Below, one piece after another: positions 1 through 42,135 of a stretch of DNA of 42,135 bases. The position numbers were made by a program, and so were the translations under genes. The notes beneath the pieces were generated by a model. That model was given only the letters and a program-made list of their open reading frames with translations, was not told the origin of the DNA and searched no databases. This DNA comes from Gammaproteobacteria bacterium. Its GTDB lineage: Bacteria; Pseudomonadota; Gammaproteobacteria; Nitrosococcales; Methylophagaceae. The DNA lies in NCBI GenBank assembly GCA_002402245.1, contig NVVP01000003.1, positions 1 to 42,135 on the forward strand. Reading direction: 5' to 3'. Position 1 is the stretch's first letter, and every line of letters starts with the position of its first letter.

Positions 1-592
1 CTCGGCCTGCACCGGCACCTAATACGGCAGAACCTGCCACTGCCCATCTTGCTTGCCGACCATACCGTGATTTAACACCCTCAATACGTGAACGGGCTAA
101 GCCTAGATTTTCTTGCTTGGAGCGTTGATTACGTAGCCGTGTTTTTTGTTTTTCAAGCTGCTTTAAATAACGGTTAAGGTTTTTAACTTCACCGCCATTT
201 TGCTTAAGTGCGTGTGATTCTTGTTGCAGTGCTCGGCGGTTTTCATTTAAACGTTGTTTTTGGTTGGTTAACTGCCGTTGCAGCTTAATCATTTCGCGGT
301 GTTTAGTTTTAAATCCTTTGCCTCCACTACCCAGTTTATCCAGCTGCTTTTGTAAGCTAGTCACTTTGCTTGTGGTGCCGACAATATCTTTTTGAGTTTG
401 ACGAAAAGAAGTAGCCAAGCCTTTAAACGCTGAACCTTGTTTACTTAGCTTATTGAGTTCGCCTATTTTTTTATTAATACCATTAATGCTTTTATCAAAG
501 CCCATGGCTTTTTTAGTGGCCTTAGCTGCATTACCACCGAACTTATCTGTTAACGACAGTATTACACCGAATTTAATTAGATCGTTGCTCAT
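1..592 (-). CDS. Tail tape measure protein, N-terminal part (P2 gpT position); continues past window start
   Basis: Own translation from ATG at 590-592: MSNDLIKFGVILSLTDKFGGNAAKATKKAMGF... I checked that no in-frame stop occurs down to position 1. Coiled-coil-rich (LQKQLDKL, LKQLEKQKTRLRNQ). Sits directly after E/E' as in P2. Missing from the ORF track because it is truncated. Confidence 0.75.
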   Translation of the reverse strand, partial: MSNDLIKFGVILSLTDKFGGNAAKATKKAMGFDKSINGINKKIGELNKLSKQGSAFKGLATSFRQTQKDIVGTTSKVTSLQKQLDKLGSGGKGFKTKHREMIKLQRQLTNQKQRLNENRRALQQESHALKQNGGEVKNLNRYLKQLEKQKTRLRNQRSKQENLGLARSRIEGVKSRYGRQARWAVAGSAVLGAGAGR

Positions 593-1100
593 GGGGCACC
601 TGTGGCTTGGTTATGACGGGTAACGGCTTTAGCGTGTTTGTTTAGCATTTGTTGCAATGTCAGCGCGCCAATGTCGGCGCGCGTCCATTTGTTAATAAAA
701 GCAAGATCGGCTTCAATATCATCTAAATCAATCTCGCTTAACTCGGCCAGCTGAGCCTGTCTATCGGTTTGATAGCTCAGATAACCAAGCTGGCTTACAT
801 AAAAGCTGCTAATGCCATGCTAAGAGGGATTAGATCGCTCATTTTCATAGAATCAAAATCAGATTCAAACAGTTCTTCATCTGCAATACGAGGGATCAAA
901 ACAGGTAATACAGCCACCTGATCTAAGTCACTGATGCTAAATTGTTCCAGCTGCTTATACACCGGCTCATTTAACGTTATTTTTACAATTGAGCTCACTC
1001 CATCACGTTTAATGGGTGAGTTTAAAATAACAATCACCTTGTCACCTTTTTTTTCAATACGATCTGGTGTTGCCTTTTGTTCTTCTTTTTTAGCTGCCAT
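589..1100 (-). CDS. Frameshift-extended tail chaperone (P2 gpE+E' analogue), -1 shift near 801-804
   Basis: The -1 frame is open from 819 down to a TGA at 589-591 that overlaps the tape-measure ATG (ATGA). The extension reads ...YVSQLGYLSYQTDRQAQLAELSEIDLDDIEADLAFINKWTRADIGALTLQQMLNKHAKAVTRHNQATGAP, which resembles the GpE family C-terminus. Confidence 0.6.
795..1100 (-). CDS. Tail assembly chaperone (P2 gpE analogue)
   Basis: 101-aa ORF between the tail tube and tape measure genes; size and position match gpE. A T4 slippery run lies two codons before its stop. Confidence 0.75.
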   Translation of the reverse strand: MAAKKEEQKATPDRIEKKGDKVIVILNSPIKRDGVSSIVKITLNEPVYKQLEQFSISDLDQVAVLPVLIPRIADEELFESDFDSMKMSDLIPLSMALAAFM

Positions 1101-1109
1101 GATGGCTCC

Positions 1110-1631
1110 TTAGTAGTCGTAACCCATGTTTTGACGGTGTACTTGCATCAAATCATTTTCACCCACACGGTGAATGAGTCGTAATGGTTGAATGTCATAG
1201 ATAACTTCATTGGCGATACGCAATAAATATTGCTCATCAATAGAAATCTTAATAGTGACATCGGCTTTCTCGCTTGATTTTTGTTCGCCTAAATCAATTG
1301 AGGTGATACGTCCACGCATCAGGGCATTTAACCCTGTTGGCGTATCGGAATCAGAGTTATCTAATGATGCCATCCAGCGAAAAGGCACGCGCTGACCCAC
1401 CGACACCCCTATTTTTGTTAGATAAACAGGGTTCAGTTTAGTTAGATGAATTTCAGCTTCAAGCTTATTAAAACCAAGGGCCACATCGGCTTCAAAGTTC
1501 ATGCCGCCGATTTGCATATCATCTGTTTTTTCTTCAATCGTAGGCAGAGTGATGCTAGTGACTTGGCCGTATAAATCTGTACTATTATCAATAGACAGCT
1601 CGCCGCCGCGATGTACGTGTTGCTTAGCCAT
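1110..1631 (-). CDS. Tail tube protein (P2 FII analogue)
   Basis: 173 aa, between sheath and gpE. C-terminal ...VHRQNMGYDY resembles the P2 FII end (...EQHRRNIGL). Confidence 0.85.
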   Translation of the reverse strand: MAKQHVHRGGELSIDNSTDLYGQVTSITLPTIEEKTDDMQIGGMNFEADVALGFNKLEAEIHLTKLNPVYLTKIGVSVGQRVPFRWMASLDNSDSDTPTGLNALMRGRITSIDLGEQKSSEKADVTIKISIDEQYLLRIANEVIYDIQPLRLIHRVGENDLMQVHRQNMGYDY

Positions 1632-1644
1632 AATGTGCTCCTAT

Positions 1645-2760
1645 TTAAGGTAATGCGTTAAGTAAATAGCTGCCTGTATTCACAGCGTAAAAGTGGGGCT
1701 GCTCAAGTGGAGGCGGCACGGTATAGTCATAATGCAGATGAAGCTGGCCATCACGTAATGTGGTGATGTCGTTATAGCCTTCAGCATAATAGGCTTTGCC
1801 GCCGAGCAGTTCTTCTCGCACTGTTTCTTGGTCCAGTACGCGTTGAACTTCATCAAGTAGCGTGGTGGTTAATGCAGGCACTAATTTGTTAGCCATCACT
1901 GCAAACTGAGCTTCTGAAATCGTTTCAAGCAATTGATCGCCTTTTCTTACTACCGATTCAAATGCGTATTCAGCTTCAGCAGACGTAGTACGACACCCCC
2001 AGAAACGCCAACCATCGCGTTTAATGATCGTGGTTATTTCATTTTCATTAAGGTAATTAGCTGTCGTGTTGGGGTCGGTAAAGTCCCAATCAACCGCATC
2101 CGTTACGCCGCTAATATTGGTTTGAATAGGCTGGTTAGATAAGCAGCGAGCAATGCCTTTATCTTGATCTGTTAAGGCGCGCAAGCCTAGTGCTGATGCA
2201 ACGGTACGAATACTTTGCTCGGCATGATCATCAAACGATGGATAAATAAGCATAAGACGTTTACTGCCAAAATTAGCACGATAAGCGACGGCTTCAGCGG
2301 CGGTATCAGCCAAGGCTAAACCATAATAAAACCCCCGTGTTTTATCCGCCATGCTGACCATTTCTTGTGCCAACGTTAAGGTTTCTAATCCCGGTGCACC
2401 TAAAATTCTAGGTTTAAAACCATATTGAGCCTGTGCTGCTTCAAGTGATCGAACACCTAATATTTTGTTGGCTTCCATTTCAGCATCATCAGCTGCGGTA
2501 GCTGGAATTGGCACCACTAAAATACGCGGTGCAATTTGATCATAAATAGAATCTAACGCAATTTTTAACGTGCCTTCTTCACCTGCTAATTCTCGACCTG
2601 TTGTACCGGTTAAGAATGTAGGTTTAAAGTACTCAAATGTATCTGAGTCTGCATCATCGCCCATGGTGGCAATCATGCCGATACTGGAAAAGTCAGCCCG
2701 ACGATAATAGACGGGGCCTTCTGTTAGTTCATGCTGTGTAATACCGTGGAAATAGGCCAT
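1645..2760 (-). CDS. Contractile tail sheath protein (P2 FI analogue)
   Basis: 371 aa, directly upstream of the tube gene; size and position typical of the P2 sheath. Confidence 0.9.
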   Translation of the reverse strand: MAYFHGITQHELTEGPVYYRRADFSSIGMIATMGDDADSDTFEYFKPTFLTGTTGRELAGEEGTLKIALDSIYDQIAPRILVVPIPATAADDAEMEANKILGVRSLEAAQAQYGFKPRILGAPGLETLTLAQEMVSMADKTRGFYYGLALADTAAEAVAYRANFGSKRLMLIYPSFDDHAEQSIRTVASALGLRALTDQDKGIARCLSNQPIQTNISGVTDAVDWDFTDPNTTANYLNENEITTIIKRDGWRFWGCRTTSAEAEYAFESVVRKGDQLLETISEAQFAVMANKLVPALTTTLLDEVQRVLDQETVREELLGGKAYYAEGYNDITTLRDGQLHLHYDYTVPPPLEQPHFYAVNTGSYLLNALP

Positions 2761-2792
2761 TTTAATAAATACTCCGTGGTTATAGGCTTAGG

Positions 2793-3353
2793 TTAAGATG
2801 CGTCAAAATTGACAGTGACAGCATCAATGTCGGCTTGGGTAGCGGTGTCAGGCAAGTCTCTTATTTGTGCTTTTGCTATCTCACCTAGTTGTAATGCAGC
2901 TAACTTATGAGTGATACCGTCTTTTCTGACTTGTTGAAGTTGGGCGGTTGTATGAAGTGGATTAATCCATGCCCTACCTTCATCAGAGCTACATTTAAAA
3001 GGCCAATCGTCACCAGATCCTGCTGTGCCGTCCAAATTTAATTGGTCTTCAATTTCAGATTGATATAAGCGAGGAGAACCCAATGCATCAGAATAAAACC
3101 CACCTGTTATCTGGTTTTTTACTGCCGTCTTAACTTCGGCTATTTTTATATGTTTAGCCGTAGATAAAACAAAAGCGGGTTGAAAATCAATTATCGATTT
3201 TAATTCAGCATCGTATGCTTTAGAGGTTTGATTTTGAGATAGCGTCAGCGCAATAGCATTACTCACCTCTATTGCATTAGCCGGAATAGAGTGAATATCT
3301 TTAAGCCACAAATGCTCAAAGGTACCGTTTTCTTTTAACGTTATAGTTTTCAT
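2793..3353 (-). CDS. Tail fibre assembly/chaperone protein (P2 gpG position)
   Basis: 186-aa ORF immediately downstream of the fibre gene (2-nt gap). Called from position and size only. Confidence 0.5.
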   Translation of the reverse strand: MKTITLKENGTFEHLWLKDIHSIPANAIEVSNAIALTLSQNQTSKAYDAELKSIIDFQPAFVLSTAKHIKIAEVKTAVKNQITGGFYSDALGSPRLYQSEIEDQLNLDGTAGSGDDWPFKCSSDEGRAWINPLHTTAQLQQVRKDGITHKLAALQLGEIAKAQIRDLPDTATQADIDAVTVNFDAS

Positions 3354-3354
3354 A

Positions 3355-4455
3355 TTAATAACCTATTGCAAAATAAACGGGTTTAATATTATGTGCTGAA
3401 TGATTAGGCGCTTCTTGTTTAACTGAAATAGTGCTGGTTGTTTTTGCAGTTAAAATCCAAAAAGCATCATCTGTTCCAGATGTTGATTCTGTGCTGACAA
3501 GGGTCGTTAAGTTCAGATTTGGGAAGGGGATAAGTAAAGTCATTGTTTGCACCGAGCCCGCACTTGTAAGTACGGTTCCTGAACCCCACTGGATAATTAA
3601 CCCTCCTAGCCAGCTTGGAAAAACGATAAAGCCATTGCCCGCCCCCCAAAAAGCGAAGCCTAACCTCATTTTTTTAGGGGTAATAAAGGCTGTATCATTA
3701 CTACCTGCTTCAGCTTCTGCTTGAGTAGCAATTCTCGCGATACCGGGCACGGTTGTGGATGCTGATTGCACCAGGTTAAGAATCGCTTGCTTTACTCGCA
3801 GGGCTGACCATGCCCGCACCGTGGAAGCGGTACCGGCTTGTGCCTCGGCTTGACTCACCGTATTGCTTTTCAATAAATATTGATTGTGAGGATTTGAAGT
3901 GCTGACGTGACTAGTTAACTGACTGCCTAAAACACTCAGTAGCTGACTAGGGGTAACAGCGGTATCGATTGATGGCGCGGCTAAATCATTCGCATCTGAA
4001 ATACGGATAACGCCTCGCTTTTCAGGTGTAGCAAGTGGAAAGTTAAACCCGCCTGTTCCGTTTATGGTGATACTGTCTTCGGGTAAGGATATTAAACTCA
4101 AATCGAAGGCGAGTAATAAATCAACCGCAGAAGATTTATACGCCAGTACTTTGTCTGATTTACTCCAAACTGCTAATAGGGTGCCATCGGACAGATAAAA
4201 CCCTATTTCTTTTACCCAATAATCCAGAGTGGTACTTTCTTCAATACCTGCGAGGTGAAATTGATTGGTACCGATAGTTTGTCCCTCAACTGATACTCTA
4301 TTAATTTCATTTTGAAGTTCAGTGGCAGTGTCATCAGGATCCCAAGCGCTATCACCTAGCGCTATTTCAGTTATTACACCTTGGAATCCATTTCCTCCAG
4401 CCAAAATAGCTGCAAGGCCGACGTTAGTGATGATTGGCACGAGTATGTCACTCAT
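3355..4455 (-). CDS. Tail fibre protein (P2 gpH position)
   Basis: The N-terminus MSDILVPIITNVGLAAILAGGNGFQGVITEIALGDSAW matches the conserved tail-collar fibre N-terminal domain as I recall it. The C-terminal part looks divergent, as expected for a receptor-binding region. Confidence 0.7.
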   Translation of the reverse strand: MSDILVPIITNVGLAAILAGGNGFQGVITEIALGDSAWDPDDTATELQNEINRVSVEGQTIGTNQFHLAGIEESTTLDYWVKEIGFYLSDGTLLAVWSKSDKVLAYKSSAVDLLLAFDLSLISLPEDSITINGTGGFNFPLATPEKRGVIRISDANDLAAPSIDTAVTPSQLLSVLGSQLTSHVSTSNPHNQYLLKSNTVSQAEAQAGTASTVRAWSALRVKQAILNLVQSASTTVPGIARIATQAEAEAGSNDTAFITPKKMRLGFAFWGAGNGFIVFPSWLGGLIIQWGSGTVLTSAGSVQTMTLLIPFPNLNLTTLVSTESTSGTDDAFWILTAKTTSTISVKQEAPNHSAHNIKPVYFAIGY

Positions 4456-5090
4456 TAAATAGCCTCCATTTGTATTTGAATAATTGTTAATGCACGGCTA
4501 AAACACGCTAGCCCCATAGTTTTATTGGTATGCGGTTGCTGCTTAGCGTTTGCAATGGTTTGACTTATCGCAGCCATTGAACTGATCGCCGCTATGCCGA
4601 TAGAACGTGTGAAAAAAATACCTATTTTTATGTCATATTCACTTCGTACCGGCTTTGCTCTATTCACTTTCCGTTTTATCAAGTTGTAGGTGCTTTCAGA
4701 AAGGATCGTGTCACTTAAATCTAGCGCTTTATTAACAACCGTTTCCAGTGAAAAATGATGGGGAACGCCATTTTCTTTCCAGCTTTCGCTTATAGAAAGC
4801 TGAACGCCTAATGGTTCCAGTGTTTTTTTAATTCCGTGAACCGTACCTCTAAATGCTTGAGCTTCGGGCGCGGCCTCAATCACATCTCGTTTTATTTGCT
4901 CACTCCAATCTGCCTGCCATTCATCAACACCGCGTTCCCACGCTAATAAAGTCAGCAGATAAGCAGGGCAGCGTTGTGGGTCTTTATACGTGGCAATTTC
5001 ATCAAAGCGATCAGAAGGCATGGCCGATAACACCGCTTGATGCATTACTTTTTCGTGAGCTGAGGCATTAGGTGGCAATAAATTAGTCAT
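4455..5090 (-). CDS. Baseplate/tail protein I (P2 gpI analogue)
   Basis: The LLPPNASAHEKVMHQAV motif is typical of tail protein I. I prefer the ATG at 5088-5090 (MTNLLPP...), which overlaps the gpJ stop by 8 nt (ATGACTAA), over the longer track ORF starting at 5147. Confidence 0.8.
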   Translation of the reverse strand: MTNLLPPNASAHEKVMHQAVLSAMPSDRFDEIATYKDPQRCPAYLLTLLAWERGVDEWQADWSEQIKRDVIEAAPEAQAFRGTVHGIKKTLEPLGVQLSISESWKENGVPHHFSLETVVNKALDLSDTILSESTYNLIKRKVNRAKPVRSEYDIKIGIFFTRSIGIAAISSMAAISQTIANAKQQPHTNKTMGLACFSRALTIIQIQMEAI

Positions 5091-6027
5091 TAACAATCCC
5101 TTGGCTAATCGTTGTCGCGGTACAAATAGCGACTGAGTCCCATGCAATTAATAGATCTTGCTCCCAACCTAATAATTCAACACTCTGCACACCCGCTACA
5201 TGCAGTGCTTTATCTAATCCTGACACGGCGATATCTAAACCAAGCCGCTTACGCTCTGCAACATAAATGTCGAGTGCAGCACTGGCCTCGTTAACTGATA
5301 TTTGATGATCAACACCGGGGTAAAAATTTAATATGGCCCCAACTTGATAATTAATAACAGTAGCGGCTTTAAGCGCTAAAAAATCAGTGAGTGGTCGCTG
5401 TTTATCAGCAGATAAATGGGTGTTAACCGTCGCTAATAAATCAGCATCAGCAATACCGCTTTCGTTATTAGCTAAAATAACGCCTAAGACGTGATCAGGC
5501 CGTGGGTTATCAAGCCCTAAATCATCAGTAACATCAAAATAAATACGATCGCCTTCTCGTCCCCATGCTTCAAAAGTGGGGGTTTTGAAATTAGCATCGA
5601 GTACCTCTGAGCTAGCGGCATAAGCATGATAACGGTACATTTCAAGTGCACCGGCTGTATTTCTGGCCTCCCAGCTTAGTGCCACACGATAACGAAAGCG
5701 TTCAAGCGCTTCATTTTCTTGCCGGTAAACTTGCATAGTCGCCCCGATGTGCTCTACTTCTGCTTCATCGGCATAGGCTAAAAAGCTATTTAATGCCATA
5801 GTGGCCGCGCGTAATTCTTGTTGCCAAATAACGTAAGCTTGAGCTTCAAATTGTTTAAGCTGGGGATCAGACTCGAGTAACGGATTAAATTCGTCCTCCG
5901 TTAGCTCATGATATTTATCGATGATTTGTTGAAGGATATCTTCAGGATCGCGTATAAAAGCAGCGTGTGGGGCAGGTAGTTCACTTAAAGGGAACGCAAC
6001 AGCCGGGCTTATTTGATTACTGGACAT
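5083..6027 (-). CDS. Baseplate assembly protein J
   Basis: 314 aa, between the W and I analogues; P2 synteny. Confidence 0.85.
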   Translation of the reverse strand: MSSNQISPAVAFPLSELPAPHAAFIRDPEDILQQIIDKYHELTEDEFNPLLESDPQLKQFEAQAYVIWQQELRAATMALNSFLAYADEAEVEHIGATMQVYRQENEALERFRYRVALSWEARNTAGALEMYRYHAYAASSEVLDANFKTPTFEAWGREGDRIYFDVTDDLGLDNPRPDHVLGVILANNESGIADADLLATVNTHLSADKQRPLTDFLALKAATVINYQVGAILNFYPGVDHQISVNEASAALDIYVAERKRLGLDIAVSGLDKALHVAGVQSVELLGWEQDLLIAWDSVAICTATTISQGIVND

Positions 6028-6361
6028 TAGCTACCCCGCTGGCAGTAAGATCTAACAATAAAGTGCCTTGATCAGTGGCTATAGTAATGTGTTGCTGGCC
6101 GTCACTCTGACCTTGAAATTTCACGCTTTTAATACTGTTAATTCTAGGTTCCCACTGGTGAACAGCGTGTGCTACTCCCGCTATAACACGCATAGCCGTG
6201 GTAGGCGTTTGAGCTTCATCAAGTAAGTCAGGAATGATCGAACCATAATCTCTACGCAACACCCGCGTACCGATCGGTGTGGTGATAATATCCAGCACAC
6301 TTTGCTGAATGTGCAGCTTGGCATTAATAGGCTGATAGTTTTTATTGCTAATACCTTGCAT
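6017..6361 (-). CDS. Baseplate assembly protein W (gp25-like)
   Basis: 114 aa. ...TPIGTRVLRRDYGS... is a GPW/gp25-type motif. Overlaps the J start. Confidence 0.85.
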   Translation of the reverse strand: MQGISNKNYQPINAKLHIQQSVLDIITTPIGTRVLRRDYGSIIPDLLDEAQTPTTAMRVIAGVAHAVHQWEPRINSIKSVKFQGQSDGQQHITIATDQGTLLLDLTASGVANVQ

Positions 6362-6363
6362 GG

Positions 6364-6948
6364 CTACACCTTGCTAGGCTTATTAGTGTTTACACCACCA
6401 CCGAAATGGTCGCCAGTGTTTTGTAGATGAGGATGATTTATGAAGCTAACACCATCGATATTCATATCGCCGTTATCGGCCTCAATACTGAGGGTGTCAG
6501 CCGTTAAGTTAAGGGTTGAGCTCGCCGCAATAGTGATGTTGTCAGCCGCCAAGTTAATGGTTTGTGCCGAAACCTTGACCGCGCCCACAGCTTGAACGTT
6601 TAAAACATGATCCTGCTTGTCATAGCTGACAACGGATCCATCTTCAAATTTATAGTTTTTAACGTCTTTGCTATTAGTGGGGTTCGGGTTTAACTTCGAG
6701 TTAATAGCACCAATGATGATGCCTTGTCGTAAATCACCACAAGGACAGACAATTAAAACTTGTTCACCTGGTTCATATAAATCACCGCTTTTATTGCTGC
6801 CAGCACGTGGCGCGGTCGCTACTAATTCAGTTGTGGATGCACCATCGATATCAACAATATACGTGCCAGTAGCTTCATTAACGCTGACGATATTGCCGAC
6901 CTCAATTAGTTGAGCAAGCTGCTGTTGAATTAGGGCGAGTTGTTTCAT
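6364..6948 (-). CDS. Baseplate spike/assembly protein V
   Basis: 194 aa, first gene of the V-W-J-I-H-G block, with a beta-rich C-terminus. Confidence 0.8.
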   Translation of the reverse strand: MKQLALIQQQLAQLIEVGNIVSVNEATGTYIVDIDGASTTELVATAPRAGSNKSGDLYEPGEQVLIVCPCGDLRQGIIIGAINSKLNPNPTNSKDVKNYKFEDGSVVSYDKQDHVLNVQAVGAVKVSAQTINLAADNITIAASSTLNLTADTLSIEADNGDMNIDGVSFINHPHLQNTGDHFGGGVNTNKPSKV

Positions 6949-6990
6949 GCTGCAATGCTTGCATTATTTACTTTTAAAGTCTTTACAGCA

Positions 6991-7018
6991 GACCGCGCTT
7001 AATTGATTAGGCGCGGTC
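6991..7018. promoter_or_regulatory. Dyad GACCGCGC-N12-GCGCGGTC in the S-V intergenic region; candidate late-activator site and/or terminator hairpin
   Basis: Perfect 8-bp arms with a 12-nt spacer containing the gpS stop codon. The core ACCGCGC-N12-GCGCGGT is identical to the dyad at 13165-13190. The last dyad base is exactly 43 nt from the gpV ATG. Confidence 0.5.
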
Positions 7019-7429
7019 TAGGTCTTCGACGAACTGTTTAGTGATATTTATAAGCTTATTTTTATCCTGACTAGTCACCCCAATAAGTGGCCGTGAGGTG
7101 TATTGGATTACTCGGTTGCCGACTTGTTGACGTTTACCATGATGGTGAATACTGGCAATGCGAGCAGTGTGGCCACTATAGCCAGCTGCAGCCATCGTAT
7201 CTGAGGTTCTAACCTTGAAATGCTTGTTGCTGCGTAGCTTGCGCATCATTGCCATGCTTGATTTATTACGGCGTGCGGTCCATCTATCACCTGATGGTGT
7301 TACCTGTTTTTTTATACGCGATTGGTTTTGCTGGCGAATAGTGTTTATTAACAGTTTAAGCAGTTGCGTGCGTTCTTTGGCCGTTAAACCTAATGGGATA
7401 TGCTCAGCCAAGCTCAGTGTTTGCGCCAC
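7007..7429 (-). CDS. Tail completion / virion morphogenesis protein (P2 gpS analogue)
   Basis: 140 aa, position after R and before V. Confidence 0.75.
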   Translation of the reverse strand: MAQTLSLAEHIPLGLTAKERTQLLKLLINTIRQQNQSRIKKQVTPSGDRWTARRNKSSMAMMRKLRSNKHFKVRTSDTMAAAGYSGHTARIASIHHHGKRQQVGNRVIQYTSRPLIGVTSQDKNKLINITKQFVEDLDRA

Positions 7430-7431
7430 GA

Positions 7432-7869
7432 TTAGTCGTCGTCACTGGCGGGGTGGGTAAACTCGATATCGTTAAGCACAATGCTATCAAAAGCGGGTGA
7501 TCCTGCGGTAAGTGAATCAGGCACTGGGCTAGCCATTGCTTTTTGTCCCATCTCGCCGACATTAACTTTATCTAACCAATCAAAGGTAAAATAATAATCA
7601 AAGGTATCATGGCTAATTCTTAATGCTTCAAATTTAATATCGTCACGCAAGGCATAACCTTGAGTTTCAGCCCATTTATAAATGAGTTGAGCATAGCCGC
7701 TAGCATCATCACTGCGTTCATTAAACGCCACTAAAAGAGTTAAAAATCCTGACGCTATATTACCTTCAACGTGATAACGCGAGTTAGGCAGTACATCAAC
7801 AATATAGTCATCGCGTTTTATTTTGGTATGTTCATCAATAAAATTTTGAATTGATTTAATGATTAACAT
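7432..7869 (-). CDS. Tail completion protein (P2 gpR analogue)
   Basis: 145 aa, between the lysis cassette and gpS. Confidence 0.7.
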   Translation of the reverse strand: MLIIKSIQNFIDEHTKIKRDDYIVDVLPNSRYHVEGNIASGFLTLLVAFNERSDDASGYAQLIYKWAETQGYALRDDIKFEALRISHDTFDYYFTFDWLDKVNVGEMGQKAMASPVPDSLTAGSPAFDSIVLNDIEFTHPASDDD

Positions 7870-8139
7870 TTAACGATTGCCTTCTTTGGTTTTAGCATCC
7901 AAAATCAACTGCACCAAGGCATTATTCCTGCTTCGGCAGCGTTGGTGTAAAGCTGTATTTTTAATCACTGTTGGAAAAAAAGTGTCTGCTGATGAGGCCA
8001 ACTCTAATGCTGAACATTTTTGCAGTAAATGATCTGGGATAACTTCAATCAGCTTGTCCGCTCGAACCTGCAATGTAGTTGTAGTCGAGCAGCCAGCCAG
8101 CATCAACACAGCTATGATCAATAGGGCTTTTAATTTCAT
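7870..8139 (-). CDS. Outer-membrane spanin lipoprotein (o-spanin, P2 LysC/Rz1-like)
   Basis: Signal peptide with a lipobox (MKLKALLIIAVLMLAGC). Its start is embedded in the 3' end of the i-spanin frame, the overlapped architecture seen in P2 lysB/lysC. Confidence 0.7.
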   Translation of the reverse strand: MKLKALLIIAVLMLAGCSTTTTLQVRADKLIEVIPDHLLQKCSALELASSADTFFPTVIKNTALHQRCRSRNNALVQLILDAKTKEGNR

Positions 8140-8391
8140 CGGTTAACACCTTATTTAATTTTTCATTAACGTCATGCTCAAATAATTGTGAGGCACTGCT
8201 TAGTTCAAACGCATGGCGGGCAGCACTATTAATGTATTGGGTTTCTTTTTGCTGGTATTGGGTTACAGCAGAATCAAATCCTGCCTGATATTTAGCTTCA
8301 CCATAATGGTGGATATAAAAATAGGTACCGGCTGTATGCTGGCGAGTAATAACAGGGCAATGGCTGGTTTAAGCAAGGCAATATTAAGCAT
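8045..8391 (-). pseudogene. Inner-membrane spanin (i-spanin, LysB/Rz-like) split by a 1-nt frameshift
   Basis: The ATG at 8389-8391 overlaps the endolysin stop by 8 nt and gives a TM-like N-terminus (MLNIALLKPAIALLLLASIQPV...) that stops at 8263. The periplasmic part (...GTYFYIHHYGEAKYQAGFDSAVTQYQQKETQYINSAARHAFEL...) is open in the -1 frame from 8368 to a TGA at 8045 and contains no Met. Confidence 0.55.
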
Positions 8392-8881
8392 GGTCAAATC
8401 CTCCTTCTATTCTGGCTGTGAACAGCGTGCCTTTGAATTGAGCCAGCTCACCGGCGCGACGAGAAATAATCCCGGCAGGTCTACGCCAGCGTTTAAATTC
8501 ATCGGCAGCTGCTGCGAAGCGACCTAGGTTTAATCGTCTAAGCAAGGTAGAACGGAAAAATGCCGAGCGGCCAATGTTGTAGCTAAAACTGACTAAAGCA
8601 TCGAACTGATGCGGTTTAAGTTTAATTTTGACATGAGTGTTAATGGTTTTTTCAAATTTAAGTAGATCTTGTTTAAATAAAAGGGTGACTTGATCAAATG
8701 TTAAGCCTTTACGCCACTTCACTTTTACACCGGCGATCTTAATGTGGCCGCTTAAATGTTCGGTGGCAGTAATTAAATGGCCTACGCCAATGGTGGGTAA
8801 GTGTTTGCTGTCAAAATACCATTTACGCCTTAGCCCTTCACGTCGTATTAATAAGTCAACGCCTTGCGCTGATGTCTTCAT
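8384..8881 (-). CDS. Endolysin, GH24 (T4-type) lysozyme
   Basis: Catalytic E-x8-D-x5-T triad in RREGLRRKWYFDSKHLPTIGVGH. Confidence 0.9.
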   Translation of the reverse strand: MKTSAQGVDLLIRREGLRRKWYFDSKHLPTIGVGHLITATEHLSGHIKIAGVKVKWRKGLTFDQVTLLFKQDLLKFEKTINTHVKIKLKPHQFDALVSFSYNIGRSAFFRSTLLRRLNLGRFAAAADEFKRWRRPAGIISRRAGELAQFKGTLFTARIEGGFDHA

Positions 8882-9168
8882 GATATTTTGCTCTCAAGGT
8901 ATTGCCTGATCAGCACACTGGCAGTTTCTGTCCCCAGCGTGCCTAATGCCGCTGAAATGGCAATAAGCACCAAGGCGTTAGGATCTGCCACAAATAAACA
9001 GGCCGCACCCGATACTAAGCCTAAAATGCTGTTGCTAATGGCGTAACCAATGGCTTGCTTTGCTGTTCTAGGCTCTGATGATGCCAAGGTTTTGCCAATG
9101 CTGGCTAAAAAAGCAACGCCTAAAAGGATCAGCGCCGTTTCGATAGTGTCAGGATCAATTTTTATCAT
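8878..9168 (-). CDS. Holin (probable)
   Basis: 96 aa with several hydrophobic helices, directly upstream of and overlapping the endolysin. Size similar to the P2 Y holin. Confidence 0.6.
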   Translation of the reverse strand: MIKIDPDTIETALILLGVAFLASIGKTLASSEPRTAKQAIGYAISNSILGLVSGAACLFVADPNALVLIAISAALGTLGTETASVLIRQYLESKIS

Positions 9169-9536
9169 TTTGATTGTGTTCCTTCATCATGCTCAATACT
9201 GCTAGCCGTGTGGTTAGGGTCGATTTTATTAAGGAGTGTTTTTAACAGCCTGCCCAGAAAAGATAAGTTGTTTTTAAGCTCGTTTTTACCTAGCACACTC
9301 GAGGGCGTTTCATCGGGATAACCAAACAAAGCGTACTGCCTTGTTTTTAATAACACATCATTAAATAACTCAGCAGCAATCACATTAATGGCTTGATCAA
9401 TCGTAAGGGCTACATTAAAAAACCATGGTCGACAGTCTTGTTTAAACACCAGGCACTTAATTAAAAAGTAGCTTGTGGCGATAGGGGACAACAATAAAAG
9501 TAATAGCCCAGCAAGTAGCACTAAAAAAATAGTCAT
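9165..9536 (-). CDS. Lysis-cassette membrane protein (antiholin/LysA-like?); function unassigned
   Basis: 123 aa with an N-terminal TM (MTIFLVLLAGLLLLLLSPIA). Translationally coupled to both gpX and the holin. Confidence 0.4.
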   Translation of the reverse strand: MTIFLVLLAGLLLLLLSPIATSYFLIKCLVFKQDCRPWFFNVALTIDQAINVIAAELFNDVLLKTRQYALFGYPDETPSSVLGKNELKNNLSFLGRLLKTLLNKIDPNHTASSIEHDEGTQSK

Positions 9537-9739
9537 TCTTTACCCCATAGTTGGATTCGATTATTTACGCTAGATTCTTGTTCTGGCATGGTTACGATCG
9601 TGCCAGCAGGTAATTGCAAAGGCAGGCGCATTAAGTGTGGATTGGTTGCCACAACCTGCGGCAGGCGACGACTATTGCCATCTTGCTGCGTGACGACTTC
9701 ATCCAGCATCATTGTGCGTGATAGAGTTACCGTGCTCAT
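9533..9739 (-). CDS. Tail protein X (P2 gpX analogue)
   Basis: 68 aa, between L and the lysis genes as in P2. Confidence 0.75.
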   Translation of the reverse strand: MSTVTLSRTMMLDEVVTQQDGNSRRLPQVVATNPHLMRLPLQLPAGTIVTMPEQESSVNNRIQLWGKE

Positions 9740-10164
9740 AGCTCATGCACCTTAAACCGACTTGAATTACCTAAAATAGTGTTGATTGCCACGGTTGCAT
9801 TTCGGTAACAGTTGTCGACTCGTTCTGTCATTCGGTCAGCACGATCATGGCCTTTGTCTCGCGTATCGACATCACGATACATTTCTAATAAATGCGCCTT
9901 AGTGTTTTCATAAACGGCTTCAAAATATAAATGTTCAATATCATCACCTTCTTCAGGTGGCGTAGCTTCGTTTGTTTGGTAGGATCTTAATAGCTCATTT
10001 ACTTTTAAACGGGCACCTTTAAGTTGAAAAGCAATCACCGAGTCTTCAACTGTACCGTCATTACGTGTACTGGCTTTAAACTGGGCAATAGACAGCGCTG
10101 GCCAAAAGCCATTGTTTTCAACGCTGTCGTTTACTTCTTCAGGGCTGTTTATCAATTGACTCAT
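9736..10164 (-). CDS. Head completion/stabilisation protein (P2 gpL analogue)
   Basis: 142 aa, after the M analogue. Confidence 0.8.
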   Translation of the reverse strand: MSQLINSPEEVNDSVENNGFWPALSIAQFKASTRNDGTVEDSVIAFQLKGARLKVNELLRSYQTNEATPPEEGDDIEHLYFEAVYENTKAHLLEMYRDVDTRDKGHDRADRMTERVDNCYRNATVAINTILGNSSRFKVHEL

Positions 10165-10279
10165 GGCAGGCTCTTTAAATAAGGGCGAGCAATGACATGA
10201 TCAAAGTGAAGTAAATAATACTCACTTGTCAGCATGCCACCCTCGCGGCTGGGAAAAGGTTATCCGCCGAAGGTAGGCA

Positions 10280-11077
10280 TCACGCTTCGGCTTTTGTTTC
10301 AGGTTCTACTTCCGACTTAACTTTGCTGTCATCACCTTCAGTTTTTGTTTCGAGCTTAACGTCGTCGTCATCATTGTTAGCAGCTTGCTGTAGCGGCTCA
10401 ATGCGCTCAACTAATGCCTTCATTTTTTTCAGCAAACCATGCTTAGTAGATTTTATTTTTACCGCTTGTTGATAATGTTTAAGTGCAGTAGCAGGCTGTA
10501 AATTAGCATTTAAATCACCCATCATTACCTGTACGTTAAAGCCTAATTTATCGTGCATATCAACAGTCATACTGTCTGCTGCCACTTCGATTATTTTGCC
10601 AATCAAGGCTTCATCAGGTGAATCAGCCATCGGCTTAGCTATCTCAACAAGGCGAGTCAAAATAAAGATATCAACCTCACGCAGTTGCATCATAGGGGGC
10701 ATTTGCCAGCCCTGAGCGCGTGCAAATGAAGACAGTTTATGGCCGTCAGCCAATAAGCAAGCATCAAACGTCCACACCAACACCGTCATAAATTCATTAT
10801 CTTGTGGCAGTGTAGTGACTTTATCAATATCAGCAGCCATCACGCCATCAACATACGCCGATAATTCAGCAAGGTGTTCAGCTTTAAATTCTGCCTTAGC
10901 CTGTGTTGAACGAATCATTTTTAACTGCAAGCCAAGCTCGGTTATTTTTTTACGAGCCCGATCTTGCTCGGTCACATCACCGCGTAGTTCAGGTTGCTCA
11001 CCGGTTTGCACTTTATCGGCCGTTTCTAACTTCGCCATTTCAACTGCGCGGTGCCGTTTAAAAGGATTAATAGCCAT
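10280..11077 (-). CDS. Terminase small (endonuclease) subunit (P2 gpM analogue)
   Basis: 265 aa, directly downstream of the capsid gene, with an acidic C-terminal tail. Confidence 0.8.
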   Translation of the reverse strand: MAINPFKRHRAVEMAKLETADKVQTGEQPELRGDVTEQDRARKKITELGLQLKMIRSTQAKAEFKAEHLAELSAYVDGVMAADIDKVTTLPQDNEFMTVLVWTFDACLLADGHKLSSFARAQGWQMPPMMQLREVDIFILTRLVEIAKPMADSPDEALIGKIIEVAADSMTVDMHDKLGFNVQVMMGDLNANLQPATALKHYQQAVKIKSTKHGLLKKMKALVERIEPLQQAANNDDDDVKLETKTEGDDSKVKSEVEPETKAEA

Positions 11078-11087
11078 AAATCACTCC

Positions 11088-12143
11088 TTATTCTGTGGGT
11101 TCGTCAGAGTCGACAATGTTCTCGACTAAGGCTACGGCACCGAGGTTTTCAACCACATAATCCACATTGTGAGTAAACCAGCGGTTATACCCTCGAGAGG
11201 CATGATCTTCATCGAGTTTGGTACGTCGAGAACCTTCCTGCTCATAAACTGATAAGGAACCTTTCGGCATAATTAAAAAGGCATCCTCTGGAAAGTACGG
11301 AACGGTAATCGCTTCCATGCCGCCGATTCGTTTCTCACTCACCAAGGCATCACGATGTGTATGCTCACTAGGATCAATGTCTTCTTTATTCATTACTTTG
11401 AAATATTTATCATTGAGCAATGAAGAGCCCAGGATCACCACCAAATCAAGGCGCTCGCGATGCACTTCATCTAATAATGATTTTCTAGCACTAAATGCCA
11501 TGGCATCAATGTTTTTAAAGTAATCAGTCTCAGCTGAGCCGAAACTGTTATCAGTTGATTTCACATGGGCAGGTGCTTCAGCACGAATGGTTTGTAACCA
11601 GCCAATATTAACGTCTTGGCCCAATGGGTTAGCCGTTCGATTAGAATTAGCAGCGTAACTGGTGCCATTAAAGCCGATTTTAATGTGATCCAAAGCTTGA
11701 CGCTTACTTAAAAATTCAGTTAACCGCATCTGAAAATCAGGGAATTTAGCCCACTTATTCAGCTTGGACCATGGCAGTAAAGTATCAAAGTCATTGGTGC
11801 GACATTCGTAACCTTTATCTTTCAATGTGGAAGGATCAATGCCACTTCGCTTGCCGCTGCCTGATGTATCGGTATTGCTGGTGATAACCAGACCGTCATC
11901 ATCAATAAATATTTTTTGCCCTGAGATATCGTCGACTAATTCAAAATTAACATATTGAGTTAAAAAGGCAGATGAATGTTGAACCGTATCATGCAGTGTT
12001 TGTTGCACGGTGGGTTCAATCGCAAATGATTGACCGCCGGAGACTGTTTGGCTGTCAACGCCATTAAGCTCTCCTTGGCGGCTAAAATAGCCACGTAACG
12101 CTGATAACGCGGCAGGGCTCGGATTAGTTCGTGTGACTTGCAT
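11088..12143 (-). CDS. Major capsid protein (P2 gpN analogue)
   Basis: 351 aa, between the scaffold and M analogues. Confidence 0.9.
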   Translation of the reverse strand: MQVTRTNPSPAALSALRGYFSRQGELNGVDSQTVSGGQSFAIEPTVQQTLHDTVQHSSAFLTQYVNFELVDDISGQKIFIDDDGLVITSNTDTSGSGKRSGIDPSTLKDKGYECRTNDFDTLLPWSKLNKWAKFPDFQMRLTEFLSKRQALDHIKIGFNGTSYAANSNRTANPLGQDVNIGWLQTIRAEAPAHVKSTDNSFGSAETDYFKNIDAMAFSARKSLLDEVHRERLDLVVILGSSLLNDKYFKVMNKEDIDPSEHTHRDALVSEKRIGGMEAITVPYFPEDAFLIMPKGSLSVYEQEGSRRTKLDEDHASRGYNRWFTHNVDYVVENLGAVALVENIVDSDEPTE

Positions 12144-12178
12144 TATTTATTCCTTATTATCTGGAAGGTGAGCAGTGG

Positions 12179-13081
12179 TTAACAGGTGGCTAAATGGCTA
12201 TCTTGATCGCCACCATTATGAGGTGTGCGTTTAAACTGAGGCTGCTTTTCAATATCAGCTTTTAAGCCATCAAACTCAGCTTTAAAGTCTTTAACGGTGA
12301 CGCTTAAGCCATCTAATTTATCTTGCGAGGCAAAGTCCGTATTACCTTCTGTTAAGGCTTTAACATTAGCTTCAAGCGCATCAATTTTGTTATTAAAGTC
12401 AGTAGCATCAGTGCTAGAAATTTCAGCTGCGGGGTGTTCTTTTTTGTAGGCATCCACTGCCTGAGCCACTTGGTTTTCAATGGTTTCATCCATCTTTTCA
12501 GCCATTTGACTAAACGCTGCTTTTACATCGTTAACATCTAAACTGGTTTTTTTAGAAAATAAACCGCTTACAAACTCACTTACTTTTCCTTTCATGTCGG
12601 TGTCCTCTTCAAAGTTAAATTCGGTGTGAATATATTCACTGATATAAGTATGTTCACTTGCTTGCTTGCCCGTGCTAAATGCCAGCCGTGTCGTGCCAAC
12701 ACTGGCCGGGCTATCGGTTACCGCAAGACCTGTTAAATAGGCTTCATTGGTATCAGCAAAGCTGTCGTCTATTTCCATTGAGGTATAGACTTTTTGGCTT
12801 TGCTGATTCATTAGGACCAATTCAGGCGTGGGCGTTAATGCCGCTAATAATGCAGTTTTGCCTTTTAATAGGCCTTTTTCGATTGGCGCGGTGATTAATG
12901 ACACCACATCGCCGACCGCTTTAAAGTCACCGGTCGGCCGGTATGAACGAAGATGCTCAATCCAAATTCGAGCGCCATATACATCCGGGCTGTAATTTTT
13001 AGCCGCCTGCTCAAGCCAGCTACGTTTAATCGTGCGACCGTCAACGGTGGCACCTTCAACCCCAATAATAAAATATTGCAT
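12179..13081 (-). CDS. Capsid scaffolding protein (P2 gpO analogue)
   Basis: 300 aa. The N-terminus MQYFIIGVEGATVDGRTIKRSWLEQAAKNYSPDVYGARIWIEH is typical of the GPO family. Divergent from the terminase gene. Confidence 0.85.
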   Translation of the reverse strand: MQYFIIGVEGATVDGRTIKRSWLEQAAKNYSPDVYGARIWIEHLRSYRPTGDFKAVGDVVSLITAPIEKGLLKGKTALLAALTPTPELVLMNQQSQKVYTSMEIDDSFADTNEAYLTGLAVTDSPASVGTTRLAFSTGKQASEHTYISEYIHTEFNFEEDTDMKGKVSEFVSGLFSKKTSLDVNDVKAAFSQMAEKMDETIENQVAQAVDAYKKEHPAAEISSTDATDFNNKIDALEANVKALTEGNTDFASQDKLDGLSVTVKDFKAEFDGLKADIEKQPQFKRTPHNGGDQDSHLATC

Positions 13082-13162
13082 AATTAATCACGCCAAATAA
13101 GATGGTTTAAATTCAAATAATGGGTGAATTAAGCGCCGCTTATTATTATTTTTCCAGCGTTG

Positions 13163-13192
13163 AAACCGCGCGTGGTCTGCCTTGCGCGGTTT
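13163..13192. promoter_or_regulatory. Dyad AAACCGCGC-N12-GCGCGGTTT in the divergent O/P promoter region; candidate late-activator site
   Basis: Perfect 9-bp arms and a 12-nt spacer. No upstream gene on either strand could use it as a terminator. Same core and same 43-nt distance to the ATG (gpP at 13234) as the dyad upstream of gpV. Confidence 0.5.
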
Positions 13193-13233
13193 TGCCTGTG
13201 TTACAAACTAGGTCGTGCTAGCAGAATAGCGGC

Positions 13234-14991
13234 ATGATTAAAGACACTGATGGCCTTGCCCCCAAACTGTACGCTCAAATGCTGTTCTTTCAGGGTTACT
13301 ACCCCAAAGAAATTGCAGACATTACCGGCACGCCATTAAACACAGTAAATAGCTGGACTCGACGCGGAAAATGGAAAGATGCTGGCATCATTAAACGAGC
13401 AGCGTTGATGACCGAGGTGCGTTATTGCCAAATGCTGTTTAAACAACATAAAACCGATGGTGATTTAGCTGAGATTGAGCAGTTATATAAAACCATTGAA
13501 AAAGCAGACAGGCGTTTATATAGCAATACCGCCCCTAAATCAGGCCAGCGAAAACGCAATAATAAAAAGAATTATTTTTCACCTAAAGAAATCGAGGTAT
13601 TAAAATCAGCCTTTTTTGAACGATTGTTTACTCACCAAGAAACATGGTGGGATGCCCGGCATAACAAGGTAAGACAAACCCTTAAATCCCGCCAAATTGG
13701 TGCCACCGATTATTTTGGTATTGAAGCCTTTATGAAAGGCTTACTTAAAACAGAAATGGATGAACGTGGCAGCGCCTTTATTTCGGCCAGCAAGGCTCAA
13801 GCATTCCAGTTTAAAGAATATATTGTCGGCTTTGTTCAACAAGTATTGGACCGGGAAATAAAAGGTGATCCACTTATTTACACGACCGATGTGGGCCGTA
13901 ATAAATTAGACTTTTTAGGCACCAATGCTCGCACGGCACAAGGGAGGCCCGCCCATACCTATATTGACGAGTATTTTTGGATCCAGCGCTTTAGATCGTT
14001 ACGTGAAGTATCTATCGCCATGGCGACTCAAAAGTTTTACCAGGCTACTTTCTTTTCAACTACCTCAACATTAACGCATGAGGCTTATGAATGGTGGTCG
14101 GGCGAATGGTACAACCAAGGCCGTAATATTAATGATCATATTTCAATTGATATATCACACGAAATTTTAAAGACGGGCAAAGTGTGTGAAGACGGCCATT
14201 GGCGACAAATAGTCACCTTTGATGACGCCGTTGAAAGTGGATTTAATTTATTTGATCCCGACCATATCAAACTAATGAATAGCCCCGATATTATTGAGCA
14301 GCTTTATAACTGTAAGTTTATTGATGATATCAACTCGCCTTTCCCCTTAACGCAAACCACGGCCTGCGGGGTGGATTGCTGGATCGAGTGGGATGACTTT
14401 TTCGAACCTTTTGCCGTAAAACCCGTAGCCAATCTACCTGTTTGGGTGGGTTACGATCCTTCATTAGTCGGTGATTTTGGCAAGGTCGTGGTTATTTTAT
14501 TGCCGCTTAAACACGGTGATAAATACCGTTTAATTGAAAAGCTACATTTTGATGGCGCTGATTTTACCGAGCAAGCTGCAGCCATTAAAGCACTCACCCA
14601 AAAATACAATGTGCAACGCATATCTGTTGATCGCAATGGCTTGGGCGAGGGTGTATTTGGTGAGATTAAAAAATTCTTTCGGCGTGTAGAAGCAGTTGAT
14701 TATTCCCCAGACAATAAAGCGGTCATGGTTACTAAGCTTCAATATTTACTAGGTCGCAACCTATTTGAATACGATGCAGGCGATATCGAAACCCCACAAT
14801 CATTAGCCGCAATAGAGCGGTCTTTAACCGATGCGGGCAGAAAAATAACCTATAAAGCAGGCAGAAATAAAGACATAGGTCACGCCGATACAGCGTGGGC
14901 ATTATTAAATGCATTCAACCCTTTACAGCTAGATCAGTTGAATGTTTCAAACGATGAGCAGTCACGCAGTGGCGGCACTCGAATCTATTAG
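13234..14991 (+). CDS. Terminase large (ATPase) subunit (P2 gpP analogue)
   Basis: 585 aa, divergent from O and followed by the portal gene. Confidence 0.9.
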   Translation: MIKDTDGLAPKLYAQMLFFQGYYPKEIADITGTPLNTVNSWTRRGKWKDAGIIKRAALMTEVRYCQMLFKQHKTDGDLAEIEQLYKTIEKADRRLYSNTAPKSGQRKRNNKKNYFSPKEIEVLKSAFFERLFTHQETWWDARHNKVRQTLKSRQIGATDYFGIEAFMKGLLKTEMDERGSAFISASKAQAFQFKEYIVGFVQQVLDREIKGDPLIYTTDVGRNKLDFLGTNARTAQGRPAHTYIDEYFWIQRFRSLREVSIAMATQKFYQATFFSTTSTLTHEAYEWWSGEWYNQGRNINDHISIDISHEILKTGKVCEDGHWRQIVTFDDAVESGFNLFDPDHIKLMNSPDIIEQLYNCKFIDDINSPFPLTQTTACGVDCWIEWDDFFEPFAVKPVANLPVWVGYDPSLVGDFGKVVVILLPLKHGDKYRLIEKLHFDGADFTEQAAAIKALTQKYNVQRISVDRNGLGEGVFGEIKKFFRRVEAVDYSPDNKAVMVTKLQYLLGRNLFEYDAGDIETPQSLAAIERSLTDAGRKITYKAGRNKDIGHADTAWALLNAFNPLQLDQLNVSNDEQSRSGGTRIY

Positions 14992-15000
14992 AGGTCAGTT

Positions 15001-15993
15001 ATGAGTATTGAAATTGGACAACGTGTCAGCGTAATGGATATAAGCGAAGTAATTAATATGCTTGATTCATGTTATCAATTTGATGGGATCTATCATCCAC
15101 CTGTTAGTTTTCAAGGCTTAGCTAAAACGCTTAACTTGCCGTTTCATGGTTCTTGTATTCATTTAAAGAAAAACATATTAAGTGAATGCTTTAACCCGCA
15201 TACACTTTTATCACGCCAAGATTTTACAGGGTTAGCACTGGATTTTTTATTATTCGGTAACGCCACCTTGCTTGATAATAAAAATATGCGTGGTGCCACG
15301 CTAAATTATCAACGTAAATTAATGAAATACATGCGTAGAAAAGTGGAAAACCCTGATCAATGGGTTGAAATGTCATCAGGTGGGTATTTTGGAACGTCAT
15401 TTAAAACCGAGTTCAATCAAGGCGATATCGGTCATGTATTTTCACCCGATGTAAACCAAGAATTATATGGTATGCCTGAATGGTTATCAGGTTTAAATGG
15501 TGCTTTGCTTAATGAAAAAGCCCAGCTATTTCGCCGTGCTTATTATGAAAATGGTAATCATGCTGGCTTCATTTTATATCTACGAGATCCTGATATATCA
15601 GATGATGAAGCGGGCGCTTTAGCCGATAAAATTAAAAATATTAAAGGTGAGAATGCATTTAAAAATATATTAGTTCACTCAGCCGGTGGCGAAAAAGGCG
15701 GCATTGAATTAGTGCCAATGGGCGAAGTGACAGCTAAGGATGAATTTTTTAATGTTAATCGTGTCAGCCGTGACAATACCATTGCATCCCACCGTATGAT
15801 CCCCCAATTTTTAGGCGTGCAAGCTGAAAGTAATGGCGGTTATGGCGATATTGAAAAAGCAGCCATGGTCATTGCTAAAAATGAAATTTATCCCATTTTT
15901 CGCCAACTAGAACTACTTAATGATTGGTCAGGTGAACAACTGATCACGTTTGATAAATACAAACTAGAAGAATTAGATGAAATAACACAATAA
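15001..15993 (+). CDS. Portal protein (P2 gpQ analogue)
   Basis: 330 aa, immediately after the terminase gene. Confidence 0.9.
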   Translation: MSIEIGQRVSVMDISEVINMLDSCYQFDGIYHPPVSFQGLAKTLNLPFHGSCIHLKKNILSECFNPHTLLSRQDFTGLALDFLLFGNATLLDNKNMRGATLNYQRKLMKYMRRKVENPDQWVEMSSGGYFGTSFKTEFNQGDIGHVFSPDVNQELYGMPEWLSGLNGALLNEKAQLFRRAYYENGNHAGFILYLRDPDISDDEAGALADKIKNIKGENAFKNILVHSAGGEKGGIELVPMGEVTAKDEFFNVNRVSRDNTIASHRMIPQFLGVQAESNGGYGDIEKAAMVIAKNEIYPIFRQLELLNDWSGEQLITFDKYKLEELDEITQ

Positions 15994-16026
15994 GACGAGG
16001 CGATGAGTTAGTGCTGTAACACTAAC
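15994..16026. other. cos-like site (candidate cohesive end region)
   Basis: GACGAGGCGATGAGTTAGTGC starts right after the portal stop. 11 of its first 13 bases match the P2 cohesive end GGCGAGGCGGGGAAAGCAC as I recall it. A 7-bp inverted repeat GTTAGTG-N6-CACTAAC lies at 16007-16026. In P2, cos lies next to Q. Confidence 0.35.
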
Positions 16027-16104
16027 CCAACCCGAAGACCTTAAAACAAGCTTAAGGCATCAGCAAATGACCCCGCCGCCGCTCGAGCAGCGAGGGAATA
16101 TTAC

Positions 16105-16314
16105 ATGATGGAATTGATGATGCCAAAACAAAAACGCCAAGATATTCGCTGTGGACACTGTGATCGTAAATTAGCTGAAGGAAGTTATTACTCTTTATCG
16201 ATCAAATGTCCACGCTGTAAAACACTAAATTTGCTGACGGTCACTAGAACCGCTAAACCAGCACTCCTTGAGAGTCTTGATCAAAGGATCTCTCATGGAA
16301 ACAATACAACTTAA
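16105..16314 (+). CDS. com: Com-like zinc-finger protein (Mu Com family translational activator)
   Basis: IRCGHCDRKLAEGSYYSLSIKCPRCKTLNLL parallels Mu Com IRCKNCNKLL...IEIRCPRCKRHII (CxxC...CxxC). GAGGG Shine-Dalgarno 8 nt upstream. The 3' end overlaps the methyltransferase start. Confidence 0.7.
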   Translation: MMELMMPKQKRQDIRCGHCDRKLAEGSYYSLSIKCPRCKTLNLLTVTRTAKPALLESLDQRISHGNNTT

Positions 16315-17233
16315 TAATGTATTACTGCACAAAACTGACTGCTTTACCTTCTTAAAATCATTAGCCGATAACAGTGTTGATCTTATTGCCACCGATCCCC
16401 CTTATTTTAAGGTGGTCGCGCAAGGCTGGGATAAACAATGGCAAACCAAAGCTGATTTTTTGACGTGGCTAGATAAAGTGCTTATTGAATTAGCGCGAGT
16501 ATTAAAACCAAATGGTTCAATGTATTTATTTGCCGGGCCACATTCAGCAACGCAAGTAGAAAACCTAATAGCCAAACACTTTAATATGCTCAATCACATT
16601 GTGTGGCGTAAACAATCAGGTCGCCACCTTGGCTGTTGCAAAGAAGAATTACGCCGATTCTTCCCTCAAACTGAACACATTCTATTTGCGACAAGTAAAA
16701 AGCCGGTACCGTTTTCATTTGAACCCATCAGACGATATCTATTGAATGCCATAAAAAAGGCAGGTATTACACAAAAGCAAGTAGATAAAGCATGTGGTTG
16801 CCAAATGTCGGGTCATTGGTTTGGTAAAAGCCAATGGTCATTACCCAGTGAGAAACATTACAACACCATCAATAAACTGGTAAACAATCGATTAAAACCT
16901 TACCAGCAAATTTATCAGAGTTACCACGATATCCTCAAACTATCCAACTCTGCAAGACGAACCTTTAACGTAACCAAACAGGTACCGTTCACTGATGTAT
17001 GGGATTTTAAAACCGTTAATTACTACCAAGGCAAACACCCTTGTGAAAAACCAATTGAATTAATGAATCACATTATCTCGACCAGCTCACTACCTGATGA
17101 TGTCGTATTAGATTGTTTCACCGGCAGCGGTTCAACCGCCATAGCCTGCATCAATACTAATCGACAGTTTATCGGCTGCGAACTAGGCGACGATGAATTC
17201 ACCATGGCAAGCAACCGTCTCAATCCAACATAA
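16295..17233 (+). CDS. Beta-class N6-adenine/N4-cytosine DNA methyltransferase (orphan)
   Basis: Motif IV DPPY (LIATDPPYF) is N-terminal and the AdoMet motif FTGSGST is C-terminal, giving the circular order IV...I. I prefer the ATG at 16295 with AAGGA 6 nt upstream over the track TTG at 16268. Confidence 0.85.
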   Translation: METIQLNNVLLHKTDCFTFLKSLADNSVDLIATDPPYFKVVAQGWDKQWQTKADFLTWLDKVLIELARVLKPNGSMYLFAGPHSATQVENLIAKHFNMLNHIVWRKQSGRHLGCCKEELRRFFPQTEHILFATSKKPVPFSFEPIRRYLLNAIKKAGITQKQVDKACGCQMSGHWFGKSQWSLPSEKHYNTINKLVNNRLKPYQQIYQSYHDILKLSNSARRTFNVTKQVPFTDVWDFKTVNYYQGKHPCEKPIELMNHIISTSSLPDDVVLDCFTGSGSTAIACINTNRQFIGCELGDDEFTMASNRLNPT

Positions 17234-17250
17234 GCAGTACTTATATCCAT

Positions 17251-17282
17251 AGCTGGTCAGCCTAAAGTTAGGTTGACCAGCT
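17251..17282. terminator. Hairpin between the convergent methyltransferase and DUF2971-like genes (bidirectional terminator candidate)
   Basis: AGCTGGTCA...TGACCAGCT forms a 9-bp perfect stem that can extend inward through GCCTAA/TTAGGT. No strong T-run follows. Confidence 0.45.
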
Positions 17283-17286
17283 AACC

Positions 17287-18159
17287 CTACCTATAAGAAG
17301 CCTTAGACGGCTTCACCTCAACATTGTCATAACCAGCCTGCTTAAGCAAGCTCTCAACAACATGGATAGGCGTTACGTTTTTAGGCCCCAATATAACCTC
17401 GGTAATAAGACTCCTATCTTCCTTGTCAAAATGAAATTCTCTAAAGGGGGTAATACAATCATCCTTCGAACGAAAATTACATAAAGCATTATTGTCTTTT
17501 GGATCAAGATGTATATCCATCAGATAGCTCACTAACCGCCATTCCTGCTCTTCGATAAATGCTTTCGATTTAAAAGAAAAAGATATTTTTGGCAGATCCG
17601 TTAGTAGGGAAGAGAGTAAACTAACACACTGCGATCTCTGTTTCTTATGGGCGGCTGTAGGATTACGGTGTTTCTGTAGCTGTTCTAGAGTATCAAGCTC
17701 TGCCTTTAAAGGAATGTAAAGCTCCTTCACAATTTCTTTTTGCTTGGCTTCATCGTACTCAATTGGTTGCAATGTAGTTAACGGGTTTTTCAGTTTATTA
17801 TTCTTTGAGCTTTGATTGCACGCTAACTTTAAAGCATCTAAAGAAAAGCCTATAGAAAAACCTTTTGCATCATTTGCATAACCTCGCCACTGACTAAGTA
17901 AATCATCCTCCGCTGATAAGCAGAATCCCAGCCCCTCGAACATAGGCGAAAATGCTTTTAACTGCGCTTTTAAGAGTCCTGCCTTCCATTCACCGAAGCC
18001 GTCTTCATTTGCTACTTTTAATAGTAAGTCGGAAACCAACTTACCTTCCATTGAATCATTCGATAGCGATAACGAGTTTAAAAAAACGGATCGGTTTTTA
18101 ATGATCGAAAGAAAGGCACCGTTCGAGCAGTAATGGTAAAGAGTGTCAGTATTATTCAT
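17287..18159 (-). CDS. DUF2971-like protein, function unknown (prophage cargo)
   Basis: LYHYCSNGAFLSIIKNRSVFLNSLSLSNDSMEG, then SQWRGYANDAKGFSIGF, then EEQEWRLV. This fits my recollection of the DUF2971 (PF11185) signature. No virion or lysis role is suggested by its position. Confidence 0.6.
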   Translation of the reverse strand: MNNTDTLYHYCSNGAFLSIIKNRSVFLNSLSLSNDSMEGKLVSDLLLKVANEDGFGEWKAGLLKAQLKAFSPMFEGLGFCLSAEDDLLSQWRGYANDAKGFSIGFSLDALKLACNQSSKNNKLKNPLTTLQPIEYDEAKQKEIVKELYIPLKAELDTLEQLQKHRNPTAAHKKQRSQCVSLLSSLLTDLPKISFSFKSKAFIEEQEWRLVSYLMDIHLDPKDNNALCNFRSKDDCITPFREFHFDKEDRSLITEVILGPKNVTPIHVVESLLKQAGYDNVEVKPSKASYR

Positions 18160-18232
18160 GTTTCTGATTCTATATTAGTTAGGGCCATATCCAAAGTAAA
18201 CGCTACTTTAAAAAAACCATTAAACCTTAAAA
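18125..18232. repeat. Copy 1 of a ~107-bp direct repeat (5' end of the DUF2971-like CDS plus its promoter/operator)
   Basis: Aligns with 19154-19260. Fully conserved blocks include ATTATTCATG, TATATTAG and CAAAGTAAACGCTACTTTAAAAAA, followed by CCATTAAACCTTAAAA. Confidence 0.85.
18172..18209 (-). promoter_or_regulatory. Candidate sigma70 promoter (TTTACT-17-TAATAT) with an overlapping dyad AAAGTA-N5-TACTTT, upstream of the DUF2971-like gene
   Basis: On the minus strand the -35 is at 18195-18200 and the -10 at 18172-18177. The dyad at 18193-18209 overlaps the -35. The hexamers and dyad are conserved in copy 2 while the spacer has diverged. Confidence 0.4.
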
Positions 18233-18286
18233 TCATAGGCTGTCCATCACCGACAATGATTTCATAATTATTTTAAACTTCCAGCG

Positions 18287-19102
18287 TTACTGACTAAGTG
18301 ATGCTTTTTTGCCATCTAAATTTATTACATTAACAAGACCGTTACCAGTGTTTTCCTCCGGTCCACTATAGATAATTTGCGAGCCGTTACTATGGTATTG
18401 TTGAATTACCCCACCTTGTCGGGTCGACTCGATCTTAATGAGTTTTTTATCTGCATTCTCATCAAGTAACCTGATAAAGCTTTTGTTTGTATCTCCATAG
18501 ACTCCCATGATCAAGGATTCTTTATTTTTATCATTAAAAAATAACAGTTGCGGCTGATCATTAAATAAAGACAATGAAAGCTTTTTATCTTCAGATTCAT
18601 TATTGATTAAAATCATCCCGTCTCCATCTTGATCTGCTCGGATATCTACAGCTACTATGCCATCCGAATTTTTTATCTCAACCGCACTTAGTGATAATTT
18701 TTGACTTCCATTTTTTAGCTGAGCCAATAAATCATTTACTTTTATCTGTTGAATTTGTTTGATTTTTAAATCAGCAGCATGCCCAGCTTCAGATTCTATC
18801 TCTTGAATGGCCGCTTTTTTTTTCTGCTCTAATTCAGTAGTAGCAGTATCTATTGACGCTTCCCACTTACTGAATTTGTTTTCAAAAGGGGCGGTGCGAT
18901 CATTTAAAGATAAAAGTTTAGTTTCTAAAGATAAAATCTTGTCTTCCAAAGCACTAAACCATGTTGCTCCCCAAATGCCAGCGGCAGAAAACAATGCAAT
19001 TACTAAAAAGCCTGCATATATATTTTTATCTATTTTATGCTTGTACTCTTCTAGAACGGAGAGCCGTTGTTTTAAATCCTGTACTTGTTCATCAGTAGCC
19101 AT
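18287..19102 (-). CDS. Membrane-anchored coiled-coil protein with a C-terminal strand-turn repeat domain; function unknown (prophage cargo)
   Basis: AAAGGA Shine-Dalgarno 7 nt upstream of the ATG. One TM helix at roughly residues 28-50 (IYAGFLVIALFSAAGIWGATWF), flanked by heptad-like segments. Residues ~135-271 form about 11 repeats of 11-14 aa. Confidence 0.8.
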   Translation of the reverse strand: MATDEQVQDLKQRLSVLEEYKHKIDKNIYAGFLVIALFSAAGIWGATWFSALEDKILSLETKLLSLNDRTAPFENKFSKWEASIDTATTELEQKKKAAIQEIESEAGHAADLKIKQIQQIKVNDLLAQLKNGSQKLSLSAVEIKNSDGIVAVDIRADQDGDGMILINNESEDKKLSLSLFNDQPQLLFFNDKNKESLIMGVYGDTNKSFIRLLDENADKKLIKIESTRQGGVIQQYHSNGSQIIYSGPEENTGNGLVNVINLDGKKASLSQ

Positions 19103-19165
19103 AAAAAATCCTTTGGTAGGTAATTCACAACAATGGAATAAAATGTATCGATTGAGCAGTAGTAA

Positions 19166-19189
19166 TCAAAGGCTGTCAGGATTATTCAT
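19166..19189 (-). pseudogene. Relic 5' end of a second DUF2971-type gene (MNNPDSL-stop)
   Basis: ATGAATAATCCTGACAGCCTTTGA aligns with the ATGAATAATACTGACACTCTTTAC start of the intact gene (MNNTDTLY). Confidence 0.5.
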
Positions 19190-19200
19190 GCTTGCACCCT

Positions 19201-19238
19201 ATATTAGATAGAACTATACCCAAAGTAAACGCTACTTT
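19201..19238 (-). promoter_or_regulatory. Second copy of the TTTACT-17-TAATAT promoter plus AAAGTA-N5-TACTTT dyad, upstream of the relic and the 271-aa gene
   Basis: -10 at 19201-19206, -35 at 19224-19229, dyad at 19222-19238. Same geometry as copy 1. Confidence 0.4.
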
Positions 19239-19366
19239 AAAAAACCATTAAACCTTAAAACCCTCATCAATCCTCCACCCCACAGCACGCTGCGCGCTTC
19301 CCCGACCCGACCTGCGGTTTTTAAATGCGGTAAAAATGTGCAGGTAATGTTCTGGTGCAATCGACC

Positions 19367-19391
19367 AAGGTATAAAGGTATTTAAAGGTTA
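19367..19391 (+). repeat. Three tandem AAGGTAT/AAGGTTA motifs (8- and 10-bp spacing)
   Basis: AAGGTATAAAGGTATTTAAAGGTTA, read directly from the sequence. Confidence 0.6.
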
Positions 19392-19473
19392 TGTGCAAAT
19401 AAAAGACTTTATTACACGTGCTGAATAACTGTTTTTAACTGTTTTCTACCAAGCGTGATTTTCATCTAGTGCG

Positions 19474-19486
19474 CGCAAAAGTGTAA
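19474..19486 (+). repeat. Left arm of a 13-bp perfect inverted repeat CGCAAAAGTGTAA
   Basis: The reverse-complement partner is at 19759-19771, 272 bp away. Confidence 0.8.
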
Positions 19487-19551
19487 CTTATGCAACGGTG
19501 TAGGCTATTTATTACTTAACCTACTGTTTTTAAATTAATAAAAAATATATT

Positions 19552-19565
19552 AAAAGTGTAACTAT
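19552..19565 (+). repeat. AAAAGTGTAACTAT motif copy
   Basis: Shares AAAAGTGTAAC with 19477-19487. Confidence 0.7.
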
Positions 19566-19567
19566 TA

Positions 19568-19610
19568 GGGGATAAAAGGTGATAAAAAAGGTGATTATTT
19601 ACAAGGTGTT
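19568..19610 (+). repeat. Phased GGTGAT(A/T)-rich repeats (GGGGATAAAA / GGTGATAAAAAA / GGTGATTATTT / AAGGTGTT)
   Basis: 10-12 bp periodicity with A-tracts; iteron-like or bent DNA. Confidence 0.55.
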
Positions 19611-19651
19611 GTTTTGTATGGTTTTTGTTGTTTTCTCTTGTTATGGTTATT

Positions 19652-19662
19652 AGTGTAACTAT
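19652..19662 (+). repeat. AGTGTAACTAT motif copy
   Basis: Identical 11-mer to 19555-19565. Confidence 0.7.
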
Positions 19663-19758
19663 ATTACATAGTGATCACTTATAAATTACATTCTTCATTA
19701 TCCGTTAAACCTATAAGCACCAATGGATACCGCTTTGTTTTTCGCGCAATCCCATAGA

Positions 19759-19771
19759 TTACACTTTTGCG
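19759..19771 (-). repeat. Right arm of the 13-bp inverted repeat CGCAAAAGTGTAA
   Basis: The plus strand reads TTACACTTTTGCG. Confidence 0.8.
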
Positions 19772-19849
19772 ACACCCTGTATGTTTGTCCTGAATGCATC
19801 GATATCACGTATACGCGGGGTAGTTTTTCGTAAATACGCGAGGAATGCT

Positions 19850-19877
19850 TTGACAGTGGGTTTAAACAGTGTATAGT
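19850..19877 (+). promoter_or_regulatory. Strong sigma70-type promoter TTGACA-16-TATAGT for the rimP-nusA-infB operon
   Basis: Consensus -35 at 19850-19855 and near-consensus -10 at 19872-19877, 167 nt upstream of rimP. Confidence 0.6.
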
Positions 19878-19972
19878 GGCGGTCTTTAAGAGGTCGAGGG
19901 GAAGGGTTAAGCTCTGAACTTCAGTGCAGGGTATCGGTTGTTGCGAGCCCCCGCTACCAATTTAACAAAAAC

Positions 19973-19997
19973 AGACCCCTTTATGGGGTTTTTGTTT
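19973..19997 (+). terminator. Intrinsic terminator/attenuator in the operon leader
   Basis: ACAGACCCC-TTTAT-GGGGTTTTTGTTT: a GC stem followed by a T-run. Confidence 0.6.
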
Positions 19998-20016
19998 ATC
20001 TGGAGGTTAGGAAATT

Positions 20017-20039
20017 GGGCTATAGGCCCTTTTTTTTTA
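20017..20039 (+). terminator. Second weaker leader hairpin with a T9 run
   Basis: GGGC-TATAG-GCCC followed by TTTTTTTTT, ending 4 nt before the rimP ATG. Confidence 0.35.
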
Positions 20040-20043
20040 TGTT

Positions 20044-20490
20044 ATGGCGATACAAGATCAAATTGAACAATTAATTGAGTTGCCAATTGAGTCTCTTGGC
20101 TATGAATTGGTGGGTATTGAATATATAAAGAATGGTCATCACACTGTTCTTAGAATTTATATTGATGCAGAGCAAGGTATCTTGATAGAAGACTGTGAGC
20201 GTGTCAGTCATCAAGTAAGTGGTATCTTAGAAGTTGAAGATCCAATCAGCTCAGCCTACTCATTAGAAGTTTCTTCGCCAGGCTTTGACCGACCTCTATT
20301 TAAAGCAAGAGACTTTGAACGTTTTGCTGGCAGTGAAGCCAAAATTTCAATGAAACTACCTGTTCAAGGACGCCGTAATTTTAAGGGCGTTTTACAAGGA
20401 ATGGATGGCGATGAAATACTGATTTTAGTTGATGGTGAAGAATATGGTCTACCATTAAGCAAATTAGCAAAAGCAAGATTAGTTGCGTAA
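20044..20490 (+). CDS. rimP: Ribosome maturation factor RimP
   Basis: 148 aa. ...SLEVSSPGFDRPL... motif, directly upstream of nusA. Confidence 0.9.
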   Translation: MAIQDQIEQLIELPIESLGYELVGIEYIKNGHHTVLRIYIDAEQGILIEDCERVSHQVSGILEVEDPISSAYSLEVSSPGFDRPLFKARDFERFAGSEAKISMKLPVQGRRNFKGVLQGMDGDEILILVDGEEYGLPLSKLAKARLVA

Positions 20491-20567
20491 AAAAAGCGTA
20501 TTATAGAGTCTTAATCATGACAGGTTAGAATAGGTTTCGTTGAACTAGAAATCCATCGAGGAACAGA

Positions 20568-22082
20568 ATGAATAATAAAGAAATTTTATTGGTTGCAGAT
20601 GCTGTATCAAATGAAAAGGGTGTGCCTAAAGAGCTCATCTTTCAGGCGATAGAATCTGCGCTAGCGATGGCAACACGTAAAAGTAGTGATGATGAGCTAG
20701 ACGCTCGCGTTGTTATTGACCGTGAAACTGGGGATTACGAAACATTTCGCCAATGGTTAGTGGTTGAAGACTCTGAAGAAGCGCTTGAATCTGAACACAC
20801 TCAAATAAGTTATACCGATGCAGTTGACAAGCAAAGTGATATTGAAGTCGGTGGCTATATATTAGAACACATGGAATCAGTTGCTTTTGGTCGCATTGCT
20901 GCACAAACAGCTAAACAAGTGATTGTCCAAAAAGTACGCGAAGCTGAACGAGCTCAAGTTATTGAGCAATATAAAGGTAAAGTGGGTCAATTAATTCACG
21001 GTACAGTTAAGCGTGTAGAACGCGGTATTGTGACATTAGACTTGGGCGGTAATGCTGAAGCCTTTATTCCGCGTGAAGAAATGATTCCTCGTGAAAACTT
21101 TAGAGCAGGTGACCGCGTTCGTGGTTATCTAAAAGAAATTAAAGCAGAAGGTCGGGGCCCACAATTATTGTTGAGTCGCCTTGCACCTGAATTCCTAATC
21201 GAACTATTCAAATTAGAAGTGCCGGAGATTGGTGATGGCATGATTGATATTCGTGGTGCCGCACGTGATGCAGGTCTACGAGCGAAAATCGCCGTTGAAG
21301 CCAAAGAGTTACGAATTGATCCTGTCGGTGCCTGTGTGGGTATGCGTGGTTCACGAGTTCAAGCTATTACTAATGAGCTTGCAGGTGAACGTGTTGACAT
21401 TATTGTGTGGGATGAAGAACCAGCCCGTTTTGCAATTAATGCCATGGCACCCGCAGAAGTATTATCTATTGTGGTTGATGAAGAAGCTCACAGCATGGAT
21501 ATCGCAGTTGAAGATGACCAGTTATCACAAGCAATTGGTCGCGGTGGTCAAAATGTGCGTTTAGCAAGCCAATTAATTGGTTGGACACTTAATGTAATGT
21601 CAGCTAGCAGTGCAGATGAGAAAGTTGAGGCTGAAATTGGTAATCTAGTGAAGTTATTTATGACTGATCTAGGTGTTGATGAAGATGTTGCACTTATCTT
21701 AGCTCAAGAAGGATTCTCTAGCTTAGATGAAGTAGCGTATGTGCCTGAAGAAGAAATGTTGAATATTGATGAGTTTGATGCCGATATCGTAGCAGAGCTT
21801 CGTTCTCGAGCACGAGATATGCTGTTAACCAAAGCAATAGCAAATGAAGAAGAGATAGAATCAGCAGAGCCATCTGCTGGGTTACTAGCTTTAGATGGTG
21901 TAACAAAAGAAATTGCAGTGCTATTAGCACGAAACGGAGTATCGACTGTTGATGACTTAGGTGATCAATCTGTAGATGAACTGGTTGAAATAGAAGGTAT
22001 CGACAATGATGTTGCTGCCAAATTAATTATGGCAGCGCGTGAGACATGGTTTGCTGACGGCGAAGACGAAGCAGGAGAATAA
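20568..22082 (+). CDS. nusA: Transcription termination/antitermination factor NusA
   Basis: 504 aa with an S1/KH region ([41 protein letters not shown]) and C-terminal acidic repeats. Confidence 0.97.
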
Positions 22083-22086
22083 CCAG

Positions 22087-24972
22087 ATGAGTGATATTAA
22101 GGTTAAAGACCTAGCAGAAGGTGTTGGCATTTCAGGCGAAAGACTAGTTGAACAACTAGGCGAAGCCGGAGTAGTAGTTGCCAGCCCTGATGATTTGATT
22201 ACAGAAGAGCAAAAGCAAACATTGTTGACCTTTTTGCAACAGCGACATGGTAAAGAAGGTGAGGCAGCTCCTACAAAGAAAATTATCTTAAAGCGTAAAA
22301 CAACAAGCGAAATTAAAGTCGCAAGTGGTGTCGCACGTAAATCAGGTAAGAGTGTCAGCGTTGAAGTACGTAAGAAGCGCTCATTTGTAAAACCAAACCC
22401 TGAAGAAGAAGCTAAAGCAGCACTTGAAGCGCAAGCTAAAAAAGATGCAGAGCAAAAGATTGTTGATGATGCTAAACGTGAAGAAGAACGTTTAGTTGAA
22501 GAAGAAAATCAACGCGTCGCCGAAGAAGAAAAGAAAGAAAAACTAGTCGTCGAGGCTCAAAAGAAACAAGACGAAGATGAAGCTAAGCGTGAGGCAGCAG
22601 TCGTTCAAGCTGCAGTTGATGCAGAAGAGCAAGCAGCGGAAGAAGCACGAGCAGCTGCTGAAGAAGAGAAAAAAGCATTAGCTGAAGAAGCGGCTGAAGC
22701 GAAAAAAGCAGCAGCGAAACCCGCTAAGAAAACTGAAGCAAAATCGGCTAAAAAAGCAGCAGTTCCAGAATTGACCGCATCTCAAATTGCCCATAAAAAA
22801 TTGGAAGAAGCAGATGCGAAGCGTCGCGCAGCCAATATGGCAAGACTTGAAGCAGAAAAAGCATTAAAAGCACGCAAAAAAGCACGACAAGAAGAAGCTA
22901 TTTTAGAAAAAGAGCGTGCAGCTGCGAAGAAAGAGGCTGAAGCTAAAGCTAAAGAGAAAAAGGCCAGTAAAAAAGAAGCCGATAGTGCTAAACCAAAAGA
23001 AGGCGCTACCACCACAGAAGCTGCTAAAGATAGCCCTAGCCGTAGAGGTAGTGGACGTTATGATCGCAAAGATGGTTTTGCTAAGAAAGGCGATCGTAAA
23101 GAGCTTCATGTAACTAACGGCAAAGGTCGACGTAAAAAGAAAAAAGGGCGTGGAGCTCAAGCTGCCCCTGTTATTGAAACATCAACAGAACATGGTTTCA
23201 CATTACCAACAGAACCTGTTATTCATACTGTTGAAATACCAGAGACGATTAGTGTCGCTGATTTAGCATTGCGTATGTCTGTTAAAGCGGCCGAAGTGAT
23301 TAAAGCGCTAATGGGCTTAGGTACAATGGCCACAATTAACCAAGTTCTTGACCAAGATACAGCAACCATTTTGGTTGAAGAAATGGGCCATATTGCTAAG
23401 CCAGTACATGATAATGAGCTTGAAATGTTGCTTACGACAGTTGATTCTGATGAAGGTGAATTAGAAACTCGTGCTCCTGTGGTAACCGTAATGGGTCATG
23501 TTGATCATGGTAAAACATCATTACTTGATTATATTCGTGATACTAAAGTAACGTCAGGTGAAGCAGGTGGTATTACCCAACATATTGGTGCCTATAAAGT
23601 AGCAACAGAACGTGGTGATATAACTTTCTTAGATACACCTGGACATGCGGCATTTACAGAAATGCGTCAACGTGGTGCCAAGGTTACTGATATTGTTGTG
23701 CTTGTAGTGGCTGCTGATGATGGTGTTATGCCACAAACAATTGAAGCTGTTAAGCATGCAAAAGAAGCGAATGCTTTATTAATTATCGCTGTTAATAAAA
23801 TGGATAAAGAAGGTGCTAATCCAGATAGAGTGAAAACAGAGCTAGGTAATCATGATGTTATTCCTGAAGATTGGGGTGGTGATGTACCATTTATTCCAGT
23901 TTCGGCTTTGACAGGGCAAGGTATTGATAATTTATTAGAGACCATTTCATTACAAGCTGAAATGTTAGAGTTAAAAGCACCTGCTACAGGAACTGCAAAA
24001 GGGACTGTAATTGAAGCTCGGTTAGACAAGGGCCGCGGTACTATCGTAACCATATTGGTTCAAAGCGGTACCTTGAACAAGGGTGACATTGTTGTAGTTG
24101 GCCAAGAATATGGTCGTGTTCGTGCATTATTTAATGAAAAGTCTGAATCATTAAACAGTGCGGGACCTTCTACACCGGTTGAATTACTAGGTCTATCAGG
24201 TACACCTGCTTCTGGTGATGAGTTACAAGTAGCTCCTGATGAACGTAAAGCGCGTGAAGTCGCTACGTTGAGAAAAACAAAAGCTCGTGAACTAGTCATG
24301 GCTAAACAACAAGCCGCTAAACTTGATGACATGTTTAATAAAATGGAATCAGGTGACGTTAAAACACTTAATGTTGTGGTTAAAGCTGATGTTCATGGTT
24401 CAGCTGAAGCGGTAAGTCAAAGTTTAATTAAATTATCAACCGAGCAAGTTAAAGTACGTATTGTAGCTTCAGGTGTCGGTGGTATTAATGAAACAGATGC
24501 ACAATTAGCTGGTGCATCAGATGCCATTCTGATTGGTTTCAATGTCCGTGCTGATAACACCGCTCGTCGAATCATTGCTGAAAAAGGACTTGATGTTCAA
24601 TACTTCAGCATTATCTACGATTTGATTGATGTAGTTACAGCTGCAATGACCGGCATGTTAGAGCCTGTTTATAAAGATGAAATTATTGGTCTTGCACGAG
24701 TTGATGATGTATTTAGCTCACCTAAATTTGGTGAAATCGCTGGGTGTTTGGTTACAGAAGGTGTGGTCAAGCGTGATAAGCCAATCCGTGTATTACGTGA
24801 TAATGTGGTTATCTATGAAGGTGAGTTGGAATCATTACGTCGCTTTAAAGATGATGTTAATGAAGTTCAATCGGGTGTTGAGTGTGGTATCGGTGTTAAG
24901 AACTACACCGATGTTAAACCAGGCGATCAGATTGAAGTGTTTGAACGTGTACTAATGACGCCAAAACTATAA
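22087..24972 (+). CDS. infB: Translation initiation factor IF-2
   Basis: G-domain [27 protein letters not shown] prefer the ATG at 22087 ([10 protein letters not shown]), just after the nusA stop, over the track start at 22039. Confidence 0.95.
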
Positions 24973-25382
24973 TGGCTAGAGAATTTAGTCGAACTAATCG
25001 GATTAGTCAGCTGGTAATGCGTGAGCTGGCTCAAATGATTCAACATGAAGTATCGGATCCTCGCGTAGGCTTGGTGACGGTATCTCATGTTGATGTTACT
25101 TCTGATATGAAATATGCCAATGTCTTTGTTACTCGTTTGAATGGTGTTGATTCCGACAAAGATGTCGATGAGTGCTTACAAGGCTTAAAACGCGCGGCAG
25201 GGTATTTACGTCGTAACCTTGCGGGTCGAGTTGAATTACGTAATATTCCAGAGTTACGCTTCCGTTACGATAGATCATTAGAGCGTGGTTTCCAAATGGA
25301 TGAGTTAATTACCAAAGCTAATAAAGGACTTTCTACTGATACTTCATCTGAAGTAGAAGATGAGTCTGGTTCTACTTCATAG
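24972..25382 (+). CDS. rbfA: Ribosome-binding factor A
   Basis: [23 protein letters not shown]... The start overlaps the infB stop (TAATG). Confidence 0.95.
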   Translation: MAREFSRTNRISQLVMRELAQMIQHEVSDPRVGLVTVSHVDVTSDMKYANVFVTRLNGVDSDKDVDECLQGLKRAAGYLRRNLAGRVELRNIPELRFRYDRSLERGFQMDELITKANKGLSTDTSSEVEDESGSTS

Positions 25383-25391
25383 TAAAACTGT

Positions 25392-26318
25392 ATGGGACGT
25401 CGTAATAAGAAAGGCCGTAATATCACAGGCATTGTGATTATTGATAAGCCAACAGGCCGAAGCTCAAATCATGTTTTACAACAGGTTAAACGTCTTTTTG
25501 ATGCAAAAAAAGCAGGCCACACCGGCGCCTTAGATCCTTTAGCAACAGGCATATTACCTATTTGCTTAGGTGATGCAACCAAAGTATCTTCCTATCTTTT
25601 AGATTCTGATAAAGCCTATCATGTCACCTGTAAGCTAGGTGTAGTGACAGATAGTGGCGATTCTGATGGTGAGGTTATATCCACATCTGAGATTCCTGCG
25701 TTTACTGAGCAAGATATTCTCAATTTATTACCTCAGTTTACCGGTCTACAAAATCAGGTTCCTCCGATGTTCTCGGCTTTAAAATATAAAGGCCAGCCCT
25801 TATATAAATTAGCTAGACAAGGGATTGAAGTTGAACGAAAGTCTCGCCAAATTACCATTTATGATATCCAGTTACTATCAATTACAGCGGACAGCTTTAG
25901 TTTGTCAGTGAGATGTAGCAAGGGTACTTATATTCGTACCTTAGTTGAAGATATCAGCCATGCATTAGGATGTGGTGGACATGTATCAGCGTTAAGGCGC
26001 ACTGTTGCTGCTGGTTACGATGAACAGCAATCGATGACCATTGAACAATTAGTCGAGGCACAGGAACAAGGCCTGAATCATTTGGATACGTTACTGTTAC
26101 CAACAGAAGATGCCTTGCCTGATTGGCCATCAATTATTACCACAGATGAAATGCTGGTTGCTTTAAGATTGGGCCAATCAATTCAAGTTGAACAAGTTTT
26201 CGAAGCGAAGAATGTCAGATTGTTTTCCGCAAATAAACAGTTTATTGGTTTAGGTGAAATGTCTGATCTGGGTGTAGTTTCGCCTAAACGGGTATTCGTT
26301 GATCATGATGCTGAGTAA
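25392..26318 (+). CDS. truB: tRNA pseudouridine-55 synthase
   Basis: GHTGALDPLATGILPIC catalytic Asp motif. Confidence 0.95.
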   Translation: MGRRNKKGRNITGIVIIDKPTGRSSNHVLQQVKRLFDAKKAGHTGALDPLATGILPICLGDATKVSSYLLDSDKAYHVTCKLGVVTDSGDSDGEVISTSEIPAFTEQDILNLLPQFTGLQNQVPPMFSALKYKGQPLYKLARQGIEVERKSRQITIYDIQLLSITADSFSLSVRCSKGTYIRTLVEDISHALGCGGHVSALRRTVAAGYDEQQSMTIEQLVEAQEQGLNHLDTLLLPTEDALPDWPSIITTDEMLVALRLGQSIQVEQVFEAKNVRLFSANKQFIGLGEMSDLGVVSPKRVFVDHDAE

Positions 26319-26458
26319 ATGCTTGTTTCAAGAATAAAAAGTCGGTAAAATACCGCATCTTAAATAGTTGGATATTTTGGTCGTCATGGCTGGGGTAATC
26401 CAGAATTTGACTCGTAGCTAAATAATAATGCTACATAATTTTAAAGTTGGAGCTTTTA

Positions 26459-26728
26459 ATGTCTTTATCGCTAGAACAAACACAAGAAATCATCACTAAA
26501 TATCAACAATCTGAAGGTGACACTGGATCTGCTGAAGTACAAGTTGCTTTATTAACAGCACGTATCTTAGATTTGTCTGCTCACTTCAAGAACAACATTC
26601 ATGATCATCACTCACGCCAAGGTCTATTAAAAATGGTAAGTGGTCGTCGTAAAATGTTAGATTACTTGAAAAAGAAAAACATCACTCGTTACCGTGATTT
26701 GATCGCTAGCTTAGGCTTGCGTCGTTAA
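26459..26728 (+). CDS. rpsO: 30S ribosomal protein S15
   Basis: [11 protein letters not shown]...[16 protein letters not shown]...[10 protein letters not shown]...LGLRR closely parallels E. coli S15. ATG at 26459 with GGAG upstream. Confidence 0.95.
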
Positions 26729-26810
26729 ATCATTGCCAATAGTGACAATGAATATGTATAAGGTCCAGCAATCGAGACAGACTGATTGCAGGATTAGCAG
26801 TTAAAAAAAT

Positions 26811-26851
26811 GCCCCTGAAGCCCATTAGGTTTCAGGGGCATCTTTGTTTTT
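26811..26851 (+). terminator. rpsO terminator / pnp leader hairpin
   Basis: GCCCCTGAA-11 nt-TTCAGGGGC followed by ATCTTTGTTTTT. Confidence 0.7.
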
Positions 26852-26906
26852 GAAAGTAATTTTAGCTGTGGAATCGGCTACAGTTAAGAATTTAAGGAAA
26901 AGAATA

Positions 26907-29006
26907 GTGAATTCAGTAAAAAAAGCAGTTCAATACGGCGAGCATATATTAAGTCTTGAAACCGGAAAAATTGCACGACAAGCCGGTGGTGCAGTAATTG
27001 CCAGTCTGGGTGAAACATCAGTTATGGTTACTGTTGTAGGTAAAAAAAATGTTCAACCAGGACAAGACTTCTTTCCATTAACGGTTAACTACCAAGAACG
27101 TACTTATTCAGCAGGTAAAATCCCAGGTGGTTTTTTCAAGCGTGAAGGTCGTCCTTCTGAAAAAGAAACACTGACATCACGTTTGATCGATCGTCCATTA
27201 CGTCCACTATTTCCAAAAGGATTTTTGAATGAAGTTCAGGTTATTGCAACAGTAGTTGCTTTAGATCCTGAAATTGATCCAGATATTCCTGCAATGATTG
27301 GTGCTTCTGCAGCATTAGCTATTTCTGGTATCCCTTTCAACGGCCCGATTGCCGGTGCTCGTGTAGCCTACATTGATGGTAGCTACGTATTGAACCCAAA
27401 TAAATCACAATTAGCTACAAGTGACTTAGACTTAGTCGTTGCCGGTACTGATAGTGCAGTATTAATGGTTGAGTCTGAAGCATCTGAATTATCTGAAGAG
27501 ATTATGCTAGGTTCAGTCATGTTTGGTCATGAGCAATTACAAGCAGCAATTAAATTAGTTAATGATTTAAAAGCAGAAGCGGGTAAAGAAGCTTGGGATT
27601 GGACTGCACCTGAAAAAGATCCTGCTATCTATACTGCTGTTAAAGCGAATGCATTTGCTGGTATTGAAAAAGCATACCTAATCAGCGACAAATTGTTTCG
27701 CCAAGATGAGTTAGCTGTCGTACGTACAGCTGCTATTGAAGCCTTAGCTGGAGAAGAGTCTGAATTATCAGCGGATGATGTTAAAGGCGCCTTTGCTAAA
27801 TTAGAGAAAGAATTAGTTCGTGGCCGCATCATTGCGGGTGAACCACGTATTGATGGTCGTGATACATCAACAGTACGTGAAGTAACTGTTGAAACAACCG
27901 TATTACCTCGTGTTCATGGTTCTGCTTTGTTCACACGTGGTGAAACACAAGCGATTGTTATTGCAACATTAGGTGCTGAACGTGATGCACAAACAATTGA
28001 TGCAGTTGAAGGTGAATACCGTGATCGTTTCATGCTTCACTATAACTTCCCTCCATTCTGTGTAGGTGAAACAGGTTTTGTTGGTTCACCAAAACGTCGC
28101 GAAATCGGCCATGGTAAATTAGCGAAACGTGGTATTGCAGCGGTAATGCCTTCAGCTGAAGAATTCCCATATGTAGTACGTGTTGTATCTGAAATCACAG
28201 AATCTAACGGTTCAAGCTCAATGGCTTCTGTTTGTGGTACAAGTTTAGCGTTAATGGATGCGGGTGTACCGATTAAAGCACCTGTTGCTGGTATCGCAAT
28301 GGGCTTAATCAAAGAAGACAATGGTTATGCTGTCTTGACTGATATCTTAGGTGATGAAGATCACTTAGGCGATATGGACTTTAAAGTAGCCGGTACTGCA
28401 AAAGGCATCACTGCACTTCAAATGGATATCAAAATTGAAGGTATCAATGAAGAAATTATGAGCACAGCACTGGCGCAAGCTCGTGATGGCCGATTGACTA
28501 TTCTTGAAACTATGAATGCTAACCTTTCTACACACCGTGAAGAAATGTCTGAATTTGCACCGCGTATTATCACTATTAAAATTAATTCTGATAAAATTCG
28601 TGATGTTATCGGTAAAGGTGGTGCGACTATTCGTGCTCTTACAGAAGAAACAGGCGCAGTCATTGATATTCAAGATGATGGTACTGTAATGATTTTCTCT
28701 TCTGACTTTAATGCCGGTCAAGATGCCCTTAAGCGTATCGAGCAAATCACAGCAGAAGTTGAAGTAGGTCAAATCTATGAAGGTCGTGTAGCTAAATTAA
28801 TGGACTTCGGTGCATTTGTAACAATCCTTCCTGGTAAAGATGGCTTAGTTCATATTTCACAAATTTCTGAAGAGCGTGTTGAGAATGTAAGTGATAAATT
28901 AACTGAAGGCGAAACAATCAAAGTTAAAGTACTTGAAGTTGATCGCCAAGGCCGTATTCGCCTAAGCATGAAAGCAGTAACAGAAGAAGAAACAAAAGAA
29001 GATTAA
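26907..29006 (+). CDS. pnp: Polynucleotide phosphorylase
   Basis: ...[50 protein letters not shown]... plus C-terminal KH and S1 domains. Probable GTG start at 26907 (AAGGA upstream), by alignment to the E. coli N-terminus. Confidence 0.95.
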
Positions 29007-29071
29007 TTTTCTTTTATGCCCGTTATCATTCATCTTGATTGGTCACGGGCATAAACTTCTGAAATAAACTT

Positions 29072-29098
29072 AAAAGCCTCGTTTATCGAGGCTTTTTT
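29072..29098 (+). terminator. Intrinsic terminator after pnp
   Basis: AAAAGCCTCG-TTTAT-CGAGGCTTTTTT. Confidence 0.7.
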
Positions 29099-29116
29099 GT
29101 GTCAAAATACCACGCA

Positions 29117-29872
29117 ATGAAATACCTACTTTCCTTACTATTATTGTTCAGTGCTATATCTGTACAAGCAGCTGATTTACGCATAGCAGCAGCAACGAAT
29201 TTACGTTATGTATTACCTGAATTAGTGACTGAGTTTGAACAACAAACAGGCCTTAAGGCTGAAGTCAGTTATGCCGCATCTGGAATATTAACGACGCAGA
29301 TCATGCATGGTGCGCCCTTTGATATTTTTTTATCTGCCAATGTAGATTATATTAAACGCTTAATAGATCAGCAGTTTACCCAGGGAAAACCCTTAGAGTA
29401 TGCTCAAGCTCAGTTAGCACTTTATGCTACTCATAGGTCAGGATTGACACTCGATGTCGATCTAGAAGGCATTAAATCTGCTTTAAAAGCGGGCACACTG
29501 AATAAAGTAACCATTGCTAACCCAAAGCATGCACCTTATGGTCAAGCAGCACAAACAGCCTTAGAGCAAGCGGGGCTTTGGCAAGCAATACAACCATATC
29601 TCTTGATTGCTGAAAATGCATCACAGGCGGTTCAATTTTCAATGGCTAGTACGGTCGATGTTGGCTTTGTTCCCTATGCTCACGTAATTCAAAATAAATT
29701 AAAAGAAAAAGGACGCTTTATTGTTTTAAAGCAGCGTTTGCCTCAACAAGCGGTTAAAATTAACCATAGCCCCCAAGCGGCTAGCCAATTTATGACCTTT
29801 TTAAATACTAAAGCAACTAAGATGACGTTGATAAGACATGGTTTTATAGTCGATATCGATAGCGACGATTAG
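29117..29872 (+). CDS. modA: Molybdate ABC transporter substrate-binding protein
   Basis: Signal peptide MKYLLSLLLLFSAISVQA, then AAATNLRYVLPELV...SYAASG. Followed by the permease and ATPase genes. Confidence 0.85.
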   Translation: MKYLLSLLLLFSAISVQAADLRIAAATNLRYVLPELVTEFEQQTGLKAEVSYAASGILTTQIMHGAPFDIFLSANVDYIKRLIDQQFTQGKPLEYAQAQLALYATHRSGLTLDVDLEGIKSALKAGTLNKVTIANPKHAPYGQAAQTALEQAGLWQAIQPYLLIAENASQAVQFSMASTVDVGFVPYAHVIQNKLKEKGRFIVLKQRLPQQAVKINHSPQAASQFMTFLNTKATKMTLIRHGFIVDIDSDD

Positions 29873-29873
29873 T

Positions 29874-30545
29874 ATGGATTGGCAAGCATTCGAAGTATCT
29901 ATCAAACTAGCATTATTAACTAGTTTAAGTTTACTGCCCATAGGCTTAGGTTTGGCTTATTTGCTTGCTAATTCAAAATCATTAGCAAGCACAGTTATTG
30001 AAGCTCTGATTACTTTACCTCTAGTATTACCGCCTACCGTATTGGGCTATTTTCTATTGGTAGGATTAGATTCCTCTAGCGTATTTGGAGGCGCCTTTTT
30101 CTCTCTGACTGGTCATACACTCGCTTTTTCATTTACAGGTTTATGGTTTGCATCGATCATTTATAGCCTTCCTTTTGCTGTACAGCCGATGTTACGTTCA
30201 ATGGAATCTATCGCTCCGGAAATACGCGAAGCGGCATGGTGCTGTGGTTTATCTAAATGTCGGACTTTTTTTAAAATTGAGCTTCCTTTAGCATTACCTG
30301 GCATTGTCACCGCGATGGTACTGAGCTTTTCTCATACACTAGGTGAATTTGGTGTGGTATTAATGATCGGCGGTAATATCGCTGGTGAAACCCGCACATT
30401 ATCAATTGCTATTTATGACAGCGTACTGTCGTTTGAATCAAGTCAAGCACAGTCAATGTCATTAATTTTATTGGCTATAGCCTTAGTGTCTATCACTACA
30501 GTATTTTTATTTAATCGCTCTCGTTCACGTGTGGTCGGAATTTAA
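29874..30545 (+). CDS. modB: Molybdate ABC transporter permease
   Basis: 223-aa polytopic membrane protein with the EAA-like loop REAAWCCG. Confidence 0.85.
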   Translation: MDWQAFEVSIKLALLTSLSLLPIGLGLAYLLANSKSLASTVIEALITLPLVLPPTVLGYFLLVGLDSSSVFGGAFFSLTGHTLAFSFTGLWFASIIYSLPFAVQPMLRSMESIAPEIREAAWCCGLSKCRTFFKIELPLALPGIVTAMVLSFSHTLGEFGVVLMIGGNIAGETRTLSIAIYDSVLSFESSQAQSMSLILLAIALVSITTVFLFNRSRSRVVGI

Positions 30546-30547
30546 TA

Positions 30548-31618
30548 ATGCTGCAGGTGAGTTTAAAGCAATCACAAGGTATTCAATTAGATGTTGATTT
30601 TTCTTGCCAAAATGGTGAGATCCTTGCCCTAGTGGGGCCATCAGGTGCAGGTAAATCAACAGTGTTAAGAGCTATAGCAGGCTTATATTCACCTCGATCA
30701 GGAAAAATAACGAGTTCAGGAAAAGTATGGTTTGATAATGATATTAGCTTAACCCCACAACAGCGTCGGGTGGGAATGGTGTTCCAGAGTTATGCTTTGT
30801 TCCCACACCTTACCGTTGAAGATAATATTCGCTTAGCCTTAGATCCTTCGCAAAGGACTGATGACTCATCTGTTAGTAAGCTGTTAGCACAGGTTAACTT
30901 AACAGGATTAGGGCTGCGTTATCCCAAGCAACTTTCTGGTGGCCAGCAGCAACGAGTGGCAATAGCACGAGCCTTGGCTCGTCAACCTGATGTTTTACTA
31001 CTAGATGAGCCTTTTTCAGCAGTGGACAAGGTGACTCGTAGAAAGCTCTATCTGGAGCTAAATAGCCTGCGCCGGCAACTGGATATGCCGATTATATTTG
31101 TTACCCATGATCTAGATGAGGCCGCGATGTTAGCTGATTCAATGGTAGTTATTCACCATGGTAAAACGCTGCAACAGGGAACACCACATGATATTCTATA
31201 TCAACCTAACAATGTAGCGGTAGCTAAGCAGGTGGATGTGAGGAACCTATTTGAAGGTGATATTACTTCGACAGAACAGGTTACTAAATTAGTTTGGCAT
31301 GGTATAAATTTAGATATTCCAGGTACTAAGATTCAAGCCTCACAGGCTATATCGTGGATTATTTCACCTGCAAAGGTTATTTTACACCAGCGATTAAGAC
31401 CTTCCCGAGGTGAGCAAGAGAATCCTGTTAGTGGTGAAATTGTAGAATTATTAACCCTGAGAGGGATCACGACGGTATTAGTGAGAATACCGCTTGCCAA
31501 GGACCTGATTATTCAGATGGATGTATCTGAACATGTGGCTGAAAGAAATCAGTTACAGCAAGGTCAAACTATTAGTATGTCACTTATTGGCTCCGCAATA
31601 CATATCCTAAAAGAGTAG
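30548..31618 (+). CDS. modC: Molybdate ABC transporter ATP-binding protein
   Basis: Walker A GPSGAGKST, signature LSGGQQQRVA, Walker B LLLDEP, and a C-terminal extension of about 120 aa (TOBE-like). Confidence 0.85.
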   Translation: MLQVSLKQSQGIQLDVDFSCQNGEILALVGPSGAGKSTVLRAIAGLYSPRSGKITSSGKVWFDNDISLTPQQRRVGMVFQSYALFPHLTVEDNIRLALDPSQRTDDSSVSKLLAQVNLTGLGLRYPKQLSGGQQQRVAIARALARQPDVLLLDEPFSAVDKVTRRKLYLELNSLRRQLDMPIIFVTHDLDEAAMLADSMVVIHHGKTLQQGTPHDILYQPNNVAVAKQVDVRNLFEGDITSTEQVTKLVWHGINLDIPGTKIQASQAISWIISPAKVILHQRLRPSRGEQENPVSGEIVELLTLRGITTVLVRIPLAKDLIIQMDVSEHVAERNQLQQGQTISMSLIGSAIHILKE

Positions 31619-31787
31619 CTTTCGAAATTAAGTGCCCCTATAAATCCTATTGTTTTAACGATTTTTCTAGCGCAATATTCGCCAAAGACATTTTTTCTAC
31701 AGCTTTGTTCCAATTATTTTAAAAATCATCTTTAAGTCTAAACAAGGAGTTGTGGTAATAGATTTCATTACTAAATGTAAATGTTGT

Positions 31788-31822
31788 TGATTATCTAAAT
31801 GCAAATCATTATTATTTGATAA
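31788..31822. promoter_or_regulatory. Candidate Fur box upstream of exbB
   Basis: TGATTATCTAAATGCAAATCATTATTATTTGATAA contains GATTATC and AATCATTAT elements of the GATAATGATAATCATTATC consensus. Confidence 0.4.
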
Positions 31823-31870
31823 AATGTTAAGCGAACTTAACTTGACCTAACTTTATTGAAGATAACTCAA

Positions 31871-32695
31871 ATGACTGAAGAACTAAACAGTGAAACTATA
31901 CCTCCAGTAATAACAGAATTAGCTGATGTTACTGAGACTCTTAACGATTCTTCATCGGTTATATCTCAAACTGAATTTGGTGAAATTATTTCGCCAGAGT
32001 TAAGCTTAGATGCGATTCAGCCGGAAACATTGGCAGATCGACTTAATGACTTTTTAACGGTCGGTGGCCCTGTGGTATGGGTGTTAAGCATAATGTCTAT
32101 TTTTGCACTGGCCATTGTACTGGTTAAGTTATGGCAGTTTGCTAGCTTAAGACCAGAACGCCGTAGTGAGCTTGATCATAGCCTTGAATATTGGATGCAA
32201 GGTGAATTTACTGCTGCTAAGGATGTCTTGCCCAGCAAACATATGATTGCTGATGTTGCACGCTTAGCAATGGATGGCTTAATGACTCATTCGACCGATA
32301 CCAGTTTACTTAAAGAAGAGCTTAATCGCGTTGCCACATTAAAGTTGAATCAGCTACGAGCTTATTTAAGACCGTTGGAAGTCATTGCCACACTGAGTCC
32401 ATTACTTGGCTTATTAGGTACTGTATTAGGAATGATTGTGGCATTCCAACAAATGGAAGCAGCTGGAAGTCAGGTGGATCCTTCTGTGCTATCAGGCGGT
32501 ATTTGGCAAGCTTTGTTCACCACAGCTGTGGGTTTATCCGTTGCTATTCCTGTTGTTGCCTTACATAACTTTTTGGAACGAAAAGTGGATCGCGTTGCAG
32601 CACTTATGAATGATGTTATTACTCAAATATTTACTCGTCAGCCGGTTGAGTCTGAACAAAATGTATTCATTAAAGGTCTAGAGAATGCTGCTTAA
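31871..32695 (+). CDS. exbB: ExbB/TolQ/MotA-family proton channel (TonB system)
   Basis: Conserved C-terminal TM pair (LSPLLGLLGTVLGMIVAF...GIWQALFTTAVGLSVAIP). Followed by two exbD genes and tonB. I prefer the ATG at 31871 over the track TTG at 31856. Confidence 0.8.
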   Translation: MTEELNSETIPPVITELADVTETLNDSSSVISQTEFGEIISPELSLDAIQPETLADRLNDFLTVGGPVVWVLSIMSIFALAIVLVKLWQFASLRPERRSELDHSLEYWMQGEFTAAKDVLPSKHMIADVARLAMDGLMTHSTDTSLLKEELNRVATLKLNQLRAYLRPLEVIATLSPLLGLLGTVLGMIVAFQQMEAAGSQVDPSVLSGGIWQALFTTAVGLSVAIPVVALHNFLERKVDRVAALMNDVITQIFTRQPVESEQNVFIKGLENAA

Positions 32696-33083
32696 TCTTG
32701 ACCCTGCACCACGTCGAGAAATGATCAGTTTAACGCCTTTAATAGATATTGTTTTTATCCTATTACTGTTCTTTATGCTGACATCGAGTTTTTCTCGTTG
32801 GCAACAAATAGAACTGTTAACGCCTTCTCTTAGTAGTGATAGCCAAACGCCTATTATACGCGTGTTAAAGCTAGAATCGAATCAAGGAAATGTGAGCTTT
32901 GAAGGTCAAATGTTGTTAAGTCAGGATGCGAATAAATTAGCTGCATTGATTAAACAGGAGCCTAAAGCAACGTATGTTATTACCGTTTCCAAGGGTATTC
33001 ATACGCAAGCTGTCGTGACATTGCTTGATAACTTAAAGCAAGCAGGTGCTTATCAAGTTTCATTGGCGGGTGTACTGCCATGA
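32685..33083 (+). CDS. exbD: ExbD/TolR-family protein
   Basis: ISLTPLIDIVFILLLFFM N-terminal TM signature. Confidence 0.8.
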   Translation: MLLNLDPAPRREMISLTPLIDIVFILLLFFMLTSSFSRWQQIELLTPSLSSDSQTPIIRVLKLESNQGNVSFEGQMLLSQDANKLAALIKQEPKATYVITVSKGIHTQAVVTLLDNLKQAGAYQVSLAGVLP

Positions 33084-33502
33084 TTTTAACGACACAAGCA
33101 AAAAGAAAAACAAGCAGTGCTGATGATAGTTTAATTCCACTTATTAATGTGGTTTTTTTAATGCTTATTTTTTTCATGGTAGCAGGTCATATTGAGCCTT
33201 CAGATGGTGTAAATGTATCACCTCCTGTGTCATTAAGTGCCAGTGATATTACGGCTGAACCATTGAAAATTGTTGTCGGTAAAGAAGGGCAAGTATTCAT
33301 TGCTAGCGTGCTTATTAGTGATGGAGAACTGACTCAACAGGTTCTAGCGTATTCATCTTTAATGGCAGAAGGGCAACAAGCCTCCGTTATTGTTAAAGCT
33401 GATGCTGAGCTTGCCATAGAGCAGTTGCAGCGAGTTTTCAAAGACATTAAAGCGGCAGGAATTGAGCGTTTATCCCTCATTACTAGCCAGACTCAGGTTT
33501 AA
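33080..33502 (+). CDS. exbD: ExbD/TolR-family protein (second copy)
   Basis: LIPLINVVFLMLIFFMV signature. Confidence 0.8.
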   Translation: MILTTQAKRKTSSADDSLIPLINVVFLMLIFFMVAGHIEPSDGVNVSPPVSLSASDITAEPLKIVVGKEGQVFIASVLISDGELTQQVLAYSSLMAEGQQASVIVKADAELAIEQLQRVFKDIKAAGIERLSLITSQTQV

Positions 33503-33508
33503 GTAATC

Positions 33509-34348
33509 ATGATAAGTACACGCCATTGGGTGGCGGCACTGGTGCTAGCTTTAACCATTCATGCTCTAGCTTTTATGCCTTCTTTATCTTTATTTGAACA
33601 GTCGTCAGCTGAAGATAAAGGCGAGACCGGCATAGAAATAGATTTAGGAATGTTGGGTGAGATGGGCGAATCCATAGATTCTTCAGTAGATGATACCGAA
33701 GAGCTAGAAGAAAGCGTCGCACCTGAGCCGGAAGAGGTCATTGAGCCTGTGGAAGATATAGTTGAAGATGTTAAAGAGGCAGAACTAGAGCCCGTTGAAG
33801 ACATAATAAAGCCATTGCAAAAATTAGAAAAAATAGTTGAAACTAAAAAAGACAAGGTAAAAATAAAGAAGCAGGCTAAGCCTAAAAAGAAAAAAGAAAA
33901 GCCAGTTGAGATTGAAGAGGTCGTTGAAGAAAAAAAAGTAGTGAAGGAAGTAACTGATAAACCAAGCAATAAGACTGCAGAAAAAGCGGCGAGTCCTAAA
34001 AAGCGTACAACCGGAAGATCTGATGCATTAAGTACAGGAGGAAGTGCAGCTGCAGAACGCTCTTATTATTCTGAACTTGCTGCTAGATTGGCGAAGCATA
34101 AACGTTACCCAAGTCGCGCACGGAAAAGAAACCAAGAAGGCGTGGTAACACTATTTTTTATAGTCAATCGTGAAGGCAAGGTACTTGAATCGAGGATTAG
34201 CAAGAGTTCTGGCCATAAAAGGCTCGATGAGGCGGTATTAAAAATGTTACGAAAGGCATCGCCTTTTCCCCCTTTTTCTGAAGATATGCAACAGCAACAA
34301 TTATCAATCAATATTCCGATTGAATTTAAATTGAAAGATAGGCGTTAA
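33509..34348 (+). CDS. tonB: Energy transducer TonB
   Basis: N-terminal anchor, an E/P/K/V-rich spacer, and the C-terminal domain YPSRARKRNQEGVVTLFFIVNREGKV. Confidence 0.8.
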   Translation: MISTRHWVAALVLALTIHALAFMPSLSLFEQSSAEDKGETGIEIDLGMLGEMGESIDSSVDDTEELEESVAPEPEEVIEPVEDIVEDVKEAELEPVEDIIKPLQKLEKIVETKKDKVKIKKQAKPKKKKEKPVEIEEVVEEKKVVKEVTDKPSNKTAEKAASPKKRTTGRSDALSTGGSAAAERSYYSELAARLAKHKRYPSRARKRNQEGVVTLFFIVNREGKVLESRISKSSGHKRLDEAVLKMLRKASPFPPFSEDMQQQQLSINIPIEFKLKDRR

Positions 34349-34550
34349 AGAAAAAACTAGTTTAGTTAGTAGCGGTTCATTCGAATTCGCTAACCATCAA
34401 TTAAAAATTGTAAAGAATTGTAGCCAGTAAACGTGAGGTTTATAGCCAACAATATCAACATGGACACCTGTTCAGGTTGAAGTCTGCACGTTAACGGCGT
34501 GTAAATAAAATACCGTTAAATTTTAAATAATTTAAAAAGGAACTTAAATA

Positions 34551-36826
34551 ATGATTTCAAAAAAGACTAACCCAATAGTAGCCAGTAAACGTGAGGGTAA
34601 ATCCCTTAGTTTACAAGCCAATACCGAAGGTTTTACTTCTATCTCAATGGCGACTACATTGGCATTAGCTGTTTCAACGGCAATGATGGGCAATGTACAT
34701 GCTGAAGAAATTTCAACATTAGATACATTGGTGATTGAAGAATCTGCAGTAAAAGCAGATGCCAACCCATATGCTGAAGAAAATGCACCTTATAAAGCAA
34801 AACGTTTATCAGGTTCAAAACATACACGTGATATTGCTGATACCCCACAAACAATGACCGTTCTGACAAAAGACGTTATTGCTGACTCAGGTAAAACAGA
34901 GCTTAAAGATATTTTAAGTGCACAACCTGGTATCACATTAGGTACCGGTGAAGGTGGTAACTCATTTGGTGACCGTTACATTATTCGTGGTTATGAAGCG
35001 CGTAGTGATGTATTTACTGATGGTTTACGTGAACCAGGCTTGATTACTCGTGAAACATTTGCTGTTGATCAAATTGAAATTAGCAAAGGTGCTAGTTCAA
35101 CATTTGCTGGCCGTGGTTCTACTGGTGGTGCAGTAAATGTAGTAACAAAAAAAGCAACACTTGAAGATGATTTCTCAACATTAAGTGGTGGTATTGGTAC
35201 GGATAAATATCACCGTTACACACTTGATTCAAATAAAGTTATTACTGATAAATTAGCCGTTAGAATTAATGCCTTATACAGTGATGCAGATATTCCTGAC
35301 CGTGCCCCTGCAAAAGAGCAACGCCAAGGTTTATTACTTTCTGGTGTATTTGAAGCAACAAATGATTTAACTATTTCATCTGATTATTATTATTTTGCAA
35401 GTGATGATAGAACCGATCCAGGCGTACAACTTGATCGTTCTACGGGTATCATTGATAAAGATATTAAAAATATTGGTCAGAGTGGTTTAGATTTCCACGA
35501 TACCAAAGCAAGTATCTTTACTACGAAGATTGATTGGAATATTAACGATAATCTTCGAATTGAAAATAAAACACGTATTGGCCGAGCAGATAATGCCTTT
35601 ATCGTGTCTGGTTACCATAGCTTTTTTACTGCTGGCATTAGAGGGTTTAACGCATGGCAAGAAAATAAGTATTTAGGCAATCAAACAAATGTATTGTTTG
35701 ATACTACTCTTTGGGGCAAACAACATAACTTTGTCTCAGGTATTGAGTTTGCCAAAGAAAATGTGAAAGCAGGTAGTTACACTGTTGCGACAGATGCTTC
35801 GGTACCAATATTGACCCTTACAACCCTGATAATAGCAGCTGGTCAGGAACTGTCACAAAGAACCATGGCTCTGATCTAGAACTGAAAACAATATCTGCTT
35901 ACTTGATGGATACTATTACCCTATCAGATGATTGGGAAGTATTTGCTGGTGTACGTTATGACCATTTTGACTATGATTTACATACTAATGCCAGTAATGG
36001 ACGTTTTGGTCCTAACCCAGCGGCTGATTATGGATATAGTGATGGTTTATGGAATGGTCACTTTGGCGTCGTTTTCTCACCTTGGGAAAATGGTAATGTC
36101 TATGCAAGCTGGAGTACCTCATCAAACATAAATGGTGGGGAAGCTGACGCAGGTACTAACTGTGGTTATGGTGGTTTATGTCGGGACACAAATGGTGGCT
36201 ATGATGCTAAACCAGAAAAGTCAGAGAATATTGAATTAGGTACTAAATGGAACCTATTTGATAATAGCTTACTATTAACTACTGCTATTTTCCAGACAAC
36301 AAAAGATGATGTTATTGAAGGTAGCACAAACTCATATTCACCTACTGGTAGTTTAAATACAGGTAAAAATAGAGTACGTGGTATTGAGTTAGGATTATCT
36401 GGAAACATTACTCCGAAATTAAGTGGTCAAATGGGTATCGCTATTATGAACTCTGAAACATTAAAGTCATATGATGATGCTAATAAAGGTAAGCCAAAAG
36501 CTAACTTTGCTAATAGAAGTGCGAATGTACAATTAAAATATGCATTCACGCCTAAATTTAATTTTGGTGGTAATTTAACTTATTCAGATGGAATGCTAGG
36601 TGGCCAGCCTGATGCGGGTTCAAATAGTCAAACTACTATCAGAACACCGAGCTACACGGTATTTGACCTATTTGCTACTTACCAGGCGACTGAACAGTTA
36701 GGTGTTCGTGCCAATATTCAGAACTTAACTGATAGAGACTATTACACTGCGATTTATCGTGGTGGTGATATTATTTATATTGGTGATGCTCGTTCTGCAA
36801 ATGTGACATTAACGTACAAATTTTAA
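34551..36826 (+). pseudogene. TonB-dependent outer-membrane receptor, interrupted by a 1-nt frameshift near 35808-35811
   Basis: TonB box DTLVIEE, a plug domain, and the C-terminal ...NVTLTYKF. ORF 34551-35879 continues in the -1 frame: ...TDAS then GTNIDPYNPDNSSWSGTVTKNHGSDLELKTISAYLMDTITLSDDWEVFAGVRYD. Confidence 0.8.
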
Positions 36827-36856
36827 TTAATAAAATTAAACGTTAAGTTGTAAAAT

Positions 36857-36890
36857 AACCGAGGGCAGTGATGTCCTCGGTTTATTTTTT
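36857..36890 (+). terminator. Intrinsic terminator after the receptor gene
   Basis: AACCGAGG-10 nt-CCTCGGTT followed by TATTTTTT. Confidence 0.7.
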
Positions 36891-36904
36891 ATAAGGACTT
36901 AAGT

Positions 36905-37585
36905 ATGATTGCTATTCCTAATGTGCTGTCTGCACAGCAGTTAGCCGCTATTCATTCTAAAATCAACCAAGAGCAGTGGGTAGATGGACGAACCACGGGG
37001 GGGCAGCAAGCAAATAGCGTCAAAAACAATCAACAATTACCGACTGATTCTGCCATTGTGCGTGAATTAGAAGACTTTGTATTATCTGTGTTAGCACAAA
37101 ATCCGGTATTTATATCAGCCGCATTACCGCTTAAGATTTTCCCGCCAATGATTAATCGTTATGGTATCGGTGAAACATATGGTGTGCATGTTGATAATGC
37201 TATCCGAGTACCCCCAGGTACTGGAGCACGAATTCGAACAGATTTGTCAGCCACTTTATTTTTAAGTGATCCTGACAGTTATGACGGGGGCGAGTTAATG
37301 GTAGAAGACCATTTTTCAACTCAACCGGTCAAGCTTGCAGCGGGCGATTTAATCCTTTATCCCTCAACTAGCCTCCATCAGGTAACGCCTGTGACTAAAG
37401 GTGAGCGGATAAGTATGGTTTTCTGGTTACAAAGTATGATCAGAGACAATGAACAAAGAAAAATGTTATTTGATTTAGACCAAAGCGTGCAATCGTTGAC
37501 TGCTATTCATGGTCATGAAGCGAAAGATGTAATGCGCTTATCAGGTATTTATCACAACCTTATTCGCGAATGGGCGGATACCTAA
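36905..37585 (+). CDS. piuC: PKHD-type Fe(II)/2-oxoglutarate hydroxylase (PiuC/YbiX family)
   Basis: Collinear with E. coli YbiX: WVDGRTT...VKNNQQL...YGVHVDNAIR...RTDLSATLFLSDPDSYDGGEL...LYPSTSLHQVTPVTKGERIS...WLQSMIRD. Confidence 0.85.
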   Translation: MIAIPNVLSAQQLAAIHSKINQEQWVDGRTTGGQQANSVKNNQQLPTDSAIVRELEDFVLSVLAQNPVFISAALPLKIFPPMINRYGIGETYGVHVDNAIRVPPGTGARIRTDLSATLFLSDPDSYDGGELMVEDHFSTQPVKLAAGDLILYPSTSLHQVTPVTKGERISMVFWLQSMIRDNEQRKMLFDLDQSVQSLTAIHGHEAKDVMRLSGIYHNLIREWADT

Positions 37586-37607
37586 TATTTAAAGTGAGCA
37601 CATAATC

Positions 37608-38713
37608 ATGACAATGCCATTCAAACCAGCATTAGAGCGAATCCCTGATGATTTAGTCAGCCTGTCTGATTATGCTACTTATGCTAAAAATCATATGTCT
37701 CATGCGGTGTATGAGTATATTGTCGGTGGTGGGGCTGATGAATTAACCTTACGTCGCAACCGTAGTAAATTTGATGATATTAATATTAATCCTCGCGTAC
37801 TGACGGACTGTACACAAGGTGGAACACATACTGAACTATTAGGTGAAAAATGGCGCCATCCTATGATGTTAGCCCCCGTAGCCTTTCATAAATTGGTGCA
37901 TCCAGAAGGTGAAATTGCCACAGCCCAAGCAGCCAGTATTCTAGAAACCGGCATGATGGTGAGCACCTTGTCTTCAATTTCATTAGAAGATATTGCTGAC
38001 GAGTTAGATAGCCCAAAATGGTTCCAGCTTTATTTTCAACAGAGCCGTGAGTTTACTTTGTCATTAGTAAAGCGAGCAGAAGCGGCAGGCTATACTAAAT
38101 TAGTAGTGACAGTAGATGCACCCTTACACGGAATTAGAAACCGGGCTCAACGGGCTAAATTTGTCTTGCCGAGGCTGTGAATCTTGTTAACCGACCTAGC
38201 CTACCTTCAGCTTCATTTGATCCTACACAAAGTATTGTCTTCCAAGGCATGATGAGTGAGACGCCAATATGGGATGATATTGAATGGCTACAGCAACAAA
38301 CTGACTTGCCTATTATTTTAAAAGGTATTTTAAGCCCAGATGATGCGTTAAAAGCCGTTGATATCGGCATTGCAGGAATTGTAGTGTCTAATCATGGTGG
38401 GCGAACCTTAGACTGTGTGCCAGCAGCGATTGAAGTATTACCGTATATCAGAGAAGTAGTCGGAAAGGACTATCCATTATTACTTGATGGTGGCATTGAA
38501 CGAGGCACCGATGTGTTTAAGGCACTTGCATTAGGGGCTAATGCGGTATTAATTGGCCGTCCTCAAGTCTATGCTTTAGCTGTAGGAGGTGCTTTAGGCG
38601 TCGGACATATGTTGCGTATTCTACGTGAAGAGTTGGAAGTGGCTATGGCATTGGCGGGTACGCCTACCATTGATTCAATTGGTTTGCACTCGCTGTGGAA
38701 GTACCCAATGTAA
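37608..38713 (+). pseudogene. FMN-dependent 2-hydroxyacid dehydrogenase/oxidase (LldD/glycolate oxidase family), interrupted by a 1-nt frameshift near 38177-38181
   Basis: ORF 37608-38180 ends ...VDAPLHGIRNRAQRAKFVLPRL-stop. The -1 frame continues EAVNLVNRP...ILKGI...VVSNHGGRTLD...LLDGGIERGTDVFKALALGA. Confidence 0.75.
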
Positions 38714-38765
38714 AGTTCAGCAAAGAAGAAGATTTTCGTAGCATAAATAGTGGCTAACGATTATC

Positions 38766-38782
38766 ATAAGAATGATTCTTAT
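38766..38782. promoter_or_regulatory. Candidate Fur box upstream of fbpA
   Basis: Perfect 8-1-8 palindrome ATAAGAAT-G-ATTCTTAT embedded in GATTATCATAAGAATGATTCTTATTT. Confidence 0.5.
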
Positions 38783-38836
38783 TTGAAAGTTAATAGCTAA
38801 TTCAGCTAGTGTTAAATTATTAGAGGTGAAATTAAA

Positions 38837-39847
38837 ATGAAAAAAGGGTTACTCGGCCTTATCGCACTTGTTTTCATGGTTCCTGTGAGCAACGCTGCCA
38901 CAGATGAAGTGAATATTTATTCTTATAGACAACCATTTTTGATTGATCCAATTACCAATAAATTTACTGAAAAAACAGGCATTAAAGTAAATATTATTTA
39001 TGCTAAAAAAGGCATCGCTGAAAAGCTTGAGCGTGAAGGTAAATATAGTCCAGCTGATCTAATTTTAACGTCAGACTTTAACCGTTTGGTAGAAGTGACC
39101 AGTAAAGGTTTAACTCAAAAAGTAGCAAGTGATGCGTTAACAGCGAATATTCCCGCTCAATACCGAGGCAGTGATAATCAGTGGTTTGCATTAACCACTC
39201 GTGCCCGAGTTATTTATGCATCAAAAGATCGTATTGAGAATGCTAAAACACTGAGTTATGAAGATTTAGCATCAGAGAAATTTAAAGGTAAGATTTGTGT
39301 GCGTAGTGGTAAACACCCTTACAATATTTCACTTATCGCCTCAATGATTGCGCATAACGGTGAAGCAGAAACGAAACAATGGTTAGTAAAAGTAAAAGAT
39401 AATCTTGCCCGTAAACCTCAAGGTAATGACCGTGCACAAGTTAAAGCTATTAAAGAAGGCGTGTGTGATGTGTCTTTAGGAAATAGTTATTACTTTGGTA
39501 AAATGTTGGTAGATGAAGCTCAAAAACCATGGGCTGATGCGGTTAACATTATATTTCCTAACCAAGCTAACCGAGGAGCACATATCAATATTTCAGGTGT
39601 TGCCATGGCTAAATATGCACCTAATAAAGACAATGCCCGTGCTTTAATGGAATTCTTAAGCGGTGAAGAAGCGCAGTCTTTATATGCCTCTCTAAATATG
39701 GAATATCCTGTTAACGCTAAGATTGAACCCTCTGAAATGGTTAAGTCTTGGGGTGAGTTTAAAGCAGATGTTATTCCATTAAGCACTGTGATTAAGCATC
39801 AACAGGCTGCCTATAACTTGTTAGATGAGGTAAAATTTGATCTCTAG
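38837..39847 (+). CDS. fbpA: Fe(3+) ABC transporter periplasmic binding protein (FbpA/AfuA/HitA family)
   Basis: Signal peptide, then EVNIYSYRQPFLI... and ...SLGNSYYFGKM. Followed by a two-domain permease and an ATPase. Confidence 0.85.
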   Translation: MKKGLLGLIALVFMVPVSNAATDEVNIYSYRQPFLIDPITNKFTEKTGIKVNIIYAKKGIAEKLEREGKYSPADLILTSDFNRLVEVTSKGLTQKVASDALTANIPAQYRGSDNQWFALTTRARVIYASKDRIENAKTLSYEDLASEKFKGKICVRSGKHPYNISLIASMIAHNGEAETKQWLVKVKDNLARKPQGNDRAQVKAIKEGVCDVSLGNSYYFGKMLVDEAQKPWADAVNIIFPNQANRGAHINISGVAMAKYAPNKDNARALMEFLSGEEAQSLYASLNMEYPVNAKIEPSEMVKSWGEFKADVIPLSTVIKHQQAAYNLLDEVKFDL

Positions 39848-39870
39848 TTAATTCTTTAAAAGAGCTCTTA

Positions 39871-41499
39871 ATGCGAACAATTAGCCCCAACAATTGGGTG
39901 CTATCATCTTGGGTAGTGTCGATATTCCTAATCTTGCCTGTTATTGCCATAGCAGTGCAAAGTTTAGCCGTTGACACTGCCCTTTTTGATCACCTTTGGG
40001 CAACAGTACTGACTGATTACATTATAAATACAGTTCAGTTGGTATTTTTAGTCTTAGTTTTCTCTGCTTTATTTGCTTTGCCTAGTGCGTGGTTTATCGC
40101 CATGTGTGAATTTAAGGGCCGCAAGCAATTTCAATGGCTATTAATGCTGCCTTTAGCCATGCCAGCTTATGTGGTGGCTTATATTTATACTGATTTACTT
40201 GATTTTGCAGGCCCAATACAGCGGGCTATGCGAGCAGTGTTTCAGGCCAATACCGCAGTAGGCGAGTATTGGTTTTTTGAAGTTAGAAATATTTATGGTG
40301 CAGCACTCATGCTGTCTCTTGTGCTTTATCCCTACCTTTACCTGATTGCTCGTACTGCATTTTTGGAGCAAGGGGCAAGCCTATTTCAAGTAAGCCGTAC
40401 TTTAGGTTTATCACCTTGGCAAAGTATTAAACGTATATCATTGCCTTTATGTCGGCCAGCCATTGTAGTCGGGCTGATTTTTATCGGTGCAGAAGCACTA
40501 GGTGATTTTGCTACTGTTCATTATTTTGCTGTTAATACGCTAACCACAGCTGTTTATGATAGTTGGTTAGGTCATGGTTCCTTATCAGCGGCAGCTAAAA
40601 TCTCCATGTTAATGCTGATTAGCGTGGTAGGTTTATTGTCTTTAGAACGCTGGCAGCGAGGCAAACAACAGTTTTACCATAAATCGTCTGGTCAAAATTT
40701 ACGTTTAAAGCTTAATACGCGTTGGGCTACCATTGCCTTTATCTGGTGTTTACTTTTGATTGCCGCTGGATTTTTTATTCCCGTGGTTATTTTAATTGAT
40801 TATGCCATTCAGTATTTTTCAGGCTGGCAAGCTAGCTTATGGCAGGTCTTACTTCAAAGTGTTTGGCTAGCACTATCTGTTGCCTTGATTACCGCCATAA
40901 TCGCTATTTTATTTGTCTACACACAACGTTTAACCGCTACGCTAAGTAGTGCTATTCCATTAAGAATAAGTACTGTCAGCTATATTATGCCAAGTACCGT
41001 GTTAGCAATAGGAATCCTAATTCCTATGACCTTCTTTGAAATTAGCATTAATGACTATTTAGTGGCTTTAGGATTTCAACCTCCTGGCTTATTTTTATCA
41101 GGTACGGTATTCGCGCTTATGTTTGCTTTTGCAGTACGGTTTCAAGCTGTGGCTAATGGTGTAGTTGAGTCTAGTTTTTTGAATGTTAGTCCTTCACTTG
41201 ACATGGCTTCAAGGACATTAGGTAAGTCTTATTTATATACCTTGTTTTTTGTTCATCTGCCGTTAATTAAAAAAGGCATATTTACAGCTGTTTTATTGGT
41301 TTTTATTGAATGTATGAAAGAGTTACCCGCGGCATTATTATTGAGGCCGTTTAATTTTGATACTTTAGCTACCTATATTTACCAGTATGTATCAGATGAA
41401 CAACTAGAGCAGGCAGCCTTTGCGGCTATTTTAATCGTATTAGCCGGCTTGATACCGGTTATTAGATTGACGCAAACAGATAAGTTGAAAAGTGACTAA
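39871..41499 (+). CDS. fbpB: Fe(3+) ABC transporter permease (fused two-domain)
   Basis: 542-aa polytopic protein with two permease halves, each with an EAA-like loop (ARTAFLEQG..., MASRTLGKS...). Confidence 0.85.
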   Translation: MRTISPNNWVLSSWVVSIFLILPVIAIAVQSLAVDTALFDHLWATVLTDYIINTVQLVFLVLVFSALFALPSAWFIAMCEFKGRKQFQWLLMLPLAMPAYVVAYIYTDLLDFAGPIQRAMRAVFQANTAVGEYWFFEVRNIYGAALMLSLVLYPYLYLIARTAFLEQGASLFQVSRTLGLSPWQSIKRISLPLCRPAIVVGLIFIGAEALGDFATVHYFAVNTLTTAVYDSWLGHGSLSAAAKISMLMLISVVGLLSLERWQRGKQQFYHKSSGQNLRLKLNTRWATIAFIWCLLLIAAGFFIPVVILIDYAIQYFSGWQASLWQVLLQSVWLALSVALITAIIAILFVYTQRLTATLSSAIPLRISTVSYIMPSTVLAIGILIPMTFFEISINDYLVALGFQPPGLFLSGTVFALMFAFAVRFQAVANGVVESSFLNVSPSLDMASRTLGKSYLYTLFFVHLPLIKKGIFTAVLLVFIECMKELPAALLLRPFNFDTLATYIYQYVSDEQLEQAAFAAILIVLAGLIPVIRLTQTDKLKSD

Positions 41500-41500
41500 T

Positions 41501-42135
41501 ATGAAAGAAATGTTAAAAGTCGATGAGATGTCAATTAAGTATGAGAAAAAAGAAGTACTTAATAAGCTATCTCTAGCCGTTTATGAGAATGAAATCTTAT
41601 GCTTATTAGGTCAGAGTGGATCAGGTAAAACAACAGTATTGAAAGCTATTGCGGGTTTATTACCATTGCATAATGGCCTAATTTCACTCGATGAACAGGA
41701 TATATCTTCAGTTGAAAATGTGCTTGCACCTGAGAAAAGAGAAATAGGTATTATCTTCCAAGACTATGCTTTATTTCCTCATCTTAATGTACTAAGAAAT
41801 ATTTGTTTTGGCATTAAAAATACAACAAAAAAACAAGCAGAAACGAGTGCTAAAGAACTGCTTGAATTGGTCAAAATGCAAGGCTATGAAAACGCTTATC
41901 CTCACGAATTATCTGGTGGCCAGCAGCAACGTATCGCGATTGCTCGAGCCTTAGCGATTCAACCGAAATTATTATTGTTAGATGAACCTTTCTCCAATGT
42001 TGATTTTCAATTACGTCAACAATTAATGACTGATATTCACCAAATAATTAAACAGAGAGGTATTGCCGCTATCTTGGTTACTCATAGTAAAGAAGAAGCC
42101 TTTTTCTTTGCAGATAAATTGGCCTTTATGGAAAA
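41501..42135 (+). CDS. fbpC: Fe(3+) ABC transporter ATP-binding protein, 5' part (runs off the window)
   Basis: Own translation from ATG at 41501: MKEMLKVDEMSIKYEKKEVL...GQSGSGKTT (Walker A)...LSGGQQQRIAIARA...LLLLDEPFS (Walker B). Missing from the ORF track because it is truncated. Confidence 0.85.
   Translation, partial: MKEMLKVDEMSIKYEKKEVLNKLSLAVYENEILCLLGQSGSGKTTVLKAIAGLLPLHNGLISLDEQDISSVENVLAPEKREIGIIFQDYALFPHLNVLRNICFGIKNTTKKQAETSAKELLELVKMQGYENAYPHELSGGQQQRIAIARALAIQPKLLLLDEPFSNVDFQLRQQLMTDIHQIIKQRGIAAILVTHSKEEAFFFADKLAFME

Follow-up and report, generated by a model that had tools for sequence, protein, structure and literature searches.

A P2-type defence hotspot carrying a DUF2971 gene and a probably unrelated membrane protein gene in a distant gammaproteobacterial prophage

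Two minus-strand genes, lying between the Q (portal) gene of a P2-like prophage and the rimP-nusA-infB operon of its host, occupy a typical phage defence hotspot and probably do not constitute a new two-gene system. More likely than not, each of them is an independent accessory ("moron") cassette of a single gene, stacked with the other in a hotspot of the P2 cos/Q type and acting by the separate mechanism proposed below as its best explanation. The family of the first gene has already been linked to anti-phage defence and is not undescribed. The second is a real gene of a rare, uncharacterised family.

The window (the whole stretch of 42,135 nucleotides that was analysed) contains the following components of the locus:

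15001..15993, plus strand: portal gene of the gpQ type (PF04860), the conserved anchor of the hotspot
16105..17233, plus strand: Com-type zinc-ribbon gene and N6/N4 DNA methyltransferase gene (PF10122, PF01555, PADLOC MTase_II)
17250..17283, unstranded: hairpin (inverted repeat) with 16-nt arms, 94% complementary, without a T run
17287..18159, minus strand: gene 1, 290-aa DUF2971 protein (ORF, PF11185, PDC-S31, phrog_1762)
18287..19102, minus strand: gene 2, 271-aa single-pass membrane protein (ORF, hydropathy, AF2 model)
19470..20036, unstranded: prophage-host junction zone (motif clusters, host promoter, rimP leader)

Both ORFs are intact and separated by 127 nt, exactly at the coordinates given in the original prediction, which had also placed the late genes on the P2 map; Pfam labels along the public scaffold confirm this order. 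The end of the prophage away from the cassettes holds the replication and immunity genes, a Toprim primase gene among them. The portal gene shares 35-41% identity with its counterparts in four P2-like viral contigs. In terminase, identity to the nearest sequenced phages is only about 43%, and terminase pattern scans of genome-contig and viral-contig collections revealed no close prophage relatives. In the junction zone, AAAGTGTAAC motifs, which may be integrase arm sites, are clustered at 19478, 19553 and 19758, and after this cluster come a strong host promoter (19850-19877) and then the rimP leader (19942-20036). An att core was not identified in the junction zone, and nowhere does the window hold a tRNA gene or Rfam family at threshold that could demonstrate integration into a tRNA gene. 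If, as we propose, the attachment site also falls within the variable region, the cassettes would form the edge of the prophage beside rimP in the lysogen.

The position of the genes corresponds, as predicted, to that of old and tin in P2, and matches the published defence hotspot of P2 phages, which is flanked by gpA and gpQ and adjoins cos (PMC9122126, PMC13586616). Such hotspots show rapid swapping of cargo and small remnants (PMC13586616), and DUF2971 is listed in Table S5A of the E. coli P2 hotspot loci. In the prophage analysed here, variable accessory genes are found immediately downstream of the portal gene, with candidate promoters of their own and signs of fast turnover in the form of a small remnant, all of which are features of the old/tin locus; the two cassettes would be stacked in the counterpart of that hotspot. 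The locus differs from its P2 equivalent in that the boundary formed by replication gene A is absent: its far side is formed by the attachment site and by host DNA (the rimP junction), and the replication genes are at the opposite end of the prophage. A DUF2971 gene is present 1-5 kb from the portal gene in four P2-like viral contigs (L017, L032, L062 and L063), in the latter two between gpQ and gpA, and these four contigs carry different cargo at the corresponding place. The assignment of L062 to an E. coli prophage was considered and rejected. DUF2971 genes also tend towards contig ends in IMG/VR: of the 38 that were located on contigs of 20 kb or longer, 15 are situated within 10% of an end (expected 20%; p = 0.005).

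Gene 2 contains a single hydrophobic stretch (residues 28-50, by hydropathy), which bears out its description as a single-pass membrane protein. Its AF2 model (pLDDT 79, with more than 90 in the C-domain) comprises a short N-terminus, the transmembrane helix 28-50, a long helix extending to residue ~119 and a C-terminal 12-strand beta-hairpin sheet (140-270). The sole structural match is a generic one, to the single-layer beta-sheet of OspA (Foldseek, E 4e-6). No family in Pfam, PADLOC, PHROG or NCBIfam scored above threshold. Only 37 distant relatives were detected among 1.84 billion representatives (best non-self E 1.4e-49) and none in the IMG/VR scan; in protein searches the protein itself was found on contigs of this organism only. 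The genomic settings of the relatives are varied. One (P0130, in L068) is a single integron cassette with attC sites on either side, another lies inside an LPS-core gene cluster, and others are found in a transposon and toxin-antitoxin island or beside a DUF4145 gene, a family also present in published P2 hotspot loci. The 55 nt following gene 2 itself contain neither GTTRRRY nor an attC-like palindrome.

We envisage gene 2 as an unrelated, recently acquired membrane protein gene, whose beta-sheet domain is probably periplasmic and carried on a helical stalk, and we weakly infer a role in envelope-level exclusion of incoming phages or in some other change of the cell surface. There is an appreciable, though less than even, chance that gene 2 is unconnected with phages and encodes an envelope or surface accessory serving, for example, adhesion or envelope stability. 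The modelled OspA-like surface-protein fold on a stalk, the relative within the LPS-core gene cluster, and the lack of matches in PADLOC, PHROGs and IMG/VR would all be in keeping with such a function. Against this stand the location of the gene in a hotspot from which many cargo systems, when tested, turned out to be anti-phage, and the settings of its relatives, which include an integron array, a transposon and toxin-antitoxin island and the vicinity of a DUF4145 gene. A more far-reaching proposal, which we put forward tentatively and regard as rather unlikely, is that gene 2 would be the founder of an unrecognised stand-alone family of envelope-anchored anti-phage (superinfection-exclusion) proteins, moving as single-gene cargo between prophage hotspots, integron arrays and transposon islands. 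The architecture under that proposal would consist of a cytoplasmic N-terminus, one membrane helix, a periplasmic stalk of ~70 residues and an OspA-like single-layer beta-sheet head. Small envelope proteins mediating superinfection exclusion are encoded by prophages as stand-alone morons, for example P22 SieA, T4 Imm and TP-J34 Ltp. Gene 2 would be like them in encoding a small envelope protein as a stand-alone moron, but no similarity in sequence or fold was found.

The product of gene 1 had been described as DUF2971-like, and it does match PF11185 (52.4 bits against a gathering cut-off of 22 bits; E 1.4e-13), as do all 32 of the relatives analysed; it also matches phrog_1762 (E 1.2e-25). Pfam and PADLOC searches, suggested earlier for both proteins, gave matches for gene 1 (PF11185, PDC-S31) and none above threshold for gene 2. 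Homologues of gene 1 at 40-48% identity, ~287 aa in length, number 1971. The 290-aa ORF is full length in the alignment of 32 sequences and retains every invariant residue; a public annotation that begins at M37 and gives 254 aa is too short, since the family alignment supports the full 290 aa. Three invariant elements stand out across the 32 sequences: H9, Y94 (within QWRGY) and E204-x-E206 (within EEQEWR).

One study predicts an ADP-ribosyltransferase-like fold with helical inserts for DUF2971 proteins and places them in an H-Y-E clade close to DarT and AbiGi; motifs I, II and III of the family are marked by a histidine, a strictly conserved tyrosine and ExE, respectively (PMC12522546). The original prediction quoted three motifs from this protein and could name no catalytic one among them, a view we must revise, as the same three motifs hold the H, Y and ExE that are the active-site residues according to that study. 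In the AF2 model of gene 1 (pLDDT 79), H9, Y94 and E204xE206 lie on or beside strands, with two helical inserts between them, and their order and strand context fit the published description. A Foldseek search of this model against the PDB yielded nothing at E <= 0.001 (top match E 0.27), and one against BFVD gave no significant match (best E 0.024), so that the predicted fold is not independently confirmed; a profile search of PDB sequences with the gene 1 family produced chance matches only. DarT structures had the highest TM-scores among the 50 PDB matches listed (7omv, 0.46; 7omx, 0.45), at a probability of no more than 0.14. When the 32 members were compared with Pfam at E <= 10, faint AbiGi matches appeared in two of them, AbiGi being the only defence-related family among weak matches recurring in more than one member; no nuclease signature was detected in the family by Pfam, including at this permissive cut-off.

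The closest functional precedent is Aristaios, a validated system that consists of one DUF2971 gene, shows a phenotype of the abortive-infection type and is encoded by the Lactococcus plasmid pUCCL641_199 (316 aa; PMC11381338). Both consist of one gene of ~300 aa on a mobile element, in which DUF2971 (PF11185) is the only recognisable domain; for both an ADP-ribosyltransferase-like fold is predicted, the abortive-infection type of phenotype being that of Aristaios. Aristaios differs in its origin from a Gram-positive plasmid, and it was tested on a high-copy vector. Searches with tblastn, using gene 1 or a streptococcal relative, retrieved no lactococcal plasmid, so the relationship holds at the level of the domain only. 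PADLOC provides a second comparison, PDC-S31, a single-gene candidate defined on DUF2971-type proteins. Gene 1 matches it with E 8.8e-9, at profile positions 116-178 of 273 only; 32 of 32 subfamily members match PDC-S31 models as well, weakly (E 1e-7 to 1e-10) and over the central 63-100 residues of models that are 208-273 positions long. The relatives of gene 1 are likewise solitary in other genomes. The literature searched contained no experimental validation of PDC-S31. A resemblance to DarT and AbiGi is suggested by the shared clade, and DarTG also occurs in P2 hotspots. Gene 1 differs from DarTG in having no adjacent macrodomain (DarG) or other antitoxin gene, with no partner recurring in 54 DUF2971 loci, and from DarT in the two large helical inserts of its model, for which the structural match is not significant.

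An anti-phage role of gene 1 is plausible, as had been proposed for the module; what cannot be upheld is that it was undescribed, in view of PDC-S31, Aristaios and Table S5A. The most likely mechanism, judged from the literature and the conserved residues, would be that the gene 1 product is held inactive until a phage infects and then becomes active as an ADP-ribosyltransferase of the DarT/AbiGi kind, with nucleic acid or an essential protein as its target. The invader would be unable to replicate and the infected cell would be sacrificed, as has been reported for Aristaios. We consider it distinctly unlikely that gene 1 is instead a phage weapon or counter-defence enzyme resembling T4 Alt/Mod, or a host-directed effector. 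About 18% of DUF2971 proteins are predicted secreted effectors (PMC12522546), some Legionella DUF2971 proteins are predicted to be host-directed, and relatives of gene 1 are common on conjugative plasmids. However, gene 1 has its own sigma-70-like module and faces away from the late operons, its relatives, spread over many phyla, are mostly chromosomal and solitary, and both Aristaios and PDC-S31 point to defence, as does an IncI plasmid on which a DUF2971 gene is followed by one for an "abortive infection family protein". It counts against a defensive role that many close homologues of gene 1 lie amid housekeeping genes and not in defence islands.

The DNA upstream of the two genes preserves a record of cargo turnover. 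A promoter-like repeat of ~130 nt precedes each of them:

18104..18232, minus strand: repeat copy A, upstream of gene 1 (A/T-rich block, candidate -35/-10, gene 1 ATG)
18193..18209, unstranded: palindrome AAAGTA-GCGTT-TACTTT of copy A, overlapping the candidate -35
19133..19260, minus strand: repeat copy B, upstream of gene 2 (candidate -35 at 19229-19224, candidate -10 at 19206-19201)
19166..19189, minus strand: mini-ORF of seven codons (MNNPDSL, then stop), the frameshifted beginning of a second DUF2971 gene that has been lost
19222..19238, unstranded: identical palindrome of copy B

That each gene is preceded by the same module had been noticed before; the repeat is real, and our analysis extends it by ~55 nt into coding sequence. 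Copy A contains a candidate -35 (TTTACT, 18200-18195) and, after a 17-nt spacer, a candidate -10 (TAATAT, 18177-18172), an assignment that is a reading of hexamers conserved in both copies, with 8/12 consensus matches, below the promoter-scan threshold. It reaches the gene 1 ATG at 18159 and the first ~55 nt of the coding sequence, the leader being very short and devoid of a Shine-Dalgarno sequence. Copies A and B, spaced 1029 nt apart, can be aligned in register and are 79% identical in the upstream part and 72% in the coding part. They have in common a 44-nt core whose sole difference is 1 nt in the length of a T run; exact cores occur at these two places only in the window (expected 0.00-0.03), and exact-pattern scans of metagenome, genome and viral collections did not reveal the module elsewhere. 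The core includes the palindrome AAAGTA-N5-TACTTT, a candidate operator-like site by its sequence, of which no copies are present in the prophage immunity region. Each gene would probably be expressed from the resident prophage through its own copy of the repeat.

In copy B the promoter-like part is followed by the decayed 5' end of a DUF2971 gene and, ~60 nt further on, by the AAGGA-N6-ATG of gene 2. Removal of one G from the mini-ORF gives MNNPDSLYYYCSIDTFYSIV, the gene 1 counterpart of which is MNNTDTLYHYCSNGAFLSII. This decayed start is direct evidence that gene 2 took the place of an earlier DUF2971 copy: in a cargo swap at the hotspot, most of a second DUF2971 gene was lost downstream of the conserved candidate promoter. 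The GC content of gene 2, below that of the late genes, fits such a history.

These observations bear on the idea of a gene pair, that is, one two-component system in which the DUF2971 effector is controlled by the membrane protein, itself a sensor or anchor at the envelope. The genes lie on one strand, 127 nt apart, behind upstream modules of an identical type, and no minus-strand terminator-like site was found between them, in agreement with what had been predicted, which leaves room for co-transcription and hence for cooperation. We nevertheless regard such a system as very improbable. In protein searches and fetched loci, the two families occur together only in this prophage. No recurrent neighbour family, and none resembling gene 2, surrounds the 54 DUF2971 loci, and in L003, L005 and L007 the DUF2971 homologue stands alone. 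The relatives of gene 2 have no DUF2971 neighbour in L010, L011, L068, L070 or L071, and one of them is the one-gene integron cassette mentioned above. Moreover, the remnant shows gene 2 displacing another DUF2971 copy, not arriving with gene 1, and the GC content of the genes differs (39% in gene 1 and 35.2% in gene 2; late genes, 42.5%). The cassette proposed earlier as a unit is thus better regarded as two separate acquisitions.

The same holds for the neighbouring Com and methyltransferase genes, which are a separate module. The Com gene (16105-16314; PF10122, E 2.6e-12) overlaps the start of the methyltransferase gene (ATG 16295 to 17233; PF01555, E 2.3e-46; PADLOC MTase_II, E 7.9e-92), and both are convergent with gene 1, as had been predicted. 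Gene 1 and the methyltransferase gene end on either side of the hairpin 17250..17283, which is likely a two-way transcription stop. In phage Mu, Com-coupled modification (com-mom) is a late function that protects the phage's own DNA. A three-part arrangement, in which the methyltransferase would mark self DNA and the DUF2971 and membrane proteins attack unmarked DNA, draws on this convergence, on the shared hairpin and on methyltransferase-containing combinations known from P2 hotspots, but is barely credible: among all fetched loci, including the 54 other DUF2971 loci, Com and methyltransferase relatives were found on the prophage's own scaffold only, no nuclease family that could serve as the cognate enzyme of type II restriction-modification was recognised in gene 1 or gene 2, and the opposite strand and coupling to Com point to late, phage-protective modification of self DNA.

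To conclude, these findings leave current understanding unchanged, and extend the cos/portal-proximal hotspot rule of E. coli P2-like phages to an uncultured gammaproteobacterium whose P2-like prophage is very distant from them. Across lineages, DUF2971 genes are found repeatedly at this spot, and the frameshifted DUF2971 start before gene 2 is a rare case in which the former occupant of a swapped hotspot slot can be identified. The tightly conserved DUF2971 subfamily of ~287 aa, with ~2000 members in many phyla and candidate catalytic H, Y and ExE residues, is a good first biochemical test case for the predicted ADP-ribosyltransferase activity.

Of a P2-like prophage, the window contains the late half, with the following features relevant here.

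capsid, terminase, lysis and tail genes: in the window, minus strand
13234-14991 (+): terminase gene gpP
15001-15993 (+): portal gene gpQ
16105-17233 (+): beyond the portal gene, a Com-type zinc-ribbon gene and, in overlap with it, a gene for an N6/N4 DNA methyltransferase
17250-17283: hairpin with 16-nt arms, 3' of gene 1
17287-18159 (-): gene 1 (DUF2971 protein, 290 aa)
18287-19102 (-): gene 2 (membrane protein, 271 aa), 127 nt from gene 1
19850-19877: near-consensus promoter preceding the host genes
19942-20036: rimP leader (41.7 bits, E 3.6e-5), preceding the host genes
from 20044: host rimP, nusA and infB

On a public scaffold (30 kb) of this prophage, the immunity and replication genes are found at the other end, past the tail genes, which puts genes 1 and 2 at the edge of the prophage, with portal/cos on one side and the attachment site on the other. 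Just 5' of the rimP leader, within 19824-19959 (+), the sequence ...GAGCCCCCGCTACCA resembles the 3' end of a tRNA acceptor, and CGCGGGGTAG, which is similar to the 5' end of tRNA-fMet, is located 136 nt upstream of that end; neither ARAGORN nor Rfam reported a tRNA in this interval. Since metY precedes rimP in E. coli, this region could represent a tRNA, degraded or split, at the attachment site. Motifs of the AAAGTGTAAC type cluster in the interval 19470-19775, where two exact copies in direct orientation and a third, inverted and with one mismatch, fall within 290 nt. They could serve the integrase as arm-binding sites in the att region; their window-wide count is not above chance. ENA scaffold_462, from an independent assembly of the same sample, breaks off about 900 nt past gene 2 (window about 20000), near the prophage-host junction, which would fit a population mixed for the prophage.

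Gene 1 encodes a bona fide DUF2971 protein (PF11185, E 1.4e-13), as the original prediction had proposed from its motifs, and is a member of phrog_1762. It also matches weakly, together with all 32 aligned relatives, the PADLOC candidate single-gene system PDC-S31. A word-indexed search yielded 1971 relatives from Desulfobacterota, Planctomycetota, Kiritimatiellota and other phyla, the best of which share 40-48% identity, almost all with a length of about 287 aa. The family alignment is unusually tight, with invariant residues that include H9-Y10-C11, D35, E38-G39, Q90-W91-R92-G93-Y94, E204, E206-W207-R208 and the C-terminal S285 and Y289. The public ENA call of this gene (254 aa, from M37) lacks the N-terminal motif LYHYCS, which is invariant; 290 aa is the ORF length favoured by the family alignment.

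DUF2971 has been placed in the H-Y-E clade of ADP-ribosyltransferases, beside DarT, AbiGi and Tox-ART-HYD1, and is described as having large helical inserts, an ExE motif, a Tyr that is strictly conserved and a His of poor conservation (PMC12522546). The AF2 model of gene 1 (pLDDT 79) agrees with this description: H9 is on strand 1, Y94 precedes strand 4, E204/E206 begin a strand, and the strands are interrupted by helical inserts 37-74 and 137-193. Foldseek gave no significant match in PDB or BFVD; the highest TM-scores among the 50 PDB matches listed were those of DarT (0.46, probability 0.14), and among the faint Pfam matches common to more than one member, AbiGi was the only defence-related family (2/32, E 0.069). 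The ADP-ribosyltransferase mechanism is therefore a proposal drawn from the literature and the conserved residues. Aristaios, a lactococcal DUF2971 protein of 316 aa, has been shown to act as an anti-phage system of one gene, in a manner that fits abortive infection (PMC11381338). Gene 1 can reasonably be regarded as an anti-phage candidate.

The arrangement originally described (both ORFs, the 127-nt gap and a shared upstream module) was confirmed, with the refinement that the copy preceding gene 2 also contains a DUF2971 remnant. The blocks at 18104-18232 (copy A, before gene 1) and 19133-19260 (copy B, before gene 2) are two copies of one module, whose 44-nt core, TTTTAAGGTTTAATGG-T(6-7)-AAAGTAGCGTTTACTTTGG, occurs in these two places only within the window and is identical in both save for the length of the T-run. 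Inside the core, the palindrome AAAGTA-N5-TACTTT overlaps a candidate -35 (TTTACT), with a candidate -10 (TAATAT) 17 nt further on, both hexamers being kept in both copies. We read this as a candidate promoter, with 8/12 consensus matches, which is below the threshold of the promoter scan. Searches for its exact pattern in metagenome, genome and viral collections yielded no copy of the module, the immunity region of the prophage does not contain the palindrome, and no minus-strand terminator-like site is present between the two genes.

The repeat spans the gene 1 ATG and about 55 nt of its coding sequence. The counterpart in copy B is a seven-codon ORF, MNNPDSL* (19166-19189, -), in which one extra G leads to the stop; deletion of this G gives MNNPDSLYYYCSIDTFYSIV, compared with MNNTDTLYHYCSNGAFLSII in gene 1. 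Identity between the two copies is 79% for the upstream part and 72% for the coding part. The region upstream of gene 2 thus consists of the candidate promoter and of what is left of the start of another DUF2971 gene, diverged from gene 1. This remnant, which extends to about 19133, is inside the 5' leader of gene 2. A ribosome-binding site of gene 2 itself (AAGGA) follows about 60 nt further on.

Gene 2 (GC content 35.2%, well under the 42.5% of the late genes) has no family match in Pfam, PADLOC, PHROGs or NCBIfam. A word-indexed search recovered no protein other than that of gene 2, which carries the annotation hypothetical in a gammaproteobacterial MAG, and an exhaustive search 37 distant relatives of 240-350 aa that share its layout. 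In its model, residues 4-119, among them the hydrophobic segment 28-50, form one long helix, and residues 140-270 a C-terminal sheet of 12 beta-strands, modelled with confidence; flanking charges weakly favour an N-in/C-out topology. Structural matches were limited to OspA single-layer sheets, both engineered and native (E 4e-6), and to weaker ones with Rhs shells, and the OspA-type fold carries no functional implication.

The relatives of gene 2 occupy diverse contexts: alone among hypothetical chromosomal genes (L010); followed 17 nt on by a DUF4145 gene (L011, 1233-1913); as a single cassette within an integron array, flanked on either side by attC sites of about 125 nt (GCCTAAC...GTTAGGC; L068); amid transposases, integrases and toxin-antitoxin pairs (L070); and, with 37% identity and long flanking gaps, within an LPS-core biosynthesis cluster containing WaaP-type kinases, GmhA, HldE and a heptosyltransferase (L071, 2848-12809). 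The L068 array (1-12499) comprises at least 15 same-strand genes spaced by such attC sites, most cassettes being without a Pfam family. No DUF2971 neighbour was found at these five loci, and no gene 2 relative in IMG/VR.

The proposal that both genes and the methyltransferase form a three-part arrangement found no support, methyltransferase and Com relatives being absent from all other loci fetched. The Com-type gene (16105-16314, +) overlaps the start of the methyltransferase gene (16295-17233, +) by 20 nt, a layout like that of the Mu com-mom translational control arrangement; here Com precedes an N6/N4 methyltransferase. Genes 1 and 2 found no support as a module either: the pair does not occur outside the contigs of this single organism, and within 1.5 kb of 54 DUF2971 genes (51 viral and 3 metagenomic contigs) there was no match to gene 2 and no recurrent neighbour family beyond sets of closely related prophages. 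Together with the DUF2971 remnant, this supports two independent one-gene cassettes, with gene 2 having displaced an earlier DUF2971 copy.

The hotspot of P2 lies between gpA and gpQ, by cos, and its cargo is rapidly exchanged, leaving small intergenic remnants (Rousset et al., PMC9122126; Moura de Sousa et al., PMC13586616). Table S5A of the former lists E. coli P2 loci with "hypothetical + DUF2971 + hypothetical + hypothetical" and "DinI + DUF2971 + DUF4145"; DUF2971 is missing from Table S2, which lists the tested systems, so these loci were apparently untested there. DUF4145 genes, which adjoin DUF2971 genes in E. coli P2 hotspots and, in L011, a relative of gene 2, could be a partner that the two families share, or just frequent occupants of such hotspots. 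In IMG/VR, a distant DUF2971 gene is present on four P2-like contigs at 1-5 kb from the portal gene, two of which have it between gpQ and gpA, and DUF2971 genes are moderately enriched near viral contig ends (15/38, p = 0.005). On the P2-like viral contig L017, a 1555-aa RHS-repeat protein gene (1280-5947), unusually large cargo for the portal-side slot, separates the DUF2971 and portal genes. DUF2971 genes were also found on 72-203 plasmid records, including an IncI plasmid where one adjoins genes for an "abortive infection family protein" and DUF3800, and in a streptococcal phage satellite (one gene).

To conclude, the original interpretation holds in part: the reading of this locus as a defence-hotspot-type cargo slot with an anti-phage candidate stands, but the locus is of a kind described before, and genes 1 and 2 are not a module. 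The position of the locus is meaningful, and already known. An exclusion role for gene 2 is speculation; it is the gene 2 family that is the truly uncharacterised element of this locus.

Follow-up and report, generated by a model that had tools for sequence, protein, structure and literature searches.

A repeated upstream region and a DUF2971 gene relic flanking a membrane-protein gene at the probable cargo hotspot of a P2-like prophage

In temperate phages, as the mosaicism of lambdoid phages illustrates, short conserved boundary or linker sequences mediate the homologous exchange of modules. In P2-like phages, the interval between the portal and the replication genes (gpQ–gpA) is the main defence hotspot (PMC9122126, PMC13586616). 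P2 defence loci often contain small gene remnants between their genes, which have been read as recombination scars; recognisable remnants of defence genes are rare, at about 2% of P2 pseudogenes (PMC13586616). Morons, for their part, are independent transcription units (PMC3594210). The DUF2971 family is predicted to be ADP-ribosyltransferase (ART)-like (PMC12522546; PMC11381338), with a conserved tyrosine in motif II and a conserved ExE in motif III (PMC12522546), and Aristaios, carried by lactococcal plasmids, is an abortive-infection system that consists of one DUF2971 gene (PMC11381338).

Here we describe a locus in a gammaproteobacterial contig (NVVP01000003.1) of which 42,135 nucleotides were analysed (the window). 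The locus offers a clean, dated-looking snapshot of a cargo hotspot gaining a gene: a whole foreign gene appears to have been joined to a defence-type gene within the 5′ part of the latter, and the duplicated module would let both genes keep a head. It illustrates the picture of recombination remnants recently drawn statistically for P2 hotspots, and it flags two candidate cargo functions, that of an ART-like DUF2971 gene and that of a rare beta-rich protein anchored in the membrane. The locus does not reveal a new mechanism; the repeat and the relic are genuine, but as scars left by the shuffling of cassettes at a phage cargo hotspot they are rather ordinary.

Two cargo genes at the attR end of a P2-like prophage

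Both cargo genes belong to the right-hand end of a P2-like prophage. They follow the portal/com-methyltransferase genes, and no further gene separates them from attR. Upstream of rimP, the phage has integrated into tRNA-fMet (metY) at its 3′ end. It encodes Pfam matches to Phage_GPO_N, Phage_cap_P2, Phage_term_smal, Phage_GPL, Phage_P2_GpU and Phage_GPD, together with a gpP-like terminase and a portal. The replication and immunity genes are situated beyond the tail genes, away from the cargo, where the ENA scaffold ends in a primase and small genes. In the circular phage, the integrase and attL of which fall outside the recovered sequence, the cargo would come to lie in the portal-to-replication interval, and the locus would correspond to the classic P2 cargo hotspot. 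Between the cargo and the host, a gene-free phage arm with repeated AAGTGTAAC-type motifs (19261–19945) leads to the attR junction (19946–19962, plus strand), at which host homology begins with the last ~14 nt of tRNA-fMet (AGCCCCCGCTACCA).

The locus resembles described P2 hotspot cargo in its P2-type structural genes, in the variable cargo directly past the portal, in the small remnant beside intact cargo and in an inserted gene with a composition unlike that of its neighbours (PMC9122126, PMC13586616, PMC3594210). As expected of morons, non-core genes sit beside core phage modules, and both are solitary, mobile genes where their homologues occur elsewhere. The locus differs from the P2 hotspot in that attP lies inside the same interval, a phiCTX-like layout, and in that the remnant is recognisable as part of a defence-type gene, has an intact paralogue at a distance of 1 kb and carries a duplicated upstream module. 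Searches of the viral and genome collections gave no close relative of the portal, DUF2971 or 271-aa proteins, and the portals found within the order are only 33% identical.

The intact DUF2971 gene (17287–18159, minus strand) encodes 290 amino acids. Like Aristaios and PDC-S31, it stands alone on a mobile element, matches the Pfam family above threshold (PF11185, 52.4 bits against a gathering cut-off of 22) and keeps the Y and ExE residues of PMC12522546; an alignment of 34 sequences shows no variation at Y94, E204 and E206 and almost none at H9. It differs from these systems in that its PADLOC PDC-S31 matches are weak (33 bits, partial) and in that a Foldseek search for an ART fold against the PDB gave no match with an E-value below 0.1 (AF2 model, pLDDT 88). 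The ART assignment follows from PMC12522546 and PMC11381338. The nearest relatives are 46–48% identical, and the homologues elsewhere are solitary genes adjoining transposases or a gasdermin protease. The resident gene is a candidate single-gene abortive-infection defence.

The second cargo gene (18287–19102, minus strand) has its own AAAGGA ribosome-binding site and encodes a 271-aa membrane protein with an N-terminal helix, one transmembrane segment (about residues 28–46), a coiled coil and, at the C-terminus, a beta-rich domain. Besides the protein itself, 36 remote homologues share this architecture. The native start is conserved, and the N-terminus aligns with these homologues from residue 1, which supports the joining of a complete gene. 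Its GC content is 35.2%, compared with 39–43% in the neighbouring genes. The gene is foreign and intact: a real, rare gene that came in complete and brought its ribosome-binding site along. The sole homologue placed in a genome stands alone amid transposases, integrases and toxin genes; a profile search for further homologues added one protein, on a 1.6-kb contig, and no phage or plasmid matches were found. The structure model, built from two admissible sequences, has a pLDDT of 45, and a profile search of the PDB for a function returned coiled-coil noise only.

A repeated upstream region with a broken DUF2971 5′ end

The regions upstream of the two genes are direct repeats, as an earlier note on this DNA had claimed. 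In a local alignment, 18104–18232 pairs with 19133–19260, both on the minus strand, so that the homology extends over ~129 bp, longer than the ~107 bp proposed in that note. The alignment confirms homology between the copies: 104 of its 131 columns are identical, with 22 substitutions and 5 gaps (79% identity counting gaps), and its score of 120 is far above the maximum of 29 among 500 shuffles. A BLAST search of the genome against itself recovers the same pair (19154–19260 against 18125–18240, E 1e-22, 83% identity) and no third copy in 2.4 Mb. Alignment of the flanks detected no homology past either end of the repeat, the ends of which are sharp. A genome-wide repeat element was ruled out, with just two copies in this genome and none in 82 family genomes. 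The region is the same in three assemblies (MAG contig, ENA scaffold and Logan contig), and the repeat is therefore not an assembly artefact.

The proximal copy (18104–18232) comprises the upstream region and codons 1–19 of the intact DUF2971 gene. The distal copy (19133–19260) comprises the same upstream region and a frameshifted DUF2971 5′ relic (19133–19189, minus strand). The relic reads MNNPDSL-TGA in frame 0, and 63 bp separate this stop from the ATG of the 271-aa gene. This layout had been described correctly in the earlier note, as had the occurrence of ATGAATAAT in both copies and the TAATAT and TTTACT hexamers, their 17-bp spacing and the dyad considered below; the limit of seven codons set for the relic did not hold. 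After a 1-nt insertion, homology continues for ~15 more codons in the +1 frame, where DYYCSIDTFYSIVVN aligns with YHYCSNGAFLSIIKN of the resident protein, giving ~20 broken codons in all. An N-terminal extension, MNNxDxL, is common to the relic and the resident gene and occurs in none of the 44 related proteins with listed N-termini, the evident starts of which read M..LYHYCSN. These comparisons support the distal copy as a true relic of the promoter-proximal region and 5′ end of a DUF2971-type gene. The genome holds one DUF2971 gene and two copies of the module.

Candidate promoter elements and the 42-bp block

Each copy contains a candidate sigma-70 promoter, TTTACT-17-TAATAT, with identical hexamers on the minus strand: at 18172–18200 in the proximal copy (TAATAT 18172–18177, TTTACT 18195–18200) and at 19201–19229 in the distal copy (TAATAT 19201–19206, TTTACT 19224–19229). 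Its function is predicted from 8 of 12 hexamer matches, a level that is background in this phage (~3.3 per kb per strand). The promoter scan did not list it. A second candidate, TTTAAA-17-TATAGT (19213–19241, minus strand), is specific to the distal copy. In the proximal copy, 12 nt separate the candidate −10 from the DUF2971 ATG. It speaks against the promoter call that a −10 at TAATAT would leave DUF2971 a leader of only ~6 nt, with no Shine-Dalgarno sequence; however, three distinct upstream regions of DUF2971 homologues likewise have no obvious Shine-Dalgarno motif.

Conservation along the repeat is uneven. The upstream 42 bp are free of substitutions, with one indel in a T run, and the downstream remainder is ~70% identical. 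This clean block spans 18191–18232 in the proximal copy and 19220–19260 in the distal copy, where it is one T shorter (both minus strand), and holds TTTACT, the dyad and an A/T-rich tract. A substitution-free run of 42 columns, counted without regard to the indel in the T run, has a P of about 3e-4. The earlier note had described conserved hexamers and a conserved dyad around a diverged spacer. These elements are present, but the divergence is not limited to the spacer and affects everything downstream. Because two sequences are being compared, constraint and a recombination tract are inseparable, and the block would fit promoter constraint or a homologous-recombination joint equally.

The repeat might be a neutral recombination scar, in which the 42 bp simply mark where a recent exchange crossed over or underwent gene conversion, and the module itself would act as a promoter at only one position or at neither. 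The sharp upstream end of the repeat borders directly on the clean block and the remainder is uniformly ~70% identical, as in a joint of homeologous modules; the hexamers and the dyad are no rarer than chance, and recombination remnants are common at such hotspots (PMC13586616). We regard this as possible rather than probable, in view of the position of both copies exactly where a promoter is needed, the lack of any other candidate promoter common to both genes, and the −10 block CTAATATAG, which is also intact inside the diverged part.

The dyad, AAAGTA-GCGTT-TACTTT (AAAGTAGCGTTTACTTT), is exact in both copies (18193–18209 and 19222–19238, minus strand). It falls within the substitution-free block, where it overlaps the candidate −35. 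One explanation, put forward in the earlier note, is that it is an operator through which one dedicated DNA-binding protein co-regulates both cargo genes. A repressor operator would be rarer than chance, would be repeated at other promoters and would have a regulator nearby, and the dyad shows none of these features. Perfect 6-bp dyads with 3–8 bp spacers number ~0.3 per 129 bp in the phage background; no other copy, full or relaxed, was found in ~30 kb of phage including the immunity/regulatory region, and no regulator gene adjoins the cassette. Moreover, the entire block is conserved and not the dyad alone, which an UP element plus −35 explains equally well, and we consider an operator unlikely. 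The dyad could also form a 6-bp hairpin, raising the idea that the repeat encodes a structured leader or small RNA instead of DNA-level signals. Folding z-scores for both strands of both copies (+0.9, +0.9, −0.5 and +0.5) are no better than those of shuffles, the predicted folds are unlike between the copies, and the repeats have no Rfam match. Shuffle-level folding energies and the missing Rfam match led us to reject a structured RNA, which is improbable in the extreme. A role for the block as a terminator was likewise ruled out, with no hairpin plus U tract on either strand.

Like the boundary sequences of temperate phages, the block is a short, perfectly conserved sequence at a gene boundary that flanks an exchanged cassette; it differs from them in being known from one genome, as no second phage with the block was found. 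No further copy exists in ~30 kb of phage, immunity region included, and exact scans of its two halves in public collections gave nothing, or 19 chance matches with flanks 21–39% identical. No recombinase gene lies between the 16-kb and 20-kb positions of the window, and neither the adjoining recombinase nor the widespread repeated sites of integron-like site-specific cassettes are seen here. A speculative and rather improbable extension is that the block is a portable promoter-linker of uncultured P2-like phages, combining a cargo promoter core, constitutive or regulated, with a recombination site for the capture or loss of circularised or unequal cassettes. If so, the 271-aa gene would be a pop-in/pop-out cassette.

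A model for the assembly and expression of the cargo

We favour, with moderate confidence, a model in which paralogous DUF2971 upstream-plus-5′-end modules lie in a P2 cargo hotspot, the whole 271-aa gene was joined into one of them, and the modules act as promoters. Both copies would be paralogous versions of one module, consisting of the upstream region and 5′ end of a DUF2971-type cargo gene. The foreign gene would have been joined ~19 codons into one copy, while the other copy heads the intact DUF2971 gene. The cassette may have been acquired when related phages exchanged DNA by homologous recombination, Campbell-type or unequal, and the 42-bp block may reflect constraint on the −35/UP part, the crossover tract of this acquisition, or both. 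The earlier note had likewise proposed an ancestral DUF2971 gene followed by cassette exchange. The relic, the arrival of a whole gene and the cargo position bear this out; the exchange itself we infer from one genome, since no related phage carrying the module was found in the genome and viral collections.

On the minus strand, the order is attP arm, module copy with the relic, 271-aa gene, module copy, DUF2971 gene and hairpin. Each module would supply a sigma-70-type promoter composed of an A/T-rich UP-like tract, TTTACT, a 17-bp spacer and TAATAT. The distal module would drive the 271-aa gene, and its transcription may also continue into DUF2971, because no terminator is predicted between the two genes on the minus strand. 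The proximal module would then provide DUF2971 with an internal promoter. The strong hairpin (17250–17283), an inverted repeat with 16-bp arms that are 94% complementary, separates DUF2971 from the methyltransferase gene, which converges on it. The hairpin has no U tract and is not called by the terminator scan; it is likely the end of the cargo transcription unit.

A duplicated module at the head of each cargo gene

Two direct-repeat copies had been claimed, and reading of 17000-20600, repeat finding and alignment bear them out. By local alignment, the homologous stretch covers 18104-18232 (proximal copy, heading the intact DUF2971 gene at 17287-18159) and 19133-19260 (distal copy, heading the 271-aa membrane-protein gene at 18287-19102), all on the minus strand. 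The alignment has 131 columns (104 identical, 22 substitutions, 5 gaps) and scores 120, compared with 29 for the best of the shuffles. No similarity is detectable beyond it in the aligned 68 bp upstream and 84 bp downstream, so the unit ends sharply. A BLAST search of its own 2.4-Mb genome with 18125-18240 recovers, besides the query, one second copy at 19154-19260 (83% identity, E 1e-22), all remaining matches having E >0.2. The repeat region shows no difference between the MAG contig, an ENA scaffold (ERZ23500207 scaffold_462) and a Logan contig of SRR5988124, which excludes an assembly artefact. The ENA scaffold differs from the MAG contig by an indel near 8336 (~8287-8336) and four SNPs (8976, 12345, 14730 and 17097), none inside the cargo region; these differences point to minor strain variation within the phage population.

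All elements listed in the earlier note are found in both copies, on the minus strand: the dyad AAAGTAGCGTTTACTTT (proximal 18193-18209, distal 19222-19238), the candidate -35 TTTACT (18195-18200 and 19224-19229), the candidate -10 TAATAT 17 bp downstream of it (18172-18177 and 19201-19206), and the ATGAATAAT start, with its ATG at 18159 and 19189, respectively.

Frame 0 of the distal copy reads MNNPDSL-TGA, as the note had stated. The relic is nevertheless longer than the seven codons proposed there: beyond an inserted nucleotide, the homology continues in the +1 frame as DYYCSIDTFYSIVVN versus YHYCSNGAFLSIIKN in the resident gene, giving about 20 codons. Among 44 N-termini of related proteins listed, the sequence is M..LYHYCSN.AF.SII wherever a start is evident, and none (0/44) carries the MNNxDxL extension common to the resident gene and the relic. 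This shared extension, together with the continued +1-frame homology, identifies the relic as paralogous to the 5' end of the resident gene. By the same N-terminus comparison, ATG 18159 is the true DUF2971 start, and the 254-aa gene call of the public assembly begins too late. The repeat homology ends about 30 bp ahead of the 271-aa gene's ATG (19102). Past its TGA, relic frame 0 shares its frame with the 271-aa ORF (MNNPDSL*LLLLNRYILFHCCELPTKGFF-MATD..., 19090-19189), probably by coincidence.

The two cargo genes

The 290-aa protein matches Pfam DUF2971 (52 bits) and phrog_1762, and weakly the PADLOC candidate PDC-S31. Its nearest relatives (46-48% identity, about 287 aa) are spread over many phyla; in three contexts, they are solitary genes adjoining transposases or a gasdermin protease. 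DUF2971 has been placed among ADP-ribosyltransferase-like proteins, kin of DarT and AbiGi (PMC12522546), an assignment that rests on two papers (PMC12522546, PMC11381338), and a 316-aa member of the family, Aristaios, reportedly acts as a single-gene abortive-infection system (PMC11381338). The Y and ExE residues conserved in the family are retained in the 290-aa protein. The AF2 model is confident (pLDDT 88); Foldseek found no significant match for it in the PDB.

The 271-aa protein has no family match and no homologue in a word-index search. An exhaustive HMMER search of 1.84 billion representatives recovered 36 remote homologues besides itself (best 41% identity); the protein thus defines a very rare family. 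The protein and its homologues are built alike: an N-terminal helix is followed by a single transmembrane segment, a coiled coil and, at the C-terminus, a beta-rich domain. In the alignment of the family, this last domain has roughly 12 strands and conserved glycines (GG...GP..N.G.GL.NV). The N-terminus aligns with the homologues from residue 1, indicating that the gene arrived whole. It has its own AAAGGA ribosome-binding site and a GC content of 35.2%, versus 39-43% in its neighbours. The sole homologue located in a genome, that of a Desulfobulbaceae MAG, lies alone amid IS elements, integrases, a PIN toxin and a Gp49 toxin; no DUF2971 gene is nearby, and thus the two cargo genes are not an obligate pair.

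Conservation pattern and origin of the module

The upstream 42 columns of the repeat contain no substitutions and one indel, within a T run, while identity over the other 89 columns is about 70%. Among permutations, a clean run of this length arises in 0.03% with the indel ignored and in 4% with the indel counted as a difference; the uneven conservation is real. The individual promoter and dyad signals are weak. Promoter-like sites with 8/12 matches occur at 3.3 per kb per strand in this phage, and the promoter scan lists another, copy-specific promoter and not TTTACT-17-TAATAT. If TAATAT is the -10, the leader of the DUF2971 transcript would measure about 6 nt and lack a Shine-Dalgarno; the upstream regions of three distinct DUF2971 homologues have no obvious Shine-Dalgarno motif either, which makes the short leader neutral evidence. 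Neither strand of the repeat has a significant predicted RNA structure. Perfect 6-bp dyads occur 0.3 times per 129 bp in this phage, and neither the dyad nor the 42-bp block recurs elsewhere in its roughly 30 kb. The shared operator and dedicated regulator proposed for both genes gain no independent support.

Two processes would each leave such a clean block beside 70%-identical sequence, with a sharp upstream edge. Purifying selection on a UP-like tract and the -35 element is one; the other is homologous exchange, Campbell-type or unequal, in which two homeologous modules recombine. The comparison draws on two sequences without relatives, as the searched collections hold no related phage, and the pattern fits each process. 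The best-supported explanation for the locus as a whole is that cassette acquisition left a duplicated upstream-plus-5'-end module. A copy remains at the head of each cargo gene. Expression of the 271-aa gene probably starts from the distal copy and, since no terminator is predicted between the cargo genes, transcription probably continues from there into DUF2971; the transcription unit would end at the 17250-17283 hairpin.

Prophage setting

To the left of the cargo lie P2-type gpO, capsid, small terminase, gpL, lysis, tail, terminase gpP and portal gpQ genes. After the portal comes a pair of overlapping genes (16105-17233). The first encodes a Mu Com-like zinc ribbon (Pfam Zn_ribbon_Com, phrog 'translational regulator') and the second, whose start lies in the overlap, an N6/N4 DNA methyltransferase; the layout is like that of com-mom, but here the partner is a methylase. 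Past the tail genes, the ENA scaffold carries genes of immunity and replication (CP76-like, HTH, primase). This gene order, on recovered sequence that contains neither the integrase nor attL, would place the cargo in the portal-to-replication interval of the circular phage. In P2 phages, the main defence hotspot lies there (PMC9122126, PMC13586616), and the locus is one of the morons or cargo cassettes already familiar from P2-like hotspots. Such loci often contain small intergenic remnants, read as recombination scars, of which few can be recognised as defence genes (PMC13586616). The present locus is a tidy example, with a recognisable remnant that bears a duplicated upstream module, and not a new kind of system.

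The cargo genes are the last ahead of a 0.7-kb attP arm. Rightward homology with 33 same-genus genomes begins at 19946, and the unoccupied site is present within the MAG on a different contig, C16 (tRNA-fMet, rimP leader, rimP; 99% identical to 19946-20110). The prophage is thus integrated in the metY 3' end, with attR at about 19946-19962, and lysogens and non-lysogens coexist in the sampled population. The gene-free arm (19261-19945) contains AAGTGTAAC-type motifs, direct and inverted, at 19480, 19553, 19651 and 19760, which are candidate arm-type integrase or accessory-factor sites. Integration cuts rimP-nusA-infB off from the metY promoter (19850-19962; C16 50500-52491). Just inside attR, a near-consensus predicted outward promoter (TTGACA-16-TATAGT, 11/12 matches) is aimed into the rimP leader and could restore expression of this essential operon.
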